From: a virus
IMG/VR virus record: IMGVR_UViG_3300020048_002392
Span: 1 to 64,000 of that record
Reading direction: 5' to 3' (one strand)
DNA length: 64,000 bases
In this document: positions 1-64,000 of the stretch, piece after piece
Numbering within the stretch: position 1 is the first letter of the stretch
Layout of the letters: each line of letters begins with the position of its first letter
The notes under the pieces: generated by a model
The model's input: the letters and a program-made list of their open reading frames with translations, nothing else
Told to the model about the DNA's origin: nothing
Database searches by the model: none
Translations under genes and position numbers: made by a program

Positions 1-5
1 TGTGA

Positions 6-1253
6 ATGAAGAACATCGGTTTTTGCAAGATTGGTAAATCTGTAAAATTTAAAACGAATAAGTATTCACCAGTCGGTGGTGATAACGAAGCAAGCTGCAC
101 TCTACGGTCGCTTGCGAATAACAATCCAGATAAAACTTTTTATATCATCGGTCGCTCTGACTTCGGTACTTTGAACGAAGGAGAAAGATTGGATCTGTTC
201 CCATACGCGAACGTTGTTGACGTTTGGGAAGGCGTTGGCCTAGATATCTCAGAAGCATACTTTAGACATGTAATCAATTATTTTGATAAGAATAAAGTAA
301 CACTCGATTTTACCGTCATGATGGTTGGTCAAGTTGGTTCTGTAACAATTCCTGATAAGATTCAAAAGGTTCGTGATATCGATGACACCAAGCCCGCGTC
401 TGTTCTTGATATGACGAAGTGGTATGTAACACCTATCTCTACTTGGCTTAACGAATGTAAACCATTCTATGTTGAGATTGTTAACGATCCAAGATACACT
501 ATGCGCCAGTCAAGAGATCTATTTCATCTCCCAGCGATCTCTCTAGGACAGTATGATTTTGAATATACGACGAATGCAATCTCATCATATGAAGATCAGA
601 CTCGCATAGAGCGCAAAGTTAAATCCGTGTATGCAGGTATGGAAACCGCTTTCTGTAACGACTATGAATACACAAAAGAAACTAACACCAATAGAAACAC
701 AGACTTCATGATAGTTCTAAACGAAGGTAAACCCTCACGTTACGATCTATTAAAGGAATGGGTTCTAGACCATTTTGATAGCGTTGAGGTTTATGGCAAA
801 TGGGAACACGAATCCGCAAAGGAAGATAGTCGTTTCCGTGGATCTAAACATATAGAAGAGATTCAGTCTATGATGAATAACGTCAAGTTTACGTTCATCA
901 TTCCAATCGCTAAGGGTTGGACTACATCAAAATATATTGAGATGATCCACGCGGGTGTAATTCCATTCCTGCATCCAACGTATGATGAACAGCGTCACCT
1001 GCCTATTCCAGAATTTTTTAGACCATCTACTCCAGAAGAGTTTAGAAAATCTATGAATACTCTATTGTCAGACCCTACTGCATATGAAAAGGCCTTAAAC
1101 GGTTTGAGGAAGGCAGTTCTAAAACCAGAGTACTATGATGGTACATTTATTAACGATAAGATTATGAAATCGGTTGATCCAACGTATCAAAGACCAGACG
1201 TAAGTGGCTTTTCCAAAAAGACTATCACTACGTTAGAAGATTTTTTTGCATAA
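6..1253 (+). CDS. DNA glycosyltransferase, T4 beta-glucosyltransferase-like (GT-B fold)
   Basis: The C-terminal half follows T4 BGT as I recall it: IVNDPRY, SRYDLLKEWVLDHFDSVEVYGKW, FRGSKH..., WTTSKYIEMIHAGVIPFLHPTYD, FFRPSTPEEF. It ends in TLEDFFA, a clamp-binding-like motif. Neighbours are a methyltransferase and nucleotide-sugar genes. Confidence 0.65.
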   Translation: MKNIGFCKIGKSVKFKTNKYSPVGGDNEASCTLRSLANNNPDKTFYIIGRSDFGTLNEGERLDLFPYANVVDVWEGVGLDISEAYFRHVINYFDKNKVTLDFTVMMVGQVGSVTIPDKIQKVRDIDDTKPASVLDMTKWYVTPISTWLNECKPFYVEIVNDPRYTMRQSRDLFHLPAISLGQYDFEYTTNAISSYEDQTRIERKVKSVYAGMETAFCNDYEYTKETNTNRNTDFMIVLNEGKPSRYDLLKEWVLDHFDSVEVYGKWEHESAKEDSRFRGSKHIEEIQSMMNNVKFTFIIPIAKGWTTSKYIEMIHAGVIPFLHPTYDEQRHLPIPEFFRPSTPEEFRKSMNTLLSDPTAYEKALNGLRKAVLKPEYYDGTFINDKIMKSVDPTYQRPDVSGFSKKTITTLEDFFA

Positions 1254-1265
1254 GGAATAATAATA

Positions 1266-2480
1266 ATGAGCGATATAAATTGGATACCATTGATACCTCT
1301 AATCGGTGGACAAATGTTAGGTGCAGAGAAAGCGTTTGGAACTCCTCCTAAGGCCATCTATTCGTATGATGGGTTTCAATCGAATGACAGCCACTATGTT
1401 AACTATCAGAACAATGTAAAGAAGGCTGGTGTTGAGTACATTATCCTTGATGAGAATGGACCTAGGCATACAGCCGATGTTATATCAGGCACACCTCCTT
1501 GTGCTGCGCTGTCTCAGCTAAACACTGGGCAGACTGCTGCTTCAAAAGGTGCAACCTGCGAAAAGAACGAATGGATGTACAAAGTATTCGAAGATGGTAT
1601 AGATCTGTTCAAAGCAAAGGTTGTAGTTGTTGAAAACGCACCTGCGCTATATACCAATAAAGGAAGAGGTGTTGCGGACAAACTGTTTGAAATTTGTACT
1701 CTTCGTGGATACAGTCTAACTCTTTATAAGACATCAACTATGTATCACGGTATTCCACAGGCTCGCGATCGTACCTTTGCTATCGGATGGAAATCTGAGA
1801 AGGCTCCTATCATGTCTTGGTATAAGCGTGATCGTAAAAACTTTCAAGAATATCTTGCTGAGGTTGACAGCACACACCTTCAGCAGAACCTTGTGATCAA
1901 TCAGAAACTTGATGACGAACCTTACTTCCAATTCCTTCGTTCTCGTACGAATGAAAACCCACGTGATCTGTTAATTAAGAGTGGAAACATTACGGCTTTT
2001 AATTATATCAATAGGAGCGGTTTACTTCCTGAAGCAAATAAATGGTTCCATGATACAAACCACGAACGCGGAATGAAAGTTTCAGATCATGCAATTAAAA
2101 AGTTTGCAGATAGCAAAGGTATCTGGGATAGTTCAACACACGTGTTTAATGAATGTATGAATGCTGTTATCGGAAGAAACCTTGCTGATACGATACACCC
2201 AATTCACGATCGGTCTCTAACTATTCGTGAAGCACTACATATGATGGGTTTCCCTCACGACTTTGAATTGGTCGGTGGTCTAGCTAAGATGAACCATATC
2301 GCACAGAACGTTCCGGTTCCAACATCAAGAGACATCCATACTGAGATAGGCAAGTTCTTACGCGGCGAACTATCTTTCTCAAATACGAACTACTTGCGTC
2401 AAAACAATCACTATGAAACTATTGAAAACGACCCTGCTGGTAAAACAGACGTGGCATCTCTAGCGGAGTTCTTTGTATAA
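1266..2480 (+). CDS. C5-cytosine DNA methyltransferase family protein with atypical motif I
   Basis: Motif IV GTPPC, motif VI VENAP, motif VIII PQARDR, motif IX LTIREALHMMGFP and motif X-like IAQNVPV are present. Motif I reads IPLIGG rather than FxGxGG. Confidence 0.8.
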   Translation: MSDINWIPLIPLIGGQMLGAEKAFGTPPKAIYSYDGFQSNDSHYVNYQNNVKKAGVEYIILDENGPRHTADVISGTPPCAALSQLNTGQTAASKGATCEKNEWMYKVFEDGIDLFKAKVVVVENAPALYTNKGRGVADKLFEICTLRGYSLTLYKTSTMYHGIPQARDRTFAIGWKSEKAPIMSWYKRDRKNFQEYLAEVDSTHLQQNLVINQKLDDEPYFQFLRSRTNENPRDLLIKSGNITAFNYINRSGLLPEANKWFHDTNHERGMKVSDHAIKKFADSKGIWDSSTHVFNECMNAVIGRNLADTIHPIHDRSLTIREALHMMGFPHDFELVGGLAKMNHIAQNVPVPTSRDIHTEIGKFLRGELSFSNTNYLRQNNHYETIENDPAGKTDVASLAEFFV

Positions 2481-3109
2481 TGAGAAATGATTTTATTCTT
2501 GATTTTGAAACCATGGGAAAGAATTCTCAGAACTGTTCGGCAATCGACTGTGCTGTCATGGTATTTTCATGGGACAAGTTTGTCTCTAAGGAACCATATA
2601 CGATATATAACATCAAGGACACGGCTAGATTTAAGCTATCAGTTTCAGATCAAGTAAAGAACTACAATTGGGTTGTTGAGAGCGACACGATTGACTTTTG
2701 GCAGAAACAAGAGAAGGAAGTAAGGGATATGATTGCGCCAAAGAGCGACGATCTATCTGTTGCTGAGTTTGTTGACAAGTTTCATAAGTATCTTATTAAT
2801 GCACCAAAGATATCCTATTGGTGGTCAAGATCGAATACCTTCGATCCTATCGTGCTCAGCCGTCTTTTCATATCACAGGGAAAGCAGCATCTTATGGATG
2901 AATCTCTAAAGTTCTGGAAGATTCGCGATACGCGTACATTTATAGACGCAAAACTAGATTTTCCAAAGGAGAATGGTTTCGTTCCTATTAAGGATGAAGC
3001 ACTATGGAAAAAGCATTTTAAACTACACAACAGTTCTTGGGACATTCTTGCAGACGTGCTTAGACTTCAAGCAATCGTAAGAGCTGAAAACGATTTGGAG
3101 CAAGTATAA
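2480..3109 (+). CDS. dexA: DexA-like 3'-5' exonuclease (DEDDh)
   Basis: ILDFETMG, WSRSNTFDPIVL, FWKIRDTRT and HNSSWDILADVL match the T4 DexA motif pattern. Confidence 0.8.
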   Translation: MRNDFILDFETMGKNSQNCSAIDCAVMVFSWDKFVSKEPYTIYNIKDTARFKLSVSDQVKNYNWVVESDTIDFWQKQEKEVRDMIAPKSDDLSVAEFVDKFHKYLINAPKISYWWSRSNTFDPIVLSRLFISQGKQHLMDESLKFWKIRDTRTFIDAKLDFPKENGFVPIKDEALWKKHFKLHNSSWDILADVLRLQAIVRAENDLEQV

Positions 3110-4068
3110 TGTCTAAAAAAGTACTAATAACGGGTATGGCAGGATTTATCGGATTTCATACTGCAAAAAAACTTAATTCGTTAGGTTATGAAGTATGCGG
3201 TCTCGATAACTATAATGATTATTATGAAGTTGAATTAAAAGAAGCTCGTACTAAAGAGTTGGCTAAGATTAATATTGATGTTAAAAGATGCGACCTCAGG
3301 GATGCTAAAATGACATACGATTTTATCGAAGAACAAAAACCCGATCTTGTTATACATCTTGCAGCATATGCTGGTGTAAGACACTCGTTTAATAACCCGA
3401 TGTCTTATATAGAGAATAATATATTAGGTACGCAGAACTTAATTGTAGCATGTGAAAAGAATAAAGTAGATAACGTTATCTATGCATCAACTTCATGTGT
3501 AATGGCTGGAAATGAAATGCCATGGAAGGAAGATGAACCAACCCTTCATCAATTAAATCCATACGGATATACAAAGAGAACGAACGAATGTCAATTCAAA
3601 ACATCAAGAGTATATAGAAGTATAGGTCTTAGGTTCTTTACAGTGTATGGCCCGTGGGGAAGACCTGACATGGCGTTGTTTTCATTCTCACGTGCTATTC
3701 TAAAGGGCGAAGAAATTGGTCTCTTTAACTATGGTGATATGAAGCGAGACTTTACATACATAGATGATATCGTCCAAGGAATGAGTATAGTTGTAAATAG
3801 AATTCTTTCCGTTGACATTCCGCTTAGTGAGATATATAATATAGGTTATGGACAGCAGGTAGAACTTATCGATTTTGTTAAAGAGATAGAACACAACTTT
3901 GGTAGAAAAGCAACTATAGAGTACTTACCAAAGCATCCGGCAGATTCTCAGGAAACTTGGTCCGACACCACAAAACTGCAAGCCCTTGGTTACAAACCAA
4001 CTACTTCTATCAAAGAAGGCGTGAAACGGTTTGCGGATTGGTATAAAGAATTCTATGGAGAAGCATAA
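3109..4068 (+). CDS. NAD-dependent epimerase, UDP-glucuronate 4-epimerase-like
   Basis: ITGMAGFIG Rossmann motif, HLAAYAGVRHS, YxxxK (YGYTK), LRFFTVYGPWGRPDMA and KRDFTYIDDIV. Confidence 0.9.
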   Translation: MSKKVLITGMAGFIGFHTAKKLNSLGYEVCGLDNYNDYYEVELKEARTKELAKINIDVKRCDLRDAKMTYDFIEEQKPDLVIHLAAYAGVRHSFNNPMSYIENNILGTQNLIVACEKNKVDNVIYASTSCVMAGNEMPWKEDEPTLHQLNPYGYTKRTNECQFKTSRVYRSIGLRFFTVYGPWGRPDMALFSFSRAILKGEEIGLFNYGDMKRDFTYIDDIVQGMSIVVNRILSVDIPLSEIYNIGYGQQVELIDFVKEIEHNFGRKATIEYLPKHPADSQETWSDTTKLQALGYKPTTSIKEGVKRFADWYKEFYGEA

Positions 4069-4069
4069 A

Positions 4070-4906
4070 ATGAAGATGGCAATTATAGGTCACGGTTTCG
4101 TAGGTAAAGCAGTTGACTACGGGTTTAGTTCTTCGAAGATCGAGAAGTTTATCATCGATCCAAAGTATGGGACAAAGATCGAAGACCTTGCATATAAGGA
4201 TATAGACATAACATTTGTATGCGTACCAACGCCTATGAAGGACGATGGCGATATAGACTCTTCTATAGTTGAAGATTGTGTTCACTATCTAAAACAGAAT
4301 GTTTCTGGATATATAGTGATAAAATCAACTGTGACACCGGTCATCCTTGATAAGTTTATTAATTGTATATCTGCTACTCGCATTGTATATAATCCAGAAT
4401 TCCTAATGGAGAAGAGCGCAAACGAAGATTTTGTAAATCCACCTATGCATATATTCGGTGGAAGTTTAGAAGCAACCCATGGTGTTGAACGTGTATATAA
4501 TGAATATAGCCTGTGTAAGCCATGCCCAGTATATCATATGTCAGCCGTTGAGGCAAGTCTAGTTAAGTATGGCATCAATACATTCTTGGCTACAAAGGTT
4601 GCATGGTTCAATCAGTTCTATGATATGGTCGAAAGGTTTGGAGGAAACTATGGTACAGTCATAAGAGGTATTACTACAGACAAGAGAGTTGGTCCTTCTC
4701 ATACTACAGTGCCTGGGTTCGATGGCAAACGTGGATTCGGTGGTGCGTGTTTCCCTAAGGACAGTGCAGCATTTTTAAAACTATCTGAACATAGTTTTTC
4801 AATACTTGATGAAGCTATACGAGTAAATAACGATCTTAGGAAAGAATACGAAAAAGACTCACGAGAAAAAGATCAAAACGTGAACTATAACATTAAATAT
4901 AAGTGA
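4070..4906 (+). CDS. UDP-glucose/GDP-mannose dehydrogenase family (short form)
   Basis: IIGHGFVG, VCVPTP, VIKSTV, YNPEFL and catalytic GFGGACFPKD. Start moved to the ATG at 4070, which has GGAG upstream. Confidence 0.9.
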   Translation: MKMAIIGHGFVGKAVDYGFSSSKIEKFIIDPKYGTKIEDLAYKDIDITFVCVPTPMKDDGDIDSSIVEDCVHYLKQNVSGYIVIKSTVTPVILDKFINCISATRIVYNPEFLMEKSANEDFVNPPMHIFGGSLEATHGVERVYNEYSLCKPCPVYHMSAVEASLVKYGINTFLATKVAWFNQFYDMVERFGGNYGTVIRGITTDKRVGPSHTTVPGFDGKRGFGGACFPKDSAAFLKLSEHSFSILDEAIRVNNDLRKEYEKDSREKDQNVNYNIKYK

Positions 4907-4916
4907 GAATTTAAAT

Positions 4917-5816
4917 ATGAAGATTGAAGTGTCAACCGAAGAATTACGCAAGTATTCTATATTTCTTGGTACGCCAATGTATGGAGGGAACTGTGCAGGA
5001 TTGTTCTGTAAATCAACGAACGATTTATCTAAGCTCTGCACACAGCATGGAATAGAACTGAAGGACTATTTTCTATTCAACGAGAGTCTAGTTCAGAGAG
5101 CAAGAAACTATGTTGTTGACGAATTCTTGCGTTCTGGGTGCACACACCTTATGTTCGTAGACGCAGACATTGGTTTTAACCCAAAGGATGTTCTAACTCT
5201 ATTGGCTATCCAAGTATCCGATCCAAAGACGTATCAGATTATGACTGGCCCTTATCCTAAGAAGACTATCGCCTGGGAAAAAGTGAAGGCTGCTGTTCAG
5301 CAAGGAAAGGCAGAAAATCCATTCGATCTAACTTTCTATTCTGCAGACTACGTTTTCAACCCAGCAAAGAATATTGCGCAGTTTAGAATTGACGAACCGG
5401 TAGAAGTTGCAGAAGGCGGCACTGGATTTATGCTAATTCCACGAGAAGTATTAGAGAAATATGCCGCGGCTTATCCGGAACTAAGTTATAAACCAGATCA
5501 CGTGCGTACTGAAAACTTTGATGGCTCAAGAGAGATCACTGCTTTCTTTGACTGTGAGATCGATCCAGATACTAAGAGATATCTTTCAGAGGATTACTTC
5601 TTCTGCAGAAACGCGCGAAAGATTGGCATTACTATTCACATGTGTCCATGGATGAGCCTTCAGCACGTCGGAACATATGTGTTCAGAGGTTCTATGGGAG
5701 CGATTGCTTCTATCGGCCAGTCACCAACGGCAGGTAAAGGATCGAATAGCAAGAACTATAAAAACAAGTTGACAAAGACCAACAAAAATGGTAGTATATT
5801 AGGTACAAGACCATAA
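4917..5816 (+). CDS. GT-A fold glycosyltransferase-like protein common in T4-like phages
   Basis: GTPMYGG, NESLVQRARN, DxD motif FVDADIGF, GTGFMLIPR and YLSEDYFFC. Confidence 0.7.
   Translation: MKIEVSTEELRKYSIFLGTPMYGGNCAGLFCKSTNDLSKLCTQHGIELKDYFLFNESLVQRARNYVVDEFLRSGCTHLMFVDADIGFNPKDVLTLLAIQVSDPKTYQIMTGPYPKKTIAWEKVKAAVQQGKAENPFDLTFYSADYVFNPAKNIAQFRIDEPVEVAEGGTGFMLIPREVLEKYAAAYPELSYKPDHVRTENFDGSREITAFFDCEIDPDTKRYLSEDYFFCRNARKIGITIHMCPWMSLQHVGTYVFRGSMGAIASIGQSPTAGKGSNSKNYKNKLTKTNKNGSILGTRP
5769..5797 (+). promoter_or_regulatory. sigma70-like (early) promoter upstream of gp45
   Basis: TTGACA (5769-5774), a 17-nt spacer ending in TGn, then TAGTAT (5792-5797). It lies ~50 nt upstream of the gp45 start. 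Confidence 0.65.
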
Positions 5817-5847
5817 TACATAATGATTTTTTTGAAAAGGAGAAACT

Positions 5848-6510
5848 ATGAAGTTTTCTGAACGCACTATTAACATACTTAAGAACTTCGCAACTATCAA
5901 CCAGTCAGTAGTCCTCAAGCCAGGTAAACAACTGAAAACTATAAGCCCACAAAAGACTATCGTGGCAGTCGCAAACATTGATGATGAAATTCCATCAGAA
6001 GCCTGCATCTATGACATGTCAAGATTTCTTTCAACCTGTGCTCTCTTTGGAGAACCAGATATTCATTTTGAATCAAACCATTTTGTTATCTCTCAAGGCA
6101 AGAAAGGCACCAAGTATTACTTCGCCGACAAGTCAATGGTAATCACCCCTCCAGAAAAAGAAATCAACGTTCCTACCAATGATGTTGAAGTTACCGTTGA
6201 ATGGTCAGATCTTCAGTCAGTTATCAAAGCGGCAGGTGTTCTTCAACTACCAGAGATTGCTTTTGACGGCGACGGCGAAACCTGTTCGTTGAAGGCTATC
6301 GATAGCAATAACACAACTGCAGACAGTTTTGGTATCGAACTAGGTGCAACAGCTGATAAGTTCCGTCTTATCATCAAAACAGAAAATCTAAAACTATTGC
6401 CTCAGAACTACAAAGTTACTCTGAGTTCAAAGGGCATCTCAAAGTTCGAAGGCTCCGATGTTACTTACTTCGTAGCAATCGAATCAAAATCATTCTATAA
6501 TAAAGGATAA
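5848..6510 (+). CDS. 45: sliding clamp gp45
   Basis: MKFSERTINILKNFATINQS N-terminus, IYDMSRFLS, ENLKLLPQNYKV and YFVAIE; upstream of gp44. Confidence 0.95.
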   Translation: MKFSERTINILKNFATINQSVVLKPGKQLKTISPQKTIVAVANIDDEIPSEACIYDMSRFLSTCALFGEPDIHFESNHFVISQGKKGTKYYFADKSMVITPPEKEINVPTNDVEVTVEWSDLQSVIKAAGVLQLPEIAFDGDGETCSLKAIDSNNTTADSFGIELGATADKFRLIIKTENLKLLPQNYKVTLSSKGISKFEGSDVTYFVAIESKSFYNKG

Positions 6511-6514
6511 AAAC

Positions 6515-6727
6515 ATGGACGCAGCTAATATTACTCTACAAGATCTATCAGTGATAATCAGCATCATTGACGTATGCTCTGAAAGAGGCGCTTTCAAAGG
6601 TAACGAACTTATGGTAGTAGGCCAACTACGCGAAAAGCTTTCAGCCTTTGTAAAAGCAAATCAGAAACCAGAAGATACACCTACGGAAGTTGCCGTAGAA
6701 GGAACTACTGAGGAGGGTGCTGAGTAA
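6515..6727 (+). CDS. conserved hypothetical phage protein
   Basis: 70-aa ORF with an SD, between gp45 and gp44; IIDVCSERGAFKG motif. Confidence 0.7.
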   Translation: MDAANITLQDLSVIISIIDVCSERGAFKGNELMVVGQLREKLSAFVKANQKPEDTPTEVAVEGTTEEGAE

Positions 6728-6775
6728 TATCAGCACCTACCTACTTGAAACCTTTATCTAAGGAAGAAATATATT

Positions 6776-7726
6776 ATGGCACTTGACATTAAAACTGATG
6801 AACTGCTTTGGGTTCAAAAATATCGGCCACAGCGTGTGGCTGACGCAATTCTTCCAGAAACTACGAAAAAATCGTTTCAAAAATTTGTAGATGATAAAAA
6901 CATTCCAAACTTGCTTCTTACTGGTTCCCCTGGAACTGGTAAGACGACTGTTGCGAGAGCAATGCTCGAAGAACTTGGCTGTGACTATATCATTCTCAAC
7001 GCGGCTCTGAACCGTGGCATCGATCTAGTAAGAAGCGAGATTTCAACCTTTGCTTCTTCTATCTCACTGTCAGGCGGACGAAAGTATATCATTCTTGATG
7101 AGTCCGACTATCTTACACCGGACGCACAAGCTTCAATGCGTAACTTGATCGAAACATTTTCTAAGAACTGTGGTTTCATATTCACATGTAACTTTAAGAA
7201 CCGTATCATTTCTCCACTTCGTTCTCGTTTGTCAGAAGTTGACTTCGCAATCGAAAAGACAGAAAAACCAAAGCTTGCAGCGCAGTTCTTTAAACGAACT
7301 CTTGCTGTTCTAAAGAACGAAGAGGTTGACTTTGATCCTAAGGTCGTAGCAAAGGTTATTGAAAAACATTTCCCTGACTTTCGTCGCGTCCTAAACGAAC
7401 TGCAAAAGTACGCAGGTAATGGAAAGATTGACGAAGGTATCTTTGCAGACTTCAAACAGGAATCGTTGGACAATCTATTCGAGTTACTTAAAGCTAAGAA
7501 CTTTACAGACATGCGTAAGTGGTGCGCAGATAACTCTGACCAGGATGTTAACGAACTATTTCGTAAGATCTATGATATGGCAACAGATAAGATCGAACTT
7601 AAGAGCATGCCAGCATTCGTTGTAAGCCTTGCTGACTATATGTATAAGAGTTCGTTCGTGGCAGATCAAGAAATCAACCTAGTAGCATTTTTAACTGAAA
7701 TTATGATGGAGGCTCAGTTTCGCTAA
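6776..7726 (+). CDS. 44: clamp loader ATPase subunit gp44
   Basis: LWVQKYRP, Walker A GSPGTGKT, Walker B IILDESD, SRC-like LRSR and FPDFRR. Confidence 0.95.
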   Translation: MALDIKTDELLWVQKYRPQRVADAILPETTKKSFQKFVDDKNIPNLLLTGSPGTGKTTVARAMLEELGCDYIILNAALNRGIDLVRSEISTFASSISLSGGRKYIILDESDYLTPDAQASMRNLIETFSKNCGFIFTCNFKNRIISPLRSRLSEVDFAIEKTEKPKLAAQFFKRTLAVLKNEEVDFDPKVVAKVIEKHFPDFRRVLNELQKYAGNGKIDEGIFADFKQESLDNLFELLKAKNFTDMRKWCADNSDQDVNELFRKIYDMATDKIELKSMPAFVVSLADYMYKSSFVADQEINLVAFLTEIMMEAQFR

Positions 7727-7998
7727 TGAAATTTAATCTAGTATGGGACGCAAAAACTCCTGCACTTACATCTGAACATACTGCCATTCTAGCAAGGGAA
7801 ATAGCATGGCTAGAAGGGCGTATCGATGACGCAAGTGAGATCATATCTCATGTAGTTAATCTCACTGATGATTTCTCTGGCCCTTCTATCACCCTGCATG
7901 GTGAAGAAGAAAACAAGACTGACGTGTTCTTAACTTATAATAAAAAGACCACTTGGGTAACTCTAGAAGATGTAGAAGAATATAAAGACGAAGTGTAA
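7726..7998 (+). CDS. hypothetical protein
   Basis: 90-aa ORF with a TAATG overlap with the gp44 stop. Confidence 0.55.
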   Translation: MKFNLVWDAKTPALTSEHTAILAREIAWLEGRIDDASEIISHVVNLTDDFSGPSITLHGEEENKTDVFLTYNKKTTWVTLEDVEEYKDEV

Positions 7999-8199
7999 AT
8001 GTTTAATTTTTTTAAAAAATCTAAACCAACAGAAAAGTGTAGCTTTTGTTCTGTAGAAGTTGACAGATCTAACTCGTTTGTGTTACAATATAAATCAGCA
8101 GACGGTATTGGAAACATGACTGTATGTAAAGAATGTTCAAAAGTATTTAATGAAATTATTGATATGAGAGATAGCGTAAATGAAGAAACCGACGATTAA
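7999..8199 (+). CDS. small putative zinc-finger protein
   Basis: CSFC...CKEC pair; abuts the neighbouring ORFs. Confidence 0.6.
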   Translation: MFNFFKKSKPTEKCSFCSVEVDRSNSFVLQYKSADGIGNMTVCKECSKVFNEIIDMRDSVNEETDD

Positions 8200-8692
8200 G
8201 CAAAAAGCAGTCTCTATTTCTGGAAATACGTTCGAAGAATTTGATTACTTTGGAATGGGAGCACCTGAAGAAATTGAAGAGATAAGTTTAGCCACGGCAA
8301 AAGAAGATCTGACTTTTAAATTCGTTGCGTCTGCGTCTAAGACTAAACAGGACTTGGTAAAAAATGCTGAGGTACCAGAAGAAATTGAAAGACAGTATGT
8401 TCCTTTTCTAACTAATAAAAGTTTCTCGTTCCATGCTGATACAATACTCCATGCCAATGAAATGAACATGAAACATTGGCTATTTAAAGATGCTCAGTAT
8501 CGTTATTACCTTGGCGCATTACGACCACGCGATAGACGAAGTAAATGGTTTAAAGCAGAAAAAGATGTTGCACTGGATAACATTCAGATGTATTATCAAT
8601 GCAATAGATCGGTTGCGAAGCAGTACGCAAAGGTATTGACAAAAGAGAACATCGAATTAATAAATACTAAGGTCTCTAAAGGAGGCGCATGA
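8180..8692 (+). CDS. 62: clamp loader small subunit gp62
   Basis: YVPFLTNKSFSFHADTILHANEMN, QYRYY...RPRDRRSKWFK and C-terminal KGG; located before regA. Confidence 0.85.
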   Translation: MKKPTIKQKAVSISGNTFEEFDYFGMGAPEEIEEISLATAKEDLTFKFVASASKTKQDLVKNAEVPEEIERQYVPFLTNKSFSFHADTILHANEMNMKHWLFKDAQYRYYLGALRPRDRRSKWFKAEKDVALDNIQMYYQCNRSVAKQYAKVLTKENIELINTKVSKGGA

Positions 8693-8726
8693 CCCATAAT
8701 AACAATAATAATAAAGGTGACCTTAT

Positions 8727-9131
8727 ATGGAAGATATTTTTCATGGAGTTGGAATTGAAATAGAGTTACCAAACCCTGACAACTTTCTTAAGATAAAAGA
8801 AACGTTAACTAGAATAGGTATTGCTTCCCGGAAAGAAAAGAAATTATATCAGTCTTGTCATATCCTTCACAAGCAGGGTAGATATGTAATATTGCATTTT
8901 AAAGAATTATTCATTCTAGATGGTAAAGAAAACAATTTTACAGATGAAGATACTGGTAGACGTAATACAGTAGTTAATCTATTAGAAGAATGGGAACTAC
9001 TAAAAGTCATAAATACTGAGAAGGTGCAGGATCCAATTGCACCTTTGAGCCACATAAAAGTTTTGTCTCATAAAGAAAAAACTCAGTGGGAACTGTGCAG
9101 CAAATATAATATTGGAAAAAAGAAAGGCTGA
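8727..9131 (+). CDS. regA: translational repressor RegA
   Basis: FLKIKETLTRIGIAS, LYQSCHILHKQGRYVILHFKELFILDG and WELCSKYNIG. Confidence 0.97.
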   Translation: MEDIFHGVGIEIELPNPDNFLKIKETLTRIGIASRKEKKLYQSCHILHKQGRYVILHFKELFILDGKENNFTDEDTGRRNTVVNLLEEWELLKVINTEKVQDPIAPLSHIKVLSHKEKTQWELCSKYNIGKKKG

Positions 9132-9139
9132 AATATATA

Positions 9140-9652
9140 ATGAAAGTATTTAAATTAAGTGATAGCGCTGAGGTGCCAACATTTGCTACTGAGGGGTCTG
9201 CTTGTTTTGATGTAAAAGCATGTTTTGCACTAGACACAAAACTGAAAACATACAGCCCTCATAATAAACAAATAATGGTACCAACAAAGATGGGTTCAGA
9301 TGGCAGACTAGTTGCTACTCTTCATCCGCAGTTTAGAACGTTAGTTCCTACTGGATTGATCTTTGACATTCCTAAGAACCATGTCTTGAAGATGTATCCA
9401 AGATCTGGCATGGCCGTGAAGTTTGGTGTCGGGCTCGCGAATTCAGTTGGAATTATTGACTCGGACTATGTCGAAGAAGCGTTCATCACAGTGTACAATA
9501 TGAGTGATACTCCAATTAATATCTTCCACGGCGATAGAATTGCACAAGCAATGCTCGAAGAAGTTAAGGCATATACTCTAGTTGAAAGAAAGTCCCGCCC
9601 AGAAAAGAAAACGGATCGTGAGGGCGGCATCGGTTCAACCGGTGTAAATTGA
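9140..9652 (+). CDS. dut: dUTPase (trimeric)
   Basis: GSACFD, PRSG, GIIDSDY, GDRIAQ and REGGIGSTG motifs. Confidence 0.95.
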   Translation: MKVFKLSDSAEVPTFATEGSACFDVKACFALDTKLKTYSPHNKQIMVPTKMGSDGRLVATLHPQFRTLVPTGLIFDIPKNHVLKMYPRSGMAVKFGVGLANSVGIIDSDYVEEAFITVYNMSDTPINIFHGDRIAQAMLEEVKAYTLVERKSRPEKKTDREGGIGSTGVN

Positions 9653-9709
9653 TAATTAACCGACATAGAAATAATTTCTATGTTTACACACAGAGAGGAA
9701 GGAACTAAA

Positions 9710-9958
9710 ATGACTAATAAGAACGGTTTTGAAATTCGTCTTGAAGTACTCAAGATGGCAAAAGAAATGCTAGACCAGCAACACGCAGAAGCATCCAACA
9801 TTTATTGGACTTCCGTAAACACTTTAGCTGAAACATGGAATAAATCTGTAACTGAGTTGCTAGAACAGACTAAGACTATGCAACCAACTATGTACAGTCC
9901 AGAAGACATCATGAAAAAAGCTCAAGAACTATACGGTTTTGTTGCTAAAAAAGATTGA
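9710..9958 (+). CDS. conserved hypothetical phage protein
   Basis: NGFEIRLEVLKMAKEM...IMKKAQELYGFV. The ATG at 9710 is preceded by GAGGAAGGA. Confidence 0.7.
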   Translation: MTNKNGFEIRLEVLKMAKEMLDQQHAEASNIYWTSVNTLAETWNKSVTELLEQTKTMQPTMYSPEDIMKKAQELYGFVAKKD

Positions 9959-9965
9959 TTTATGA

Positions 9966-9973
9966 TATAAATA
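9966..9973 (+). promoter_or_regulatory. T4-type late promoter (TATAAATA) upstream of hsp20
   Basis: Exact TATAAATA in the intergenic region. Confidence 0.7.
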
Positions 9974-9974
9974 A

Positions 9975-10067
9975 ATCGCAGTGACGCCTTATGGGTCACT
10001 GCGATCAATCCGGTTCAATAACGGATTATTACATGTTAAAACTCGCTTTATAAGGAGAAAACAAATG
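9975..10067 (+). promoter_or_regulatory. structured hsp20 leader, ROSE-like RNA thermometer candidate
   Basis: An 11-bp perfect stem (9975-10005), a second stem (10007-10027), and CUCGCUU pairing with the SD AAGGAG around a bulged G (10042-10057). Confidence 0.55.
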
Positions 10068-10520
10068 GCGATAGAACATATTCTTAGAAACGATCCACTC
10101 TTTGTTGGATTTGAACGAATCTTCGATAGAATGAACACTGCAACTAAGTTTGCAAACGTTCCACAACAAAAATACCCACCATATAATATAGTTAAGACCG
10201 GTGAGAACACATATCTCATTGAAGTAGCTGTTGCAGGCTTTAAAGAAGAAGACTTCGATATAGAACTGCACGATAGCATTCTTACTATAAGAGGTGAAGT
10301 AAAAACGAACGAAGATGTACACGACTACATATACCAGGGAATTGCTTCGAGGGGATTTGAAAGAAGATTTACTCTTGCAGATACTGTTCAAGTTGAGTCT
10401 GTATCTTTGGATCAGGGTATGCTAACGGTTCGTCTTGTGAATGAAATTCCTGAGGAAAAGAAACCGAGGAAGATACATATAAGAGGAACTCCGGCCGAAA
10501 AACAGTTACTAACAGAATAA
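10065..10520 (+). CDS. small heat shock protein Hsp20 (IbpA-like)
   Basis: YPPYNI, IEVAVAGF, GIASRGFERRFTL and EEKKPRKI. The start at 10065 follows AAGGAG. Confidence 0.95.
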   Translation: MAIEHILRNDPLFVGFERIFDRMNTATKFANVPQQKYPPYNIVKTGENTYLIEVAVAGFKEEDFDIELHDSILTIRGEVKTNEDVHDYIYQGIASRGFERRFTLADTVQVESVSLDQGMLTVRLVNEIPEEKKPRKIHIRGTPAEKQLLTE

Positions 10521-10521
10521 G

Positions 10522-10549
10522 AAAAGGGGAGCATTTGCTCCCCTTTTTT
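10522..10549. terminator. bidirectional rho-independent terminator
   Basis: AAAAGGGGAGC-ATTT-GCTCCCCTTTTTT between convergent genes. Confidence 0.85.
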
Positions 10550-12788
10550 AAAACCCTGCTCTTGGTAACCCGTAATCTAAATCGTTTGACGACCTCGGTG
10601 TTATTACAGTAGTATTTGTAGTTCCACCTACATATGTGTTTGATGGCGCGTTTGTTACTGGAGAATAAGAAACGTTCGTAGGAGCAGTTTCTTTCGGTGC
10701 AACTGATTTCTCAATTATCTCTAGACTTTTAATTATGTTTTGCGATAGTTCTATCATTCTTTCGGAATGTTTTGTTATTATTTCAGATGATAGCAACGTT
10801 TCATTAGTTGCTGATGTTATGCTTTGGTATACATCCGCTGATTCTACTTTATCATTCTGAGTAACATTGGTAGCATTTTGTAAATTTGATTCTGCAGGTG
10901 GCTGGTTAACATCAGGCTGGCTTACTTGCGCCGTAGACTGGCCTAAGATAACATTAACTTTAGAAATTGCTTCGGCCATCTCGCTTAATTTTAGAGAAGG
11001 ATCTAATAATCCTTTTGGAAAATTGATATCCTTTCCTAAACCAAGCCATCCACCAGATCCTTCAACCGGTCCTCCGTTCGCAAGCGCGTCTAAGAACGGA
11101 ATAGCCTGTCCTAAATCTGTAGCTAATTGCTTAAAATCTATATCAATTCCACTAATCTTAATACCGCTAAATTTACTTAAAGCATCTGCAATTGTATTTA
11201 AAGCTTCTCCACCTTTAATTAATTCGCTTGAATTTTTGGCTATATCCATAATTTGGTCAAACGGATTATCTACACCAAACAACCCTAGTAAAGCTGGGCC
11301 AAGATTTGCAATTGTTCCAATAAGATTTCCAACACCAAACGCTGCTAACCCGGCCGCAAATGAAATCAAACCAGGGCCTAGCATTAATAGATCAACACCG
11401 TTTAGTGCCTTCGCCGCACCTATTCCTTCAAATATGTTTGTAAATAAACTCTTCAATCCTTCGCCTGGTTCGCCACCCGTCATACTAGACAACGTTGTGA
11501 TAGCAGCATCAGCGCCTGCTAGCGCAGCCATAAATCCAGCAAGACCGACGCCTATTAGTGGAAGACCTACTGCAACGCTTCCTCCAAGCGGGCCCGCAGC
11601 TGCCATCAATACTCCAAGCGCGGTCATCGCTGTTGGGCTCAATGCCATGATAGCCTCATTAAATATTTTGAAGGATGATACTAAACCTTCTCCACTTCCT
11701 GCTGGAACAGAGTTAATCCATTCTATGCCAACTTCTCCGGCTGCTAGGCCTGCCATAAATCCAGCAATCCCAGCTCCTATCCCCGTCATGTTCTTTGCAA
11801 GAGATGTTGGCGACATTTTAGGAAGTCCGCCTGCAGCAGTAATAATTGCTGCGAGAGCTAATACACTCGTTGGAGAAAGAACAGCCATAGAATCGTTGAA
11901 CATTTGAAACGCTGATACAAGAGCGGACCCATCAGCACCTGTAATAGATGTTATCCAACCTAAGCCAACGTCTGCTAATACTAGACCTCCTAAGAACCCT
12001 CCGATGCCAGCCGATATGCCAGCCATAGACATCGCTAAACTCTTAGCATCGCCTTTAAACGCAGTGTTTGCAATCGCGACTGCGGCAAGACCACCTAATA
12101 AACCAACTGCCTCAACACTTAGGTTTCCTATTGCGGCGCTAAACGAAGCTAATGCTTCTCCTACGTTAGAATAATCGTTGCCGACCCAACCTAGCCCTAT
12201 CTCACCTAATGAAAGGCCGACTAGAAACCCGCTTATTCCTGCGCCTAAACCAACCATACCACTTGCTGTGCCTAGACCATACAAGTTTTTGAATGAAGCA
12301 GTTCCAGCCGCAATGGCAGAAGCGCCAGCAAGTGCAGTAATAGCGGCAGGCGATAAATTCTCCATCGCGTCGCTAAAGGAAGCGAACGCATCTCCTAATC
12401 CAGAGTAGTCGCTCCCTAACCAATCCAAGCCAATGCTACCAATTGATAGAGCGGCCATAAATCCTGCTATACCAGCGCCTAGTCCGATTAATCCACCAGC
12501 GGCGCCTATGCCCTCTCCAATGCCAGGCGCAGCGGCTGCACCAACTGCTGCGCCCATAGATTTGTTTTGTTGTACTTCTGCTGGCGGGGTAGCGGTAGTA
12601 TCAACACTAGCAAGACGATTTTTAGTTTCTAACTCTGCAATCAAACTTGAGAATATGTTTGTTTGACTTGATATTTGGTTCACAGTTTCTTGCTGTAAAC
12701 CAACCAAGTTTAGCATAGAACTTTTTTGCTCCGTCATAGTATTATCTATAGATTGCAATACTATTTTAAGATCGTCTAGACTTGCCAT
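10548..12788 (-). CDS. tape-measure / gp29-like baseplate hub protein
   Basis: Long Ala/Gly-rich helical protein with internal repeats, downstream of gp26-gp51 as in T4-like phages. Confidence 0.55.
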   Translation of the reverse strand: MASLDDLKIVLQSIDNTMTEQKSSMLNLVGLQQETVNQISSQTNIFSSLIAELETKNRLASVDTTATPPAEVQQNKSMGAAVGAAAAPGIGEGIGAAGGLIGLGAGIAGFMAALSIGSIGLDWLGSDYSGLGDAFASFSDAMENLSPAAITALAGASAIAAGTASFKNLYGLGTASGMVGLGAGISGFLVGLSLGEIGLGWVGNDYSNVGEALASFSAAIGNLSVEAVGLLGGLAAVAIANTAFKGDAKSLAMSMAGISAGIGGFLGGLVLADVGLGWITSITGADGSALVSAFQMFNDSMAVLSPTSVLALAAIITAAGGLPKMSPTSLAKNMTGIGAGIAGFMAGLAAGEVGIEWINSVPAGSGEGLVSSFKIFNEAIMALSPTAMTALGVLMAAAGPLGGSVAVGLPLIGVGLAGFMAALAGADAAITTLSSMTGGEPGEGLKSLFTNIFEGIGAAKALNGVDLLMLGPGLISFAAGLAAFGVGNLIGTIANLGPALLGLFGVDNPFDQIMDIAKNSSELIKGGEALNTIADALSKFSGIKISGIDIDFKQLATDLGQAIPFLDALANGGPVEGSGGWLGLGKDINFPKGLLDPSLKLSEMAEAISKVNVILGQSTAQVSQPDVNQPPAESNLQNATNVTQNDKVESADVYQSITSATNETLLSSEIITKHSERMIELSQNIIKSLEIIEKSVAPKETAPTNVSYSPVTNAPSNTYVGGTTNTTVITPRSSNDLDYGLPRAGF

Positions 12789-12792
12789 TTAT

Positions 12793-12957
12793 TTAGCTTT
12801 CTTTCTTTTTCTGACTTTGTATAAATTCTAAAAGCATATCAAAATACAAATCTCTTTCATAAGGTATTAAACTTTCTATTTCAGCAATAGAGTATTTATG
12901 ATGTTGAGCCATTCCGAATATTTTTTGATAATATATGAAAAGGTTGGTATGACTCAT
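12793..12957 (-). CDS. 51: baseplate hub assembly protein gp51-like (54 aa, not in the ORF track)
   Basis: Manual translation gives MSHTNLFIYYQKIFGMAQHHKYSIAEIESLIPYERDLYFDMLLEFIQSQKKKES, with the HKYS..EIE.L.P.ER..Y pattern, immediately after gp26. Confidence 0.8.
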   Translation of the reverse strand: MSHTNLFIYYQKIFGMAQHHKYSIAEIESLIPYERDLYFDMLLEFIQSQKKKES

Positions 12958-12959
12958 TA

Positions 12960-13661
12960 TTACATAAAAAAACTTTGCGTTCCTTGTATAGTAAACACCT
13001 TTGAATGACCATTTGCGTTCGTATACGGTATTTCATGTCTAACTTTTGGCATAGTGTCAAAAAAGTGTTTTATGTTTTTTGTTACATCTGAATGAAGACT
13101 GTCAATAAAATCATCAACTTGTTTTTTAGTAAAATCTTTAAATTTATAAACTTCGTTTTCAGATGCTAATTGATCGATACACGATAACAATATCTCATAA
13201 CTTTTTTCTGGCGACATTTCGTTCTTCGCTAGTATCTCAGAGAAGTCATCTATATTTGGATACCTTAAAAACAAAGTATACGTGTCGTCGACTTTAATCC
13301 GATTTGTGTGAGTTTCATCTATATGAACCTTTACATTTTCCAGATTAAGTAGTAGCTTAACTTTTTCTGCTGTTTCAGGATCTTCAATTTCGAACTCTAC
13401 ATTGTTATCCACGGACTTGGATCTAATGTTAATCATAAGATATTCTAAATCAAAGAGTGACAATTGGTCGATATCGTAATCTTGTAAGCAATTATTAATT
13501 ATTTGTTTTATTGCTATTACTATTTGACCGGATTCTTTTGATTGTTGCGCGGTTAATAAGATCTTTTCTTCTTTTACAGTAAAAGGTCTATATTTCACTT
13601 TCTTATTATTTGAAGGAAGTGTCAATTCGTAGAGCGGCATATCAATTTTAGGTAAAGGCAT
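12960..13661 (-). CDS. 26: baseplate hub subunit gp26
   Basis: MPLPKIDMPLYELTLPS, YRPFTVKEEKILL, FDLEYL..IRSKSV and FFDTMPK. Confidence 0.9.
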   Translation of the reverse strand: MPLPKIDMPLYELTLPSNNKKVKYRPFTVKEEKILLTAQQSKESGQIVIAIKQIINNCLQDYDIDQLSLFDLEYLMINIRSKSVDNNVEFEIEDPETAEKVKLLLNLENVKVHIDETHTNRIKVDDTYTLFLRYPNIDDFSEILAKNEMSPEKSYEILLSCIDQLASENEVYKFKDFTKKQVDDFIDSLHSDVTKNIKHFFDTMPKVRHEIPYTNANGHSKVFTIQGTQSFFM

Positions 13662-13677
13662 TTTAATTCTCCATTAT

Positions 13678-14475
13678 TTAGAATATATTTCTAAGTGTTG
13701 TGAACGTGTTCTTTAACGTTCTAAAATCATTTCTCACTGTTGTGAAGGTATTTATTGCATCTTGTACGCTAGTTGGTAAATTCGTTTGTTGAACAGTCTG
13801 ACCTCTATATCCAACACTATTTAGAAAGTCTACGTATCCGTTTCCTCTAGATAAATTAGATATAACCGTACCAGGATCGGACGCACTAAAACTGAACGCT
13901 GATGCAGAAAAATTAACTGATACTGTGGCTATAGAATCACTAGGTGACCATGAAAGAGTCTTACCTCCAATTTCAGTTGGGAACACATCATAAAAGACAT
14001 ATTCATAAGCTTTTTCAATATTTTCGTTAGTTGTATCAGTTTTAAAATGAGTTATAAGCAAATCACACGTGTAATCAGATTTATATCCAATTTCGTATGT
14101 CATATGGTCGTCACGTATCTGAGTTAGATTACCGAAACTTATATCATAGTTAATTATTTCTTGCATCCACGAATGAAAGAATGAAATAACTCTATGTTCT
14201 GAATCCAGCATGAATGTAGTATTGATCTGTGGGGTAGATAAATTTGTTGGTATAGATTGCGCAATATCTATTGAATTTGCTCTATATGATGCTACGTTTA
14301 CATTAATAGCAGGCACTGCTACTTCTGAGCAAAAGAATCTTAAATCTTCTTTTAATATAAATTCATTTTTTCTATTTGCAGTGCGACCAGCACTTAATGA
14401 CACTACGAATAGATTAGATTTTGCTGGTCCTCCATATTTGTTCATGACAGCTTTGAATTCGTTAATGTTGAACAT
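13678..14475 (-). CDS. tail tube-like baseplate initiator (gp54/gp19 family)
   Basis: GGPAKSNLFVV, FFC..V.VP, FHSWMQEI and VFPTEIG...LSWS. Confidence 0.7.
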   Translation of the reverse strand: MFNINEFKAVMNKYGGPAKSNLFVVSLSAGRTANRKNEFILKEDLRFFCSEVAVPAINVNVASYRANSIDIAQSIPTNLSTPQINTTFMLDSEHRVISFFHSWMQEIINYDISFGNLTQIRDDHMTYEIGYKSDYTCDLLITHFKTDTTNENIEKAYEYVFYDVFPTEIGGKTLSWSPSDSIATVSVNFSASAFSFSASDPGTVISNLSRGNGYVDFLNSVGYRGQTVQQTNLPTSVQDAINTFTTVRNDFRTLKNTFTTLRNIF

Positions 14476-15083
14476 TATCTGTTCCCTCTTATAATTTTTC
14501 TAGAGTCTTCCCAAACTTGAGTCTGTGTCGCACCTTCAAATTTGGCAATATTGAGGAACAGTGCCATATCCCATTCTGACGGGTTTATGTACATTAACTT
14601 ACTACGAACGTGGCTAAACAAGTAGTGTTTAATAGTAGGTCGAAATTCACGGTACTGTGTTGTTGCGCTAAGAACTCGATATGATACTTGGAGTTTAGTC
14701 GTCTCATCATAACGATCATTGGACGCAACGTCATACAGAGCGTCCATTAATTTTGCTCTAAGTTTTAATGGAAGGTAGTGGAAGTTAATACCTAAGAACC
14801 CGCCAGGTGCACGATTGATCGGAAATATCAAAGGCACGCGGTCATAATAAGGAAGTGTATCTTTATGCTTAGGATCGTAATAGAACATATACATGTTACC
14901 AATCTTAAATTGGCTGGAACTCTTAAGTCTATCTGTATCTGCCGACCTAAAGAAAGAAGTCTCGTTTACCTTTCCAACTTCCTTTGCCTTTTCACGATAC
15001 CATACGCGTGCAGTACTACCTCGTGCAGGCATTTGTCCAGCGCGAATTCCTTTTAACAGAATGTCATCAAATATCTTAGCCAA
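14475..15083 (-). CDS. 2: DNA end protector protein gp2
   Basis: MYMFYYDPKHKDTLPYYDRVPLIF, GINFHYLP, IKHYL and VWEDSR. Confidence 0.92.
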   Translation of the reverse strand: MAKIFDDILLKGIRAGQMPARGSTARVWYREKAKEVGKVNETSFFRSADTDRLKSSSQFKIGNMYMFYYDPKHKDTLPYYDRVPLIFPINRAPGGFLGINFHYLPLKLRAKLMDALYDVASNDRYDETTKLQVSYRVLSATTQYREFRPTIKHYLFSHVRSKLMYINPSEWDMALFLNIAKFEGATQTQVWEDSRKIIRGNR

Positions 15084-15091
15084 CTATCGTG

Positions 15092-15550
15092 TTACCTTAC
15101 GTTTAAATGTTTTTCTGTCATGATCTCGAACTTCCATCCTCTAGACGCGCAGAACTGTCTCGCGGCCTTCCACTTAGCGTCATTGATGCCAAAAGTTTTA
15201 ACCTCATTCAAGTATCTTCTCGATATACGTCCACTAGGCGTCTTATTCTTCTTACTTATATCCGGCGGCATAGTTTGTTTCTCTGGTTTTATTTCAATCA
15301 TAATAGTTTCAAAAACGTTTTCTCCAACCTTTTTATTTAGTATCACATCAGGATAATATCTATGCATCTTCCCATCTATCGGTGATAAATACGGTATAGC
15401 TACTTCTTCTGATTGCCACCAAACTACATCAGGGTGTAGATCAATAAACTTAAAAAACTTAAACTCCCAAAGAGAACGATAAACTATTTTGGTAGGATCA
15501 CCGCGGTATTTCACTGGGTTTACTGGCTTAAAGCGACCTTTGTATGACAT
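15092..15550 (-). CDS. 4: head completion nuclease gp4
   Basis: YKGRFKPVNPVKYRGD, YRSLWE, HRYYPD, IEIKP and NDAKWKAA. Start placed at the ATG at 15550. Confidence 0.92.
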   Translation of the reverse strand: MSYKGRFKPVNPVKYRGDPTKIVYRSLWEFKFFKFIDLHPDVVWWQSEEVAIPYLSPIDGKMHRYYPDVILNKKVGENVFETIMIEIKPEKQTMPPDISKKNKTPSGRISRRYLNEVKTFGINDAKWKAARQFCASRGWKFEIMTEKHLNVR

Positions 15551-15564
15551 TGTCTCAACTTCAT

Positions 15565-15572
15565 TATAAATA
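15565..15572 (+). promoter_or_regulatory. late promoter for the gp48-gp53-gp5 operon
   Basis: TATAAATA on the plus strand. Confidence 0.75.
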
Positions 15573-15586
15573 ATCTTAATCAATTG

Positions 15587-15594
15587 TATTTATA
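15587..15594 (-). promoter_or_regulatory. late promoter for the gp4-gp2-gp26 operon
   Basis: TATTTATA on the plus strand, which is TATAAATA on the minus strand. Confidence 0.75.
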
Positions 15595-15610
15595 AGGAAT
15601 TTAAGTTTTA

Positions 15611-16582
15611 ATGTCTGTAAGATCGGAAATCGAAAGCAAAAAGGCAGAACTGAATAAAATGGGAGTAATCTCATTTCCTAGTAACCTTGGTGCTCATGCG
15701 ACTCTTTTGATATTTAAAAAGTATAAGTATCGTAGCCCAGGTACTAGAGGACTTAATAAAGTTTCAAGTAGTACATTAACGCAGGAAGAATTAGGCAGTT
15801 CTGCGCTATTACTTCCACTCCCACGCGAAATAAAAGACTCGTACTCAATTAAGATATCAGAGTTTGAACAAGGAATGTTTGGAGATGCTATAAGCCAAGG
15901 CGGGAATTATTTCGGTGGCGACGGAACTCTTGATACAAGTGCAATTCTACAGAACATAGGTCTTCCTTCTACTCAAGCTTTAGTGTCAACCGCAACTGGT
16001 GCAGCTAGCGCATTAGCGACAAGATTTTTAGGTTCTAGAACTGGTGCTGTTGGTGGAGCTGCATTAGGAGCAGCATTAGGAGGATCGTCTAGCATACCGT
16101 CTAGTATTGAAGCTGGTGCAGGTTCGACAGTAAACCCAAAGCAAGCATTGAGTTTTCAAGGAATAGAGTTAAAGAGACATAATTTTAGTTGGATTATGGC
16201 TGCAACGAATCCTGAGGAATCAAATAAGATACTAAACATAACTAACGTGATACGTAGGAATGCATTACCTAGTTATACGAACGTAGGTCCTTTAAAGAGG
16301 GCGTTTCTAAACTATCCTAGTACAGTCGATATATACTTCTTTGGTATAGATCAACAATACTTTATGTATTATAAAACGTGTATGATAGATAATTTTGATT
16401 TTAACTATTCACCGCAAGGATTAGCCGTATTAAGAGGTGGTAAGCCTGCTATGGTAACAGTAAACATATCACTAAAAGAAATGGATATTCATACTGCAGA
16501 AAATTACACCGATGGAGACCCAGAAGCACTTGGTGGCACTATAGGCGTTGGTAATAGTGGCGGACGGGACCGTCAAGGATAA
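15611..16582 (+). CDS. 48: baseplate tail tube cap gp48-like
   Basis: VNPKQALSFQGIELKRHNFSW, FLNYPSTVDI and ISLKE; divergent from gp4. Confidence 0.75.
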   Translation: MSVRSEIESKKAELNKMGVISFPSNLGAHATLLIFKKYKYRSPGTRGLNKVSSSTLTQEELGSSALLLPLPREIKDSYSIKISEFEQGMFGDAISQGGNYFGGDGTLDTSAILQNIGLPSTQALVSTATGAASALATRFLGSRTGAVGGAALGAALGGSSSIPSSIEAGAGSTVNPKQALSFQGIELKRHNFSWIMAATNPEESNKILNITNVIRRNALPSYTNVGPLKRAFLNYPSTVDIYFFGIDQQYFMYYKTCMIDNFDFNYSPQGLAVLRGGKPAMVTVNISLKEMDIHTAENYTDGDPEALGGTIGVGNSGGRDRQG

Positions 16583-16596
16583 TTAAGGGAACATAA

Positions 16597-16974
16597 ATGT
16601 CAAACTATTTTGATCAAATGCCAATTATAAACTACAATGGGTATCAAATAAGAGACTTGACTCGTAGAAACAGGTTATTACCAGTGTCAATATCAAATCC
16701 GTATCTCTTTCTTCCATATACTATTTCAGAAGAAGATAGACCAGAAGACATTGCATACTATTACTATGGCTCAACTGACTATACTTGGTTAGTATTATTA
16801 GCGAATAACATACTCGACCCATATCACGACTGGCCTTTAAAGGAAGACGACTTTCATAAGTATCTTATAAAGAAGTATGAACAAGTGTCTGGAGAAAAAG
16901 GTTATGCAGTTGTTGATTGGACAAAGGACGAAACAATATTTGACAACATAATCTATTATTCAAAGGCGGTATAA
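16597..16974 (+). CDS. 53: baseplate wedge gp53, N-terminal part
   Basis: YFDQMPIINY and EDRPEDIAYYYYGSTDYTWLVLLANNILDPYHDWP (LysM-like gp53 motif). Confidence 0.85.
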   Translation: MSNYFDQMPIINYNGYQIRDLTRRNRLLPVSISNPYLFLPYTISEEDRPEDIAYYYYGSTDYTWLVLLANNILDPYHDWPLKEDDFHKYLIKKYEQVSGEKGYAVVDWTKDETIFDNIIYYSKAV

Positions 16975-16975
16975 T

Positions 16976-17230
16976 ATGTCAATAGATAGAATTCTATTAA
17001 ACCCAGATAGTTTTAGAACTATATACTTAAGAAAAGAAGATGATATAATACTAAGAACTGAAAAGGGAAAAAGAATATTCATTAGAAAAATAATTCCAGC
17101 TGAATGGGTTCCAATTCGCGCGTATGATTATGAAGTTGAGCAAAATGAAAATAAGAGAAACATTATGCTGATTGATAAACAGTATCTTCCGATCGTTGAA
17201 AAAGATCTTAAGAGACTCCTAAGAGACTAA
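16976..17230 (+). CDS. gp53 C-terminal-like protein encoded separately
   Basis: YDYEVEQNENKRNIMLIDKQYL resembles the conserved gp53 C-terminal motif. It has its own SD-like AAGGCGG. Confidence 0.6.
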   Translation: MSIDRILLNPDSFRTIYLRKEDDIILRTEKGKRIFIRKIIPAEWVPIRAYDYEVEQNENKRNIMLIDKQYLPIVEKDLKRLLRD

Positions 17231-17231
17231 T

Positions 17232-18515
17232 ATGGATCAATACTTATTACCAGGTTACTATAAATTAATAGCTGCTTCCATAACACAGTATGGAAGTAGA
17301 ACTGCTATAGACATATCTGGTATTGTGCATAAGATAATAATAGAAGAGTCTATAGAAAACGATTCTATGAGAGGACATCTGAGTGTCATAGATGCAGTTG
17401 GTCTATTAGAAAAACTTCCTCTAAGAGGTGAAGAAAGACTATCCATTGAAATAGAAGATATATTAAAACAAAAGAAGATATATGATCTATACGTCTATAA
17501 AGTAGACAACGTTACAGCAAAGAATACAAATGACTCTTTATCATATGACATGCATTTTGTTTCATATATGAGATGGAATGCTGGAAGAAGTAAGATCATT
17601 GCACCATTTAGTAGAAGCATTAAAGACACAGCAGAACAGATATTCAAAAAATATTATACTCCAAATACAAAAGAATTTTTTGCAGACTCTACCGATGGAA
17701 ATTTTGAATGCGTAATTCCAAACTACACACCAATACAAGCAATGAAATTTTTAGCATCGAGAGCTTACAACAAAATATCACCGTCGTGTTCATTTCGTTT
17801 CTTTGAAAACTCTGAAGCATTCTATTTTGTGCCCGATGAGTTTCTAATTGCTGATGCCATTGCTAATGATAATATTAAAGAGTTTACATTCCTGCCTGCA
17901 GTTGATAAAACCGGCGTTGATCTAGAATCACAACTTAGAAACCTTATCGAATTAAAGAACACTGATAGAATTAATACGGTGAATGACTTATACAGTGGCG
18001 CATACAAGAGCAACCCAATTGTAATTGATTTCGTAAATAGAACTGTGACTGATAATAGATATACATACTTGGATAGTAAGAATGAATTTGCTAAGGGTAA
18101 CGTTAAGTCAAAGATAGTCGAAGATCTTCACACCGATAACTTTATGAACTATACATTTACTGATGAAAATGAGAGAAGATTTCTTATCTACAAAGATTAT
18201 CAATCGCTAGGTGATCTTCCAAGTTCTATTAAGAGTGAGCAGCATCTTCCTACGATCATCTCAAGAAAACTTGCGTATAGACATATGCTATATAGAAATA
18301 CAGTATATGCAAAAGCGTATGGTAGATTAGATTTAAAAGCTGGCGATATAATAAAATTAGTAGTTGCAGAGTTTTCGGCAAGTAACGATGGAGTCGAGAC
18401 AGAATCACAACTCTCTGGAAACTATATACTACATGACTGTACTCACATATTTGATAAAGAAACTTATGAGACCTCGATGATGTTGACGAAATATGACTGG
18501 AGTAAGAATGAATGA
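17232..18515 (+). CDS. baseplate hub / tail protein (gp27-like position)
   Basis: LPLRGEERL, FRFFEN, GRLDLKAGDII and LSGNYIL; lies between gp53 and gp5. Confidence 0.65.
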   Translation: MDQYLLPGYYKLIAASITQYGSRTAIDISGIVHKIIIEESIENDSMRGHLSVIDAVGLLEKLPLRGEERLSIEIEDILKQKKIYDLYVYKVDNVTAKNTNDSLSYDMHFVSYMRWNAGRSKIIAPFSRSIKDTAEQIFKKYYTPNTKEFFADSTDGNFECVIPNYTPIQAMKFLASRAYNKISPSCSFRFFENSEAFYFVPDEFLIADAIANDNIKEFTFLPAVDKTGVDLESQLRNLIELKNTDRINTVNDLYSGAYKSNPIVIDFVNRTVTDNRYTYLDSKNEFAKGNVKSKIVEDLHTDNFMNYTFTDENERRFLIYKDYQSLGDLPSSIKSEQHLPTIISRKLAYRHMLYRNTVYAKAYGRLDLKAGDIIKLVVAEFSASNDGVETESQLSGNYILHDCTHIFDKETYETSMMLTKYDWSKNE

Positions 18516-20506
18516 TTGAGGAAACTGGCGTAGGAATTAAAAACCCTCTTTGGTTCGTTGGTGTTGTTGAGAATAGAAACGACCCACGCAAGGAAGGGCG
18601 CGTTCAAGTGCGTGCGTTTGGCGTACACGGTACCAATGTACAAGTACCAACCGATAGTCTTCCTTGGGCAATATGTATAGCTGGAAACTACGATCCAAAC
18701 TATCCAATCCCTCCACTTAACGCATGGGTATTTGGTTTCTTCATCGATGGAAGGGACGCGCAACAGCCAATGATACTTGGGCTGATACCTACACAGATGA
18801 CTGGTGTCATTGACCCTGAAACAAATGGATGGGGAACTATACCTTCGAGTAATGTAAATGTAGATTCTCAAGGATCACGAGGAGTAGATTACGGACAACC
18901 ACAGAACTCTAGAAAAGCAAGAGGCGAAGATATTCAAAACACAAATGTCCTTCTGCAAGAAATAAATCGTCTTAGTGCAGACTTTTCAGCCGCCTTGGAT
19001 GGTTTATCAGTAGAGGAACCCGCGCCTGCGTACGACACTCAGTACCCTTATAACCGCGTAATAGAGACAGCAGCTGGACATAGTATCGAACTCGATGATA
19101 CACCCGGTGGAGAAAGAATCACAGTCTTTCATAACACAGGATCATTCATTGAGATTGACAACACTGGTGTTATGAATATAAAATCCGTTGGAGACCTTTA
19201 CCTAGGATCTATGAAGAATATCGTTGTCATCGCCGAAGGCAGACAGATGATAAAGGTAAAGGGCGATGCAATACTTAGTGTTGATGGCAATATGGTGCAA
19301 GAAGTAAGCGGCGATCTGCAGCAGATAGTTAGAGGTAACTATGAACTGTCAGTTGGCGGGCAACTTAATTTAAATGCTAGTGAAGAGATACAAGCAAGAG
19401 CTGCTAAGGTTAGAATTGAAGCAAATGTTGAAGGAATAAATCTAAAGTCCGGTAAAAATATTAGTATGCAATCAGGTCAAGCTTTTAATATAAAATCTGG
19501 TACTGGTATAAATCAACAAGCAGTTGGCGATATAAACATAAAATCAGAAGGTGTCTATATAGAAGGCTCAGGAGCTTTCAATGTAAAGGCGGCTACTATG
19601 TTTTTAACGGCAGAAGGTGCTGGCGACTTTAAAGCAGGCCACGCAAAAATTGGCGGTGGAACTAAAGTTAGCATTAATGCAAGTATAGTAGCAATGGATG
19701 ATATTATCCAACTCGCTAACGGCGATTCCGTCGCGCCTACTGCAGCTGAAGCTGCAATCGATACACCGCCTGCTGAAGGTACCGATCTGCCAGAGCCAGC
19801 TGGAAAAGGCGCAGGAAACGGTGGACCAGGCGACTTTGCTGGTGGTAGTTATCGTAACCCATCGTCAGGTGGTGGCGGCGGGTATGCTTCATTCGATGAA
19901 GGCTTTGCAGAGGCTGGGCTCGGTGCAAGTCCAGGATCCAGCACAGGATCTGCGAATGAAGCATTGAGCTCAAGTTACACGCAGGGCGCGCTTACTCCAT
20001 TGCTAGATCTTATCGGCAGAGCCGAAGGCGCAGGATACGATACAATAGTAGGATACGTAAGAAGAGAAGATTATCCATCCAGACCTATAACGGCCCTAAC
20101 AGTAGACGAACTACTCGCATGGCAGGATAGCATTGACCCAAAGTATGATTCCGAAGCGTCTGGAAGATATCAAGTAATGGAAGATACGCTACGAGGATTG
20201 AAAGCAAGCGGCGTAGTTAGTGGAAGCGAACTCTTTAATCCAAGTACACAAGACAAGATTGCTCTTGGATTGCTAAAGATACGTGGTCTAAACCGCTTCC
20301 TAGACGGTAGTATTAGTGCGGAGCAGTTTGGAGACAACCTTTCATACGAATGGGCAAGTCTTCCAATTATGACTGGACCAAGAGCAGGACAAGGTAGATA
20401 TTCTGGGCAGGGTGGAAAGATTGCGACCAGCGAGGTACTCAACGCGCTAAAGCAAGTAAAAGATTTTAAACAAAATACGCAATCATCCTCAATTGGCCCA
20501 CAGTAA
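18512..20506 (+). CDS. 5: baseplate hub/spike gp5 with C-terminal lysozyme-like domain
   Basis: N-terminal WFVGVVENRNDP..GRVQVR OB-fold, YPYNRV..GHSIELDDTPGGER, and beta-helix repeats. The C-terminus has ASGRYQ...QDKIALGLL...EWASLP, a lambda-type lysozyme pattern. Confidence 0.88.
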   Translation: MIEETGVGIKNPLWFVGVVENRNDPRKEGRVQVRAFGVHGTNVQVPTDSLPWAICIAGNYDPNYPIPPLNAWVFGFFIDGRDAQQPMILGLIPTQMTGVIDPETNGWGTIPSSNVNVDSQGSRGVDYGQPQNSRKARGEDIQNTNVLLQEINRLSADFSAALDGLSVEEPAPAYDTQYPYNRVIETAAGHSIELDDTPGGERITVFHNTGSFIEIDNTGVMNIKSVGDLYLGSMKNIVVIAEGRQMIKVKGDAILSVDGNMVQEVSGDLQQIVRGNYELSVGGQLNLNASEEIQARAAKVRIEANVEGINLKSGKNISMQSGQAFNIKSGTGINQQAVGDINIKSEGVYIEGSGAFNVKAATMFLTAEGAGDFKAGHAKIGGGTKVSINASIVAMDDIIQLANGDSVAPTAAEAAIDTPPAEGTDLPEPAGKGAGNGGPGDFAGGSYRNPSSGGGGGYASFDEGFAEAGLGASPGSSTGSANEALSSSYTQGALTPLLDLIGRAEGAGYDTIVGYVRREDYPSRPITALTVDELLAWQDSIDPKYDSEASGRYQVMEDTLRGLKASGVVSGSELFNPSTQDKIALGLLKIRGLNRFLDGSISAEQFGDNLSYEWASLPIMTGPRAGQGRYSGQGGKIATSEVLNALKQVKDFKQNTQSSSIGPQ

Positions 20507-20517
20507 GAGAGAATAAT

Positions 20518-22071
20518 ATGTCGGAATGTAATGATACATTAGAATATAAAAACAGTTTAAATCTAACCGGTACTGATGGGTTTTTATATTCGCCAACTAT
20601 TCAATTTTATCAATTGGATAAGATACAATCAGACTTTATAAAAACAATAGTTGTTTTGCCAGATACTAACATCAATTCTTTTATCGATAGTTATGGGCAG
20701 GATAAATTTAACGAGTCTATACTATCGTTTAATAACTTTCTCTATAGCGCTAACTTGAATGTTAATTTGAATCTAAGAGTTAACTATCCTTTAGTTCAAG
20801 AAAGACTAGATAAAGGTGTGGCAATAACACCAATTGAATTTTCATCGTTCATGAGTGAGGCTGGATATAATCCTATTTCTATTCAAACACAGCAAGTTTC
20901 AAGTCCAAAGAAAGTTCTTTCTCTATTTAATACTTACGTGAATGGCGCGTTTTCTAAAAGTTCTATGGGATCCTTTTGTGAACTAGCTCCTTCTATATTC
21001 GGCGCAGTAGCAAACTTCTTTACATCTGTTAGAAACTTAGCAAACACGATAACCGATATTATTAATTCTATTCAAAACTTTAGCCTAGCTTCTCTATTAG
21101 ATAGCTTAAAGAAAAAAATACTTGATGTTGTTAATAGTGCAATCAATAAAGTAAAAAGTATTATAGAAAACCTTTCTCTTCAGGGAGTTATGGATCAGGC
21201 ACAAGAAATTTTTCAGACTCGAGTATTATATCAATTTAAACAAATAAAGGATCAAGCTTTAGCATTCTTTGAAAAAGGTAATGTTGAAAGTTTTACAAAG
21301 AGAATAGAAGGATTGATTTCCTACGCTACTGGACTATTTAAAAATATAGACATAGAAGAAATACAGTTTTTAATATATCGTTTCTGTTCATTTATCAACC
21401 AAGTTGAAAACATTATAAACGGTGTAAGAAATCCTATTGACGCGTTTTCAAACAGATACATATCAACTTATAACTTATTAAAAGCAAGATCTGATTTAAA
21501 TACTGCATCTGCTGTTGCCGCTGGTGCAAAAAGATTTAATAATGATGAAGTGTATGCTGGCGCAATTGGCGGAATTGGCGCAGAGACTGCGGTAGGTAAC
21601 GCAGAACCACCATCGCAGGCTGAGATCGACGGAGTAACATCTTGGAACGATGGAAATGGTGACGGTAGAATTACTTTCGTTGGAGGAGCAAGAGATCGTG
21701 GTCATGAGAGTTGGACTCGAGTGACTCCAAATACTAGAGTGTTAGCAATGCGTTTACAAGCTAAGTTTGGTAGACAACTCAAGATAACTAGCGCTTACAG
21801 ATCTACTGAAACGCAGAGGCAAATTATTCAAAAGGCAGTAAACTCTGGCGAGTACCCTTCGGTTGAAGCAGCTATAGCAAGCGGTAGTTATGCAAGACCA
21901 GGCAATTCATTACACGAAAAAGGTACTGCGCTTGACATACAATGGGACGGGTTTAACGCGTCGTCAAAAGCAGAATTTATAAGAATAGCAAGAGAAGTCG
22001 GGTTCGGTGGAATTGGAACCAGATACAACACTTTCGTTCACGTAGATACAGGTCCTAAGAGGGAATGGTAA
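20518..22071 (+). CDS. baseplate-associated protein with C-terminal peptidase M15 domain
   Basis: ITSAYRS, SLHEKGTALDI and FVHVD are Zn-peptidase M15 motifs. Confidence 0.8.
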   Translation: MSECNDTLEYKNSLNLTGTDGFLYSPTIQFYQLDKIQSDFIKTIVVLPDTNINSFIDSYGQDKFNESILSFNNFLYSANLNVNLNLRVNYPLVQERLDKGVAITPIEFSSFMSEAGYNPISIQTQQVSSPKKVLSLFNTYVNGAFSKSSMGSFCELAPSIFGAVANFFTSVRNLANTITDIINSIQNFSLASLLDSLKKKILDVVNSAINKVKSIIENLSLQGVMDQAQEIFQTRVLYQFKQIKDQALAFFEKGNVESFTKRIEGLISYATGLFKNIDIEEIQFLIYRFCSFINQVENIINGVRNPIDAFSNRYISTYNLLKARSDLNTASAVAAGAKRFNNDEVYAGAIGGIGAETAVGNAEPPSQAEIDGVTSWNDGNGDGRITFVGGARDRGHESWTRVTPNTRVLAMRLQAKFGRQLKITSAYRSTETQRQIIQKAVNSGEYPSVEAAIASGSYARPGNSLHEKGTALDIQWDGFNASSKAEFIRIAREVGFGGIGTRYNTFVHVDTGPKREW

Positions 22072-22076
22072 AATAA

Positions 22077-22490
22077 ATGGCTACTATAACACCAAGAACT
22101 AGAAAGTTAGGTCCGCTGTATGCAGACTTTCATAAAGATTTAACCGTAAATCCTTTTTCAAATGATATTGCGTTAAAGACGGACGAAGAGGCTGTGAAGG
22201 AAGCACTTAAGAACCTTATTCTAATGGATAAGGGAGAAAAGTTATTTCAGCCATACTTTGGTGGAAACATTCGCGCAATGCTATTTGAATTAAATAGCCC
22301 AGCTACAATAAAAATAATTCAAGAGCAAATCAAAACAACCATAAATAACTATGAACCTAGGGCAGAACTAATTAGTGTAGAAGTTTATAGTCTTATTGAT
22401 GATAATAAGATATCCGTGAAGATACTATATGCTCTTAGAAGTAGAGAAGATCCTATTGAGGTAGAATTCATTTTGGAAAGAGTAAGATAA
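22077..22490 (+). CDS. 25: baseplate wedge gp25
   Basis: AVKEALKNLI, GEKLFQPYFG, LFE and NYEPR. Confidence 0.92.
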   Translation: MATITPRTRKLGPLYADFHKDLTVNPFSNDIALKTDEEAVKEALKNLILMDKGEKLFQPYFGGNIRAMLFELNSPATIKIIQEQIKTTINNYEPRAELISVEVYSLIDDNKISVKILYALRSREDPIEVEFILERVR

Positions 22491-24278
22491 ATGGCAAAGA
22501 CACCAATAACCGAACTTGATTTTTTTGCTATTAAAGAACAGTTTAAAGATTACTTGAGAACACAGACAACGTTCAAAGATTATAACTTTGAAGGATCGAA
22601 CATGTCGATCCTCCTAGATGTATTATCATACAACACGTTTCAGAATAACTTCTATACGAATATGGCAATTTCAGAAATGTTTCTTGACACTGCACAATTA
22701 AGAAACTCTGTGATATCCCACGCAAAAGAACTTAACTATCTTCCAAAGTCTTCTACATCAGCGAAGGCAATCGTAAGAGTTACTATCGTAGATACAAATG
22801 GGCCATCTACCATAACTATACCTAAGGGTACTCGATTTACTACAAGCGCAAACGGGTCTGCATTTAATTTTGTAACTGCAATAAACTATCTTGCTAAAAA
22901 AGTTTCAATCTCTGGTTCTACAGCAACATACGTGGCCGACTCAGTAGAAATATTCGAAGGACAAATCTTTACTAACTTTGAAAAGGAAGGATACTTTGTT
23001 GAAGACTCAGCGTTCAAATGTGTTCTCTCAAATGAAAACGTTGATATAACATCCGTCGAAGTTTCTACTGATATAGATAGTGAACCTGTGCCATTCATAT
23101 TTAAAACAGATATATACGGGGTTTTGGCAACTGAAAGGGTGTTCTACATAGAACCACACTTTGATGATAAGTACGCTGTTGTGTTTGGCAGAAATAAATT
23201 CGGGTTCCAACCAACTCCAGATGATACAGTTCAAATAGAATATAGAGTATGTAATGAAGACGAACCGAACGGCGCTTCCAAATTTGCGACGACGTTCAAA
23301 CCAAACACGAGAGTTGAAACGATACAAGCAGCTATCGGCGGCGCTAAGAAAGAAACTCTTGAGAGCATTCGCTTCTTTGCGCCACGTTCTATTCAAATTC
23401 AAGAAAGAGCAATAACTGCAAAGGATTACGAAGTTCTATTGAAGCAGCGTTTCAATGAGATAGATGCTGTCTCTGTGTACGGCGGAGAAGATCTTGAACC
23501 ACCTCAGTTTGGTAAGGTAGCAGTATCAGTCGTTCTAACTGGAAGCGAAGCTATATCTGATAGTAAAAAGAACGAGTTCAAAAGATACCTATCAGATAAG
23601 ACTCCTCTAACTATCGAACCTATTTTCGTAGATCCGGAATTTATGTATATAGATGCTATAGTAAACGTGTTTTATTCTTATAAGCAGACAACAAAAAGTG
23701 AAGCAGAATTAGAAGCATTAATTAGAACTGTAGTATCTGATTACAATGAAAACAATTTAAATACATTTGGTGCAACTCTTAGATCTTCTAAATTATCTTC
23801 TGCAATAGACGGTGTTGATACTGCTATCCTGAGCAGCAGCGCAGAACTAAGAGCAATTATAGAGTACTCACCACCTTTAAATGTACCACAGAACCCAACG
23901 TTTAAGTTTGGATCTCCTTTAATTAAACCATACCCATACGTAAATTCTTCTGGGTTTACAGACTATAAGCCATCCGTGAAGAGTTCTGTTTTTTCATATA
24001 ATGGCGTCTGCGCTATTTTACAGGATAACGGATCTGGAATAATGCAGATTATAAGCAGCGATGTTATAAACACAAGAATTCTAAATACGAGCGCAGGTAC
24101 CGTTGATTATAACACTGGCACCGTTAGACTAGTTAATTTTACAACGGATGGCTACTCTGGGCCTGCTATAAAGATATATGCAAAGAAAAAAGAAAGCGAT
24201 ATTATCGCGCCTAAGAACAGACTATTACAGATACGTGATAGTGACATAACAATTATATTCAATGAGGTATCTTCATAA
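22491..24278 (+). CDS. 6: baseplate wedge gp6
   Basis: ELDFFAIK, DYNFEGS..S.LLDVL.YN, EMFLDTAQLRNSV and QERAITAKDYE. Confidence 0.93.
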   Translation: MAKTPITELDFFAIKEQFKDYLRTQTTFKDYNFEGSNMSILLDVLSYNTFQNNFYTNMAISEMFLDTAQLRNSVISHAKELNYLPKSSTSAKAIVRVTIVDTNGPSTITIPKGTRFTTSANGSAFNFVTAINYLAKKVSISGSTATYVADSVEIFEGQIFTNFEKEGYFVEDSAFKCVLSNENVDITSVEVSTDIDSEPVPFIFKTDIYGVLATERVFYIEPHFDDKYAVVFGRNKFGFQPTPDDTVQIEYRVCNEDEPNGASKFATTFKPNTRVETIQAAIGGAKKETLESIRFFAPRSIQIQERAITAKDYEVLLKQRFNEIDAVSVYGGEDLEPPQFGKVAVSVVLTGSEAISDSKKNEFKRYLSDKTPLTIEPIFVDPEFMYIDAIVNVFYSYKQTTKSEAELEALIRTVVSDYNENNLNTFGATLRSSKLSSAIDGVDTAILSSSAELRAIIEYSPPLNVPQNPTFKFGSPLIKPYPYVNSSGFTDYKPSVKSSVFSYNGVCAILQDNGSGIMQIISSDVINTRILNTSAGTVDYNTGTVRLVNFTTDGYSGPAIKIYAKKKESDIIAPKNRLLQIRDSDITIIFNEVSS

Positions 24279-26380
24279 TGGAGATAGAAAAGTTTATATC
24301 TTATCAGATAGAAAGACAGTTTCCTAGTATCTTTAGAGAAGATGGCAGGGAACTCGTAGAACTGGTGAAATACTATTATAAGTTCTTAGAGGAAAATCCT
24401 AAACAGAGTTTATATAATAATAGACGAATATTTGAATATAAAGATATCGATGATACATTAGGAACTATGGTTCTATACTTTAAGAATAAGTATATGAAGG
24501 ATCTACCTCTTAACGATGATAACACTCGATTCATAGTTAAGAATATTCTCGATCTATATCGAAGAAAAGGAACTCCAGAAGGGGTTGAGTTATTCTTTCG
24601 TATGTTTTACGATGAAACCATTAGTGTGTATTACCCAGCCGAAGCAATTTTAAAACCGTCTTCTTCTACTTGGGTAGAAGGCGCATTTCTACAAATGTAC
24701 CCTTCAGACCCAGCAGTGTTAAAGGACTTGACTGGGAGAACTGTGTTTGGTTCAGCCACAAAAGCCGAAGCGGTTGTTGATAGAATAATATTCGTTCTTA
24801 TAAACAATACACTAATACCTATACTATACTTAAGTAGTGTAAGAGGTACTTTCGTAGGATTCGATGATATTTACAGTACTGTAAATAATGAATTAGTAAA
24901 CTTTGGAAAAGTATACGGATCGCTGTCGAGCATAGATGTTATTGTAAACGATGCAAGAGCAACAACTGGAAACCAAATAGGCGATATTCTTAATGTGGTA
25001 TATAGCGGCGCCAGAGGCGGAAAGGCCATCGTTACAAATGTCTCGCAGAATATTACAGGCGAAATAGTTTATACTATTGACGAACCTGGATTCGGGTATA
25101 CAAAAGACAATACACACTTCTATGTATCAAACCAAATATTATTCTCTGATAATCTTATCAACGAATTGACACCTTTAGAATTTTTAGAAGATCAATACGG
25201 TAATAGAGGTATGGTAGTTGGCGGCAATGAGTTTATAGTTGGAGTACGTATGGATCCTGGTGAAGAGTTCTCAGCAAACTCTATAATAACCACATCGAGA
25301 TCAAGTAATAACAATATAGTGATAGTAAACTCATTAGAAGATCCATTTACTAGTTCTTATCCAGTTCGATATTTTACAGACGTAGTTATAAAGAATGATA
25401 CTTCGCCAGGTCCTCTATTTCCAGAAACTGCAAACAATGAGATCCTATCAGTAAAACTTAACGAACTTGCTAATGTAGAAACAGTATCACTTATAACTGA
25501 TATTATTGGAAATTATTTAAACGTTCCTTTAGACGCAGTTGATTACAATGACTCGCCTGCATTAATTCCTATGTCAGGTGCAACAGATCCTGTAACAGCT
25601 AACACTGCATTAGACGATGCTTTTAACTTAACACCGTTTGAGATAGGATCTTTAAAGACGTTCATAAATGTAAAGCCAGGTGTAAATTATATAAACAAAG
25701 TATTCGCTCTTGCATACGATCCTGTGATGGCAAACTTTGATGTTTATAATCAAAGTATAACTTTAGAAAGTATATCTACTACATTCGAAATTGGCAGGAC
25801 TATAACTCAAGGCTCAGTTTCTGGGAAGATAGTAGGTATATCCGGAAATACGATTAAAGTTCTACCATATGCTTATTACGGATTTAAAAAATTACCGATA
25901 ACTTATAATGGATTAACATTTAATGTTGTTTCTATATCTCGAGACTATACTTCAAATAGAATAGGCTTTAATAGTGTTATAAGTACAGTAACTGAGTTCG
26001 CAGTAGGAAGAATTTTGAACGTTAGGGTTTTAAACTCTGGATATGGTTATCCAGATCAAGAAGAAGTTCTATTAACAAACGACGCCAACCAAATAATTAC
26101 TGTAGGCAATGCAAACTCTAGAGGGCAAGGCGTCATAGAAGGTAGATGGTCTTCAAAAGAATCTCATCTAAACTTCCAAGACGGTAAAGTTTTACAGGAT
26201 AGCGACTTCTATCAAGAATATTCATATTTGATATCATCAAAAATTGATATAAATAGTTATAAAAATACACTAACCGATATAGCGCATTTGGCAGGAACAA
26301 AAATGTTTGGCGAATTCTCTCTAAAGGACAACGTTGACGTTAGCGCAAACATACGTAGCACAATCATAAGAGATTCTTGA
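24278..26380 (+). CDS. 7: baseplate wedge gp7-like
   Basis: LYRRKGTPEGVELFFRMFY and C-terminal LQDSDFYQEYSY...HLAGTKMFG; lies between gp6 and gp8. Confidence 0.75.
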   Translation: MEIEKFISYQIERQFPSIFREDGRELVELVKYYYKFLEENPKQSLYNNRRIFEYKDIDDTLGTMVLYFKNKYMKDLPLNDDNTRFIVKNILDLYRRKGTPEGVELFFRMFYDETISVYYPAEAILKPSSSTWVEGAFLQMYPSDPAVLKDLTGRTVFGSATKAEAVVDRIIFVLINNTLIPILYLSSVRGTFVGFDDIYSTVNNELVNFGKVYGSLSSIDVIVNDARATTGNQIGDILNVVYSGARGGKAIVTNVSQNITGEIVYTIDEPGFGYTKDNTHFYVSNQILFSDNLINELTPLEFLEDQYGNRGMVVGGNEFIVGVRMDPGEEFSANSIITTSRSSNNNIVIVNSLEDPFTSSYPVRYFTDVVIKNDTSPGPLFPETANNEILSVKLNELANVETVSLITDIIGNYLNVPLDAVDYNDSPALIPMSGATDPVTANTALDDAFNLTPFEIGSLKTFINVKPGVNYINKVFALAYDPVMANFDVYNQSITLESISTTFEIGRTITQGSVSGKIVGISGNTIKVLPYAYYGFKKLPITYNGLTFNVVSISRDYTSNRIGFNSVISTVTEFAVGRILNVRVLNSGYGYPDQEEVLLTNDANQIITVGNANSRGQGVIEGRWSSKESHLNFQDGKVLQDSDFYQEYSYLISSKIDINSYKNTLTDIAHLAGTKMFGEFSLKDNVDVSANIRSTIIRDS

Positions 26381-26387
26381 GGGTCGA

Positions 26388-27950
26388 ATGAGTACAATAA
26401 CTAGCGGTTACAGAACATCAAACGCAAATTTTTTATCTCAGGATATTACTAATTCTGATTATTATATCTTTGTGTCAACTACAGTATTTACGAGTACAGT
26501 CAATTCTGATTTTTCTTCAAATGACTTTTTAGAAAAAACTCTATTTGGAAAAAAGATTAATCCAAGCGATACTTTTTTTATGATAGAAAATAGAAGATGG
26601 TTGTCTGGAACTGTGTATGATCAGTATGACGATATGGATGATATGACAAGTAAAGCTTTCTATATCGTGGTATATCCGAGTGATAATAGCACTGGAGATT
26701 ATAGAGTATTCAAATGTCTCTTTAATAATTACGGCGCACAATCTGTAAATGCTCCAAATTACGACCCGTACGCAGATGACCAGATATATCGTTTAGGAGA
26801 CGGGTATGTTTGGAAACATATGTACGCAATAACAACAGATCAGTTTAAAAAATATAGCGCATTAAATTATGCGCCAATAATTGGAAACGCATCAGCAAAT
26901 ACTGTAATTAACAAATCTATAGATCATATCGAAATCTCAAACCCAGATACAAACAAGGGTTATGAATTAAAATCAGGACTCATTTATGAAGTTTTAACAA
27001 ATGAAGTAGTAATAACAGATCCTAAGAATAGTCTTTCTGAACTTACAGATTATTACTCTGGCCAAATTTTATATGTGACAGATCCAAATAACGAGTCAAG
27101 ACTGTACACAATAGATAACTACTCTTATAATATATTAAACCTAAAAGGTACTTTAACGCTCCTAGATAAAGATTCCTTTATTCAACCTAACTTTTCCTTT
27201 AAAATATTCCCCAGGATTGAAATAACTGGTGATGGAACTGGTGCAATCGCAGTTCCATCTATAAATCAGTTTGGTGTTATTGAAAAAGTAACAATGCATA
27301 ATAAAGGCAGCGGGTACACCAATGCAGCTGCAAGAGTTGTAAATCCAGTGTCCGGGTTCGATCCTGTTAATACTAGCACAGTTGATGTAGAAGCTATATT
27401 AAGACCGATATTATCTCCAGAGGGTGGCCATGCAACCAACTTTAAATATGAGTTAGGAAGTAAGCAAGTTTTAGTATATCTTACTCTTACAGATACAGAT
27501 AATCTTTCTATACCATCTTCAAATAAGTATGGAAAGGTTGGCATTGTTAAGAACCCTACATTTATTACAAACACAGCCCCTGAAATATTTGACAATAGAT
27601 TAGAATTGCAATTGAATTCTTCTTTGTTAACAACAGATGAAATAGTTACACAGTCGCTCGGTGCTACTGTCACTTTTAGAGGACAGGTACACGAGGCTTC
27701 TGGTAACACTGCATACATATGTAACTATCATGGGCCGTATGAAAACTATGATAACGATGGTTATTTTGACTTGCCGTTAGACCCAACCAAATTAATAGTA
27801 TCTTCTCAGAACCAGTTCATAAGTATAAATAATGTTGTAAGACCGCCGTATGTTCAAAAAACAGGTGATGTATATTATATGACTTCGTTTGCAACAATTA
27901 CTAGAACACCTACTTCAAATGAAGAATACAAGATTGTATTAGAGTTTTAA
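26388..27950 (+). CDS. 8: baseplate wedge gp8
   Basis: WLSGTVYDQYD, YRVFKCLFNN, GDGYVWKHMY and SPEGGH. Confidence 0.85.
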   Translation: MSTITSGYRTSNANFLSQDITNSDYYIFVSTTVFTSTVNSDFSSNDFLEKTLFGKKINPSDTFFMIENRRWLSGTVYDQYDDMDDMTSKAFYIVVYPSDNSTGDYRVFKCLFNNYGAQSVNAPNYDPYADDQIYRLGDGYVWKHMYAITTDQFKKYSALNYAPIIGNASANTVINKSIDHIEISNPDTNKGYELKSGLIYEVLTNEVVITDPKNSLSELTDYYSGQILYVTDPNNESRLYTIDNYSYNILNLKGTLTLLDKDSFIQPNFSFKIFPRIEITGDGTGAIAVPSINQFGVIEKVTMHNKGSGYTNAAARVVNPVSGFDPVNTSTVDVEAILRPILSPEGGHATNFKYELGSKQVLVYLTLTDTDNLSIPSSNKYGKVGIVKNPTFITNTAPEIFDNRLELQLNSSLLTTDEIVTQSLGATVTFRGQVHEASGNTAYICNYHGPYENYDNDGYFDLPLDPTKLIVSSQNQFISINNVVRPPYVQKTGDVYYMTSFATITRTPTSNEEYKIVLEF

Positions 27951-27959
27951 GGATAATAA

Positions 27960-30900
27960 ATGCCAATTCGCACTGATCTTAACGAACCACCGTATTATGA
28001 TGACTATGATATTACAAAACAGTATCATAGAATTCTATTTAGACCCGGTTACGCTCTTCAAGCAAGAGAGTTAACTCAACTTCAAACTATATTACAGAAC
28101 CAAGTTGAACAATTTGGTGATAATATTTTTAAAGAAGGTTCTATCATAAAGGGTTGTAACTTCACTGAGCTATCTTCATTAAAATATGTGAAGGTTGCAG
28201 ATACTGGATTGGACGTTACACAATATGTTGGCGGCGTTAACGAAACTACTGGCGTAGAAACATTCTATGAACTTCAAGGACAAACTACAGGTCTTCGTGC
28301 GCTAGTCATTGCTGCAGCTTTTGGTTTTGAAACTAACGATCCTGACTTAAGTACTTTCTTTATCAACTACCTCAACACAAGCTCTACGCAAGAAAAAGTT
28401 TTTGACCAAGGTGAAACGCTGGATGTTTACAGATACACTATTACTGATGACGTTACGAGTGCAGGTGTAAAGGTTACAGAATTTCCAGTTACAACAAGAT
28501 CAAACCACGTTGGTAATTCATTTGGTGTAGACTCAGCAGTTGGTATTGTGTATCAAAAGGGACACTTCCTCTTTGCAAAGCAGCAGACAGTAATTCTAAC
28601 AAAATACACAAATGTTCCTGACGGCATTTCAGTAGGTTATAGAGTTCGCGAGAGTCTTATTACCTCTCTTACAGATGCTAGCCTATATGATAATTCAATT
28701 GGAGCGCCAAACCAAAACGCACCTGGCGCAAATAGACTAAAGTTGGAACCAATACTCGTTGCGATCCCGACTACAGAAGCGAATGGTGATGAGACATTCT
28801 TTACACTCGCAAGATATGTAAACGGTGTTGCTGTTCAAACGCGCGACGTATCTCAGTATAACGTTCTTGGCGAAGAGATGGCTAGAAGAACGTTTGAAGA
28901 ATCTGGCAACTACATCGTAAAAGGTTTAAAGACAAAGATCGTAGACAGAAACGGTCTTAAAGCTTCTATCGGACCTGGCGTTGCATACGTTAAAGGTTTC
29001 AGAGTAGAAAATAAAGGTGAGATATTTGTTGATGTTGATCAGATTGGATTGACTGAAACTGTAATACAACAGAATCAGCCAGTGTCGTTTAATTACGGCG
29101 GATATGTGGATATAGCCAACAACTTTACTATAGGCACATTGCCGGTTTCAAACTATACAACTGCAGATCTAAAGAATATAGGTGGGACCACAATAGGTAC
29201 TGCGTTTGTAAGAAACTATACACCTGGTAGAGTGTACCTTTCAAACATACGTATGGGTGCAAATAATTTCTCTAGCGTAGTATCAATAGCAGGTGCAGCA
29301 GGATCCGTCCCAATAGCGCCAGTTATCAAACAGAAGAGTAATGACGTTCTTATATTTGACGCAGGCGAGACATTCATAAAATCTATTACTGATATAAGTC
29401 TTCCAGTAAGAAAAACAAGATCCCTCACCGGCATTACCGACACGATAACGCTAGTTGCATTAACTGGTGAAGATTTTACAGTTCAGCAAGATGATATACT
29501 TATCGTAGATTCTACAAATGATAATCTAGTAATAAGCAGTATTACAAAGTCAGTAGATAATACAACATTAACTATAAACTTAGTACCTGGTCAAACACCA
29601 GCTGCGACTGGCACGATATATTATAATTCAAAGATACAAATTACAGAACCGCATAATAAATTAGACAAGACGTTATATGTTAAAGCAACGTACGCGATAG
29701 GTACCACTTCGTATTGTCTCGGCTTCCCAGATGTATACCAAATAGTTTCTATAACCGATAGTGCAGGCAGCAATGTAACTAATAGTTTTAGACTTAAGCC
29801 AAATCAGCAGGACCATTTCTACGACTTATCATATATAGAATATATTCCTGGAAGACCGGTTCCTGCATCTGGTCTCATGACTATTGCGCTAAAGGCATTC
29901 AAAGTTGATACAGCAACAGGTTCTTACTTCTTTACAGCGGATAGTTACCCTAATACTATCGATCTTAGCCTAATACCTTCATATAGATCTTCTTCAGGTG
30001 TAAACTTTAATCTAAGAAACTGCATGGATTTTAGACCACACGCAGCAAATACAGTTTCATATACTTCTGCTGAAGTTTCAGGTACTGCGCCAACAGTGAG
30101 TACTGCAGTAGGAGCAGCTCCTACGTTCACAGGCTCTTTCATAGTCCCAGCTCTTAATTCTGCAGCCACCGTTGATTATGAATACTACCTAAACAGAACA
30201 GACGTTATCACTATAGACTCATATGGCAAGTTTTCTGCAACAAAAGGAAAAGCTAGCTTAAAGTCATACGCTCCTACTATCGAAGATGATAGGCTTGTAA
30301 TATCCGAAATATATGTTCCTGGGTATCCAGCGATTACTTCTGATAGAGCATCACTTGAGAATAAGCCAGAGCTTGCAGTAAAAACAAAGTCTCTTGGTAC
30401 TAAAGTGTACACTATGAAGGACATACAGAACATTGACAAAAAGATTAGTCAGTTATTCTACTATATGTCCGTTTCGTTGTTAGAAGCTACAACAGAAAAC
30501 ATGAATATCACAGATGAAAGTGGAATACCTCGCTTTAAGAATGGCATCCTCGTCGATCCATTCAACGATCTTTCTATCGCGGATGTTAAGAATAACGAAT
30601 TTAATGCAGCTATAGATTTCACAGAAAAATCTCTAACTCCGGCTGTAAAAACTATTCCATTGAACCTAAAGTACAAAGCTTCATCGAATACAACGCTGCA
30701 TCCTAGCACAACAGAAATTGATATTGCAACATTAGAAACTGTTACGAATATACCAGTCATATCACAGACTTATGCAACTAATTTTAGAAACTGCGTAAGT
30801 AACTTCTATGATTATCTAGGGTCAGGTTTCTTATTCCCTGAATACGATGGCGCGTTTGACACAGTCACAGCGCCATCGCCAAACATCGATATAGATCTAG

Positions 30901-33296
30901 TTACGCCATTCATTGAATATACAGAAGCTCTTCAAGAATTTATTCCACTTACTTCAACACAGTCTACACTCATTTCATCTCGCATAGCAGAAGTTGGAAG
31001 AACTACGAGTGGTAAGGGCAAAGGTAGAACAACATCTATTACTACACAGCAAACCGACATCATACAGGATATCACCAGATCTCTTCAAGTATCTGAAGGT
31101 AATGTAAACGAACAGAACCTCGGCGAATTTGTTACAAACTTTAACTTTAATCCTTTCATGAGATCAAGAGAAGTTAGAATCTTGATGAATGGTTTGAGAC
31201 CTGACACGCGACATTACTTCTATTTCGATCGTCAAGATGTTAATGCAAACGTTGTCCCAGGCTTGGTGCCATCATCAGACTCAGTAAGAGACATAGTAAG
31301 ATCGAGTTCTGCTAACAATTCAGTTATTACAGACAGCAATGGTAGATTGGCAGCAATCTTTACAATACCGCCTGAAACATTCTATGTAGGTGATAGAACT
31401 CTATTGATCTCTGACGTTGATAATATCAACTCAGTAGATTCAGCAGGGACTTCTGGCGGGGATATAGTCTATAGAGCGTATAACTTCTCAGTGAATAAGC
31501 AAGGACTAACTCTTACAACAAGAGAACCTGAGATTGAAGTAACTGAAACAATAACTCAAAGAACCGTTGTGAACAGACCAGTCACAGCAACTGTCAGACG
31601 AGGTCGTCGCATCGACCCTCTTGCACAGACATTCTTTATTAAGTCCGCGATGGCTCGTGATGCAGACTCTCTATACGTATCAAGAATTGACCTCTTCTTT
31701 AAGAGAAAGAGTTTGTTGAATGGTGTTACTGTTATGTTAAGAGAAGTTTTAAACGGTTATCCTGCTCCAGAGATTATGCCGTTCTCAAAAGTCCACCTTA
31801 ATCCAGCAGACGTACTAACTTCAGAAGATGGTTCGTTAGCAACTTCAGTTTTCTTTAAAGCGCCTGTGAGATTAGATGTAGAAAAAGAATACTCTGTAGT
31901 TATAATGCCGGACGCAGCAGACCCAGACTATCTAGTTTACACTGCAAAGGTAGGCCAAACGGATCTAACAACCGGTTCTCCAGTTGTAATGGACTGGGGT
32001 GATGGTGTTCTATTTACTTCTACGAACAACAGAGCATGGCAATCATATCAAGACGAAGATCTTAAGTTTACACTTTACAGAAGAAACTTTGAAAAACCAT
32101 CTGGTACATTGACTCTTACCAATGAAGACCACGAATTCCTTACAGTGTCTGCTATAACTGGCGATTTCCAGAGTGGAGAAACAGTATATGCTCTAAAGAA
32201 CCACCTAGGTGCAACCGCGAACACAGTATCATTGGTGACAGGCAATACGACTATAAGCGGCACATCGCTATCAGATACATATAACGTAAATGATTACTTG
32301 TATGTTGTGAGCGGCGCAAATGAAGACATATTCAAAGTGCTAGAGGTGTCTTCAGGTTCAATAGTTGTTGACAAACCTGCTAGATTTACCGGTTCATATG
32401 AAGGAAGACCTGCTGTAACCGGAAGGATCGTATACTATAACAACAGATCCCCTGATATGATGGTCCTAGAAAACTCTTCTGCAAGTCTTACTAAGATTTT
32501 TTCAGCTAGTGATGTAGTTAACGGATTTACATCTGGCGCTTTTGCTACTGTTGCGTCAGTTGACAATATAGAATTAAGCTATATGCAGCCAATCATACTT
32601 AAGACAAATAACAACGTCACGGACGTATCAATGACCGGCACGTTTACAGATCCTGCAGATCCTAATACAACATACACAAGAAATATTCAGTTTAATGATA
32701 AGTCAGTGTATAACGAAAAGGGTTGCGTGATATACAGTAAATCGAATGGAGTAAAACCGTTCGACTTAATTCTAACTATGACTAACAGTTCAAATGAAAC
32801 TGCGTCTCCATTTATTGACGTTGAAACTGCGACCATGTTAGCGTATCAGTATAAAGTAAGCGCAAACAACGAGAACACTTCTTCTTATGTCTCAAGAACG
32901 ATTGAACTTGCAGAAAATCTAGACGCGGAAGATTTCTTACTCTACACTACTGCATATAGACCAATTAATACAAACATTAACGTGTATGTTAAGGCACAAC
33001 ACGCATCAGACCCAACTCAGTTTGAATTAAATAATTGGATACAATTGGAACTAGTAGAAGGAAACGAAGTATATTCTTCTTCTAGTAATCTAAACGATTT
33101 TAAAGAGTTTGTTTATAAATTACCTGAGGCCGAAAAGGTAGCAGGCGTTTTAACATATAGTAATGCATCAGGTACTTATTCTGGTTATAGAAAGTTTGCT
33201 GTTAAAATAGAGTTCATCGTGAACGAAGTTAATGGCAGAATTCCAATAGGCTCTGTTCCAAGATTACTCGATTATAGGGGGATTGCATTAACATGA
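27960..33296 (+). CDS. large virion structural protein, VrlC/DUF4815-like
   Basis: PYYDDYD...ILFRPG..LQARELTQLQ, ARRTFEESGNY, RFKNGILVDPF, DPLAQTF and QDEDLKFTLY. Confidence 0.8.
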   Translation: MPIRTDLNEPPYYDDYDITKQYHRILFRPGYALQARELTQLQTILQNQVEQFGDNIFKEGSIIKGCNFTELSSLKYVKVADTGLDVTQYVGGVNETTGVETFYELQGQTTGLRALVIAAAFGFETNDPDLSTFFINYLNTSSTQEKVFDQGETLDVYRYTITDDVTSAGVKVTEFPVTTRSNHVGNSFGVDSAVGIVYQKGHFLFAKQQTVILTKYTNVPDGISVGYRVRESLITSLTDASLYDNSIGAPNQNAPGANRLKLEPILVAIPTTEANGDETFFTLARYVNGVAVQTRDVSQYNVLGEEMARRTFEESGNYIVKGLKTKIVDRNGLKASIGPGVAYVKGFRVENKGEIFVDVDQIGLTETVIQQNQPVSFNYGGYVDIANNFTIGTLPVSNYTTADLKNIGGTTIGTAFVRNYTPGRVYLSNIRMGANNFSSVVSIAGAAGSVPIAPVIKQKSNDVLIFDAGETFIKSITDISLPVRKTRSLTGITDTITLVALTGEDFTVQQDDILIVDSTNDNLVISSITKSVDNTTLTINLVPGQTPAATGTIYYNSKIQITEPHNKLDKTLYVKATYAIGTTSYCLGFPDVYQIVSITDSAGSNVTNSFRLKPNQQDHFYDLSYIEYIPGRPVPASGLMTIALKAFKVDTATGSYFFTADSYPNTIDLSLIPSYRSSSGVNFNLRNCMDFRPHAANTVSYTSAEVSGTAPTVSTAVGAAPTFTGSFIVPALNSAATVDYEYYLNRTDVITIDSYGKFSATKGKASLKSYAPTIEDDRLVISEIYVPGYPAITSDRASLENKPELAVKTKSLGTKVYTMKDIQNIDKKISQLFYYMSVSLLEATTENMNITDESGIPRFKNGILVDPFNDLSIADVKNNEFNAAIDFTEKSLTPAVKTIPLNLKYKASSNTTLHPSTTEIDIATLETVTNIPVISQTYATNFRNCVSNFYDYLGSGFLFPEYDGAFDTVTAPSPNIDIDLVTPFIEYTEALQEFIPLTSTQSTLISSRIAEVGRTTSGKGKGRTTSITTQQTDIIQDITRSLQVSEGNVNEQNLGEFVTNFNFNPFMRSREVRILMNGLRPDTRHYFYFDRQDVNANVVPGLVPSSDSVRDIVRSSSANNSVITDSNGRLAAIFTIPPETFYVGDRTLLISDVDNINSVDSAGTSGGDIVYRAYNFSVNKQGLTLTTREPEIEVTETITQRTVVNRPVTATVRRGRRIDPLAQTFFIKSAMARDADSLYVSRIDLFFKRKSLLNGVTVMLREVLNGYPAPEIMPFSKVHLNPADVLTSEDGSLATSVFFKAPVRLDVEKEYSVVIMPDAADPDYLVYTAKVGQTDLTTGSPVVMDWGDGVLFTSTNNRAWQSYQDEDLKFTLYRRNFEKPSGTLTLTNEDHEFLTVSAITGDFQSGETVYALKNHLGATANTVSLVTGNTTISGTSLSDTYNVNDYLYVVSGANEDIFKVLEVSSGSIVVDKPARFTGSYEGRPAVTGRIVYYNNRSPDMMVLENSSASLTKIFSASDVVNGFTSGAFATVASVDNIELSYMQPIILKTNNNVTDVSMTGTFTDPADPNTTYTRNIQFNDKSVYNEKGCVIYSKSNGVKPFDLILTMTNSSNETASPFIDVETATMLAYQYKVSANNENTSSYVSRTIELAENLDAEDFLLYTTAYRPINTNINVYVKAQHASDPTQFELNNWIQLELVEGNEVYSSSSNLNDFKEFVYKLPEAEKVAGVLTYSNASGTYSGYRKFAVKIEFIVNEVNGRIPIGSVPRLLDYRGIALT

Positions 33297-33478
33297 TACG
33301 CGACGAAAGAACCAAAGCTTTAATAAACCCCGATGCGGACGCACTATATAAATATAAAGCGGAACGCGAAAAGAACCGCAAAATGATTAAGATAGAGAAT
33401 GATCTAGAAAATCTTAATCGAAAAGTAGAAGCTTTATCTAAACTTTTAGAAAATAGAACAGAGAAGAATAATGGCTAA
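33293..33478 (+). CDS. small conserved hypothetical protein
   Basis: RDERTKALIN motif and a coiled-coil-like C-terminus; ATGA-coupled to the upstream gene. Confidence 0.65.
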   Translation: MIRDERTKALINPDADALYKYKAEREKNRKMIKIENDLENLNRKVEALSKLLENRTEKNNG

Positions 33479-34814
33479 GTCAATAACTGAAGTAACTGCT
33501 AGTAACACCTTCCAAGTATGGCTTGATAAAACAAACGAAATTGTTGAAATTATAAACAACGATGTGCTTACAGCATCTCCGTCTGCAAATGGTGACATTA
33601 CTATAGGTAATGCTACGTTAATTGGTAACCTAACTGCCAACAATATGATAGCAAGCGCGTTATTAAGAGCAGACACCATAAGCCCGCTAATAGGATCTAC
33701 ATCTATATTAAGCACAGCCTTATTCAATATAACTACGAGCCAAACCGTTCTTGAAAGACTTACTAGTGCAGTTGGTCCTAGAATGGCATTCACCGATGGT
33801 GCTGTTGAATGGCAAGCTGGTTTTGAAAACGCGTTAAACAAAAACTTCGTTATTACTTCCGGTGGAACTTCAGTATTTAGAATCACCCCTACTGGTGACG
33901 TAGAGATAAATGGCACTGTTACCGCCGGTTCTGTTCAAGCTGCATCTGCAACCGCAAACACGTTAACTACTGCTAGAACTATTGCTGCTACAGGAGACAT
34001 AACTTGGTCTGTATCATTTAATGGAGGAAGCAACGTTACTGCGGCCGCTACGATACCAGTAAACTCTATAAGCAATACAAAGATAAGACAATCTGCCGGC
34101 CTTTCACTAGTAGGTCGCGCAGGAAGCACTCTAGGAGATGTAGCCGACATAACATCGTCCGCCGATCATCAAGTGCTTAGAAGATCTGGCTCTACGATTG
34201 GATTTGGTGCAGTTGCATTAAACCAAGCTGCCGCAGTCACTGGAGTGTTGCCGGCAGCAAACGGCGGAACTGGTGCATCTGCGCTAACTGCAAATAAGTT
34301 GATGGTTGGAAACGGCGCCGCTGACGTATTAACACCAACCGCACTTCATTGGGATGGAGTAAATACACGACTTGGTATTAATACAGTTACTCCGACTGAA
34401 AGACTTGAAGTAAACGGAAACGTTAAAGCAACGTTCTTTATTGGTACTGCTACGTCTGCTCAGTACGCCGACCTTGCAGAAAAGTTCTTACCTGAAACTG
34501 ATTATGAAATTGGTACAGTCGTAATGATCGGTGGAAACGCTGAGATTACCGACACCAAAAATATCGCTGACGTTGCTATCGGTGTTATTTCCGGAGAGCC
34601 TGCGTTCATGATGAACGAAACTCTTGCTGGCGGACAATACGTTGCGCTAAAAGGTCGAGTTCCAGTTAAAGCAGTTGACACCGTAAGAAAAGGTGATATA
34701 CTAATACCAGGGCCAAATGGTGTCGCACAGCGCGGAATTAGAACGTCCTATAACAAATTTGGTATTGCTATAAGTGATTGGTCGGATGGATTCGTGGAGG
34801 CCGTTATATTATGA
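33471..34814 (+). CDS. tail fibre/spike protein with C-terminal autoproteolytic chaperone-like domain
   Basis: N-terminal TFQVWLDKTNE attachment-like motif, RLGINTVTPTERLEVNG, and C-terminal QYADLAE...VALKGRVPVK. Confidence 0.7.
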   Translation: MAKSITEVTASNTFQVWLDKTNEIVEIINNDVLTASPSANGDITIGNATLIGNLTANNMIASALLRADTISPLIGSTSILSTALFNITTSQTVLERLTSAVGPRMAFTDGAVEWQAGFENALNKNFVITSGGTSVFRITPTGDVEINGTVTAGSVQAASATANTLTTARTIAATGDITWSVSFNGGSNVTAAATIPVNSISNTKIRQSAGLSLVGRAGSTLGDVADITSSADHQVLRRSGSTIGFGAVALNQAAAVTGVLPAANGGTGASALTANKLMVGNGAADVLTPTALHWDGVNTRLGINTVTPTERLEVNGNVKATFFIGTATSAQYADLAEKFLPETDYEIGTVVMIGGNAEITDTKNIADVAIGVISGEPAFMMNETLAGGQYVALKGRVPVKAVDTVRKGDILIPGPNGVAQRGIRTSYNKFGIAISDWSDGFVEAVIL

Positions 34815-35287
34815 TATCCAGTGACGAGGTGTTTGCGTTTATTACGCAATCACTTCCATACGAACAAAGAATCGTTTCATATATTGATAAAAATAACTTA
34901 CAGCACCAAGTAAATAAATTCTCAGATATACCGTCACTTAATGAAATAACATTAAAGTTAGAAGGTATGGAAAAATATTCAAAAAGAATATGGGAACATT
35001 GTAAACTATTAGCAATTCAGAAAATGTTTACTGGTCCAGTATCTTGTCACCTATTCCTAGCACAGATAGGCTCTCCTTCATTTGGTAGGCACACCGATCC
35101 AGATGACGTTATAATATGGTGCACAGAAGGAATAAAAAGTTTGTATGTAGAGGATACCAAATACGATCTTAATCCAGGTTCATCTGTTTCTATACCTGCT
35201 AATACTCCACACGAAATTATTAATGAGCATAACTCAGTAATGTTAAGCTTTGGATTTGAACACTATTATATAGATAAGTTGGTATGA
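34811..35287 (+). CDS. JmjC/cupin-4 type Fe(II)/2OG hydroxylase
   Basis: SFGRHTDPDDV (HxD), G.K and IPANTPHEI (distal His); ATGA overlap with the fibre gene. Confidence 0.75.
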   Translation: MISSDEVFAFITQSLPYEQRIVSYIDKNNLQHQVNKFSDIPSLNEITLKLEGMEKYSKRIWEHCKLLAIQKMFTGPVSCHLFLAQIGSPSFGRHTDPDDVIIWCTEGIKSLYVEDTKYDLNPGSSVSIPANTPHEIINEHNSVMLSFGFEHYYIDKLV

Positions 35288-36312
35288 ATTGGACATTTTA
35301 CTTAAAAACAACAGAGACCTGTAATTTAAACTGTCTCCATTGTTTTACAAGCGGCACAAGTGGTGCTAAGATATATTGGAAGCCGGATCTTATAAAGGAT
35401 TGGCTCAAAAGATTTAGAGAAGAAAATCCAAAGGAAACTGATACTGCGCATTGCGAGTTTCATGGAGGAGAACCTTTTCTTGCTCCAGTTTCACAGATGC
35501 GAGAAGTCTGGCAGGAATGCAAAGATCTTTGGCCGAGTATGACTTGGGGTGTAACTACCAATCTAGTCTTCAAACTTACAGATGATCATATAGATTTTAT
35601 TAAGGGCCCACTTGAAAACCGATTAGGTTCTTCTTGGGACCCTAAGATACGTTTTGCAAATAAGAAACAATATAATCTTTGGCATTCAAACATTAAGAGA
35701 CTATTAAATGAAGGTGTAGTAGTTAGACTATTCATCAGTGTAACTAAAGATACTATCGATTACGAACCTATTGTATTACTGCGTTGGCTAAGAAGATTGG
35801 GTGTTCAAGAAGTTTCATTTGAAAGACTTACGAATAATGGAAGCGCTAGAAAATCGCCAGGAATATTTCCAACCAACGTTGAAATAGATGAATGGTTTCT
35901 AAAGATGCACTTGCAGTCAGAAGCTGTAGGAGCAAGAGGTTGGTTTGAAAATGACTTCTTAGAAAATGTATATGCTAAGTTTGAAAAACAGTTGAACTCG
36001 TGTGGTACTTTCTGCAGGGACTGTGAGGAGAAGCTATTCACGTTAAACCCAGACGGATCTATATCTGGGTGTCCAAATGCAGCGCCTGAATTCCAGTTCG
36101 GTCATTTAGAGGATGAAATAAAAGTTCTTCTTAAAAGTCCAAAGCGTATTATAAATATGATTGAAGAAAGAAGCAGAAACCCAAAGTGCTATACCTGCCC
36201 AGTCTTCCGTTTTTGTAACGGCGACTGTCACCAATTAGAATGGCAAGGTGACGTATGTGGTGCACCGAAGAGTTTGATGAGTCATATCGCAAAAGAAAAA
36301 GGTTTACTTTAA
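35284..36312 (+). CDS. radical SAM/SPASM domain protein
   Basis: CNLNCLHC and FHGGEP, with SPASM cysteines CRDC...GC...CYTCPVFRFCNGDC...C. Confidence 0.93.
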   Translation: MNWTFYLKTTETCNLNCLHCFTSGTSGAKIYWKPDLIKDWLKRFREENPKETDTAHCEFHGGEPFLAPVSQMREVWQECKDLWPSMTWGVTTNLVFKLTDDHIDFIKGPLENRLGSSWDPKIRFANKKQYNLWHSNIKRLLNEGVVVRLFISVTKDTIDYEPIVLLRWLRRLGVQEVSFERLTNNGSARKSPGIFPTNVEIDEWFLKMHLQSEAVGARGWFENDFLENVYAKFEKQLNSCGTFCRDCEEKLFTLNPDGSISGCPNAAPEFQFGHLEDEIKVLLKSPKRIINMIEERSRNPKCYTCPVFRFCNGDCHQLEWQGDVCGAPKSLMSHIAKEKGLL

Positions 36313-36903
36313 ATGGCAACTTTAACTAACCCGATTAATAAACAGAATATAGTAGATAGATTTGCAGACTATGTAGTCGCAACTGGAAACTCTGGCATAT
36401 CTTGGGGTACAAATAACCGCCCGCCATATTTCAATACAACATACCTAGGTTTCGAACCATTTGGTGGAACTACGGGTGGAAAAGCAATAGAATCATCTGC
36501 AGCAAATATAACAGATGCTAATGTAACAGCCGCCACGATATATAACGTACTAGTCGCTGAAACACAAAGATATAGTAACATTAGAAACTTGAGAGCTTTA
36601 GTTAATGTAACTGGCGCAGGCGGTAATACACCTATAGGCCCGGAAGTTCCTGGGGCACCAGGTATAATTTACGATGTCACTGCTAAAGCATATCTATCAA
36701 CAGCATATAGACAAGCAACCATATCTCCAGCAAATGCTGGAGTTGCAGCAGCTCAAGTTGCTAGAAGTGCTAACCTAGAATCTTTTTATAATAATTTACG
36801 AACAACATATTCTACATATGGAAATACTACCGCTACTATACAAGTGAACGTATGTCATTCTTCATGTCATACTTCTTGTCATGCAAATAGAGGTAGAAGG
36901 TAA
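36313..36903 (+). CDS. virion-like protein with C-terminal CHxxCHxxCH-RGRR tail; putative radical SAM substrate
   Basis: Thr/Ala/Asn/Gly-rich body with no Cys or His, followed by VCHSSCHTSCHANRGRR and the stop codon. Confidence 0.6.
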   Translation: MATLTNPINKQNIVDRFADYVVATGNSGISWGTNNRPPYFNTTYLGFEPFGGTTGGKAIESSAANITDANVTAATIYNVLVAETQRYSNIRNLRALVNVTGAGGNTPIGPEVPGAPGIIYDVTAKAYLSTAYRQATISPANAGVAAAQVARSANLESFYNNLRTTYSTYGNTTATIQVNVCHSSCHTSCHANRGRR

Positions 36904-36917
36904 AAGGAAGGAATATT

Positions 36918-37640
36918 ATGCAAGTTATTGAAACGATTGCACCTATAAGTCTAGATCACTTAAAGGTCTACTTTACAGATAAGGAAACTCTATTTAAAAT
37001 AAACTACGCAGATTCTGAATTAAAAGAAGATAAGTTATTCGTATATCTATCGAATCTAGAACTACCGTGTGACCTAGTGTTTTCTTCAGATGAAGAAGTT
37101 ATGGCTGCTGTAAAATCATATCTTTATTTTTCTCATATTCTATCAGTGCCTATTCTTGAAAATCTAACTATTTCCTTATTACTACAATTTAAAGGAATAG
37201 GTGAAGATAAAATATGGCCAGAAGAATTCTTAAATGAAAATTCAGTTATACTAAATAGTTGGGTACAAAAGCTAGAATCTTTAACTCTTTACAATCTTTA
37301 TACTGTTGATCTAGAAGATTTGAAAGATTATGTTAAAACATTTAAAGAAGATAATACAAATTCTACTGAAGGTATAAACTTTGTTAGTTTGTTAAAAAAT
37401 CCAAACTTTTATATGTTCTATAATAGTATAGATGAAAACAACTTAACATATTATTCTACATATTTTGAAGAGTATATGTTTAAAGGATCTAATCTTTATA
37501 GCTACTGGGCAAACGAAAATAACCCAATGTTTATGTTAACTTGGTCGATAGTTTCTGGTGAATTAAATTATAAAGAATATTTCGAGAGCATTAAGAATGA
37601 TGAGCAGGAGTTAGCTTTAAGTGTTTCACCTAGCTCATAA
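36918..37640 (+). CDS. hypothetical protein in radical SAM cluster
   Basis: 240-aa acidic ORF with SD AGGAAGGA. Confidence 0.7.
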   Translation: MQVIETIAPISLDHLKVYFTDKETLFKINYADSELKEDKLFVYLSNLELPCDLVFSSDEEVMAAVKSYLYFSHILSVPILENLTISLLLQFKGIGEDKIWPEEFLNENSVILNSWVQKLESLTLYNLYTVDLEDLKDYVKTFKEDNTNSTEGINFVSLLKNPNFYMFYNSIDENNLTYYSTYFEEYMFKGSNLYSYWANENNPMFMLTWSIVSGELNYKEYFESIKNDEQELALSVSPSS

Positions 37641-38763
37641 GTTATATCTATGCCATGAAAATACTATTGACACGAATAAAGATAGAGTAGTAATATCTCA
37701 AGAAAACGGATATTACATGCACGAAGTAATTCAGAAGATATCAAATGGTACTCTTTTTAAGTGCGCAAATAGTATCGACGATTTAATAAAGGGCAAGGAT
37801 ATATCGGAATTCTTTTCCGAACTTATTGACTTTTGTGTACAAAGGGATCGCCCTCTTTGCATATACACGGATAAGAAAACATTTGCATTCATTCAACTTG
37901 CTTGGTTCAATTTGATATTCAAAGAACCATCCTTTGAAACGTGCGAGATACTATATAACTCAAATGTATTTAAATACGATATGTTTTATAAAGGAAGGTT
38001 TTCTTCAAACCACGGTTCAAAGATAAAAATAGATTTGGCTTTGAATACTGGAACTCTTAAAAGTATATATGATAAAGTTCCTCACGCAGCAAATGCAAAG
38101 AAAAGAAGTTTCTTTGCAAGATATTCTAAATACGTAAGTGTTGAATACTTATTAGCATCGTATGTACACAACGGTTCTATGAAAAAAGAATTAAAAGAGA
38201 ATATAAGAAGACTCTTGAGAAAAGACATAGAAAAATACATATACGAATTAAAAGAAATATTCGTAATACATTTTACAACTCGGACCTTTAAAGAAAGACT
38301 AGGTTTAGAAAAAGAATACGATATTCAAAACATGCAGGACATAGTGAATGACAAATCTAAATTTGCAGAACTCTTTATGTCCAATAGACTATTCTTTGTA
38401 TCAGGGATGGATCTACCATCGAGTAAGATGAATAAAAATTTTAGATTTGAACAAATAACTGATGAAGACGTAAATAACTTTAAAGAATTCACTGTTTTAT
38501 CCGGCACAACTTGGGGAGAAGAAGCAGTCTATCAGTTTATCAAATCAGATATAAACAAATTGGACTTTATTGATATTATAAATGACGAGTTTACTGATAA
38601 GAGATTGGAAGATCTATTAAATGCAGAGTCTACGTATGAACATGCTGCCGGTTCATTCTTTTCAATAGATTTGGAAACTGTAAATAACTATCTTGTAGAA
38701 TACATATTAGACTCAAGATTTAAAAACGATAGAGAAAATCTTAGAAGCATGACTCTATGCTAA
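37621..38763 (+). CDS. hypothetical protein in radical SAM cluster
   Basis: 380-aa ORF with a GTG start after AGGAG; overlaps both neighbours. Confidence 0.7.
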   Translation: MFHLAHKLYLCHENTIDTNKDRVVISQENGYYMHEVIQKISNGTLFKCANSIDDLIKGKDISEFFSELIDFCVQRDRPLCIYTDKKTFAFIQLAWFNLIFKEPSFETCEILYNSNVFKYDMFYKGRFSSNHGSKIKIDLALNTGTLKSIYDKVPHAANAKKRSFFARYSKYVSVEYLLASYVHNGSMKKELKENIRRLLRKDIEKYIYELKEIFVIHFTTRTFKERLGLEKEYDIQNMQDIVNDKSKFAELFMSNRLFFVSGMDLPSSKMNKNFRFEQITDEDVNNFKEFTVLSGTTWGEEAVYQFIKSDINKLDFIDIINDEFTDKRLEDLLNAESTYEHAAGSFFSIDLETVNNYLVEYILDSRFKNDRENLRSMTLC

Positions 38764-39770
38764 ATGATGATATCTATAAGGCAATATCTAATAAAATAAT
38801 TCTTCATAGTGAGATAGTAGTATGCTTATTCGAGCATTGCAATATGGAATGCATATTCTGTCCGCAGAAACACGATAATATAGTAGGAGCTTCAAGAGAA
38901 GAGATACTTTCTAAAGTAGATTCTATAGTAAACTATATCAACAATAATAAACGCTCAACTCATTTTAAAATACATGCAATGGGTGGAGAACTGTTTCAAG
39001 ATCAATGGATTGAAAAAGGTTTCTTAGAAATATATTCAGATTTCATAAAAGAAATACAAAGCCGAGTAGATAAAGAAATAGAATTTAACTTTATTACGAA
39101 TTTGGTATTTGATAACACTGATTTAGTAATGCAGTTTATAGAGTCGAATAATCTTTTAATCTCTGTATCATATGACGCTAAGGGTAGATTTAGTTTATCG
39201 CAATTTGAAATATTTAAAAGAAACATAGAAATATTTAAAGACAAGATACGAATGATATCTTGCGTTGGCACAAAACAGAATATGAGAGCAATCATAAACG
39301 GTAACGAATACTTTAGTTACTTATATGACATGTTTCCGTGTGATTGGGATTCATTCCTTCCGTCCGTGCCGGTTTCTGAAAAGCTTATGCCAGCTGAAAC
39401 TGAACTATTAGAGTTCTATAAATTTTTAGTTGACAACTACCCAAGATGTATAAACATATCATACTTTACCGAAGACTCTGTTTCTAATAAAATGTCTTGC
39501 ACCAGAGGAAACAGTCACACGGTCATGCCGGATGGGTCTACTCCAAAAGGTTGTTCCGGATCAGTACTACTTACAAGCCCAACATCAAACGATCTTTTTT
39601 CTGGCGCTATAGTAGAGAAATTCATAAATACATATGATTGCTTCCAATGTGAATTCTATAAGAAGTGTCCTTTTACTTGCTTTATTAAAAATGATTACTC
39701 TAAGATAAAGCGTGATCTAGGTGAATGCGTTTTTAAGGAGACGTTTAAATATGTTAAGGAAAAAAATTAA
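38757..39770 (+). CDS. radical SAM protein with SPASM-like C-terminus
   Basis: CNMECIFC, MGGE and C-terminal C...GC...CFQCEFYKKCPFTC...C. Confidence 0.9.
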   Translation: MLNDDIYKAISNKIILHSEIVVCLFEHCNMECIFCPQKHDNIVGASREEILSKVDSIVNYINNNKRSTHFKIHAMGGELFQDQWIEKGFLEIYSDFIKEIQSRVDKEIEFNFITNLVFDNTDLVMQFIESNNLLISVSYDAKGRFSLSQFEIFKRNIEIFKDKIRMISCVGTKQNMRAIINGNEYFSYLYDMFPCDWDSFLPSVPVSEKLMPAETELLEFYKFLVDNYPRCINISYFTEDSVSNKMSCTRGNSHTVMPDGSTPKGCSGSVLLTSPTSNDLFSGAIVEKFINTYDCFQCEFYKKCPFTCFIKNDYSKIKRDLGECVFKETFKYVKEKN

Positions 39771-41442
39771 GTTTGCATTTATAAATCCACCACACGCGGA
39801 TTGGTCATTGGCAAACAACATGACGTATCTAATATGTCAGAGTTATTATAATCATTTTGGTAAATATAAAGACGACGTTGAATGGATTCCAGCGCCGTAT
39901 AAGTTTGACTTATATAAAGACATAGAAGAGATAGTAGATCTTCTTACTCCAGCGGATGTTATTATGTTTAGTTCTTATGCATGGAACTATACTATATGTG
40001 ACGACGTGGCAAAAATAATCAAAGAAAAATACCCAGAAAAGATATTACTATTAGGTGGTCCTCACATTGGAACAAACGAGCCCGATCTTTTAAGCAAAAG
40101 AACATTCTATGATTATGTATGTCAACCTACTAAACCAGGTGAGACATTTATTCAGGACGTAATAGACTGCATTATTGAAGACAGGTTATCTTCTGAAAAT
40201 ATATCTTGGGAACTAAATAGCAAACGTGGAATAAGTGCAGCATTTGATGTAGATTATTCAGTATACGAGGAACACCTAGATTACCTTACTGAAATGGTAA
40301 GTTATGCAAAAAAATATAAATTAGAACCATTCGTTGTAATAGAAACAACACGAGGATGCCCATATAAGTGTGTGTATTGTGAATGGGGTGGTGGAATTGG
40401 TACAAAAATAATAAAGAAAGATATAGAATTAGTTAAAAGAGATATCTTAGCGCTAAAGAAAGCTGGTTTCAGAGACGCGTATTTAACAGATGCAAACTTC
40501 GGCGCATTCGAAGAAAGAGATGTATCTATCTTCAAGTTTGCATGGGATCACAAGTTTAATCTAACAGATATTAGTACAATGAAATCTAAAGATCTAAATA
40601 GAAGAAAGAGATTAATCGATTCTATATCAAATATAGTTGGAAAAGGGCCAGAAAAACATTCAGTTTCTGAAGGTGGAACTGATATGTGGGGAAATACAGA
40701 ATACATATCTGTAATACCAGCAGTAAGCATTCAAAGTGTTAGCGAAGTTGCCATGAAAATTGCCGATCGTGTAGACCTAAGCTTAAAGGATAAGTTAGAA
40801 CTTTCAAAATATGTAAATCATATGTGTAGTAAAGAAGATTATCCAATACCAGCAGTAGAATTAATTCTTGGTATGCCAGGTTCAACGCTTGATGATTTTT
40901 ATACTGAAGCGAATATCCTATGGGACTTTAAAGCATGGTCAAGCTTTAGACACGACTATATGTTTCTACCAGATTCCAGATTAAACTCGAAAGAATATAA
41001 AGAAAAATACCAAATAGAAACGGTAGAAGTTTATTCTGATATCGTGGATGAAGATGGCACTGATAACTGGCACAACTTATATAAAAACAAAAGGACATAC
41101 TTTAAAACTATAAGATCGTGCTTTTCTTTTACGTCGGAAGATATGTATGAAATGTGGTTTATGAACAATGCTACAAATTACTTATTAAAAAACATTTATC
41201 CAATGTTGGAAAATTATGCGTCACCTAAAGAATTTGCCAAAGAAGCTTACAACGTAATAAATACTATAGAAGGATTTGACGATATCTATCAAGAAATCGT
41301 AGACATATTGAATCCTAATACACCTCCAAAATCCATAAGAAAATTAGGTGACAATTTTAGAGCAAAGACTATAGAAGATTTTCTTGTTAAAAACAATATA
41401 ATCCTAAAATCTGAAATAACGAAAAGGTTGTTAATAAAATAA
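39751..41442 (+). CDS. cobalamin-binding radical SAM enzyme (class B methyltransferase-like)
   Basis: N-terminal B12-binding-like region (FSSYAWN, LLGGPH), ETTRGCPYKCVYC, DANFG and ELILGMPG. The start at 39751 follows AAGGAG. Confidence 0.88.
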   Translation: MLRKKIKFAFINPPHADWSLANNMTYLICQSYYNHFGKYKDDVEWIPAPYKFDLYKDIEEIVDLLTPADVIMFSSYAWNYTICDDVAKIIKEKYPEKILLLGGPHIGTNEPDLLSKRTFYDYVCQPTKPGETFIQDVIDCIIEDRLSSENISWELNSKRGISAAFDVDYSVYEEHLDYLTEMVSYAKKYKLEPFVVIETTRGCPYKCVYCEWGGGIGTKIIKKDIELVKRDILALKKAGFRDAYLTDANFGAFEERDVSIFKFAWDHKFNLTDISTMKSKDLNRRKRLIDSISNIVGKGPEKHSVSEGGTDMWGNTEYISVIPAVSIQSVSEVAMKIADRVDLSLKDKLELSKYVNHMCSKEDYPIPAVELILGMPGSTLDDFYTEANILWDFKAWSSFRHDYMFLPDSRLNSKEYKEKYQIETVEVYSDIVDEDGTDNWHNLYKNKRTYFKTIRSCFSFTSEDMYEMWFMNNATNYLLKNIYPMLENYASPKEFAKEAYNVINTIEGFDDIYQEIVDILNPNTPPKSIRKLGDNFRAKTIEDFLVKNNIILKSEITKRLLIK

Positions 41443-41963
41443 TGATAAAAGATATTTACACAAAGGGATTTGTAAAACTAAGTGAACCGTCCGCTCTAGA
41501 CCTTATAAGGATTGACGAGTTCAGACTACTTAACGTAGAAGAAAGAGCAAGAGATAACGGTGTAAAAGACGTTAGTCCAGAATTATCAAAGAGAATGGAT
41601 GTATTTGCGCAATACTTAAAAACAAAATACATACTACCAGAATGGCCCGATGCAAAATATAATAAGTTTTTAGTTTGGGACGGAGTTGATGCTGACAACC
41701 AAGGTTGGCATACTGATATGTTTGAAAACTACGATGTCTTCTTTCTTTACTATTTCGATACTCAATACGAAGAAACAGGCGGATCTATAAATTTCAAGTG
41801 GGGATCTTTAGAAGATAAGGAAGAAACGGCTCAGTTCTACCCTCAAGCAGGAGACCTATTCATGGTAAACAATTGCAGAGGATTTTGGCATAGGGCAGAG
41901 TCAACAAAGATTACACGAAGACTAGCAAGCTTTGATTTTAGTGTAGGTTTAGAAGATGACTAA
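41442..41963 (+). CDS. 2OG-Fe(II) oxygenase
   Basis: WHTD, GGSI, P.AGD and FWHRA...RR. Confidence 0.8.
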   Translation: MIKDIYTKGFVKLSEPSALDLIRIDEFRLLNVEERARDNGVKDVSPELSKRMDVFAQYLKTKYILPEWPDAKYNKFLVWDGVDADNQGWHTDMFENYDVFFLYYFDTQYEETGGSINFKWGSLEDKEETAQFYPQAGDLFMVNNCRGFWHRAESTKITRRLASFDFSVGLEDD

Positions 41964-42255
41964 TGAAATAGAAGAGTTGCTTGCCAAGAAACAAATCATC
42001 GGAGATGAAAGGGATCTATGCGCAGAGTTATATAACGTATGGATTACCAAATTGCATGATTTTCAAAAAGACCCGGTAAAGTATAAAATGTATATGGATA
42101 TGATACAAATGATGGAACCGTATGGCGCGCAATTAAAGGAAGAGATACGCGAAATAAACAGAAGACTCTGCGAAATAGAAGGTGTCGATTCAATCGGTGA
42201 AACGGATTATGTTAGAGAATGCAACAACAAGTACGGCAAGGCCAAACCAAATTGA
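41956..42255 (+). CDS. hypothetical protein
   Basis: 99-aa helical-looking ORF overlapping both neighbours. Confidence 0.6.
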   Translation: MTNEIEELLAKKQIIGDERDLCAELYNVWITKLHDFQKDPVKYKMYMDMIQMMEPYGAQLKEEIREINRRLCEIEGVDSIGETDYVRECNNKYGKAKPN

Positions 42256-42752
42256 TAATTGAAGACTTTTTCACTAAAGGATTTGTTCACTCTAAATTTG
42301 ACATAGACGTCGTAGATATGTTTAAGAATGATCACTTTATTGACTGTAATTCTAAAGAAGCAGATGATCAGACAATCGGTGAAGAGGCACAACTAAAACT
42401 AAATGAAATACATTTGTACATTGGAAAGAGTATCGTAAAGAAAGTATTTAGTAACTTTACTTATCATAGAAATGGAATGTGGTGTGGGGTTGATACTGGA
42501 TCTGCAGAATGGCATAATGATTTTATTGATGGCGACCCTTTTACAAGCAACCTTTTAATATATCTAGAAGATGGTGAACCTTATGGTAATTCTATAGAAG
42601 TAAAGAACCAATTTGAAGAGTATAAAGTTATGCCAAAACCAAATGAATATGTTTGGCTAAATCAAAACAAAAAATTTATGCATAGAGCGACTCATAAAAG
42701 CGGCCCAAGAAGATTACTATCATTTGAATTTTATATACCAGCATTGGTTTAA
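42219..42752 (+). CDS. 2OG-Fe(II) oxygenase, paralogue of 41442
   Basis: WHND and FMHRA...RR. The true start may be the TTG at 42252, which overlaps the upstream TGA. Confidence 0.75.
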   Translation: MQQQVRQGQTKLIIEDFFTKGFVHSKFDIDVVDMFKNDHFIDCNSKEADDQTIGEEAQLKLNEIHLYIGKSIVKKVFSNFTYHRNGMWCGVDTGSAEWHNDFIDGDPFTSNLLIYLEDGEPYGNSIEVKNQFEEYKVMPKPNEYVWLNQNKKFMHRATHKSGPRRLLSFEFYIPALV

Positions 42753-42754
42753 TC

Positions 42755-43792
42755 ATGGATCTAATTATCAAACCCACTGAAGTTTGTAACTTCAAATGTA
42801 CATTCTGCTCTTCTACAAAGATATCAGAGGAACACACCTCGCAGTTAGATCTGGAGAAAGTCTTTAGATTCCTTAAGAGATATCCTGAGACAAAGACAAT
42901 CATTGTAAACGGCGGTGATCCTCTTATGATGAGTCCTGCGTACTATTGGCGAATGATTAAACACTTAGAAGAAAACAATTACCCTGCGACTATCTCTCTT
43001 ACTACAAACCTTTGGCCTTTCTATAAGAACGTCTCTAAGTGGAAGACTTTATTTCTACACCCGAGGATTGGAATCTCAACATCATTCCAATATGGAAACG
43101 GTAGACTGAAAGGAGACTACTCAGTATTTACAGAGGAAGACTTCTGGGCAGCATCTGATACAATGTTAAAAGAGATCGGCTATAGGCCAACGTTCATAGC
43201 AGTCATTACAGAAGAGAATGAAGACACTGCGTTGAAAACTGTTGAACTTGCAAAAAAGATGGACGTAGTATGTAAAGTAAACTATGCTATGGCTTCAGGT
43301 GACCAAGGAGTACCTTATCGTTTATCAAAGATATATGAGAAGTACATTGAGATCTGGAAGGCAGGTCTTGCTCCGTGGGAACACAACACACAGCAGATGA
43401 TGAAGAGACTCCGCGGTGAACAAACTATCTGCCCTCAAACTAGAACCTGCGACTCGAGTATTCGAACGATACAGCCAGAAGGAGACTATTATTCCTGCGG
43501 TGCGTTCGGCGACGATCGTGATAAAGCTATTGATTTTGAATACGAAATGAATGGCGGATTTTCAACTCCTCTTGCTGATGACTTTAACTTACTATCGTTA
43601 AAGCAAGTTTGTTTCTCGTGTCCGATGTTTGAAATATGTAACGGCTGTAGAAAGACTGTTAAGGATCTGAAAGAACATAGAATGGTAGAAGATCATTGTA
43701 AGCATATGAAGCAACTTGCGCCAGATATTATAGAATCAAACGGATTGAATTTAGAGGTAACACCATATGTCTACGAAGGGCTACACGGTTAG
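42755..43792 (+). CDS. radical SAM/SPASM domain protein
   Basis: IIKPTEVCNFKCTFC, GGDP, and CPQTRTC...SC...CFSCPMFEICNGC...HC. Confidence 0.93.
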   Translation: MDLIIKPTEVCNFKCTFCSSTKISEEHTSQLDLEKVFRFLKRYPETKTIIVNGGDPLMMSPAYYWRMIKHLEENNYPATISLTTNLWPFYKNVSKWKTLFLHPRIGISTSFQYGNGRLKGDYSVFTEEDFWAASDTMLKEIGYRPTFIAVITEENEDTALKTVELAKKMDVVCKVNYAMASGDQGVPYRLSKIYEKYIEIWKAGLAPWEHNTQQMMKRLRGEQTICPQTRTCDSSIRTIQPEGDYYSCGAFGDDRDKAIDFEYEMNGGFSTPLADDFNLLSLKQVCFSCPMFEICNGCRKTVKDLKEHRMVEDHCKHMKQLAPDIIESNGLNLEVTPYVYEGLHG

Positions 43793-44714
43793 TATTAACC
43801 CATCTTATTTTTGTAACTTTAGCTGTGATTTTTGTTATCTTACTAAATCTCAATTAGCTGATACAAAAAAGATTTCTTTAGAAAGACTAGATGAACTTCT
43901 TTCACAGGTTCCAAAGATAGAGTATGTTGATCTTTACGGTGGAGAGATCGGCGCGTTAAAGAAATCATACTTCTATGATATGAAAGACGTGATAAGAAAA
44001 CATTATCAGGATGACATAAATATAATTACAAACTATTCAATGATACACGAAGGTTTCTATGATGATGACGTTATACTTGGAGTGTCGTATGATTTTGAAG
44101 CAAGGGAAAAACACGAAATTGTTTTTAAGAATATGATGATTTCACCAGTACCAATTTCAGTTTTAATACTTGCTTCAAAAGAAGTAATTCAAAAAGATGT
44201 AGAAGAAATGATTTCTCTTCTTAATATATGTTCTGCAATAACTTCAGTAGAAATAAAACCTTATTCGATTAATCAAGCAAACGCTGATAGAGTTACACAT
44301 AGAGATTTTGAAGTGTTCGTTCAGAAATGGTTAGATGCAAAGACTGAGAAACTATTTCAATTTATAAATGAAGATAAGATAAAAGAATCTCTATCAAAAG
44401 AATACAACGCGTTCTCTGATAATCATATATACATAACGCCGAACGGCAAGTTTGCTGTTTTAGAGTTTGATAAGGATGATAAGGAATATTTTTTAGAACT
44501 TAATAGTTGGGGTGAATATATAGAATGGACGAAAAAGGAAAAAGAAAACATAAGTCCTTTCTGTAAGGAGTGTATATATTTTGGAAACTGTTTAACAGAA
44601 CATTATAGATACGTGGATAATTTAGAAAACAGTTGCAATGGATATAAAGGGTTATTGGATTTTTATAATGAAAGAATGGAAAATAAGACAAGAGATATAT
44701 CACAGACTACATAA
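43767..44714 (+). CDS. radical SAM protein with partial SPASM domain
   Basis: CNFSCDFC, LYGGEI and C-terminal CKECIYFGNC...SC. Confidence 0.88.
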   Translation: MSTKGYTVSINPSYFCNFSCDFCYLTKSQLADTKKISLERLDELLSQVPKIEYVDLYGGEIGALKKSYFYDMKDVIRKHYQDDINIITNYSMIHEGFYDDDVILGVSYDFEAREKHEIVFKNMMISPVPISVLILASKEVIQKDVEEMISLLNICSAITSVEIKPYSINQANADRVTHRDFEVFVQKWLDAKTEKLFQFINEDKIKESLSKEYNAFSDNHIYITPNGKFAVLEFDKDDKEYFLELNSWGEYIEWTKKEKENISPFCKECIYFGNCLTEHYRYVDNLENSCNGYKGLLDFYNERMENKTRDISQTT

Positions 44715-45072
44715 AGAGTATGATGACGATTTGAATAAAGTCAACATAGTTATATCTGAAGACGTGATTAAAGATGCAATAAGACATTTTAATGAATATG
44801 TAGAGGATTGGATATATCCTTCGAAAAGCTATTTCGTTGCTATATGTTATGCGTATTGGTTATCAGAAGAGTTTAATGAAAACTTTTATGATCTTTTAAA
44901 CGACCCAGATCTATTAGCAGGAAATGACCCTTATTACACTACATACAACAAAGATAAGAATACATATGATTCAATATTAAGTGGTATAAAACTTCCGATT
45001 GAATATAAAGGTATGGTGAACGAAGTAAGAAAATATTATGACGAGGAATTTAATGACCCAGCAAAATTCTGA
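44668..45072 (+). CDS. hypothetical protein in radical SAM cluster
   Basis: MKEWKIRQEIYHRL...WIYPSKSYFVAICYA; overlaps both neighbours. Confidence 0.65.
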   Translation: MKEWKIRQEIYHRLHKEYDDDLNKVNIVISEDVIKDAIRHFNEYVEDWIYPSKSYFVAICYAYWLSEEFNENFYDLLNDPDLLAGNDPYYTTYNKDKNTYDSILSGIKLPIEYKGMVNEVRKYYDEEFNDPAKF

Positions 45073-45562
45073 TTACCTTAATCTATGGCCTACCACAGTA
45101 TATAAGTCTACATTTGAAGTAAATGAAGATATGATAATATCTGCAATGCAAAAGGAAATTCATCAATCTATATATGATCTATCTTTAAAATATTTTGATG
45201 ATTACTTAAAAGAAGTTATAGGTATTTCTTTGTATGATTATAAAGGATATAGACTAGATTCTTGGATAAATAGATATGAAAATACGGATATGGAATATCA
45301 CACTCATAATGGCTCTCAGCTAAGTGCAGTTTTCTATCTAGTAGTTGAAGGTGACGGTGGAGAAATAACTTTTTACGACCCTAGGTTTTTTGCAGCGAGG
45401 GGATACGATATGAACTTTAGAAAGCTGCATAGTAACTTTGTATTAAAACCTAGTAGTGGTGACTTTGTGATATTTCCAAGCTTCTTATATCATTCGGTAA
45501 AAATATCAAAAGGGTTTAAGATATCAATACCGGTGGATTTGTTTTTGTTTAATGATAACTAA
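45053..45562 (+). CDS. 2OG-Fe(II) oxygenase (TIGR02466-like)
   Basis: LWPT, SWIN, YHTH, SAVFY, ITFYDPR and IFPSFLYHSV. Confidence 0.82.
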   Translation: MTQQNSDYLNLWPTTVYKSTFEVNEDMIISAMQKEIHQSIYDLSLKYFDDYLKEVIGISLYDYKGYRLDSWINRYENTDMEYHTHNGSQLSAVFYLVVEGDGGEITFYDPRFFAARGYDMNFRKLHSNFVLKPSSGDFVIFPSFLYHSVKISKGFKISIPVDLFLFNDN

Positions 45563-45563
45563 A

Positions 45564-45571
45564 TATAAATA
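45564..45571 (+). promoter_or_regulatory. late promoter
   Basis: Intergenic TATAAATA upstream of 45606. Confidence 0.75.
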
Positions 45572-45605
45572 GATCAACTCGTATAGCAAAAGGCTGCATA
45601 TTTAA

Positions 45606-47753
45606 ATGTCAAAGATTTCCCAGCTAGGTTCGATTTTAGCAGACGAAACTTCCACGAACGACCTGTTTGTAATGGTTAACCTCGCGCAGGGCGATAATGG
45701 TACAAAGAATATTTCTCGTAAAGAGATGGTTAAGGCCTTACAATTAGAGCCTTTCGAAAACATAAACGTCACTGGCGGTACTATTTCAAATGCGAATGTA
45801 ACTGCGACATCTGTTAATGCAACAAACATAACAGGTTCAACAATTTCAAGCAGCACAATATCAGGTTCAACATTTACATCTGGTACGATAACTGGAAGCT
45901 CTCTCACTAACTTTACTATAACCGGACTTCCAGATTACACCGAGCCTCTTAATGATGGCGACGAGTTTATAGTAAAAGAAGCAGCAACTGGACAGACTGT
46001 TAAAATTAGTTTCGCAGATCTTAACTTTGAAATTGCAGAGCAGCTAAAGAAAATAAACAAAGTGTACGTTTCTGCCGATGCTGAGGCAGGCGGTAACGGC
46101 AGCTACATGAAACCGTATCAGACGCTCGAAGAAGCGTTTGCGTTCATGAACTCAATTGATTACCCGATATCAATTTCAGTAATGCCTGGAAATTATTATA
46201 CGGAAGGAAACCTTTCGCTTCCTGACAAATGTTCAGTTGTTTCTACAAACGGGCAGTATGCAACTAACATACATCTTTACGATCCAAGTAATGGACCTGG
46301 AGAAGATTGGCACTTATACGACCCAATTGAAGAAAATTGTTTCTTGGTTGGATCTGGCTGCTACGTCCAAGGTTTTGGATTTAGGAATATGAGAGTTGAT
46401 AGCTTCGACGATCCAACTAAGGGTTTCGCAGTCGCTTTCAGACCTGGTGCAGCTATTCTAAGATCGCCGTACATTAAAGACTGTAGCCAAGTAAGTAACT
46501 ATACATCAAGAAGCATCGCGGCACCACTCGATCCTGTAAATTCAAACCCCCTCGTAGGAAGGGGCGGTGGCGTACTGTTGGCAGATAGATCGGTGCTGGA
46601 TCCAGATACGATTTTCCCATATATGTTATCCTTTGGTGCTACACCTCGTTCACCAAACGGCATGGGTTATGTTGCTAAGAACGGTGCCGGTATAAACGGT
46701 ATCGGTTCTATCACAATATTCCAAAGATGCGCGTTCTATGCATTAAACGGCGGTCAAGTTACTCTTAACAACTCTGGTACTCAGTTCGGCGACATATCAA
46801 TGAGAGCAAAGGGTTTTACATATGTTGTTGACCCATATGAATTAGTTGGCGTAGATCGTGACATATTAATAACTGCAAACACTCTTGCAGAATCTATAGA
46901 TACAAACCGTCAAGATATCATAAACGATATGTGGGGGCAGGTTTATGATACATACATATTAGATTTAGGTATCAGTGTTGATGAAACACTTACACGTAGA
47001 GATGCAAATAACTTTATACAATCCATATATTATGATATTCTTTCTGGCGGTCAAACTAGTTCAAGAAACTTTGCAGCAGGATTCTTTGATTATAAAGGTG
47101 ATCATGTATTTAGTGTTTTCAATCCGTCGGATCCTGATGCAATTTATGTTGGTAGCGCAAATAACGTAGTAAATCTACCAGCGGCAAGTTCAGTTGCGCC
47201 TAATTCAGCATACGTAGTATATAACCCTGGGTCACTACCAATAAATATATATGATGGCGATGTATATATATCAAACGGATCATCATGGACTAATATAGGT
47301 GCTAACGATGTAGCATTACTCGAAGCATTTACATTTTCTTTCAATAGAATGAAAACTTATATGCTAACATACACATCAGACGCTGCCGAGCAAGCGATGA
47401 TAAACACGCTGGTAGATTTAATAATAAGAACTCTACTTAATCCACAGAAACTTCTATTTGGAAGTTTGATTGAAAGCCTTGCACACCAGTTTAACTTGGC
47501 CGGAGCCGGAGTTAACAAGAATGCGCTTCCTCTCAACTTTAGAAGAGTAGGTAAACCACTACCAGCTAGCGGATCCGTTCTTAAAGAAGATAACGGTAGA
47601 GTAAGATGGTCTGGAGCGGACGAATTAAATAACCAGTACTTTGCTGGTGGACTAAAAATTAACGGAAGAACTGGCCGCCTTGAAGGTCGCCCATTCACCT
47701 CATCAGTTAGAAGATTGGCTAGAAGAGCAGCAAACAGTAGGGTATCAACATGA
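45606..47753 (+). CDS. virion structural / tail-associated protein with beta-helix-like region
   Basis: MSKISQL N-terminus, Thr/Ser-rich spacer, and GNGSYMKPYQTLEEA...MPGNY (tailspike-type motif); late promoter upstream. Confidence 0.6.
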   Translation: MSKISQLGSILADETSTNDLFVMVNLAQGDNGTKNISRKEMVKALQLEPFENINVTGGTISNANVTATSVNATNITGSTISSSTISGSTFTSGTITGSSLTNFTITGLPDYTEPLNDGDEFIVKEAATGQTVKISFADLNFEIAEQLKKINKVYVSADAEAGGNGSYMKPYQTLEEAFAFMNSIDYPISISVMPGNYYTEGNLSLPDKCSVVSTNGQYATNIHLYDPSNGPGEDWHLYDPIEENCFLVGSGCYVQGFGFRNMRVDSFDDPTKGFAVAFRPGAAILRSPYIKDCSQVSNYTSRSIAAPLDPVNSNPLVGRGGGVLLADRSVLDPDTIFPYMLSFGATPRSPNGMGYVAKNGAGINGIGSITIFQRCAFYALNGGQVTLNNSGTQFGDISMRAKGFTYVVDPYELVGVDRDILITANTLAESIDTNRQDIINDMWGQVYDTYILDLGISVDETLTRRDANNFIQSIYYDILSGGQTSSRNFAAGFFDYKGDHVFSVFNPSDPDAIYVGSANNVVNLPAASSVAPNSAYVVYNPGSLPINIYDGDVYISNGSSWTNIGANDVALLEAFTFSFNRMKTYMLTYTSDAAEQAMINTLVDLIIRTLLNPQKLLFGSLIESLAHQFNLAGAGVNKNALPLNFRRVGKPLPASGSVLKEDNGRVRWSGADELNNQYFAGGLKINGRTGRLEGRPFTSSVRRLARRAANSRVST

Positions 47754-48214
47754 CAATAACAACGCTAATAACAAGTCAGGCGCCAGACGCAAAACCGATT
47801 GGTGTAAGTAAATCCATAACAAACGCAGGGTGGACTATACTTATAGAAACACCGAACTACGAGATACCTGAAGAAACATTTGGTGGAGGTACTATTATTG
47901 TTCCGGGTGTTGCCGAAATCATCAGTCCTCTTCTTATATCAAATATATCGGCAGATAGCATAACAGTAGACATACGAATTTATCGTGAACTTGATAGTAA
48001 TGGTGACCCTGATGGTACTAATTATCTAATTGCTGCTCAACTACCTATTCCTGCTTTTGACATCTTGCCTTTACCACTGAATGGTCAATTTATCGCAAGC
48101 GGTGATAGACTAGAGATAACATCCGACGCAGTAAGCGGAATTAACGTAACCATATCATACACAGTCGGTCAGGCTGAACAGGATGACGTAGACGGAATAG
48201 TGGAGATCCTGTAA
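47750..48214 (+). CDS. small virion-associated hypothetical protein
   Basis: Beta-rich composition; ATGA/TAATG-coupled to the flanking structural genes. Confidence 0.6.
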
Positions 48215-51200
48215 TGGCTTTAAAAACTGTACGCGGTACTTCCTCTCTTATTGGACAGGGTGCCAAGTTAGAAACACCTATTAACTTAGATCCTAATTAC
48301 TTTGAAGGCGCTATCATTTATGGTAACGACCAAAACGTATACTATTCAAATGGAACACAGTGGATAATTCTTAACCAAGGTCTTCAAGGTATTCAAGGCC
48401 TACAGGGTATGCAAGGTCTTCAAGGTATTCAAGGTTTACAGGGTCTAACTGGACAAGGTATCCAAGGTATCCAAGGTCGTCAAGGCGTACAGGGTGTACA
48501 AGGTATTCAAGGTTTAACTGGACAAGGCATTCAAGGTCTACAAGGTACTGAAGGTCCACAGGGTATTCAAGGAACACAAGGTCCACAAGGTATTCAAGGA
48601 ACACAAGGACCACAGGGTATACAAGGAACTCAAGGGAACCAAGGACTGCAGGGAATACAAGGCTCGCAAGGTATATTCGGCGTTCAAGGTATTCAAGGAT
48701 CACAAGGGATAACCGGTTTCCAAGGTATTCAGGGATCACAAGGTGTTCAAGGCATACAAGGAACCCAAGGTATTCAAGGTACGCAAGGATCTCAGGGTTC
48801 ACAGGGTCTACAAGGACTCCAAGGTATTCAAGGGCCGCAAGGGCAACAAGGTGTTCAGGGATCTGTTGGATTCCAAGGTATTCAAGGATCACACGGCTCT
48901 CAAGGAACTCAGGGAACTCAAGGTATACAAGGATCGGTTGGTTTCCAAGGTATCCAGGGAACTCAAGGTCCACAAGGCATTCAAGGGCAAGAAGGTACTC
49001 AAGGAACACAAGGTACTCAAGGTGTTCAAGGTGTACAGGGTCAGCAGGGTATCCAAGGTCAACAGGGTATTCAGGGCAACCAAGGTATTCAAGGTCAACA
49101 GGGTATTCAAGGACCGCAGGGTATTCAGGGATCGCAAGGACTCCAAGGGGCGCAAGGTACGCAAGGTGTCCAAGGTCTCCAAGGTATACAAGGTAGTTAC
49201 GGTCCTGCGCTAACAATCATTGGATCTATTGCCGATGTATCTAACTTCGTTCCGCCTGATGATGAACAAGACGTATTAAATACGGCGTTCCCTAGTGCTG
49301 TAGTTGGAAACGGTGTCATCGATCTTGCTACTGGTAACCTATGGGTTTATGATGGCGCAAATTGGGATAACGTTGGCCAAATTCAAGGACCACAGGGTGC
49401 TCAAGGTACTCAAGGTCTGACTGGACAAGGCATACAAGGTATTCAAGGACCACAGGGTACACAAGGTGTACAAGGTATACAAGGCGCTCAAGGTGTTCAA
49501 GGCTCGCAAGGCATACAGGGTATCCAAGGGCCACAGGGCACTCAAGGTGTACAAGGTCTGTTTGGTATTCAAGGTATTCAAGGTAGACAAGGCATACAGG
49601 GAACCCAAGGTCCTCAAGGTGCGCAAGGCTCTCAAGGTGTGCAAGGTCTCCAAGGTATTCAAGGCTCAATAGGTGCACAAGGTGTTCAAGGCATTCAAGG
49701 GCATCAGGGTGTACAAGGCCTACAAGGTATTCAAGGAAACTTCGGTCCGCAAGGTATCATAGGTATTCAAGGCGTTCAGGGTATCCAAGGACCTCAAGGT
49801 GTTACTGGTTTCCAAGGTATTCAAGGTACTCAAGGCACTCAAGGTATTCAAGGTACTCAAGGTATTCAAGGTCAGCAGGGTATCCAAGGCCCGCAGGGTA
49901 CTCAAGGTGTGCAAGGTATTCAAGGACAAACTGGTCAGCAAGGTATACAAGGTCTAACTGGTTCGCAAGGCGCGCAAGGTGTATTAGGTACAACTGGATC
50001 TACTGGCGCTCAAGGTGTTCAAGGTATACAAGGACGACAAGGTGTACAAGGTCTAACTGGGCAAGGTATTCAAGGTATCCAAGGCGCAACTGGTGCTCAG
50101 GGTACCCAAGGTATTACTGGATCACAAGGCACAACTGGTAGCCAAGGTCTTCAAGGTATTCAGGGAACCCAAGGTTTAATTGGACCACAAGGCATTCAAG
50201 GTGTTCAAGGTGTTTATGGTAATCAAGGTCTACAAGGAGCTAGCGGTTCTGGAAACCAAGGTGTACAAGGTATAACTGGAAGTCAAGGTGCACAAGGTGT
50301 ATTCGGGAACCAAGGTATCCAAGGTAGACAGGGTATTCAAGGTCCTATAGGTCCACAGGGACTAAGAGGTGCACAAGGTATCCAGGGCACTCAAGGACTC
50401 CAAGGTTCGCAAGGCGTGCAAGGTCTAGTTGGACAAGGTATTCAAGGACTACAGGGTGTACAGGGTACATATGGGCCAGGTCTTTCTATTATCGGAACGA
50501 TAGCAACCGCAAGTAATGTACTGTTACAATCAACATTCCCAAGCGCAGTATCTGGAAACGCAGTTATTGAAACTAGTACAGGCAACCTATGGGTGTATGA
50601 CGGATTTGAATGGTCTGACATTGGCCAGTTCGTTGGATCTCAAGGTATTCAGGGTCGTCAAGGGGCGCAGGGTATTACTGGACAGCAAGGTGTACAAGGT
50701 CTTCAAGGTATCATTGGAGCGCAAGGTATAACTGGTTCTCAAGGTTCCCAGGGTCTTCAAGGTCTTCGTGGATCGCAAGGATCGCAAGGCATTCAAGGTA
50801 TCCAAGGTATTATTGGACCGCAAGGTATATCTGGTGTACTAGGATCTACTGGTCTGCAAGGTCTACAGGGTATGCAGGGCGCGCAGGGTCTTCAGGGTAT
50901 GCAAGGTATCCAAGGACGTCAAGGAGTTCAAGGTTTAACTGGTTCGCAAGGAATTGCCGGTTTTGTTGGTGGAGATGGTACACAGGGCACTCAAGGTATT
51001 CAGGGTGTTCAAGGTATCCAAGGGCGTCAAGGAGTTCAAGGTTTACAAGGTGTCACTGGCGCACAGGGTATATCAGGTGTTATAGGATCTAACGGTTTAC
51101 AAGGTCTTCAAGGCATGCAAGGCATCCAAGGAAGACAAGGTATTACTGGTGCACAAGGTATCTCAGGTGTTGTTGGTAACAATGGTATTCAGGGTATTCA

Positions 51201-52164
51201 AGGTCTGCAGGGTGTCACTGGCGCAACTGGTGCACAAGGTATCTCAGGTGTTGTTGGTAACAATGGTATTCAGGGTATTCAAGGTCTGCAGGGTGTCACT
51301 GGCGCAACTGGTGCACAAGGTATCTCAGGTGTTGTTGGTAACAATGGTATTCAGGGTATTCAAGGTCTACAGGGTCTTACTGGTGCAACTGGTGCACAAG
51401 GTATCTCAGGTGTATTAGGATCCAACGGTTCACAGGGTATCCAAGGTTTACAAGGCCTAATTGGTCCGCAAGGTATCTCAGGTGTCCTCGGTGGTGACGG
51501 TTCGCAAGGAACGCAAGGTATCCAAGGCCGTCAAGGTATACAGGGTACACAGGGTATTATCGGTCCACAAGGTATATCAGGCGTTCTAGGCTCTAATGGT
51601 TCACAAGGTACACAAGGTATACAAGGTGTTCAAGGTATTACTGGCTCGCAAGGAACAACTGGTACTGGTGCGCAAGGTGCACAAGGCATCCAAGGTCTAC
51701 AGGGTGTACTAGGTGTTCAAGGTCTTCAAGGTCTAACCGGCCCTTCCACCATTATCAATGCAACTGATGATACTACAACAACTACGCTATATCCTGTTAT
51801 GGTTGGAGCTGCCGGTTCAAACCAGACACCAAAGGTTACAACAACTAAGTTATATTTTAACGCTGCAACTGGTACTGTAAATGCTACAGAATTTAACTCT
51901 CTATCTGACATGGATCTAAAAGAGAATGTAACTTCAATTGCTAATCCACTTGAAGCAATAAAGAATATTGCAGGGTTTGCGTTTACTTGGAAGGATACAA
52001 AAGAAAAGTCGATTGGTGTATCTGCGCAGAACGTTGAAGAAATATTCCCAGATATTGTTAATAATAACCTGCATAAGACCGTAAACTATAACGGTTTAAT
52101 CGCGGTTCTAATTGAAGCAGTTAAGCAGTTAGATGATAAGATAGAAGCTGTAATTAGAAAATGA
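48214..52164 (+). CDS. collagen-like (Gly-X-Gln) long fibre with C-terminal S74-type intramolecular chaperone
   Basis: Hundreds of G-x-Q triplets, two globular inserts (GNLWVYDG..W), and C-terminal SDMDLKENV...IGVSAQNVE...[15 protein letters not shown]. Confidence 0.88.
51145..51413 (+). repeat. 81-bp tandem repeat, about 3.3 copies, within the collagen gene
   Basis: Units start at 51145, 51226, 51307 and 51388 (partial) and encode [27 protein letters not shown]. Confidence 0.9.
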
Positions 52165-52179
52165 TAGGGAAGATTAATT

Positions 52180-53343
52180 ATGCCATTATATGCGTGTAAC
52201 GGATGTGTTAAGAATCTTTTTGTCACAGACGAAGAATTTATTGAAAGATTCACCGGTAAGCGACTGTTTACGTGGGGATTTAATGACGCAGGACAATTAG
52301 GAGATCAATCAAGAGTAAACAGATCTTCTCCAGTCCAAACAATTTCAACCGGAACGAATTGGAAACAAACTCAAATTGGTAGATGTAATGGCATTGGCAT
52401 TAAAACTGACGGTTCTCTTTGGGTGTGGGGGCAAGGCGTCGCTGGTCAAATGGGTAATAGTGCTGCAACAGCAAGATCTTCTCCAGTACAGACAATATCA
52501 GCAGGAACAAATTGGAGAAATGCGGCAATTGGGTGGACCACGGCAGCTGCTATTAAAACTGACGGTACACTTTGGCTGTGGGGTGGGGGAACTCTTGGTA
52601 CTCTTGGAAATCAAAATAGCGCAAACAATTTTTCATCACCAGTTCAAACCATTTCTACTGGGACAAATTGGAAACAAGTTAGCGTCGGTTGTGCAACAGC
52701 TGGTGCTATTAAAACCGATGGATCTCTTTGGTTATGGGGGCAAGCAACTGCAGGTATCTTAGGAAATCAGTCAGTAGTTAATAGATCGTCTCCAGTACAA
52801 ACTGTATCCAATGTCACTACTTGGAAACAAGTTAGAGTTGGCGGGCTTTTCACTGGCGCTGTTAAGACTGATGGTTCTCTTTGGTTATGGGGTACAGGAA
52901 CTGATGGTCAATTAGGTAGAGAAAATGTTATATCTCAATCATCGCCTGTTCAAACTGTATCTAACGTAACTACTTGGAAACAAGTTAGTGTAGGATATTA
53001 CAATGCAGCTGCTATTAAAACTGATGGGTCGCTTTGGACCTGGGGTCAAGGCAGTTCTGGAAAATTAGGAAATAACGGCATTACAAGTAGATCGTCTCCA
53101 GTGCAAACCGTATCAGCCGGGACAAATTGGAGATCTGTAGATGCAGGATTTCAACACGTTGGTGCTATTAAAACAGACGGGTCTCTTTGGTTATGGGGTG
53201 GAAACGCAACTGGATATCTAGGCGCGAATAATATTACCGTGCGGTCTTCACCAGTTCAAACTATATCGAGTGGTACTGGCTGGAGAAGTATAGGTATTTC
53301 GGCTAGTTCAACCTCTACACCAGCACTGTGTAACGTAGAATAA
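52180..53343 (+). CDS. RCC1/BLIP-II-like repeat beta-propeller protein 1
   Basis: Repeats of IKTDGSLWxWG...GxLG...SSPVQT...WKQV; N-terminal CNGC. Confidence 0.88.
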   Translation: MPLYACNGCVKNLFVTDEEFIERFTGKRLFTWGFNDAGQLGDQSRVNRSSPVQTISTGTNWKQTQIGRCNGIGIKTDGSLWVWGQGVAGQMGNSAATARSSPVQTISAGTNWRNAAIGWTTAAAIKTDGTLWLWGGGTLGTLGNQNSANNFSSPVQTISTGTNWKQVSVGCATAGAIKTDGSLWLWGQATAGILGNQSVVNRSSPVQTVSNVTTWKQVRVGGLFTGAVKTDGSLWLWGTGTDGQLGRENVISQSSPVQTVSNVTTWKQVSVGYYNAAAIKTDGSLWTWGQGSSGKLGNNGITSRSSPVQTVSAGTNWRSVDAGFQHVGAIKTDGSLWLWGGNATGYLGANNITVRSSPVQTISSGTGWRSIGISASSTSTPALCNVE

Positions 53344-53358
53344 TAAGGTTTATTATAA

Positions 53359-54525
53359 ATGCCGATAAAAGCTTGTCAAGGTTGCATCAAGGATATGTTC
53401 ATTACTACTATTGAAGCAATAGACTGCTTCACTGGTAAACAACTTTGGGGTTGGGGCGGTCCAATTAGTACGGCATTTAGTACTATAGGAGATGGTACAA
53501 CAGCAGATAGACCTTCACCAGTGCAAACAATCTCTGGTGGAAATAATTGGAAATGTGCTACATCTGGGACCAACCACTCAGCAGGAATAAAACAAGATGG
53601 AACCTTGTGGTTATGGGGATACGGCGGTTTAGGGGCTCTAGGAAATAACTCTGCCGCGAGTCAAGTATCCCCAGTCCAAACTATTTCAGGTGGGCAAAAT
53701 TGGAAGACTGTTAGCGCAGGTGGCTTCCACACACTTGCTATTAAGACTGATGGAACACTTTGGACATGGGGAAGAAATAATTCTGGATCACTTGGTGATA
53801 ATACAATAACAAATAAGTTATCACCAGTCCAAACAATTGCTGCTGGTAACGATTGGAGTTCAGGTTCAGCTGGACTTGAGTTAAGCGCAGCTATTAAAAC
53901 TGATGGTACATTATGGTTATGGGGAGTGGGATTCTGTGGGGCGTTAGGCAATGGTGCAATAACAAATAGGTCATCACCGGTACAGACGATCGCGGGTGGG
54001 AGCAATTGGAAACAAGTAAGTGCAGGTACTTATGCAGCTGCGGCAATTAAAACAGATGGTACTCTATGGACATGGGGGCGTGGAAATAGTGGAGAGTTAG
54101 GAGACAATACGACAGTTAGCAAATCTTCTCCTGTTCAGACGATCGCGGGCGGGAGCAATTGGAAAGAGGTTTCTACCGGAAGAACAGTAAAAGCAGCAGT
54201 CAAAACAGATGGTACTCTTTGGACATGGGGTTATAATACTAGAGGTGAATTAGGAGATAATACTGGTGTGGCGAAATTGTCTCCGGTACAGACGATTGCT
54301 GGAGGGTCGAATTGGAGAAGTGTTTCAATATCAGATCACGCCGCAGCTATTAAAACTGATGGCACTGTTTGGACTTGGGGTTATAATGGTAGAGGTGGTC
54401 TTGGTGACAACACAGTAGCTAACAAATTTTCGCCAGTTCAAACAGTTGCTTTAGGAACTTCTTGGAAACAAGTTTCGTCTGGAACAACAAACACTACGCT
54501 TGCAATTAAAGAGGTAGAGTTCTAA
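53359..54525 (+). CDS. RCC1-like repeat protein 2
   Basis: Same repeat; N-terminal CQGC, paralogous to 52180. Confidence 0.88.
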   Translation: MPIKACQGCIKDMFITTIEAIDCFTGKQLWGWGGPISTAFSTIGDGTTADRPSPVQTISGGNNWKCATSGTNHSAGIKQDGTLWLWGYGGLGALGNNSAASQVSPVQTISGGQNWKTVSAGGFHTLAIKTDGTLWTWGRNNSGSLGDNTITNKLSPVQTIAAGNDWSSGSAGLELSAAIKTDGTLWLWGVGFCGALGNGAITNRSSPVQTIAGGSNWKQVSAGTYAAAAIKTDGTLWTWGRGNSGELGDNTTVSKSSPVQTIAGGSNWKEVSTGRTVKAAVKTDGTLWTWGYNTRGELGDNTGVAKLSPVQTIAGGSNWRSVSISDHAAAIKTDGTVWTWGYNGRGGLGDNTVANKFSPVQTVALGTSWKQVSSGTTNTTLAIKEVEF

Positions 54526-54562
54526 TAAATAATAAGAACCACCTATAAGATAAAGGCGTCGT

Positions 54563-55771
54563 ATGGTAAACTACATCTGCACAAGATTCAAAGATAGTGA
54601 CGGGTTAGACCTCGGTTGTCATTTGATACCTAAGGAGTATCTTCTTGAAAAATATCCAGCGATACAAGAATGGGTGAAAGCTCCTGCTCTTTGGGGTTGG
54701 GGTAACAATGATTATGGAAAATTAGGTAACAATTCAACACTAGATTTCTCTTCGCCAGTTCAAACTATATCCAGTGGAACAAACTGGAGAAGCGTATCTA
54801 CTGAAAACACTAGAGCATCAGGTATTAAAACTGATGGCACATTATGGAATTGGGGTCAAAATAGAAATGGTGGCTTAGGAAATAACGATATTGTAAACAG
54901 ATCTTCTCCAGTACAAACAGTGTCTGGAGGAACAAATTGGAAAGCTGTTAGCAGTTCATCGCATGGGAGTATAGCGTTAAAAACCGATGGAACTCTTTGG
55001 GGTTGGGGTTTGAACGCCTACGGCCAACTAGGTAATAATAATAGGATCAACAGCTCATCACCGATACAGACTATTTCCAGTGGCACCAACTGGAAAAGCA
55101 TAAATGCTATTTTGTTTTCTTCATTCGCAATAAAAACCGATGGTACTCTTTGGGCTTGGGGTGATGGAGTATATGGAAAATTAGGAAACAATAGTGTAAT
55201 AAGTAGATCTTCGCCAGTACAAACTATATCCGCAGGAACCAACTGGAAGCAAGTGAGTGCAGGGTGGTGTTTTACAGTTGCTACAAAAACAGATGGTACT
55301 CTTTGGTTGTGGGGTAGTAATTTAGGCGGACGTCTTGCAGATCATTCATCAACAGATAGATCATCTCCTGTCCAAACCGTGTCTGGTGGAACTAACTGGA
55401 GACAAGCAAGTGCTGGAAGGTGTCACGGCGCAGCGATTAAAAACGATGGCACACTTTGGACTTGGGGTGCAGCATGCGCTGGAAGATTGGGCGACGAGTC
55501 TAATTTCCTAGTAAATATGTCATCCCCTGTTCAAACGGTTTCAGGTGGCACTAATTGGTTCTCAGTTAAAGCTGGCGTTACACACAGCGCAGCAATTAAA
55601 ACTGATGGCACACTTTGGCTATGGGGATTTAATGGATACGGGAATCTTGGAATAAACACTATTACTATCAGAACGTATTCTTCTCCGATGCAAACGATGT
55701 CTGGCGGTACGAACTGGAAATTTGCAGAAGTCGGATCTGGCACTACTTTTGCGTTGAAAGATGAAGGTTAA
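54563..55771 (+). CDS. RCC1-like repeat protein 3
   Basis: Same repeat; N-terminal GLDLGCHL..KEY.LE.YP. Confidence 0.88.
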   Translation: MVNYICTRFKDSDGLDLGCHLIPKEYLLEKYPAIQEWVKAPALWGWGNNDYGKLGNNSTLDFSSPVQTISSGTNWRSVSTENTRASGIKTDGTLWNWGQNRNGGLGNNDIVNRSSPVQTVSGGTNWKAVSSSSHGSIALKTDGTLWGWGLNAYGQLGNNNRINSSSPIQTISSGTNWKSINAILFSSFAIKTDGTLWAWGDGVYGKLGNNSVISRSSPVQTISAGTNWKQVSAGWCFTVATKTDGTLWLWGSNLGGRLADHSSTDRSSPVQTVSGGTNWRQASAGRCHGAAIKNDGTLWTWGAACAGRLGDESNFLVNMSSPVQTVSGGTNWFSVKAGVTHSAAIKTDGTLWLWGFNGYGNLGINTITIRTYSSPMQTMSGGTNWKFAEVGSGTTFALKDEG

Positions 55772-55797
55772 GATGTCACATAGGAGACTTTTTAGAA

Positions 55798-56994
55798 GTG
55801 GTAGATAATCCATCAGGGTTTAAAATAACAGACACAGCCGCTTGCTGGGATAAAGTTGATTTTAACGACGTCTTCATCAATAAAGATTGCTTTCAAGAAG
55901 GCGGTCTTTGGTTATGGGGCTGGCCGTCAGGTGGAAAGTTGGGTGATAACACGAATACGACTAAATTTTCACCAGTGCAAACAGTTTCAGGTGGTGTTAA
56001 TTGGAAGCAAGTAATAATTGGTTACAATCACACAGCAGCAGTGAAAACTGATGGTTCATTATGGGCATGGGGATTTAATAATGTCGGGCAATTAGGTAGA
56101 AATAATATAGTTAACGCTTCGTCACCAGCCCAAACAATATCCAGTGGAACTAATTGGAAAGGTGTTAGCATAGGAGGTGCTCATACTGGAGCAATAAAAT
56201 CCGATGGCACTTTATGGGTGTGGGGTTTAAGTTCTAATGGACAAATTGGCGATAACGCAATCGTGAATAGGTCGTCACCAGTACAAACAGTGTCAGGTGG
56301 ATCGTCATGGAAAAAAGTTAGTCTTGCTGGGTCTCACTCTGCTGCAATTAAAACTGACGGCACGCTTTGGTTATGGGGTAACGGCAATTCAGGTAGACTA
56401 GGAAACGACTCAATATTAAACAGATCTTCTCCAGTCCAAACTATATCAGGCGGTACTAATTGGAAACAAGTTAGCGCTACTGGTTTGTTTTCTGCTGGTA
56501 TTAAAAATGATAGTACACTTTGGTTGTGGGGAGTTGGAGTAAACGGTCAGCTAGGAGATAACCGAGTTGGACTCAGATCTTCACCAGTTCAAACTATATC
56601 CGAAGGTACAAATTGGAAGCAAGTTGGTACTGGGTATGACCACACCGCCGCAATCAAAATAGATGGTACGCTATGGTTATGGGGCAAATCTAATTTTGGA
56701 CAGATAGGCGGTAGCAATGGGTTGCAAAGCGTTTCTTCTCCAGTACAGACAGTATCTGGTGGCACTAATTGGAAACAAACAAGTGTTGGGTATGCGCATT
56801 CAGCTGCAATCAAAACAGATGGTACTCTTTGGGCTTGGGGTGTAGGTTCTTATGGTGCGTTAGGAAATAATAGTTCGTTATCGCAATCTTCACCAGTACA
56901 GACGATATCCGGTGGAACGAGTTGGTTATCCGTGTGCATGCAAGGTGGGGCAATTAGCACATCTGCTATTAAAGATGGCGGAACTATTTTTTAA
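55798..56994 (+). CDS. RCC1-like repeat protein 4
   Basis: Same repeat; N-terminal NP.GF.IT...DF.DVFI.KDCF.EGG. Confidence 0.88.
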   Translation: MVDNPSGFKITDTAACWDKVDFNDVFINKDCFQEGGLWLWGWPSGGKLGDNTNTTKFSPVQTVSGGVNWKQVIIGYNHTAAVKTDGSLWAWGFNNVGQLGRNNIVNASSPAQTISSGTNWKGVSIGGAHTGAIKSDGTLWVWGLSSNGQIGDNAIVNRSSPVQTVSGGSSWKKVSLAGSHSAAIKTDGTLWLWGNGNSGRLGNDSILNRSSPVQTISGGTNWKQVSATGLFSAGIKNDSTLWLWGVGVNGQLGDNRVGLRSSPVQTISEGTNWKQVGTGYDHTAAIKIDGTLWLWGKSNFGQIGGSNGLQSVSSPVQTVSGGTNWKQTSVGYAHSAAIKTDGTLWAWGVGSYGALGNNSSLSQSSPVQTISGGTSWLSVCMQGGAISTSAIKDGGTIF

Positions 56995-57004
56995 GAGACT
57001 TCAT

Positions 57005-57012
57005 TATAAATA
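57005..57012 (+). promoter_or_regulatory. late promoter
   Basis: Intergenic TATAAATA upstream of 57063. Confidence 0.75.
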
Positions 57013-57062
57013 CATTAAACTCATAGTAAATCTATTATGACATATAATTTAAAGAGGATAAC

Positions 57063-57728
57063 ATGTACGTAATAACTGATCACAACACTCAAAACTTTGT
57101 TATCTTGGGTCCTATCGAATGGAAACCAAGATACATGTCAGATATTCTTTCAGATGAATTGGATCAAGACATAGTTATAACTAGAGAAGATGAATCTAGA
57201 GTACCATTTGATGTAGTCCCAGGTGTAACAATTCGAAAATGCATATCAGTGTATGAAGAGATTAATCAAAAGATCCATAGATACGAAGGACCGTTCTGGG
57301 TATACGATGATGGCAACACAGAGTACCAAGCAACTGCTACATGGGAACAACGAAATAAGCCGTTAGAATCCGTAAAAGCAGATCTTAAAAACTTAGTTGC
57401 TGACATAAGATGGAAAAAAGAAGGTAAGGGTGTAACTCTTACTATCCAAGGAACAGAAGTTTGGTGTGATACATCACGCGGCAATAGAGATATCTTTCTT
57501 CAGAAGTATACAATTATGCCAGATAATACAACTATCAATTGGAAATTTCAAAATGCTTGGTTAGAACTTACGAAAGCAGAGCTTGGTACTATTGTGACTG
57601 AAGGGTCTACTTATATACAATCGTGTTTTGATTGGGAAGCTGCTCAGTCAATTATCATTGACAACTGTACTACACTCGCTGAGTTAGATGCGTTGGTGTT
57701 TGCTGAACCGGCCCTTGGGGAAGCTTAA
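57063..57728 (+). CDS. tail fibre-associated protein, DUF4376-like C-terminus
   Basis: RWKKEGKGV, INWK, YIQSCFDWE and TLAELDAL pattern; located among fibre genes. Confidence 0.6.
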   Translation: MYVITDHNTQNFVILGPIEWKPRYMSDILSDELDQDIVITREDESRVPFDVVPGVTIRKCISVYEEINQKIHRYEGPFWVYDDGNTEYQATATWEQRNKPLESVKADLKNLVADIRWKKEGKGVTLTIQGTEVWCDTSRGNRDIFLQKYTIMPDNTTINWKFQNAWLELTKAELGTIVTEGSTYIQSCFDWEAAQSIIIDNCTTLAELDALVFAEPALGEA

Positions 57729-58948
57729 TGTCTGAAAGAGTAGTTACAAACTTCATTGATGATGGCGGGCTTGACATTGGGTGTCATCTCGTATCAAAGG
57801 AGTATGTGCTTGAAAACTACCCAGAACTAGTTCCTTGGATGAAAACACCAGCTCTTTGGACTTGGGGATCCGGTGTGTATGGAAGGCTTGGAAACAATGC
57901 CACAGGTTCTCTTGCATCTCGATCATCTCCGGTACAAACAGTATCAAATGGAACTAACTGGAAGCAGGTTGCAACTGGGCAGTCATATAGTGGTGGCATA
58001 AAAACTGATGGTACTTTATGGTTGTGGGGTTTTAATTTTGCCGGTGGTCTTGGTGATAATACTACTGCGAATAGGTCATCGCCAGTTCAAACGGTGTCGA
58101 ATGTAACCACTTGGAAATCAATTACTGTAAATGGTGCTATGGCTGCTGCAATTAAAACTGATGGCACGCTTTGGACGTGGGGTTTAAATACTTATGGTCA
58201 ATTAGGAAATCAATCAATAACTAATAGATCGTCACCAGTTCAAACAGTATCCAATGTCACTACTTGGAAACAAGTAACCAACTCGTCATTTCAAACTACA
58301 GCCGCAGTTAAAACGGATGGGTCGTTATGGACGTGGGGCTTTGGTGGGTATGGTATCTTAGGAAATCAGTCATTTGTTCATAGATCGTCTCCAGTACAAA
58401 CCGTATCCAATGTCACTACTTGGAAACAAGTAAGTATGGGGTCGAACTTTTCCACTGCCGTTAAATTAGACGGCTCTCTTTGGACTTGGGGATGTGGAGG
58501 TGATGGGCAGTTAGGAAACAATGCAAACGGAAATTCAGGAAGCAGATCTTCTCCAGTGCAAACAGTATCTAATGTCACTACTTGGAAACAAGTAAGCGGT
58601 GGGGACCGAATGACCGCTGCGATTAAGACTGATGGTACACTTTGGTCCTGGGGTTATAACACTAATCGCGCAGTAGGTGATGGGACTACTATTGCTAGGT
58701 CATCGCCTGTCCAAACTGTATCAGGTGGAACCAATTGGCTTAAAGTATCAGCTAGTGGTGTTGTCGCTGGAATTAAAACTGATGGTAGTTTGTGGCTGTG
58801 GGGAAGTGATAACGGCGGCGGTGGTGGTGATAATGTTGGTGTTTTTAGTTCAGGTTCTCCAGTACAGACAATTTCAGCTGGAACTGGTTGGAAGGATGTG
58901 TGTGCTTCTTCAGGATTAATAGCAATCAGAGACGAGGGTGAATTTTAA
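57728..58948 (+). CDS. RCC1-like repeat protein 5
   Basis: Same repeat; N-terminus paralogous to 54563. Confidence 0.88.
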   Translation: MSERVVTNFIDDGGLDIGCHLVSKEYVLENYPELVPWMKTPALWTWGSGVYGRLGNNATGSLASRSSPVQTVSNGTNWKQVATGQSYSGGIKTDGTLWLWGFNFAGGLGDNTTANRSSPVQTVSNVTTWKSITVNGAMAAAIKTDGTLWTWGLNTYGQLGNQSITNRSSPVQTVSNVTTWKQVTNSSFQTTAAVKTDGSLWTWGFGGYGILGNQSFVHRSSPVQTVSNVTTWKQVSMGSNFSTAVKLDGSLWTWGCGGDGQLGNNANGNSGSRSSPVQTVSNVTTWKQVSGGDRMTAAIKTDGTLWSWGYNTNRAVGDGTTIARSSPVQTVSGGTNWLKVSASGVVAGIKTDGSLWLWGSDNGGGGGDNVGVFSSGSPVQTISAGTGWKDVCASSGLIAIRDEGEF

Positions 58949-60144
58949 TGACTAGTAATCCAGTTGGTTTTGAAATAACAAATAGCACGGCGGGGTGGAA
59001 TGGTGCTGACTTTGATGATGTCTTTATTCGCAAGGATTGCTTTCTTGAAGGAGGTCTTTGGGGTTGGGGATTTAATCAGCAAGGTATAATGGGTACTAAT
59101 AATGTCACACCAAGATCTTCTCCAGTGCAAACGATATCTGGCGGAACTAATTGGAGAAGTTTTAGCGCAAAAGGTTTATTTACAGCTAGTGCAATTAAGA
59201 CTGATGGCACGCTTTGGCTCATGGGATATAACACTAATGGTTTTATAGGTGATAACACTCGTACAAACAGATCATCACCAGTACAAACGGTATCCGGTGG
59301 AACTAATTGGAAGTGTGCGACAGCTGGGACATTTTACACTGCAGCAATAAAGAATGATGGCTCTCTTTGGACTTGGGGAGCTAACGCTGCTGGAGGACTA
59401 GGTAATAATAATAGAATCTACAGCTCATCGCCAGTACAAACGGTATCCAGTGGAACCAATTGGAAAAGTGTAAGTTCTTATACGAATACTATCGGAATTA
59501 AAACCGATGGCACTCTTTGGATTTGGGGATCTAATACTGGAGGTACACTAGGTGATAACAGAGCGGTAAACGTATCTTCTCCAGTACAGACATTTTCTGC
59601 AGGAACAAACTGGAAACAAGCAACCACTGGATGGTTTGTGCATGGTGCTGTTAAAACAGATGGCTCGCTTTGGCTGTGGGGTAACGGGAGTGCTACCGGT
59701 GGGCCCGGTTTGCTTGGAAACAATCTTAGGTCCAACGTATCTTCTCCAGTGCAAACAGTATCTAATGTCACTACTTGGAAACAAGTGAGTGCAGGGTGTA
59801 TTCACATGGCGGCAATTAAAACAGATGGATCATTATGGTTATGGGGGTCTGGGGCTAGAGGCTTGCTAGGTACGAATGATGTAATTAATAGAAGTTCTCC
59901 AGTGCAAACAGTTTCAGCAGGAACAAATTGGCGAGTGGTAGATATTGCTTATGCTCATGCCGCAGCAATTAAAACTGATGGCACACTTTGGACTTGGGGT
60001 TATAATGCTAACTCCGGCAGACTTGGCGATAATACTTTGATTAATAGATCATCGCCAGTTCAAACGATTAGCGGCGGAACGAGTTGGAGAAGTATACACA
60101 TTAACTCATCTTCTACTATGGCAACTCGTGAAGACTGCTGGTAA
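58948..60144 (+). CDS. RCC1-like repeat protein 6
   Basis: Same repeat; N-terminus paralogous to 55798. Confidence 0.88.
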   Translation: MTSNPVGFEITNSTAGWNGADFDDVFIRKDCFLEGGLWGWGFNQQGIMGTNNVTPRSSPVQTISGGTNWRSFSAKGLFTASAIKTDGTLWLMGYNTNGFIGDNTRTNRSSPVQTVSGGTNWKCATAGTFYTAAIKNDGSLWTWGANAAGGLGNNNRIYSSSPVQTVSSGTNWKSVSSYTNTIGIKTDGTLWIWGSNTGGTLGDNRAVNVSSPVQTFSAGTNWKQATTGWFVHGAVKTDGSLWLWGNGSATGGPGLLGNNLRSNVSSPVQTVSNVTTWKQVSAGCIHMAAIKTDGSLWLWGSGARGLLGTNDVINRSSPVQTVSAGTNWRVVDIAYAHAAAIKTDGTLWTWGYNANSGRLGDNTLINRSSPVQTISGGTSWRSIHINSSSTMATREDCW

Positions 60145-60160
60145 TAAATAATGATATTAT

Positions 60161-60946
60161 ATGATGGAGTTAAAATTGAAAAAACAATACTATTTTATAT
60201 CCGGGCTTCCACGGTCCGGATCAACTCTTCTTTCAGCAATATTAAAACAGAATCCAGATTTCCATACAGGGATATCTGATAATTTATTATCCCACGTCAG
60301 AAGTCAAATTGAATGCGGAAATGCAGTTCCATCAACAGAATTTGATGAAGAAAAACTAAAAGATATTTTATACGCAACGTTTGATGCATACTACAAGAGT
60401 GTAAAAGAACCGATTATATTCAATACGAATAGACTCTGGACAAATCTGTTGCCAGATCTTAATGCGTTATTTCCATATACAAAAGTATTATGCTGTGTAA
60501 GAGATATTAATCGTATCATAGATTCTTTTGAAAGAATGCATCAAAAGAACCCATTTAAAATATCAACAGTATATTCTAAAGATGTTGATATAAATGTATA
60601 TACCAGATCAGCATCGTTGATGTCAGAGGGTGGCGTTGTCAAACTTCCATACGATTCATTAAAATCTGCATTCACAGGGCAGTTTTCAAATACTATGATG
60701 TTGATAGAGTATGATATACTTACAAAGAACCCTGAAGGTACCATGAAAGCAATATACAATTTCATAGGACAACCTTATTTTCAACACGATTTTAACAATG
60801 TTGAAACTTCATATGATGAATATGATATGAATATTAAATTAAAAGGTTTACATACTACACAAAAGGTGGTACAATATAAGGAAAAGGCGTTTGTCCTTCC
60901 ACCCGACGTGTTGAACCAATTCTCTAACTTAGAAGTATGGAGATAA
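60161..60946 (+). CDS. sulfotransferase family protein
   Basis: PAPS 5'-phosphosulfate loop ISGLPRSGSTLL, 3'-phosphate motif VRD...S, and IEYD.L..NP. Confidence 0.85.
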   Translation: MMELKLKKQYYFISGLPRSGSTLLSAILKQNPDFHTGISDNLLSHVRSQIECGNAVPSTEFDEEKLKDILYATFDAYYKSVKEPIIFNTNRLWTNLLPDLNALFPYTKVLCCVRDINRIIDSFERMHQKNPFKISTVYSKDVDINVYTRSASLMSEGGVVKLPYDSLKSAFTGQFSNTMMLIEYDILTKNPEGTMKAIYNFIGQPYFQHDFNNVETSYDEYDMNIKLKGLHTTQKVVQYKEKAFVLPPDVLNQFSNLEVWR

Positions 60947-60950
60947 GCAA

Positions 60951-61343
60951 ATGAATTTTAGAGAATGCGGTGACTGCACTGCTTGCTGTGATGGGTATAT
61001 CATTGGCAATTCATTTGGAAATATATTCGGGTACGGTAAACCTTGCGTATTCTTAGTCCATAAAAAGTGTACAATCTATAATGATAGACCGCAGTGCTGC
61101 CATAATTTCCAGTGCGCATGGACTCAGAATTTATTCCCTGAATGGATGAAACCAAACAAATGCGGAGTCCTTATATCTGTAGAGATAAATAAGACAGATA
61201 ATATACAGTTCCTAAGAGTAATCGAAATGGTCGAAACTGTAGAGTATTCAGTGTACGCTGAGATTGAGAAATTTTGTAATGAGAATAACACATATTATGT
61301 AAAGGTGCCGTATGAATCCAATAGTAGAGACCCTCGACTATAA
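60951..61343 (+). CDS. YkgJ-like CxxCxxCC metal/Fe-S cluster protein
   Basis: CGDCTACC, C..L, CTIYNDRP..C and F.C.W. Confidence 0.75.
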   Translation: MNFRECGDCTACCDGYIIGNSFGNIFGYGKPCVFLVHKKCTIYNDRPQCCHNFQCAWTQNLFPEWMKPNKCGVLISVEINKTDNIQFLRVIEMVETVEYSVYAEIEKFCNENNTYYVKVPYESNSRDPRL

Positions 61344-62016
61344 GATGCATTTTGATGATGTGGAGTCATACATCATCACTCTAAAAGGAAATACAACTTC
61401 TGAAAGATTATCACTAAGATGTCAACAGAGCTGTGAAAAGATAGATCAAAAGCATCATGTATGGGATGCATTCGATGGTACATCTGGTCAGATCATATAT
61501 CCAGACCATGCAAAGGACCAAGATCATTATCGCTTTCTAAAGCAGATGAACGATAAACTTACTATCACAGAAGTAGCAACCATTCTTAGTCACTACTCCC
61601 TCTGGGCTCACTGTGTAAAGATTGACATTCCTATCGTTATTCTTGAACACGACGCTATCATGGTAAATAAGTATGCTTGGCACGATGGATGGAACCAGAT
61701 AAACTATCTTGGCAACTATAGTCAATTAGAAACAGGTTGGCCGAGCTTTCCTCCGCACTCAGCAGCAACTAAGAACTACAAGTTCATTTGTAGGGCTCAC
61801 GCATATGCAGTAGATCCTGCAGTGGCAAGACAACTAGTGGCACATGTAATTCGCTTTGGGTTAGCAGCCCCGGCCGATATGCTTATAAGAGGAGATATAT
61901 TTCCATTAGTGCAGACTGGGTTCTATGCGTTTGATGCGCCTGAAGAAACAACAATTACTGGAAGAAGAGATGATTGGCACGTAGATGCAAAAGAGATCTT
62001 TTCTACATTTTCATAA
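61312..62016 (+). CDS. glycosyltransferase family 25-like
   Basis: YIITL, AFDG, LSHYSLW..C, ILEHDA, AHAYAV.P..A and D. Confidence 0.75.
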   Translation: MNPIVETLDYKMHFDDVESYIITLKGNTTSERLSLRCQQSCEKIDQKHHVWDAFDGTSGQIIYPDHAKDQDHYRFLKQMNDKLTITEVATILSHYSLWAHCVKIDIPIVILEHDAIMVNKYAWHDGWNQINYLGNYSQLETGWPSFPPHSAATKNYKFICRAHAYAVDPAVARQLVAHVIRFGLAAPADMLIRGDIFPLVQTGFYAFDAPEETTITGRRDDWHVDAKEIFSTFS

Positions 62017-62024
62017 GGACATAT

Positions 62025-62576
62025 ATGATGAAGTTAAATTTAGGCAGTGGAATAAAAAGGTTTCCAGGGTTTCTTAATATTGATAGCGATCCTGGTTGTA
62101 ATCCTGATTACGTAATGAGATTAGGTACAGATTTTTTTCAACTTGGAGATAATACAGTTGATGAAGTCCTTGCTCACCACGTATTTGAACATATTGGCGA
62201 TGGCTTCTTTGATTTTCTAAAGGAACTATATCGTGTATGTGAACACGAAGCAATCATCGATGTTCACGTTCCTCACCCAAGACACGATTTCTTTCTAGGA
62301 GATCTTACACACGTTAGGCCGATTACAATTGAAAATATGAGGCCACTATCAAAAGCATGGTGTGATACACAGTCATATATTAATAGTAGTTGGAGTGGTC
62401 TTGCGAATCAATTAGATGTAGATTTTGAAATAGTAACACACGAATATCTTTTAGATGATACGTTTAAAATAATAATACAAAATGTTGAGAGTAATGAGCA
62501 ACTCGATTGGATGGCAAGATCCATGAACAACGCTATTACAGAAATAAGATTTAAGATGATGGTAATTAAAAAATGA
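62025..62576 (+). CDS. class I SAM-dependent methyltransferase-like protein
   Basis: LNLGSG, NID, HVFEHI, ELYRV, V.VP and DLTH. Start moved to 62025, after AAGGA. Confidence 0.75.
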   Translation: MMKLNLGSGIKRFPGFLNIDSDPGCNPDYVMRLGTDFFQLGDNTVDEVLAHHVFEHIGDGFFDFLKELYRVCEHEAIIDVHVPHPRHDFFLGDLTHVRPITIENMRPLSKAWCDTQSYINSSWSGLANQLDVDFEIVTHEYLLDDTFKIIIQNVESNEQLDWMARSMNNAITEIRFKMMVIKK

Positions 62577-63925
62577 TAGAAGATCTAGTTATTTCTTTAG
62601 ATAAAATGGGTGAGACACCGGCTGCAGTTACATTGCTGGATGCTCTTTCTAGAAATAGTGTAATGTTTGAACACTTCGATGAGGTGGCAAAGAGTTACTT
62701 TAAGATAAAGGAATATGAAAAGGCATATAGAAACGCAGAGAAAGCATTGGCCATGTATAGCGGCCCAGCTACATTTGAAGTAAAGTACAATACGCTAAAC
62801 ACCGCGAACCATGCTAACTATCCAGAAAGAGCAATGACTCTCATAAAACAACTTGAGATCATTAAACCTAACGATATAGATCTTCAGATGGAAAAAGCAT
62901 TTGCATATTTTCTTCTTAATCAAAAGGATAATGCAGAAAAGATTCTACGTGAACAGTTAGAAAACCCAAAGAATGACGAAAAGGTAAAGACTAAGATACG
63001 ATTTAATCTTGGCACGTATGAACTAATGCGCGACGAGTTTCAATCAGGATTACGTAAGTTTTTATTTGAAGGTCGCAAATTAGAATATTGGAAAAAACCC
63101 AGTCTACCATTTACTTTCTGGGAAGGCGATATTCATGAGGGAAAAACTATCTATGTTAGAGCAGAAGCAGGCATAGGTGACGAATTCATTAATGTAAGAT
63201 TTATGAAACATCTTAAGGATCGTGGAATGAATCCAATATGGTTTAGCGAACGAAACGATATGGCCAAGATCATTAAAAGAAATGGTTTTGCAGTTGTATC
63301 AACAGTAGTAGGTGTTCCAGTAAAAGATGATATCTATTGGACTCATTCTATGGATCTTCCTGTATATCTCAATTTGGAATATAAGGATCTTTGGTATGGA
63401 CCATACATTGAACCAGATAAAACTATATCAAATAAATGGAAAGAGTTCTTTAAGGAGTTTGATAATAAACAACTAAACATTGGTATAAGATGGCAAGGCA
63501 ATCCTGGCTATGACCAAGACCTTCATCGTTCAATTCCATTAGCAGATATCATGTCTGCAATACCAAAGAACGCAAACATATTCAGTATTCAACGCGATAC
63601 AGGATTAGAAGAACTTAAAGAGTTTCCACATGTAGTAGATCTTTCTTCTCGCCTTACAGATTTTGAAGAGACTCTTGGCATTATTGATAACCTAGATATT
63701 CTTATAACGAGCTGCACGTCAGTAGGACACGCTGCTGCATCAATGGGTAAGAGAGTTATCATCATAACTCCAATATCAGCGTACTATACGTGGTGTCATA
63801 CTATGAAACAGAGTCCTTGGTACGGTGATAACTTAACTCTGCTTAGACAAAAGAAACCAAGAGTATGGGACGAACCAATTAAAGAATTAAAGGAGGTATT
63901 AAATGGAGAGTTTGGTAATCAATAA
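62573..63925 (+). CDS. TPR-containing glycosyltransferase (GT9-like C-terminus)
   Basis: N-terminal TPR-like helices, EAGIGDE...RF, IGIRWQGNP...RSI, LDILITSCTSVGHAAASMG and SPWY..L.RQ. Confidence 0.8.
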   Translation: MIEDLVISLDKMGETPAAVTLLDALSRNSVMFEHFDEVAKSYFKIKEYEKAYRNAEKALAMYSGPATFEVKYNTLNTANHANYPERAMTLIKQLEIIKPNDIDLQMEKAFAYFLLNQKDNAEKILREQLENPKNDEKVKTKIRFNLGTYELMRDEFQSGLRKFLFEGRKLEYWKKPSLPFTFWEGDIHEGKTIYVRAEAGIGDEFINVRFMKHLKDRGMNPIWFSERNDMAKIIKRNGFAVVSTVVGVPVKDDIYWTHSMDLPVYLNLEYKDLWYGPYIEPDKTISNKWKEFFKEFDNKQLNIGIRWQGNPGYDQDLHRSIPLADIMSAIPKNANIFSIQRDTGLEELKEFPHVVDLSSRLTDFEETLGIIDNLDILITSCTSVGHAAASMGKRVIIITPISAYYTWCHTMKQSPWYGDNLTLLRQKKPRVWDEPIKELKEVLNGEFGNQ

Positions 63926-64000
63926 TTTTTTACCATATCCAAACGTAGTAAGATCTTGGGCTTTATCGAACGAGTTTGTTGATGCAAAAGAATTTTCAAA
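63903..64000 (+). CDS. partial ORF, possibly another 2OG-Fe(II) oxygenase-like protein (cut by window edge)
   Basis: AAGGAGG SD followed by MESLVINNFLPYPNVVRSWAL..., a typical N-terminus of phage 2OG oxygenase-like proteins. Confidence 0.45.
   Translation, partial: MESLVINNFLPYPNVVRSWALSNEFVDAKEFS

What the first reader, a model, noticed from the sequence alone, without database searches (positions are those of the whole stretch)
34811..45562. Phage-encoded multi-radical-SAM / oxygenase tailoring cluster embedded in the tail-fibre region
Seen: 14 tightly packed same-strand ORFs. Four are CxxxCxxC enzymes with SPASM-type cysteines (35284, 38757, 42755, 43767), one is a B12-binding radical SAM (39751), one is a JmjC-type hydroxylase (34811), three are 2OG-Fe(II) oxygenases (41442, 42219, 45053), four are unknown, and one is a Cys/His-tailed protein (36313). 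The first gene overlaps the stop of fibre gene 33471 (ATGA), I see no terminator between them, and structural genes resume behind a late promoter at 45564. Established: SPASM radical SAM enzymes mostly modify peptides or proteins (ranthipeptide/sactipeptide maturases, anaerobic sulfatase maturases), B12 radical SAMs often methylate unactivated carbons, and 2OG enzymes hydroxylate. Inference: this is a late-expressed, RiPP-like pathway that chemically matures a virion component or a peptide cut from it. It is not part of the T4 paradigm.
Basis: partly seen in the sequence, partly recalled or inferred. Interest (0 to 1): 0.92.

Follow-up and report, generated by a model that had tools for sequence, protein, structure and literature searches.

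The report
Phage cassette maturing a Cys-His-tailed protein
A widespread, phage-only gene cassette of radical SAM enzymes and oxygenases always travels with a small protein that ends in an invariant Cys-His-x-Ser triple repeat, so these phages most likely modify that tail chemically, late in infection, next to their tail-fibre genes.

Summary
Window 34811-45562 carries 14 tightly packed + strand ORFs: a cupin, four CX3CX2C radical SAM (rSAM) enzymes (three with full SPASM cysteine sets, one partial), a B12-rSAM, three 2OG oxygenases, four unknowns and the Cys/His-tailed protein 36313.

The 36313 family has 584 clusters at 50% identity, with no name and no known fold. It ends in (C-H-x-S/N)x3-R-x-R-R in 139 of the 150 best representatives.

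In 60 viral contigs with enough flank, a core travels with it in fixed order: cupin, rSAM-A, CH-tail, unknown 36918, rSAM-B, rSAM-C, rSAM-D, unknown 44638 and 2OG oxygenase (53-60 of 60). The same trio and tail occur in 7 of 7 inspected jumbo-phage isolates (Ralstonia, Burkholderia, Agrobacterium, Sinorhizobium, Pseudomonas). A T4 late-promoter box lies within 300 nt upstream of the CH-tail gene in 64 of 79 loci; other 300-nt bins hold it in 0-7 loci out to 6.6 kb downstream.

Best reading (about 0.6): late, protein-level, RiPP-like maturation of that tail. The chemistry, the substrate and virion residence are inferred, not shown. Papers only list these genes as unexplained. Earlier scan notes concern this same stretch only.

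The parts
33471..34814 (+). Context: tail-fibre-like protein (447 aa). Its C-terminal third is conserved just upstream of the cassette.
   Evidence: PHROG tail-fibre hits at 161-269 and 316-418. Peptidase_G2 IMC domain is only weak (E 0.055). The C-terminal part is found upstream in 45 of 60 loci.
34811..35287 (+). Core: cupin/JmjC-like non-haem iron oxygenase (158 aa).
   Evidence: Cupin_2 at 39.2 bits and JmjC_2 at 22.3 bits, borderline. H94, D96 and H134 are invariant, 55/55. Present in 58 of 60 loci. The ATGA overlap with 33471 is read.
35284..36312 (+). Core: rSAM-A, a radical SAM/SPASM enzyme directly upstream of the CH-tail gene.
   Evidence: SPASM domain TIGR04085 at 40.2 bits (cut-off 27). 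Best weak hits are anSME, PapB and DynA. C13/C17/C20 and 8 C-terminal Cys are invariant, 71/71. Directly upstream of the CH-tail gene in 77 of 78 loci. About 50% identical in jumbo phages.
36150..36157 (+). T4-type late-promoter box TATAAATA inside rSAM-A, 163 nt before the CH-tail ATG.
   Evidence: A box lies within 300 nt upstream of the CH-tail start in 64 of 79 loci; every other 300-nt bin from -3000 to +6600 has 0-7 loci.
36313..36903 (+). Core: CH-tail protein (196 aa). A conserved alpha/beta domain with no known fold, plus the tail; presumed substrate.
   Evidence: 631 homologues, all unnamed. 584 clusters at 50% identity. AF2 pLDDT 80.5. No PDB fold match: no Foldseek hit at E <= 1e-3 and best VIA Z 3.5. 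All 3 Cys and all 3 His of the protein lie in the tail.
36853..36900 (+). C-terminal tail CHSSCHTSCHANRGRR, i.e. (C-H-x-S/N)x3-R-x-R-R, followed by the stop.
   Evidence: The exact motif ends 139 of 150 representatives and 117 of 120 close homologues. The fourth position of each unit is S/N in at least 115 of 120. It is the only CHxxCH in the six frames of the window.
36918..37640 (+). Core: acidic unknown protein (240 aa, pI 4.3), always right after the CH-tail gene.
   Evidence: Present in 60 of 60 loci, and directly downstream in 75 of 75. phrog_20767, function unknown. AF2 pLDDT 91.9. No PDB match by profile, Foldseek or VIA; best Z 4.6 over 52 aa.
37621..38763 (+). Accessory: unknown protein (380 aa).
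   Evidence: Present in 50 of 60 loci. No Pfam, PHROG or NCBIfam hit. The ESM Atlas gave nothing usable.
38757..39770 (+). Core: rSAM-B, radical SAM/SPASM.
   Evidence: C28/C32/C35 and 7 C-terminal Cys are invariant, 66/66. Present in 60 of 60 loci. phrog_1802.
39721..41442 (+). Accessory: B12-binding radical SAM enzyme, a class B methyltransferase-like protein. The start is the GTG at 39721 or the ATG at 39751.
   Evidence: B12-binding at 29.1 bits plus Radical_SAM. KedN5-family C-methyltransferase at 1.1e-23, 83 bits against a cut-off of 700. C203/207/210 invariant, 33/33. Present in 31 of 60 loci.
41442..41963 (+). Accessory: 2OG-Fe(II) oxygenase.
   Evidence: 2OG-FeII_Oxy_3 at 23.1 bits, below the cut-off. 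H90 30/30, D92 29/30, H150 30/30. Present in 32 of 60 loci.
41956..42255 (+). Accessory: small unknown protein (99 aa).
   Evidence: Present in 11 of 60 loci. Where present it follows the 41442-type oxygenase directly.
42219..42752 (+). Accessory: 2OG-Fe(II) oxygenase.
   Evidence: 2OG-FeII_Oxy_3 at 21.8 bits, below the cut-off. Present in 10 of 60 loci.
42755..43792 (+). Core: rSAM-C, radical SAM/SPASM.
   Evidence: Radical_SAM at 43.6 bits. DynA 3e-13, anSME 7e-11; SPASM at 24.6 bits, just under the cut-off of 27. C11/15/18 and 8 C-terminal Cys invariant, 59/59. Present in 58 of 60 loci.
43767..44714 (+). Core: rSAM-D, a radical SAM enzyme with a reduced (four-Cys) auxiliary-cluster region.
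   Evidence: C16/20/23 and only C266/269/275/290 invariant, 61/61. Present in 60 of 60 loci.
44668..45072 (+). Core: small acidic unknown protein (134 aa from the ATG at 44668; the longest ORF starts at 44638).
   Evidence: Present in 56 of 60 loci. phrog_20737. The stretch upstream of MKEWKIRQ is broken by a stop in 14 loci. No PDB profile hit.
45038..45562 (+). Core: 2OG-Fe(II) oxygenase of the Oxy_5 type.
   Evidence: PF13759 at 51.5 bits. Present in 53 of 60 loci.
45564..45571 (+). Late-promoter box before the next gene, 45606. It marks the end of the cassette.
   Evidence: A collagen-repeat fibre with a Peptidase_S74 domain follows at 48214.

Best explanation
This is a conserved, phage-specific maturation cassette for one protein.

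The 196-aa product of 36313 has a folded N-domain of about 180 aa with no known fold. It ends in an invariant 16-residue tail, (Cys-His-x-Ser/Asn)x3-Arg-x-Arg-Arg. I read this protein as the substrate.

The flanking cupin oxygenase and SPASM radical SAM enzyme would act on the tail. So would three further radical SAM enzymes, the core 2OG oxygenase and, in this phage, a B12-dependent radical SAM methylase and two extra 2OG oxygenases. By analogy, the likely products are thioether and/or His-to-C-beta carbon cross-links, hydroxylated His or Arg, and C-methyl groups.

The CH-tail gene is transcribed from its own T4-type late promoter. It sits inside the tail-fibre / host-recognition module. Some family members carry a glycine-rich domain of the tail-fibre type. 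So the matured protein is probably a virion-associated (fibre or baseplate) accessory whose rigid, cationic tail acts at the host envelope.

Shown here:
- the genes and their catalytic residues;
- the invariant tail;
- the synteny across unrelated phage lineages;
- the promoter box.

Inferred:
- that 36313 is the substrate;
- the type of chemistry;
- virion residence and role.
For: 1. The tail is invariant while the N-domain diverges.
- The exact CHxxCHxxCHxxRxRR end is found in 139 of the 150 best 50%-identity representatives and in 117 of 120 close homologues.
- The Ser/Asn positions, which were not part of the search pattern, are S/N in 119, 115 and 117 of 120.
- The same tail occurs in Pseudomonas phage DT01, Ralstonia RSL2, RSF1 and RsoM3USA, Burkholderia SURPRISE13, Agrobacterium Atu_ph07 and Sinorhizobium Phosso. 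N-domain identity there is about 26-35% or undetectable.

2. Synteny.
- rSAM-A lies directly upstream in 77 of 78 loci.
- The cupin lies before it in 73 of 78.
- Unknown 36918 lies directly downstream in 75 of 75.
- The core genes are present in 53-60 of the 60 loci with enough flank, with no minus-strand hit for any cupin, rSAM or oxygenase gene.

3. The enzymes look competent and are of the peptide/protein-modifying kind.
- CX3CX2C and the SPASM Cys are invariant, and so are the HxD...H triads.
- The best NCBIfam neighbours are anSME, PapB, DynA, DarE, HxsB/HxsC and QhpD.
- The nearest solved structures are anSME and CteB.

4. All 3 Cys and all 3 His of the window protein lie in the tail. 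No other CHxxCH occurs in any frame of the 64-kb window. The N-domain is Cys-free in 182 of 236 family members.

5. Late timing. TATAAATA lies within 300 nt upstream of the CH-tail start in 64 of 79 loci, at varied offsets. Every other 300-nt bin from -3000 to +6600 has 0-7 loci.

6. Virion link.
- The cassette sits between fibre genes here.
- It sits next to annotated virion, baseplate or structural genes in RSL2, Atu_ph07, SURPRISE13, RsoM3USA and RSF1.
- Two family members carry a Gly_rich_2 domain that matches phrog_863, 'tail fiber assembly'.

7. The family is phage-only as far as searched. The scan of 185,579 species genomes gave 1 locus: a 113-kb contig that carries the whole cassette.

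8. Precedents for rSAM maturation of whole proteins:
- the HXS system (section 9 of PMC13128918 read);
- CrpC/CrpA (abstract of PMC13692751).
Against: - There is no biochemical or proteomic datum: no modification, no binding and no virion detection was seen.
- The tail could be a metal- or cluster-binding site rather than a substrate. Cys and His alternate at i, i+4 spacing.
- The four rSAMs lack an N-terminal RRE domain: CX3CX2C starts at residues 11-28. No RRE-like protein was recognised among the unknowns, so how the substrate would be recognised is unexplained.
- All equivalog scores are far below their cut-offs, so no specific chemistry can be transferred.
- The loci were collected through the CH-tail protein and were not dereplicated. 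The co-occurrence counts therefore run in one direction and include near-duplicates. The reverse check covers only 7 of the 12 distinct isolate phages found with rSAM-A.
- The promoter argument rests on a consensus octamer. The two genes upstream (cupin, rSAM-A) lie before that box.
- The glycine-rich fusions are 2 proteins among hundreds, and 'tail fiber assembly' is a PHROG label, not a test.
Confidence: 0.6

Rival explanations
1. Released natural product or cofactor. The N-domain of 36313 would be an unusually large leader or scaffold. The modified C-terminal peptide of about 16 residues would be cut off, by a host or unrecognised protease, and released at lysis or used in the cell. It could act as an antibacterial or signalling peptide, or as a redox or metal-binding cofactor, in the manner of PQQ, mycofactocin or polytheonamide precursors.
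For: - The modified region sits at the extreme C-terminus, as in MftA and PqqA (recalled, not tested).
- The enzyme mix of multiple rSAM, a B12-rSAM and 2OG oxygenases recalls proteusin-type pathways (recalled).
- The nearest NCBIfam hits are RiPP maturases: PapB, DynA, DarE.
- Four proteins of unknown function (36918, 37621, 41956, 44638) could hide a protease.
Against: - No protease, transporter or immunity gene was recognised in the cassette.
- The N-domain is a conserved, confidently folded 180-aa domain. It tolerates inserted domains in its loops, which is unlike a disposable leader.
- The core peptide is invariant across very distant phages, whereas bioactive RiPP cores usually vary.
- The cassette consistently lies within structural gene modules.
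Confidence: 0.12
2. The tail is a ligand set rather than a substrate. The three Cys and three His would bind a metal ion or an Fe-S-type cluster. 36313 would then be a scaffold, carrier or electron donor for the radical SAM enzymes, or a metal-capped tip like the His-bound iron sites of phage spikes and fibres. The enzymes would act on something else, for example the neighbouring fibre protein.
For: - Cys and His are the classic metal ligands and are strictly invariant.
- The i, i+4, i+8 spacing would place them on one face of a helix, and AF2 gives a short, low-confidence helix at 187-190.
- A conserved fibre C-terminal domain lies upstream of the cassette in 45 of 60 loci.
- T4-like environmental genomes rich in rSAM genes also carry Fe-S assembly genes (passage of PMC5332604).
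- Iron and zinc sites in phage fibres and spikes are known (recalled).
Against: - The equally conserved Ser/Asn at the fourth position of each unit and the R-x-R-R end are not explained by metal ligation.
- An electron carrier would not need six to nine tailoring enzymes of four classes in fixed order.
- The fibre upstream is not conserved in 15 of 60 loci, and only its C-terminal third is conserved in most of the others.
- No other Cys/His-rich candidate substrate exists in the window.
Confidence: 0.13
3. Non-structural effector used inside or around the infected cell. The matured, cationic His-x-Ser-repeat protein would act like the bacterial HXS effector. It would engage DNA or the envelope to exclude competing phages, or to counter a host defence, without being part of the virion.
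For: - The tail consists of three His-Xaa-Ser triads plus basic residues.
- In the bacterial HXS system two rSAM enzymes mature a protein with five basic HxS repeats that binds DNA and blocks phage DNA entry (section 9 of PMC13128918).
- There are weak HxsB and HxsC hits: 1.1e-8 for rSAM-A, 4.5e-7 for rSAM-C.
Against: - The HxsB/HxsC scores (34 and 29 bits) are far under the cut-offs (370 and 268) and no better than those for other SPASM families.
- No peptidoglycan-binding domain was seen on 36313, and I saw no signal-peptide-like N-terminus by eye in its sequence (no predictor was run).
- A late promoter is odd for an exclusion or anti-defence function. Such genes are usually early (recalled).
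- The gene lies among structural genes.
Confidence: 0.1
4. Nucleotide, DNA or small-molecule tailoring. The rSAM and 2OG enzymes would modify DNA bases, nucleotides or a sugar or lipid, as in phage thymidine hypermodification or queuosine pathways. 36313 would be unrelated to them.
For: - Phages use rSAM enzymes in DNA hypermodification (PMC8989533, search listing only).
- 2OG-Fe(II) oxygenases in pelagimyophages have been read as nucleic-acid modifiers (passage of PMC7029224).
- There are weak viperin-like hits to the rSAM cores.
Against: - Full SPASM domains with 7-8 invariant Cys are typical of peptide and protein maturases.
- No kinase, glycosylase, PLP enzyme or nucleotide-binding partner is in the cassette.
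- The near-absolute linkage to the CH-tail gene is left unexplained.
Confidence: 0.03

Closest known systems
[quoted passage not shown]
   Same: - Several radical SAM enzymes mature a whole protein, not a short peptide.
- The functional region is a tandem array of His-x-Ser triads rich in basic residues.
- A small covalent change was mapped to one S-H-R-S-S unit.
- The window tail is three H-x-S/N triads followed by R-x-R-R.
- rSAM-A and rSAM-C give weak HxsB and HxsC hits.
   Different: - This cassette is encoded by phages, not bacteria.
- Each triad is preceded by an invariant Cys.
- There are four rSAMs plus cupin, 2OG and B12 enzymes, not two rSAMs.
- The carrier has no peptidoglycan-binding domain and no match to HxsA or HxsD models.
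- The HxsB/HxsC scores are far below the family cut-offs, so this is not a member.
Protein-level thioether maturation by SPASM radical SAM enzymes: QhpD on the gamma subunit of quinohaemoprotein amine dehydrogenase (recalled), and CrpC on the Cys-rich protein CrpA (PMC13692751, abstract read)
   Same: - A SPASM rSAM with three [4Fe-4S] clusters acts on Cys of a co-encoded protein substrate.
- The enzyme gene is adjacent to the gene of the Cys-bearing protein.
- There are weak hits to the QhpD family: 3.2e-6 and 3.6e-4.
   Different: - Here there are only three Cys, in a strict repeat with His and Ser at the extreme C-terminus.
- Several paralogous rSAMs and oxygenases take part.
- The rSAMs have no RRE domain.
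- The system is viral and expressed late.
- No cross-link has been shown.
Classical rSAM RiPP pathways: ranthipeptides (PapB), sactipeptides, darobactin/dynobactin (DarE, DynA), triceptide His cyclophanes (HaaB, HtkB; PMC11499958, abstract only), and proteusins with B12-rSAM methylases and 2OG hydroxylases (recalled)
   Same: - The enzyme classes and their nearest sequence neighbours match.
- The target is a repeating short motif.
- The precursor gene lies next to the first maturase.
   Different: - The precursor is a conserved, folded 180-aa domain with an invariant 'core', the reverse of the usual conserved-leader, variable-core pattern.
- No protease, exporter or immunity gene is present.
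- The cassette is embedded in virion structural modules of phages.
Anaerobic sulfatase-maturating enzyme (anSME; TIGR03942, PDB 4K36-4K39)
   Same: - It is the best NCBIfam hit of rSAM-A (4.3e-13) and among the nearest solved structures.
- It acts on a Cys or Ser of a folded protein.
- The last tail unit, C-H-x-x-R, loosely recalls the C/S-x-P/A-x-R sulfatase motif (the motif is recalled).
   Different: - The score is 49 bits against a cut-off of 349.
- The third position of the motif is G/S/N here rather than P/A.
- There is no sulfatase domain in 36313.
'Radical SAM gene cassettes' noted in the host-recognition cluster of pelagimyophages (PMC7029224) and the cupin / rSAM / 2OG genes listed in RSL2-like jumbo phages (PMC11898562, PMC8066314, PMC5468394); passages read
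   Same: - These are the same kind of genes in the same genomic place.
- For SURPRISE13 the same genes were confirmed: cupin gp70, rSAM gp71 and CH-tail gp72.
- RSL2 and RSF1 were confirmed from their GenBank records.
   Different: - Those papers only list the genes as accessory or unknown.
- None of the passages I read mentions the Cys-His-tailed protein, the conserved order or a function.

Membership tests
Radical SAM / SPASM peptide-protein maturases | CX3CX2C motif binding the SAM cluster | tested here: met
   Invariant in 35284 (71/71), 38757 (66/66), 42755 (59/59) and 43767 (61/61).
Radical SAM / SPASM peptide-protein maturases | C-terminal SPASM region with 7-8 Cys for two auxiliary clusters | tested here: met
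   Invariant Cys: 8 in 35284, 7 in 38757, 8 in 42755. TIGR04085 scores 40.2 bits (cut-off 27) for 35284 but 24.6 bits for 42755. 43767 has only 4 Cys, so the feature is not met for that one.
Radical SAM / SPASM peptide-protein maturases | N-terminal RiPP recognition element (RRE), present in many but not all members | tested here: not met
   CX3CX2C begins at residues 11-28, leaving no room for an N-terminal domain. No PqqD/RRE Pfam hit on any cassette protein.
Radical SAM / SPASM peptide-protein maturases | Covalent modification of a co-encoded peptide or protein | not testable with these tools
   Needs co-expression and mass spectrometry. Only genetic linkage is shown here.
His-Xaa-Ser (HXS) system | HxsB and HxsC equivalog scores above the cut-offs | tested here: not met
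   HxsB 34.2 bits against 370 (35284). HxsC 29.0 bits against 267.9 (42755) and 16.4 bits (38757).
His-Xaa-Ser (HXS) system | Target protein with tandem His-Xaa-Ser repeats | tested here: met
   Three H-x-S/N triads. S/N at the third place in 119, 115 and 117 of 120 representatives. Each triad is preceded by Cys, unlike HxsA as described in PMC13128918.
His-Xaa-Ser (HXS) system | Effector with a peptidoglycan-binding domain, plus the HxsD partner | tested here: not met
   No Pfam or NCBIfam hit on 36313 or on the unknown ORFs.
Anaerobic sulfatase maturase (TIGR03942) | Equivalog score above the cut-off | tested here: not met
   49.1 bits (35284) and 41.7 bits (42755) against 349.45.
Class B (B12-dependent) radical SAM methyltransferases | N-terminal B12-binding domain followed by a radical SAM core with CX3CX2C | tested here: met
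   B12-binding at 29.1 bits, just under the cut-off of 32.1, at residues 68-135. Radical_SAM at 207-271. C203/207/210 invariant, 33/33. The KedN5-family hit is 83 bits against 700, so this is no member of that subfamily.
2OG-Fe(II) oxygenases / cupin-JmjC | His-x-Asp...His iron triad and a family HMM above its cut-off | tested here: met
   45038: PF13759 at 51.5 bits (cut-off 27). 41442 and 42219 are below the cut-off (23.1 and 21.8 bits), but the triad H90/D92/H150 of 41442 is conserved. Cupin 34811: Cupin_2 at 39.2 bits (cut-off 27.2), H94/D96/H134 55/55; JmjC_2 is only borderline, 22.3 bits against 22.
Classical RiPP precursor | Short precursor with a disposable leader, a variable core and a dedicated protease or exporter | tested here: not met
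   The precursor has 196 aa and a confidently folded, conserved domain. The core is invariant. No protease or transporter family is in the cassette.
T4-type late gene | TATAAATA box shortly upstream of the gene | tested here: met
   Box at 36150-36157, 163 nt before the ATG. Conserved in 64 of 79 loci, against 0-7 in the other bins out to +6600. Transcription itself was not tested.
Virion structural protein | Detected in purified particles | not testable with these tools
   Virion proteomes exist for Atu_ph07 (PMC6102473) and phiRP31 (PMC5468394), but the lists are in supplements I could not see.

The most novel reading that the evidence does not exclude
The matured CH-tail protein is a virion-borne 'chemical warhead': a fibre- or baseplate-attached protein whose C-terminal (Cys-His-x-Ser)3-RxRR tail is turned by the phage's own radical SAM and oxygenase enzymes into a rigid, cross-linked, cationic (perhaps metal-binding) structure. 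It would engage the host envelope or guide DNA entry. This would be the phage-side counterpart of the bacterial HXS effector, and the first RiPP-type chemistry built into a virus particle. The module would be shared horizontally among T4-like, phiKZ-like and Rak2-like phages.
Probability: 0.25. Interest if true: 0.92.

Novelty: new variant of a known kind. Interest (0 to 1): 0.8.

Why it matters
Radical SAM/SPASM maturation is known for bacterial peptides and for a few bacterial and archaeal proteins. Here the same chemistry appears as a fixed, multi-enzyme module carried by phages themselves. It is abundant in aquatic metagenomes (584 clusters at 50% identity) and present in cultured jumbo phages of plant and human pathogens. 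It is always tied to one unnamed protein with an invariant 16-residue tail.

If the tail is modified and ends up on the virion, it would add a new layer to how phages build host-recognition or entry machinery: enzymatic post-translational cross-linking. It would also explain the 'radical SAM cassettes' noted but left unexplained in pelagimyophage and jumbo-phage genomes.

It would supply a compact new substrate/enzyme set of four rSAMs with distinct roles for enzymology. The cassette exists in culturable phages (RSL2, RSF1, Atu_ph07, DT01, SURPRISE13), so the question can be tested directly with standard genetics and mass spectrometry.

Tried and rejected
- Near-identical DNA in GenBank phages: none (megablast). 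The window's own record may be left out of that collection.
- tblastn with the B12-rSAM: one weak hit only.
- Fold of the CH-tail domain. Foldseek against the PDB gave no match at E <= 1e-3. BFVD returned only family members. VIA wide gave a best Z of 3.5. No fold could be assigned, which does not prove that the fold is new.
- Unknown 36918. PDB profile search: none. ESM Atlas: nothing usable. AF2 model pLDDT 91.9, but no Foldseek match at E <= 1e-3 and VIA best Z 4.6 over 52 residues.
- Unknown 44638: the PDB profile search gave only a chance-level row.
- Unknown 37621: the Atlas gave nothing above the lead level.
- Profile comparisons of 36918 with 37621 and with 44638: no relation.
- Complex prediction of rSAM-A (with three 4Fe-4S clusters and SAM) with the CH-tail protein: scores 0.29 and 0.00, under the mark of 0.32. 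The verdict was 'no answer' and the controls were not run. This is no evidence either way.
- Sequencing runs: 20 DNA holders from aquatic, freshwater, lake and soil metagenomes in 13 studies, and no RNA holder listed. No statement on expression follows. I did not lay reads.
- PADLOC: only weak viperin-type rSAM-core hits and one 2OG hit. I rejected membership of any known defence system.
- Test of whether tail variants lacking the middle Cys (P0163, P0198) go with loss of an enzyme. The best match was 44% identical, and the nine full tails I checked were all standard.
- Literature. Searches found no paper that describes the Cys-His tail, the conserved cassette order or a function. This holds only for the open-access library searched and for exact-word matching.
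- Virion proteome tables of Atu_ph07 and phiRP31 are supplementary files that I could not see. They may already show whether gp170 or its counterpart is in particles.
- Whole-window enrichment of TATAAATA: rejected, 9 found against 8.6 expected. Only the position-specific conservation counts.

Full report
**What is in the window**

Searches show 14 ORFs on the + strand that fill 34811-45562 with overlaps or gaps of a few bases.

The first ORF (34811) overlaps the stop of the fibre-like gene 33471-34814 in the sequence ATGA. The last ends at 45562. It is followed at once by TATAAATA (45564-71) and the ATG of the next gene at 45606.

The surroundings are the baseplate and fibre module of a T4-like myovirus:
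- gp5-, gp6-, gp7- and gp8-type PHROGs lie at 17232-27950;
- a 1778-aa DUF4815 protein lies at 27960;
- a 1316-aa collagen-repeat fibre with a Peptidase_S74 domain lies at 48214.

The record is an 81.8-kb viral contig rated 39% complete. The closest cultured relatives of its gp6 are Sinorhizobium phiM12-like phages and Caulobacter Cr30, at 37-39% identity.

**The enzymes**

Pfam and NCBIfam give:
- a cupin: Cupin_2 above its cut-off, JmjC_2 borderline;
- four radical SAM proteins;
- a B12-binding radical SAM protein;
- three 2OG-Fe(II) oxygenases, of which only 45038 is above the Pfam cut-off.

I aligned each enzyme with its homologues from related loci and counted conserved residues:
- CX3CX2C is invariant in all five rSAMs.
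- 35284, 38757 and 42755 keep 8, 7 and 8 invariant C-terminal Cys, which are full SPASM sets.
- 43767 keeps only 4.
- The cupin and the 41442-type oxygenase keep an HxD...H triad.

The nearest named families are all peptide or protein maturases: anSME, PapB, DynA, DarE, HxsB/HxsC and QhpD. All score far below their equivalog cut-offs. The nearest solved structures are anSME and CteB. No specific reaction can therefore be transferred.

**The Cys/His-tailed protein**

36313 encodes 196 aa with no Pfam, NCBIfam or PADLOC hit.

Family size:
- 631 homologues at E <= 1e-3 among 996 candidates, all unnamed;
- with a profile, 584 clusters at 50% identity, of which 265 reach 1e-10 and 88 reach 1e-30.

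The tail:
- The exact end CHxxCHxxCHxxRxRR occurs in 139 of the 150 best representatives and in 117 of the 120 listed close homologues.
- The exceptions are one-residue insertions, loss of the middle Cys, or truncated records.
- The columns that my pattern did not fix are also conserved. The fourth residue of each unit is Ser or Asn in 119, 115 and 117 of 120, and the residue before the first Cys is Val or Ile in 108 of 120.
- The tail is therefore (C-H-x-S/N)x3-R-x-R-R, that is, three His-Xaa-Ser triads each preceded by Cys.

The window protein has exactly 3 Cys and 3 His, all in the tail. No other CHxxCH exists in any frame of the window. The N-domain is Cys-free in 182 of 236 members.

AlphaFold2 with 39 sequences gives a confident alpha/beta domain (pLDDT 80.5) and a low-confidence tail. 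Neither Foldseek nor VIA-align finds a solved fold.

A pattern scan of IMG/VR gave 99 pattern matches. Of these, 93 were confirmed and 80 loci were kept. I searched these loci with all 17 window proteins and tallied the hits.

Of the 60 loci with at least 1.6 kb upstream and at least 9.5 kb downstream, the numbers that hold each gene are:

| Gene | Loci (of 60) |
|---|---|
| cupin | 58 |
| rSAM-A | 60 |
| unknown 36918 | 60 |
| rSAM-B | 60 |
| rSAM-C | 58 |
| rSAM-D | 60 |
| unknown 44638 | 56 |
| 45038-type oxygenase | 53 |
| unknown 37621 | 50 |
| 41442-type oxygenase | 32 |
| B12-rSAM | 31 |
| 41956 | 11 |
| 42219-type oxygenase | 10 |

The first eight rows form the core. The last five are accessory.

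Order is fixed:
- rSAM-A lies directly upstream of the CH-tail gene in 77 of 78 loci;
- 36918 lies directly downstream in 75 of 75.

The downstream neighbours of the window (45606, 47750) are found in 1 and 0 loci, so the block is a mobile unit.

Caveats. The loci were chosen through the CH-tail protein, and near-duplicates were not removed.

**Reach beyond T4-like phages**

rSAM-A has homologues of 42-52% identity in 15 GenBank records, which represent 12 distinct phages. They are jumbo phages of Ralstonia, Burkholderia, Agrobacterium, Sinorhizobium and Pseudomonas.

I inspected 7 of the 12: DT01, RSL2, Atu_ph07, Phosso, SURPRISE13, RsoM3USA and RSF1. In all 7 the gene right after rSAM-A ends in the same tail. 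The N-domains have diverged so far that tblastn found only DT01. In DT01 the later rSAMs and the oxygenases follow in the same order.

These phages belong to unrelated lineages: RSL2 is called phiKZ-related in PMC5468394, and Atu_ph07 Rak2-like in PMC6102473.

A scan of one genome for each of 185,579 prokaryote species gave a single locus. It is a 113-kb contig of a MAG that carries the complete 14-gene cassette in order, most simply a phage contig.

**Timing**

TATAAATA is not enriched in the window as a whole: 9 found against 8.6 expected. One copy lies at 36150, inside rSAM-A and 163 nt before the CH-tail ATG.

Across loci, the 300 nt before the CH-tail start hold the box in 64 of 79 cases, at several different offsets. 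Every other 300-nt bin from -3000 to +6600 holds it in 0-7 loci, and most hold none. The 15 loci without it include the contigs of jumbo size.

This is good comparative evidence for a late promoter dedicated to the CH-tail gene and the genes behind it. It does not cover the cupin and rSAM-A, which lie before the box.

**Link to the virion**

The evidence is circumstantial:
- the position among fibre genes here;
- the position next to annotated virion, baseplate or structural genes in five isolates;
- a fibre C-terminal domain upstream in 45 of 60 loci;
- two family members (P0124, P0161) that carry a Gly_rich_2 domain matching the PHROG 'tail fiber assembly';
- other members with large loop insertions, which suits a displayed scaffold better than a leader peptide.

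No proteomic datum was available to me. The relevant tables are supplements.

**Interpretation**

The simplest account of an invariant tail, physically locked to a set of peptide/protein-type radical SAM enzymes and oxygenases with intact catalytic residues, is that the tail is their substrate.

The conserved residue types match known targets of the enzyme classes. These matches are recalled knowledge:
- Cys for thioethers;
- His-x-Ser for His cyclophanes or the HXS-type change;
- His and Arg for JmjC/2OG hydroxylation;
- Arg or His for B12-rSAM methylation.

I put 0.6 on protein-level maturation of 36313, and about 0.4 on the further claim that the product is virion-associated.

Rivals:
- a released peptide or cofactor (0.12);
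- the tail as a metal or cluster ligand set, with another substrate (0.13);
- a non-structural HXS-like effector (0.10);
- nucleotide or small-molecule chemistry (0.03).

**Comparison with what is known**

The closest functional analogue is the bacterial HXS defence system, in which two rSAMs mature a His-x-Ser-repeat protein (PMC13128918; abstract and section 9 read). Membership fails on HMM scores and on the missing peptidoglycan-binding effector.

Protein thioether maturases are further analogues: CrpC (abstract) and QhpD (recalled).

Earlier papers mention 'radical SAM cassettes' in the pelagimyophage host-recognition cluster, T4-like environmental genomes with up to 12 rSAM genes, and cupin, rSAM and 2OG genes in RSL2-like phages. 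They give no function and, in the passages read, make no mention of the tailed protein.

My seven literature searches found no description of this system. The library is open-access only.

I therefore class it as a new variant of a known kind: rSAM maturation of a ribosomal product, here viral, multi-enzyme, and with a new substrate family.

**What failed or stayed open**

- The complex prediction gave no verdict.
- No RNA run was listed.
- The two core unknown proteins have confident models but no recognisable fold.
- The variant-tail test could not be run.

Noticed in passing
L071:9001-10369 (also L072, L073, L076; similar in L078): The CH-tail gene is split into two ORFs in different frames. 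A 308-aa ORF carries the family's N-terminal part plus a long glycine-rich domain. A 140-aa ORF carries the C-terminal part and the tail. This could be a frameshift, an assembly error or a true split of a form with an inserted Gly-rich domain.
   Followed up: partly
window 48214-52164: A 1316-aa protein made almost wholly of collagen-type G-x-x repeats (Pfam Collagen, 471.8 bits) with a C-terminal Peptidase_S74 chaperone domain. It is a collagen-like fibre downstream of the cassette.
   Followed up: partly
window 52180-60144: A run of six ORFs of 387-406 aa (plus a 221-aa DUF4376 protein at 57063). The two I scanned (52180, 53359) are RCC1-repeat proteins. It looks like a paralogous array behind the fibre genes.
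   Followed up: partly
window 60161-60946: A sulfotransferase-family protein (Sulfotransfer_3, 59 bits) in the same late-strand block. No link to the cassette was tested.
   Followed up: no
window 1266-4906: A C-5 cytosine DNA methylase, an Rv2179c-like 3'-5' exoribonuclease, an NAD-dependent epimerase/dehydratase and a UDP-glucose/GDP-mannose dehydrogenase-like protein lie upstream of the gp45 and gp44/62 clamp genes.
   Followed up: no
window 44638-44668: The longest ORF for unknown 44638 starts at 44638, but in 14 related loci the equivalent upstream stretch holds a stop. The conserved start is the Met of MKEWKIRQ, at 44668.
   Followed up: yes
L085 (genome contigs, 113-kb contig binned to a Marinovum MAG): This contig carries the complete 14-gene cassette in the window's order, with 32-76% identity. 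It is probably a phage contig binned with a bacterial MAG.
   Followed up: partly
P0163, P0198 (proteins of the representative library): These are tail variants in which the middle Cys is missing (C-H-S-N-H-x-N-T-C-H...). P0229 lacks the third C-H unit. They are natural experiments for pairing enzymes with tail positions, but their contigs could not be fetched.
   Followed up: partly

Follow-up and report, generated by a model that had tools for sequence, protein, structure and literature searches.

The locus considered here raises the question of what a 196-residue phage protein, whose cysteine and histidine residues all lie at its extreme C-terminus, does directly behind the gene of a radical SAM/SPASM enzyme. 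It was found in a virus record of IMG/VR (IMGVR_UViG_3300020048_002392), of which positions 1 to 64,000 were analyzed; this whole stretch of 64,000 nt is called the window below. We refer to the protein as CH196 and to the enzyme as rSAM1. A sequence-only reading of the window had proposed CH196 as the candidate substrate of this enzyme, and the features on which our analysis draws are collected in Table 1.

Table 1. Coordinates (nt of the window) of CH196, its core, the predicted promoter and the neighboring genes
Feature	Position	Strand	Remarks
DUF4815 protein (1778 aa) and fibre-like protein (447 aa)	27960..34814	+	upstream structural context
Small cupin	34811..35287	+	invariant H-x-D...H triad; Pfam Cupin_2 6e-10; JmjC_2 at cut-off
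rSAM1, radical SAM/SPASM enzyme	35284..36312	+	proposed maturase; without N-terminal recognition domain
TATAAATA, predicted T4-type late promoter	36150..36157	+	in the rSAM1 3' end; 163 nt upstream of the CH196 ATG
CH196 tail protein gene	36313..36903	+	ORF and translation; ATG start, 196 codons and TAA
Core tail CHSSCHTSCHANRGRR	36853..36900	+	(C-H-x-S/N)3 and R-x-R-R; proposed modification site
p240, conserved acidic protein	36918..37640	+	phrog_20767
p380, conserved protein	37621..38763	+	in 51/55 loci
rSAM2, second radical SAM enzyme	38757..39770	+	phrog_1802 paralogue; 55/55 loci
B12-binding radical SAM enzyme, KedN5-like	39721..41442	+	NCBIfam 1.2e-23, below cut-off
Two 2OG-Fe(II) oxygenase-like genes	41442-41963, 42219-42752	+	Pfam 2OG-FeII_Oxy_3, below cut-off
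rSAM3	42755-43792	+	radical SAM paralogue; 53/55 loci
rSAM4	43767-44714	+	radical SAM paralogue; 55/55 loci
p144 and 2OG-FeII_Oxy_5 oxygenase (45038-45562)	44638..45562	+	module end

A conserved C-terminal core on a variable body

The translation of CH196 terminates in TIQVNVCHSSCHTSCHANRGRR. It contains three Cys and three His residues in total, every one inside the last 16 of 196 residues and arranged as three C-H pairs with a period of four, followed by RGRR, which confirms the sequence-only reading on this point. Six residues placed at random would all lie within the final 16 of 196 positions with a probability of 1.1e-7, and CH..CH..CH did not arise once in 200,000 shuffles of the protein. 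A chance origin of the clustering is, therefore, excluded. In the six frames of the window, CxxxCxxxC occurs three times, and the only occurrence held by a long ORF is the one in CH196.

The CH196 family comprises 634 proteins at E ≤ 0.01, and 246 clusters (50% identity) at E ≤ 0.001. Conservation of the motif in homologs had been set beforehand as a test of the proposal, and the motif was indeed conserved: the ending CH..CH..CH..R.RR is shared by 117 of 120 near homologs and by 134 of 150 diverse ones, i.e., representatives of the 50%-identity clusters. Fourteen of the 16 exceptions among the latter keep at least two CH pairs, and the other two are N-terminal fragments. One locus set was gathered partly by the tail pattern and tail conservation is biased there; the homolog and cluster counts (246 clusters; 134/150) are free of this bias. 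Among the 134 diverse homologs, the third position of the three H-x-S/N units is Ser in 125, 106, and 119 cases, respectively, and otherwise mostly Asn, and the x positions vary. C, H, and Ser/Asn of each unit are near-invariant, with His and Ser constrained as tightly as Cys. The conserved unit is accordingly C-H-x-S and not CxxxC alone, as had been suggested. The body of the protein diverges down to approximately 30% identity across the family, and in it Cys is almost absent (mean 0.2%) and His is scarce. Judged from these alignments, (C-H-x-S)3-R-x-R-R at the exact C-terminus is the signature of the family, and purifying selection on CH196 is concentrated in the tail. When ORFs of at least 50 aa were examined in 82 loci, CH..CH was confined to the CH196 family (78/78 matches); no other ORF of the module contains it and CH196 is, therefore, the only repeat-type candidate substrate.

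Some natural tails depart from this scheme. We observed tails with four units and then a Gly-rich end, tails with a CHGS[IL] ending that lack R-x-R-R, and tails in which the middle Cys is missing. Reading the CH196 tail as heme c-type sites (CX3CH) was rejected by reasoning, since attachment would call for a periplasmic machinery and two sites would have to share the middle Cys.

The remainder of CH196 had been described as Thr/Ala/Asn/Gly-rich and likened to a fibre or decoration protein. The composition is as described (the four residues make up 44.9%), but the fibre-like character is contradicted by the AlphaFold2 model (pLDDT 81, pTM 0.75), in which residues 1-181 form a compact, globular alpha/beta domain; the tail is predicted with low confidence and lies exposed after the last beta-strand. 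The body contains a hypervariable loop which takes large Gly-rich insertions. Two natural CH196 forms carry a Gly_rich_2 domain, one as an N-terminal fusion and one as an insertion in the variable loop, and this domain matches a PHROG of the tail category. No Pfam or NCBIfam family was hit by CH196 at E ≤ 0.1. Foldseek against PDB returned nothing at E ≤ 0.001 for the CH196 model, and a wide VIA-align search gave a best Z of 4.9, to a designed protein. For the model of p240, the protein encoded downstream (AlphaFold2, pLDDT 86.6), Foldseek likewise found nothing at E ≤ 0.001, and the best VIA-align Z was 4.1, covering the first 55 residues only. ESM Atlas yielded no usable match for either protein. 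We name no fold for CH196 or p240, since the fold searches gave no match; such failed searches do not make the modeled folds new. In BFVD, the CH196 model matched only homologs of unknown function (a DT01-like entry, an uncultured phage, Atu_ph07, and a Myoviridae contig).

Linkage of CH196 to rSAM1 and a predicted late promoter

In rSAM1, the motif CX3CX2C at residues 13-20 (C13/C17/C20) is invariant in 42 orthologs, in which CX2CX5CX3C at residues 302-315 (C302/C305/C311/C315) is equally invariant, with further invariant Cys. The SPASM domain model scores 40.2 bits (cut-off 27). By its sequence, rSAM1 has the radical SAM CX3CX2C and a complete SPASM cysteine set. Substrates of the SPASM class of radical SAM enzymes are overwhelmingly peptides or proteins. 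The best distant full-length matches of rSAM1 are anSME, PapB, DynA, and DarE. None of the curated NCBIfam families was reached at cut-off (23-49 bits versus 340-425 in the SCIFF/ranthipeptide comparison) and, because of this, the substrate class of rSAM1 is read from the SPASM domain alone. In PADLOC, the radical SAM matches were limited to weak, viperin-like ones, and CH196 matched nothing.

The stop codon of rSAM1 (TAA, 36310-36312) is directly followed by the ATG of CH196 at 36313, as the sequence-only reading had noted. Among the 77 IMG/VR viral loci with enough DNA upstream of the CH196 gene, an rSAM1 ortholog ends at most 60 nt from this gene in 76; in the single exception, three genes (2.2 kb) are inserted. 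The CH196 starts mostly overlap the rSAM1 stop, the commonest offset being −17 nt (33 loci). Using tblastn with rSAM1, we obtained 15 isolate phage records (RSL2-like phages, DT01, Atu_ph07, and Phosso), and a CH196 homolog is encoded next door in 15/15. A tblastn search with CH196 itself hit only 10 of 50,697 phage records, all of them among the 15 found with rSAM1; in the other five (RSF1 twice, Atu_ph07 twice, and Phosso), the product of the next gene ends in the core motif. The same arrangement is present in both GTDB loci. Homologs commonly occurring away from radical SAM genes would have spoken against the proposal, and none were found in the isolate records, the two GTDB loci or 76 of the 77 viral loci. 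Based on these loci, the linkage between CH196 and rSAM1 is obligate both ways. Cultured phage-host pairs with CH196 involve Ralstonia, Burkholderia, Agrobacterium, Sinorhizobium, and Pseudomonas, to which hundreds of environmental phage lineages are added. A complex prediction for rSAM1 and CH196, using alignments of each, scored 0.02 (mark 0.32), which counts neither for nor against binding.

Since the motif is conserved and the homologs always lie beside radical SAM genes, comparative evidence most favors CH196 as a candidate substrate of the SPASM enzyme next to it. In this respect the original proposal holds, whereas the membership in the SCIFF/ranthipeptide class that came with it does not (see below). 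The sequence-only reading had further suggested that the tail could form a metal-binding tip or a siderophore-mimicking receptor ligand, or give rise to a free bioactive peptide.

In a different reading, the core would remain unmodified and hold a metal (Zn, Fe, Ni, or Cu) through its three Cys and three His, possibly with several subunits of an oligomer sharing the site. CH196 would then be a structural or adaptor protein, and the radical SAM enzymes would act elsewhere, e.g., on fibres or a small molecule. Phage fibres are established to contain metal sites, among them the His-x-His iron sites of the T4 fibre. In CH196, Cys and His are invariant and adjacent, the body is almost Cys-free and His-poor, and the gene lies in a baseplate/fibre context. 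However, we regard a metal site as rather unlikely, as it leaves unexplained both the near-invariant third-position Ser/Asn with R-x-R-R and the strict adjacency to, or overlap with, one SPASM ortholog across unrelated phage lineages.

The 3' end of rSAM1 contains TATAAATA, the T4-type late-promoter consensus. It is present at most 300 nt upstream of the CH196 gene in 72 of 79 loci. Of 53 [LIV]-I-N-[SN] sites, 50 are encoded as TATAAATA, compared to 2.3 expected from codon usage, and in other lineages TATAAATA is found at different positions. According to these counts, selection preserves TATAAATA upstream of CH196 as a nucleotide sequence. Within the window its number is not enriched (9 versus 8.6 expected), so the case for a promoter stands on position and conservation. 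Downstream, the next gene follows after 14 nt without a terminator-sized gap and, consequently, the enzyme genes located there would be under this promoter as well; being shared with them, it does not single out CH196. By its conserved predicted promoter, the CH196 gene is a putative T4-type late gene.

The enzyme module and its probable link to the phage particle

Upstream of the module, the 1778-aa protein matches Pfam DUF4815 (2e-50) and the 447-aa protein matches PHROG tail-fibre families; baseplate hub and wedge genes lie farther upstream. The module comes after baseplate and fibre genes in T4-like, RSL2-like, DT01, and Atu_ph07-like phages as well. For Atu_ph07, virion proteins were determined by mass spectrometry and most fall into clusters, one of them “CDS 170-215”, according to that study (PMC6102473). 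The CH196 homolog of this phage is gp170, the numbering having been checked by gp215, the major head protein. In the RSF1 record, the CH196 homolog is annotated as “hypothetical protein” and its neighbor as “virion structural protein”. CH196 probably belongs to the tail/baseplate apparatus and, in this context, may be present in the virion. Radical SAM cassettes in tail-fibre or “host recognition” regions of marine T4-like phages and soil jumbo phages have long been noted and have received annotations only (PMC7029224, PMC8066314, PMC11898562, PMC5332604).

The cupin gene is present in 74/76 loci and its product has invariant H94, D96, H134, and K109. It is a possible Fe(II) oxygenase, and a ribosomal-oxygenase-type His/Arg hydroxylase is a lead, with JmjC_2 exactly at the cut-off and MINA53 at E 0.006. 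p240 lies directly downstream of CH196 in 71/71 loci. The following p380 had no match in Pfam, PHROG, or NCBIfam. rSAM3 and rSAM4 were assigned by phrog_1802 and Pfam Radical_SAM. Some 2OG oxygenase is found in 53/55 loci and p144 in 51/55; the B12-dependent radical SAM enzyme is an optional member (25/55). With the module as megablast query, no match was obtained in the phage collection.

Such a gene content could also suggest that CH196 is a helper, i.e., an Fe-S cluster or electron carrier, or a scaffold for another substrate comparable to HxsD or PqqD. The four to six Fe-S enzymes of a module and three Cys that could ligate a cluster agree with a helper, and radical SAM-rich T4-like marine phage genomes also hold Fe-S assembly genes (PMC5332604). 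On the other hand, other radical SAM-rich phages do without CH196 (the 10 tblastn records mentioned above), which is tied to one ortholog rather than to radical SAM genes generally. Moreover, CH196 matches no known Fe-S carrier family, and large Gly-rich insertions in the variable loop would be odd for a cofactor carrier. We consider a helper function improbable.

Very improbable, in our view, is a long-leader RiPP precursor from which the modified tail of approximately 16 residues would be cleaved to give a free peptide with bioactive or metal-chelating properties. A C-terminal core beside a SPASM enzyme is admittedly the classic RiPP layout, and a B12 methylase and oxygenases are typical of natural-product clusters. 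However, no protease, exporter, or immunity gene was recognized in the module using Pfam, PHROG, NCBIfam, and PADLOC, the “leader” would be a conserved domain of 180 aa, folded according to the model and with a hypervariable insertion site, and the setting is the late structural operon of a lytic phage.

Proposed maturation of the tail and comparison with known systems

The explanation we favor, with slightly more confidence than doubt, is that CH196 is a folded carrier made late, that its tail is the substrate of the neighboring radical SAM enzymes, and that it probably forms part of the tail/baseplate apparatus. CH196 would be a protein-sized precursor, composed of a folded carrier of approximately 180 aa and a disordered, invariant core, (Cys-His-x-Ser)3-Arg-x-Arg-Arg. 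Its own conserved promoter inside rSAM1 indicates that it would be made late. The core would be the dedicated substrate of the translationally coupled rSAM1, encoded just upstream, and probably also of the three further radical SAM paralogs, the cupin, the 2OG oxygenases and, in some phages, the B12 enzyme. These enzymes would then install covalent changes inside the repeat units. Cross-links within a unit appear likeliest, namely a Cys thioether and/or a carbon bond from His to the C-beta of Ser; oxidation of Cys to formylglycine, or hydroxylation, could be alternatives. The matured CH196 would stay whole and act with, or as part of, the host-recognition apparatus of the tail or baseplate. 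We infer the modification, its chemistry, and the presence of the product in virions from comparative genomics.

As a precedent by analogy for such a maturation, the bacterial antiphage defense system HXS can be cited, in which HxsA is matured by the radical SAM enzymes HxsB and HxsC together with HxsD; the modification maps to the HxS unit (+8 Da on SHRSS; PMC13128918). HxsA resembles CH196 in being a folded protein of approximately 200 aa with several His-x-Ser units rich in basic residues, and both systems combine more than one radical SAM enzyme with small partner proteins, maturation having been shown for HXS. CH196 has, correspondingly, three H-x-S/N units on a body modeled as folded, encoded beside rSAM1-4. 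It differs in that each unit contains an invariant Cys, the units form the very C-terminus, and oxygenases accompany four to six radical SAM genes; further, HXS defends bacteria, whereas the CH196 module belongs to phages. Sequence kinship was not detected, as CH196 has no NCBIfam match and the scores of the enzymes stay at 16-34 bits where 268-370 would be required (HxsB: rSAM1, 34.2 versus 370; HxsC: rSAM2, 16.4, and rSAM3, 29, versus 267.9).

The kinship to SCIFF/ranthipeptides assumed initially did not withstand analysis. Ranthipeptide/SCIFF systems (CteB, PapB) and the “Cys-every-fifth” system of CefB share with the CH196 locus a SPASM enzyme beside a core of regularly spaced Cys, and PapB and CefB are distant full-length matches to rSAM1. 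In bits versus cut-off, however, rSAM1 reaches 46.9/340 for PapB, 23.2/425 for the SCIFF maturase, and 25.2/600 for CefB, and CH196 is without a match to any precursor family of NCBIfam. Neither a precursor nor a maturase of this class was recognized; radical SAM and SPASM domains were. In contrast to those systems, rSAM1 has no N-terminal recognition domain, the CH196-type precursor is folded and 175-300 aa long, and His and Ser of its core are invariant to the same degree as Cys.

The best NCBIfam match of rSAM1 is anSME (4.3e-13, full length, 49.1 bits versus a cut-off of 349.45), and the anSME structure 4k37 is a weak PDB match. anSME has SPASM architecture, is of similar size, and lacks a recognition domain; the motif in sulfatases is C-x-P/A-x-R (C/S-x-P/A-x-R). 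The Cys targeted by anSME belongs to a whole protein, and CH196 is a whole-protein candidate substrate likewise, whose last unit, C-H-x-S-R, shows the Cys-to-Arg spacing of the sulfatase motif. However, CH196 has no sulfatase domain, and Arg follows only one of its three units. The residue two positions after the last Cys is Ala in 2/134 homologs and Pro in 0/134, and CHANR of the window fits by spacing alone. Maturation of the anSME/sulfatase type was rejected, the enzyme being below cut-off, a sulfatase domain being absent, and the motif position being unmatched. QhpD, another distant full-length match to rSAM1 (26.1 bits versus a cut-off of 453), cross-links Cys in a small protein, QhpC, that stays in a functional complex.

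Radical SAM C-C cross-linking on His-x-X motifs is described for the triceptide (three-residue cyclophane) maturases HaaB and HtkB (PMC11499958). Membership of the cyclophane-forming radical SAM family was rejected, as every score is far under the cut-off (rSAM1: YhhB 29.7/445, FxsB 23.8/370, AmcB 21/425; rSAM4 versus GrrM/OscB: 22.6 against 310). As judged by these profiles, the CH196 system reaches no curated family and is not SCIFF/ranthipeptide, HXS, or anSME. A literature search at the level of article texts found no description of the CH196 family or of a function of the module.

The radical SAM cassettes of such phages now have a concrete, testable candidate substrate. From its conservation and linkage, the CH196 tail is probably remodeled chemically by the phage's own enzymes; for phage particles, such a case has not been described previously. 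If so, a phage protein would carry RiPP-type chemistry installed by enzymes, a substrate motif new to SPASM enzymes would be at hand, and the tail could represent a new factor that determines adsorption or DNA delivery. More tentatively, and with doubt prevailing, the matured tail might form a polycyclic cationic tip, built by radical SAM enzymes and able to bind metal or nucleic acid, carried by a tail/baseplate protein of the particle and used to recognize the host or to deliver the genome. On the phage side, this tip could correspond to the effector by which bacterial HXS blocks DNA entry. Its maturation would be the first RiPP-style pathway devoted to a component of the phage virion. Finally, each module encodes four to six radical SAM enzymes, and one substrate with three units was recognized; the set of substrates may thus be larger and include, for example, fibres or a small molecule.

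C-terminal signature of the tail protein

The protein encoded directly behind rSAM1, a radical SAM/SPASM gene (see table), is here termed tail protein and ends in VCHSSCHTSCHANRGRR. The sequence-only reading had described three C-terminal C-H units that hold every Cys and His residue, and a gene starting right after the stop of the SPASM enzyme. Translation bears out both statements: there are exactly 3 Cys and 3 His, all within the last 16 residues, forming three Cys-His pairs with a period of four, and the start codon abuts the stop of the preceding ORF. This clustering is not due to chance, since six residues would all land in the final 16 of 196 positions with a probability of 1.1e-7, and CH..CH..CH occurred in 0 of 200,000 shuffles of the protein. 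The description as fibre-like was right in composition (Thr, Ala, Asn and Gly make up 44.9% of the residues) but not in fold, as residues 1–181 form a compact alpha/beta domain in the AlphaFold2 model (121 sequences, pLDDT 81, pTM 0.75). Cys181 is the end of the last beta-strand, and the tail beyond it has low confidence.

In profile searches the tail protein had no match in Pfam or NCBIfam, and its one PHROG match, to a family of unknown function, is confined to the C-terminus. The family comprises 634 proteins at E<=0.01 among 996 candidates of a 90%-clustered collection, almost all 175–220 aa long, and 246 clusters at 50% identity were matched at E<=0.001 in an exhaustive HMMER search. Among the matches listed, CH..CH..CH..R.RR is terminal in 117 of 120 near homologues and in 134 of 150 diverse representatives. 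Two of the 16 exceptions are N-terminal fragments, and the other 14 retain at least two CH pairs; among them are forms that carry one extra residue ahead of RxRR, that run to four C-H-x-S units before a Gly-rich end, that have three units with the terminus CHGS[IL] and without R-x-R-R, or that have the middle Cys replaced (CHSNH.NTCH). The last three kinds of variant tail were seen in P0257, P0271, P0251, P0268, P0269, P0156 and P0186.

The selecting regular expression fixed C, H and R and left the position Cys+3 free, at which Ser is found in 125, 106 and 119 of 134 homologues (units 1–3) and mostly Asn in the remainder. Since Cys+2 is variable in these homologues and Val or Ile precedes the first Cys in 120 of them, the family signature is [VI]-(C-H-x-S)3-R-x-R-R at the very C-terminus. 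Per column, the most frequent residue averages 0.2–0.5 in the body, where Cys is nearly absent (0.2%), versus approx. 0.85 in the tail (C, H and R being fixed by selection, Ser not); the tail is the most conserved part of the protein.

Linkage to rSAM1 and the surrounding module

The source virus record (81.8 kb, IMG/VR) contains a single copy of the tail gene. For comparison, 80 IMG/VR loci with a homologue were fetched and their ORFs labelled by the window proteins; these loci were retrieved partly via the tail pattern and are biased for tail conservation, but unbiased for neighbours. Where the upstream flank measures 1.1 kb or more (77 loci), an rSAM1 orthologue ends at most 60 nt from the tail gene in 76 cases. 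Most pairs overlap, with −17 nt as the most frequent offset (33 loci). The pair is separated solely in locus L031 (7770–9989), by three genes, two of which are mutually paralogous and look oxygenase-like by eye. Across 82 loci, CH..CH was found in no other ORF of at least 50 aa, all 78 matches belonging to the tail-protein family. Where the B12 radical SAM enzyme is present, it usually comes with the 41442-type oxygenase.

Features of the module and its upstream region, with the number of loci carrying each gene among those with enough flank
Feature	Position	Strand	Loci	Remark
T4-type baseplate hub and wedge genes				upstream of module
1778-aa DUF4815 protein				upstream of module
447-aa fibre-like protein			59/73	upstream of module
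Cupin	34811-35287	+	74/76	start of module
rSAM1	35284-36312	+		radical SAM/SPASM
TATAAATA	36150-36157	+		within rSAM1 coding sequence, upstream of tail gene
Tail-protein ORF	36313-36903	+		196 codons and TAA
Cys/His core of tail	36853-36900	+
p240	36918-37640	+	71/71
p380	37621-38763	+	51/55
rSAM2	38757-39770	+	55/55
B12-binding radical SAM	39721-41442	+	25/55	optional member
Two 2OG oxygenase-like genes		+
rSAM3	42755-43792	+	53/55
rSAM4	43767-44714	+	55/55
p144		+	51/55
2OG oxygenase	45038-45562	+		end of module
Some 2OG oxygenase			53/55

Among isolates, tblastn with the tail protein hit 10 of 50,697 phage records, namely Pseudomonas phage pPa_SNUABM_DT01 and nine RSL2-like Ralstonia/Burkholderia records. 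rSAM1 hit these same ten and five more: RSF1 (two), Agrobacterium phage Atu_ph07 (two) and Sinorhizobium phage Phosso. In RSF1, Atu_ph07 and Phosso, the product of the gene after rSAM1 terminates in the same C-H-x-S motif; BLAST had not detected these homologues, owing to strong divergence or enlargement of the body (296 and 306 aa). The DT01 and RSL2 records are annotated with, in this order, a cupin, a radical SAM enzyme, the tail protein and then further radical SAM genes. Only two of approx. 185,000 prokaryote genomes contain a homologue, both on marine MAG contigs bearing the same phage module. rSAM1 and the tail protein are thus inseparable in T4-like marine phages, phiKZ-related Chiangmaivirus, DT01 and the 470–490-kb Atu_ph07 group, and the pair adjoins tail or baseplate genes in all of them.

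In rSAM1, CX3CX2C lies at residues 13–20, so close to the start that a recognition domain could not fit at the N-terminus. The SPASM cysteine set is complete, including CX2CX5CX3C at 302–315, and is invariant, together with CX3CX2C, in 42 orthologues; the SPASM domain model is passed with 40.2 bits (cut-off 27). The best full-length, distant NCBIfam matches are anSME (4.3e-13), PapB, DynA and DarE, all at least 300 bits under their cut-offs, and the nearest solved chains by sequence (8vpo, anSME 4k37, CteB 5wgg) are all weak. rSAM2–4 fall into the same PHROG and are likewise unplaced in the curated families of NCBIfam. No family match was obtained for p240 and p380, which might act as partners to the radical SAM enzymes, themselves without a recognition domain. 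p240 was modelled confidently (pLDDT 86.6), but no clear solved-structure relative was found for the model. The cupin is cupin_2-like and retains an H-x-D...H triad and a Lys, as in Fe(II)/2OG hydroxylases; JmjC_2 scores right at its cut-off, and the His hydroxylase MINA53 is matched weakly. It is a possible hydroxylase of tail His or Arg.

The tail as a candidate enzyme substrate

We lean, with modest confidence, towards the tail protein being a protein-sized precursor, as the sequence-only reading had proposed in calling it a candidate substrate of the adjacent SPASM enzyme. The folded body would serve recognition and a later function, and the exposed (C-H-x-S)3-RxRR tail would be modified by rSAM1 and probably by further module enzymes. 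Chemistry within units is favoured because each C-H-x-S unit is self-contained. One candidate is a thioether that joins Cys to a nearby residue, of the type seen in ranthipeptides and QhpC; another is a carbon bond from His to the Ser C-beta, modelled on the three-residue cyclophanes formed on His-x-X motifs (PMC11499958). Cys might also be oxidized to formylglycine in anSME fashion. The last unit, C-H-x-S-R, has the Cys-to-Arg spacing of the sulfatase motif; however, Ala occupies position 3 of the tail unit in just 2 of 134 homologues. Hydroxyl groups might be added to His or Arg by the cupin and the 2OG oxygenases.

A plain metal site would account for the Cys and His residues, but it leaves the conserved Ser, the RxRR and the strict linkage to one SPASM orthologue unexplained, and we consider it rather unlikely. 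Release of the tail as a peptide is very improbable, as neither a protease nor an exporter is recognizable in the module and the conserved 180-aa domain would be wasted.

By analogy, the closest functional precedent for a modified tail is the bacterial defence system HXS. Its substrate, a folded protein of 214 aa, contains five HxS repeats and undergoes maturation by a pair of radical SAM enzymes plus a small partner; an SHRSS unit is changed by +8 Da, and in the periplasm the matured form binds DNA (PMC13128918). Profile comparison (NCBIfam) gave no sequence relationship of the tail protein or the enzymes to HXS. Systems that pair a radical SAM/SPASM enzyme with a Cys-rich core next to it are already known. 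Our literature search found no description of the (C-H-x-S)3-RxRR motif, of such a folded carrier or phage origin, of placement in a late tail/baseplate operon with its own (predicted) promoter, or of spread across marine and soil phages; publications found only annotate the enzymes or, in PMC7029224, mention 'radical SAM cassettes' in the pelagimyophage host recognition cluster. Cultured phage–host pairs make the substrate idea directly testable, hence its high interest.

Predicted late promoter and hints of a particle role

The octamer TATAAATA, the T4 late-promoter consensus, occurs nine times in the window (8.6 expected) and is not enriched; eight copies lie on the + strand, 15–163 nt ahead of an ORF start. 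The comparison between loci gives far stronger evidence: the octamer is present at most 300 nt upstream of the tail gene in 72 of 79 loci, against a background of 0.12 per kb on the + strand of the compared loci. The last 220 nt of the rSAM1 genes were compared in L003–L082. In most loci the octamer encodes [LIV]-I-N-[SN], and 50 of 53 such sites are spelled TATAAATA versus 2.3 predicted by the genes' own codon usage. Lineages without this site have the octamer elsewhere in this stretch, for instance in a Y-K-Y-C codon string or 40–67 nt ahead of the stop. These comparisons show selection at the nucleotide level, in part convergent, and would imply an internal late promoter within the enzyme gene, with a late transcript beginning just ahead of the tail gene. 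With a gap of just 14 nt between the tail gene and p240, the predicted transcript presumably continues into the downstream genes.

This predicted promoter, a position beside genes for baseplate and fibre that four unrelated phage groups share, a loop tolerant of insertions, Gly_rich_2 forms and the Atu_ph07 gene cluster hint at a role in the phage particle. The loop, residues 41–70, is the least conserved part of the tail protein, hypervariable and tolerant of long insertions, and in Atu_ph07 and Phosso the protein is approx. 100 aa longer. P0277 has a Gly_rich_2 domain (Pfam) inserted after residue 40 and P0163 has one fused at the N-terminus, and this domain matches a tail-category PHROG. 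A helper role for the radical SAM enzymes, in Fe-S or electron supply, fits poorly with such a loop and with the absence of the tail protein, as judged by tblastn, from other radical-SAM-rich phages; we regard this role as improbable. For Atu_ph07, 131 virion proteins were detected by mass spectrometry, most of them in three clusters including 'CDS 170-215' (PMC6102473). The tail-protein homologue gp170 is the first CDS of this cluster, and the numbering agrees with the record, gp215 being the major head protein. Counting against a particle role, the annotation of the RSF1 homologue says no more than hypothetical protein.

In L069–L072 (approx. 9001–10369), a Gly-rich insertion accompanies an enlarged gene that is spread over two frames, with ORFs of 308 aa and 140 aa; a frameshift, a split of the gene or a mistake in sequencing could explain this. 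In the 470–490-kb jumbo phages Atu_ph07 (L083) and Phosso (L084), a 'virion structural protein' gene of at least 13 kb lies upstream of the module. A homologue of the 447-aa fibre-like protein is also found upstream there, so the fibre-like gene travels with the module across distant phage groups.
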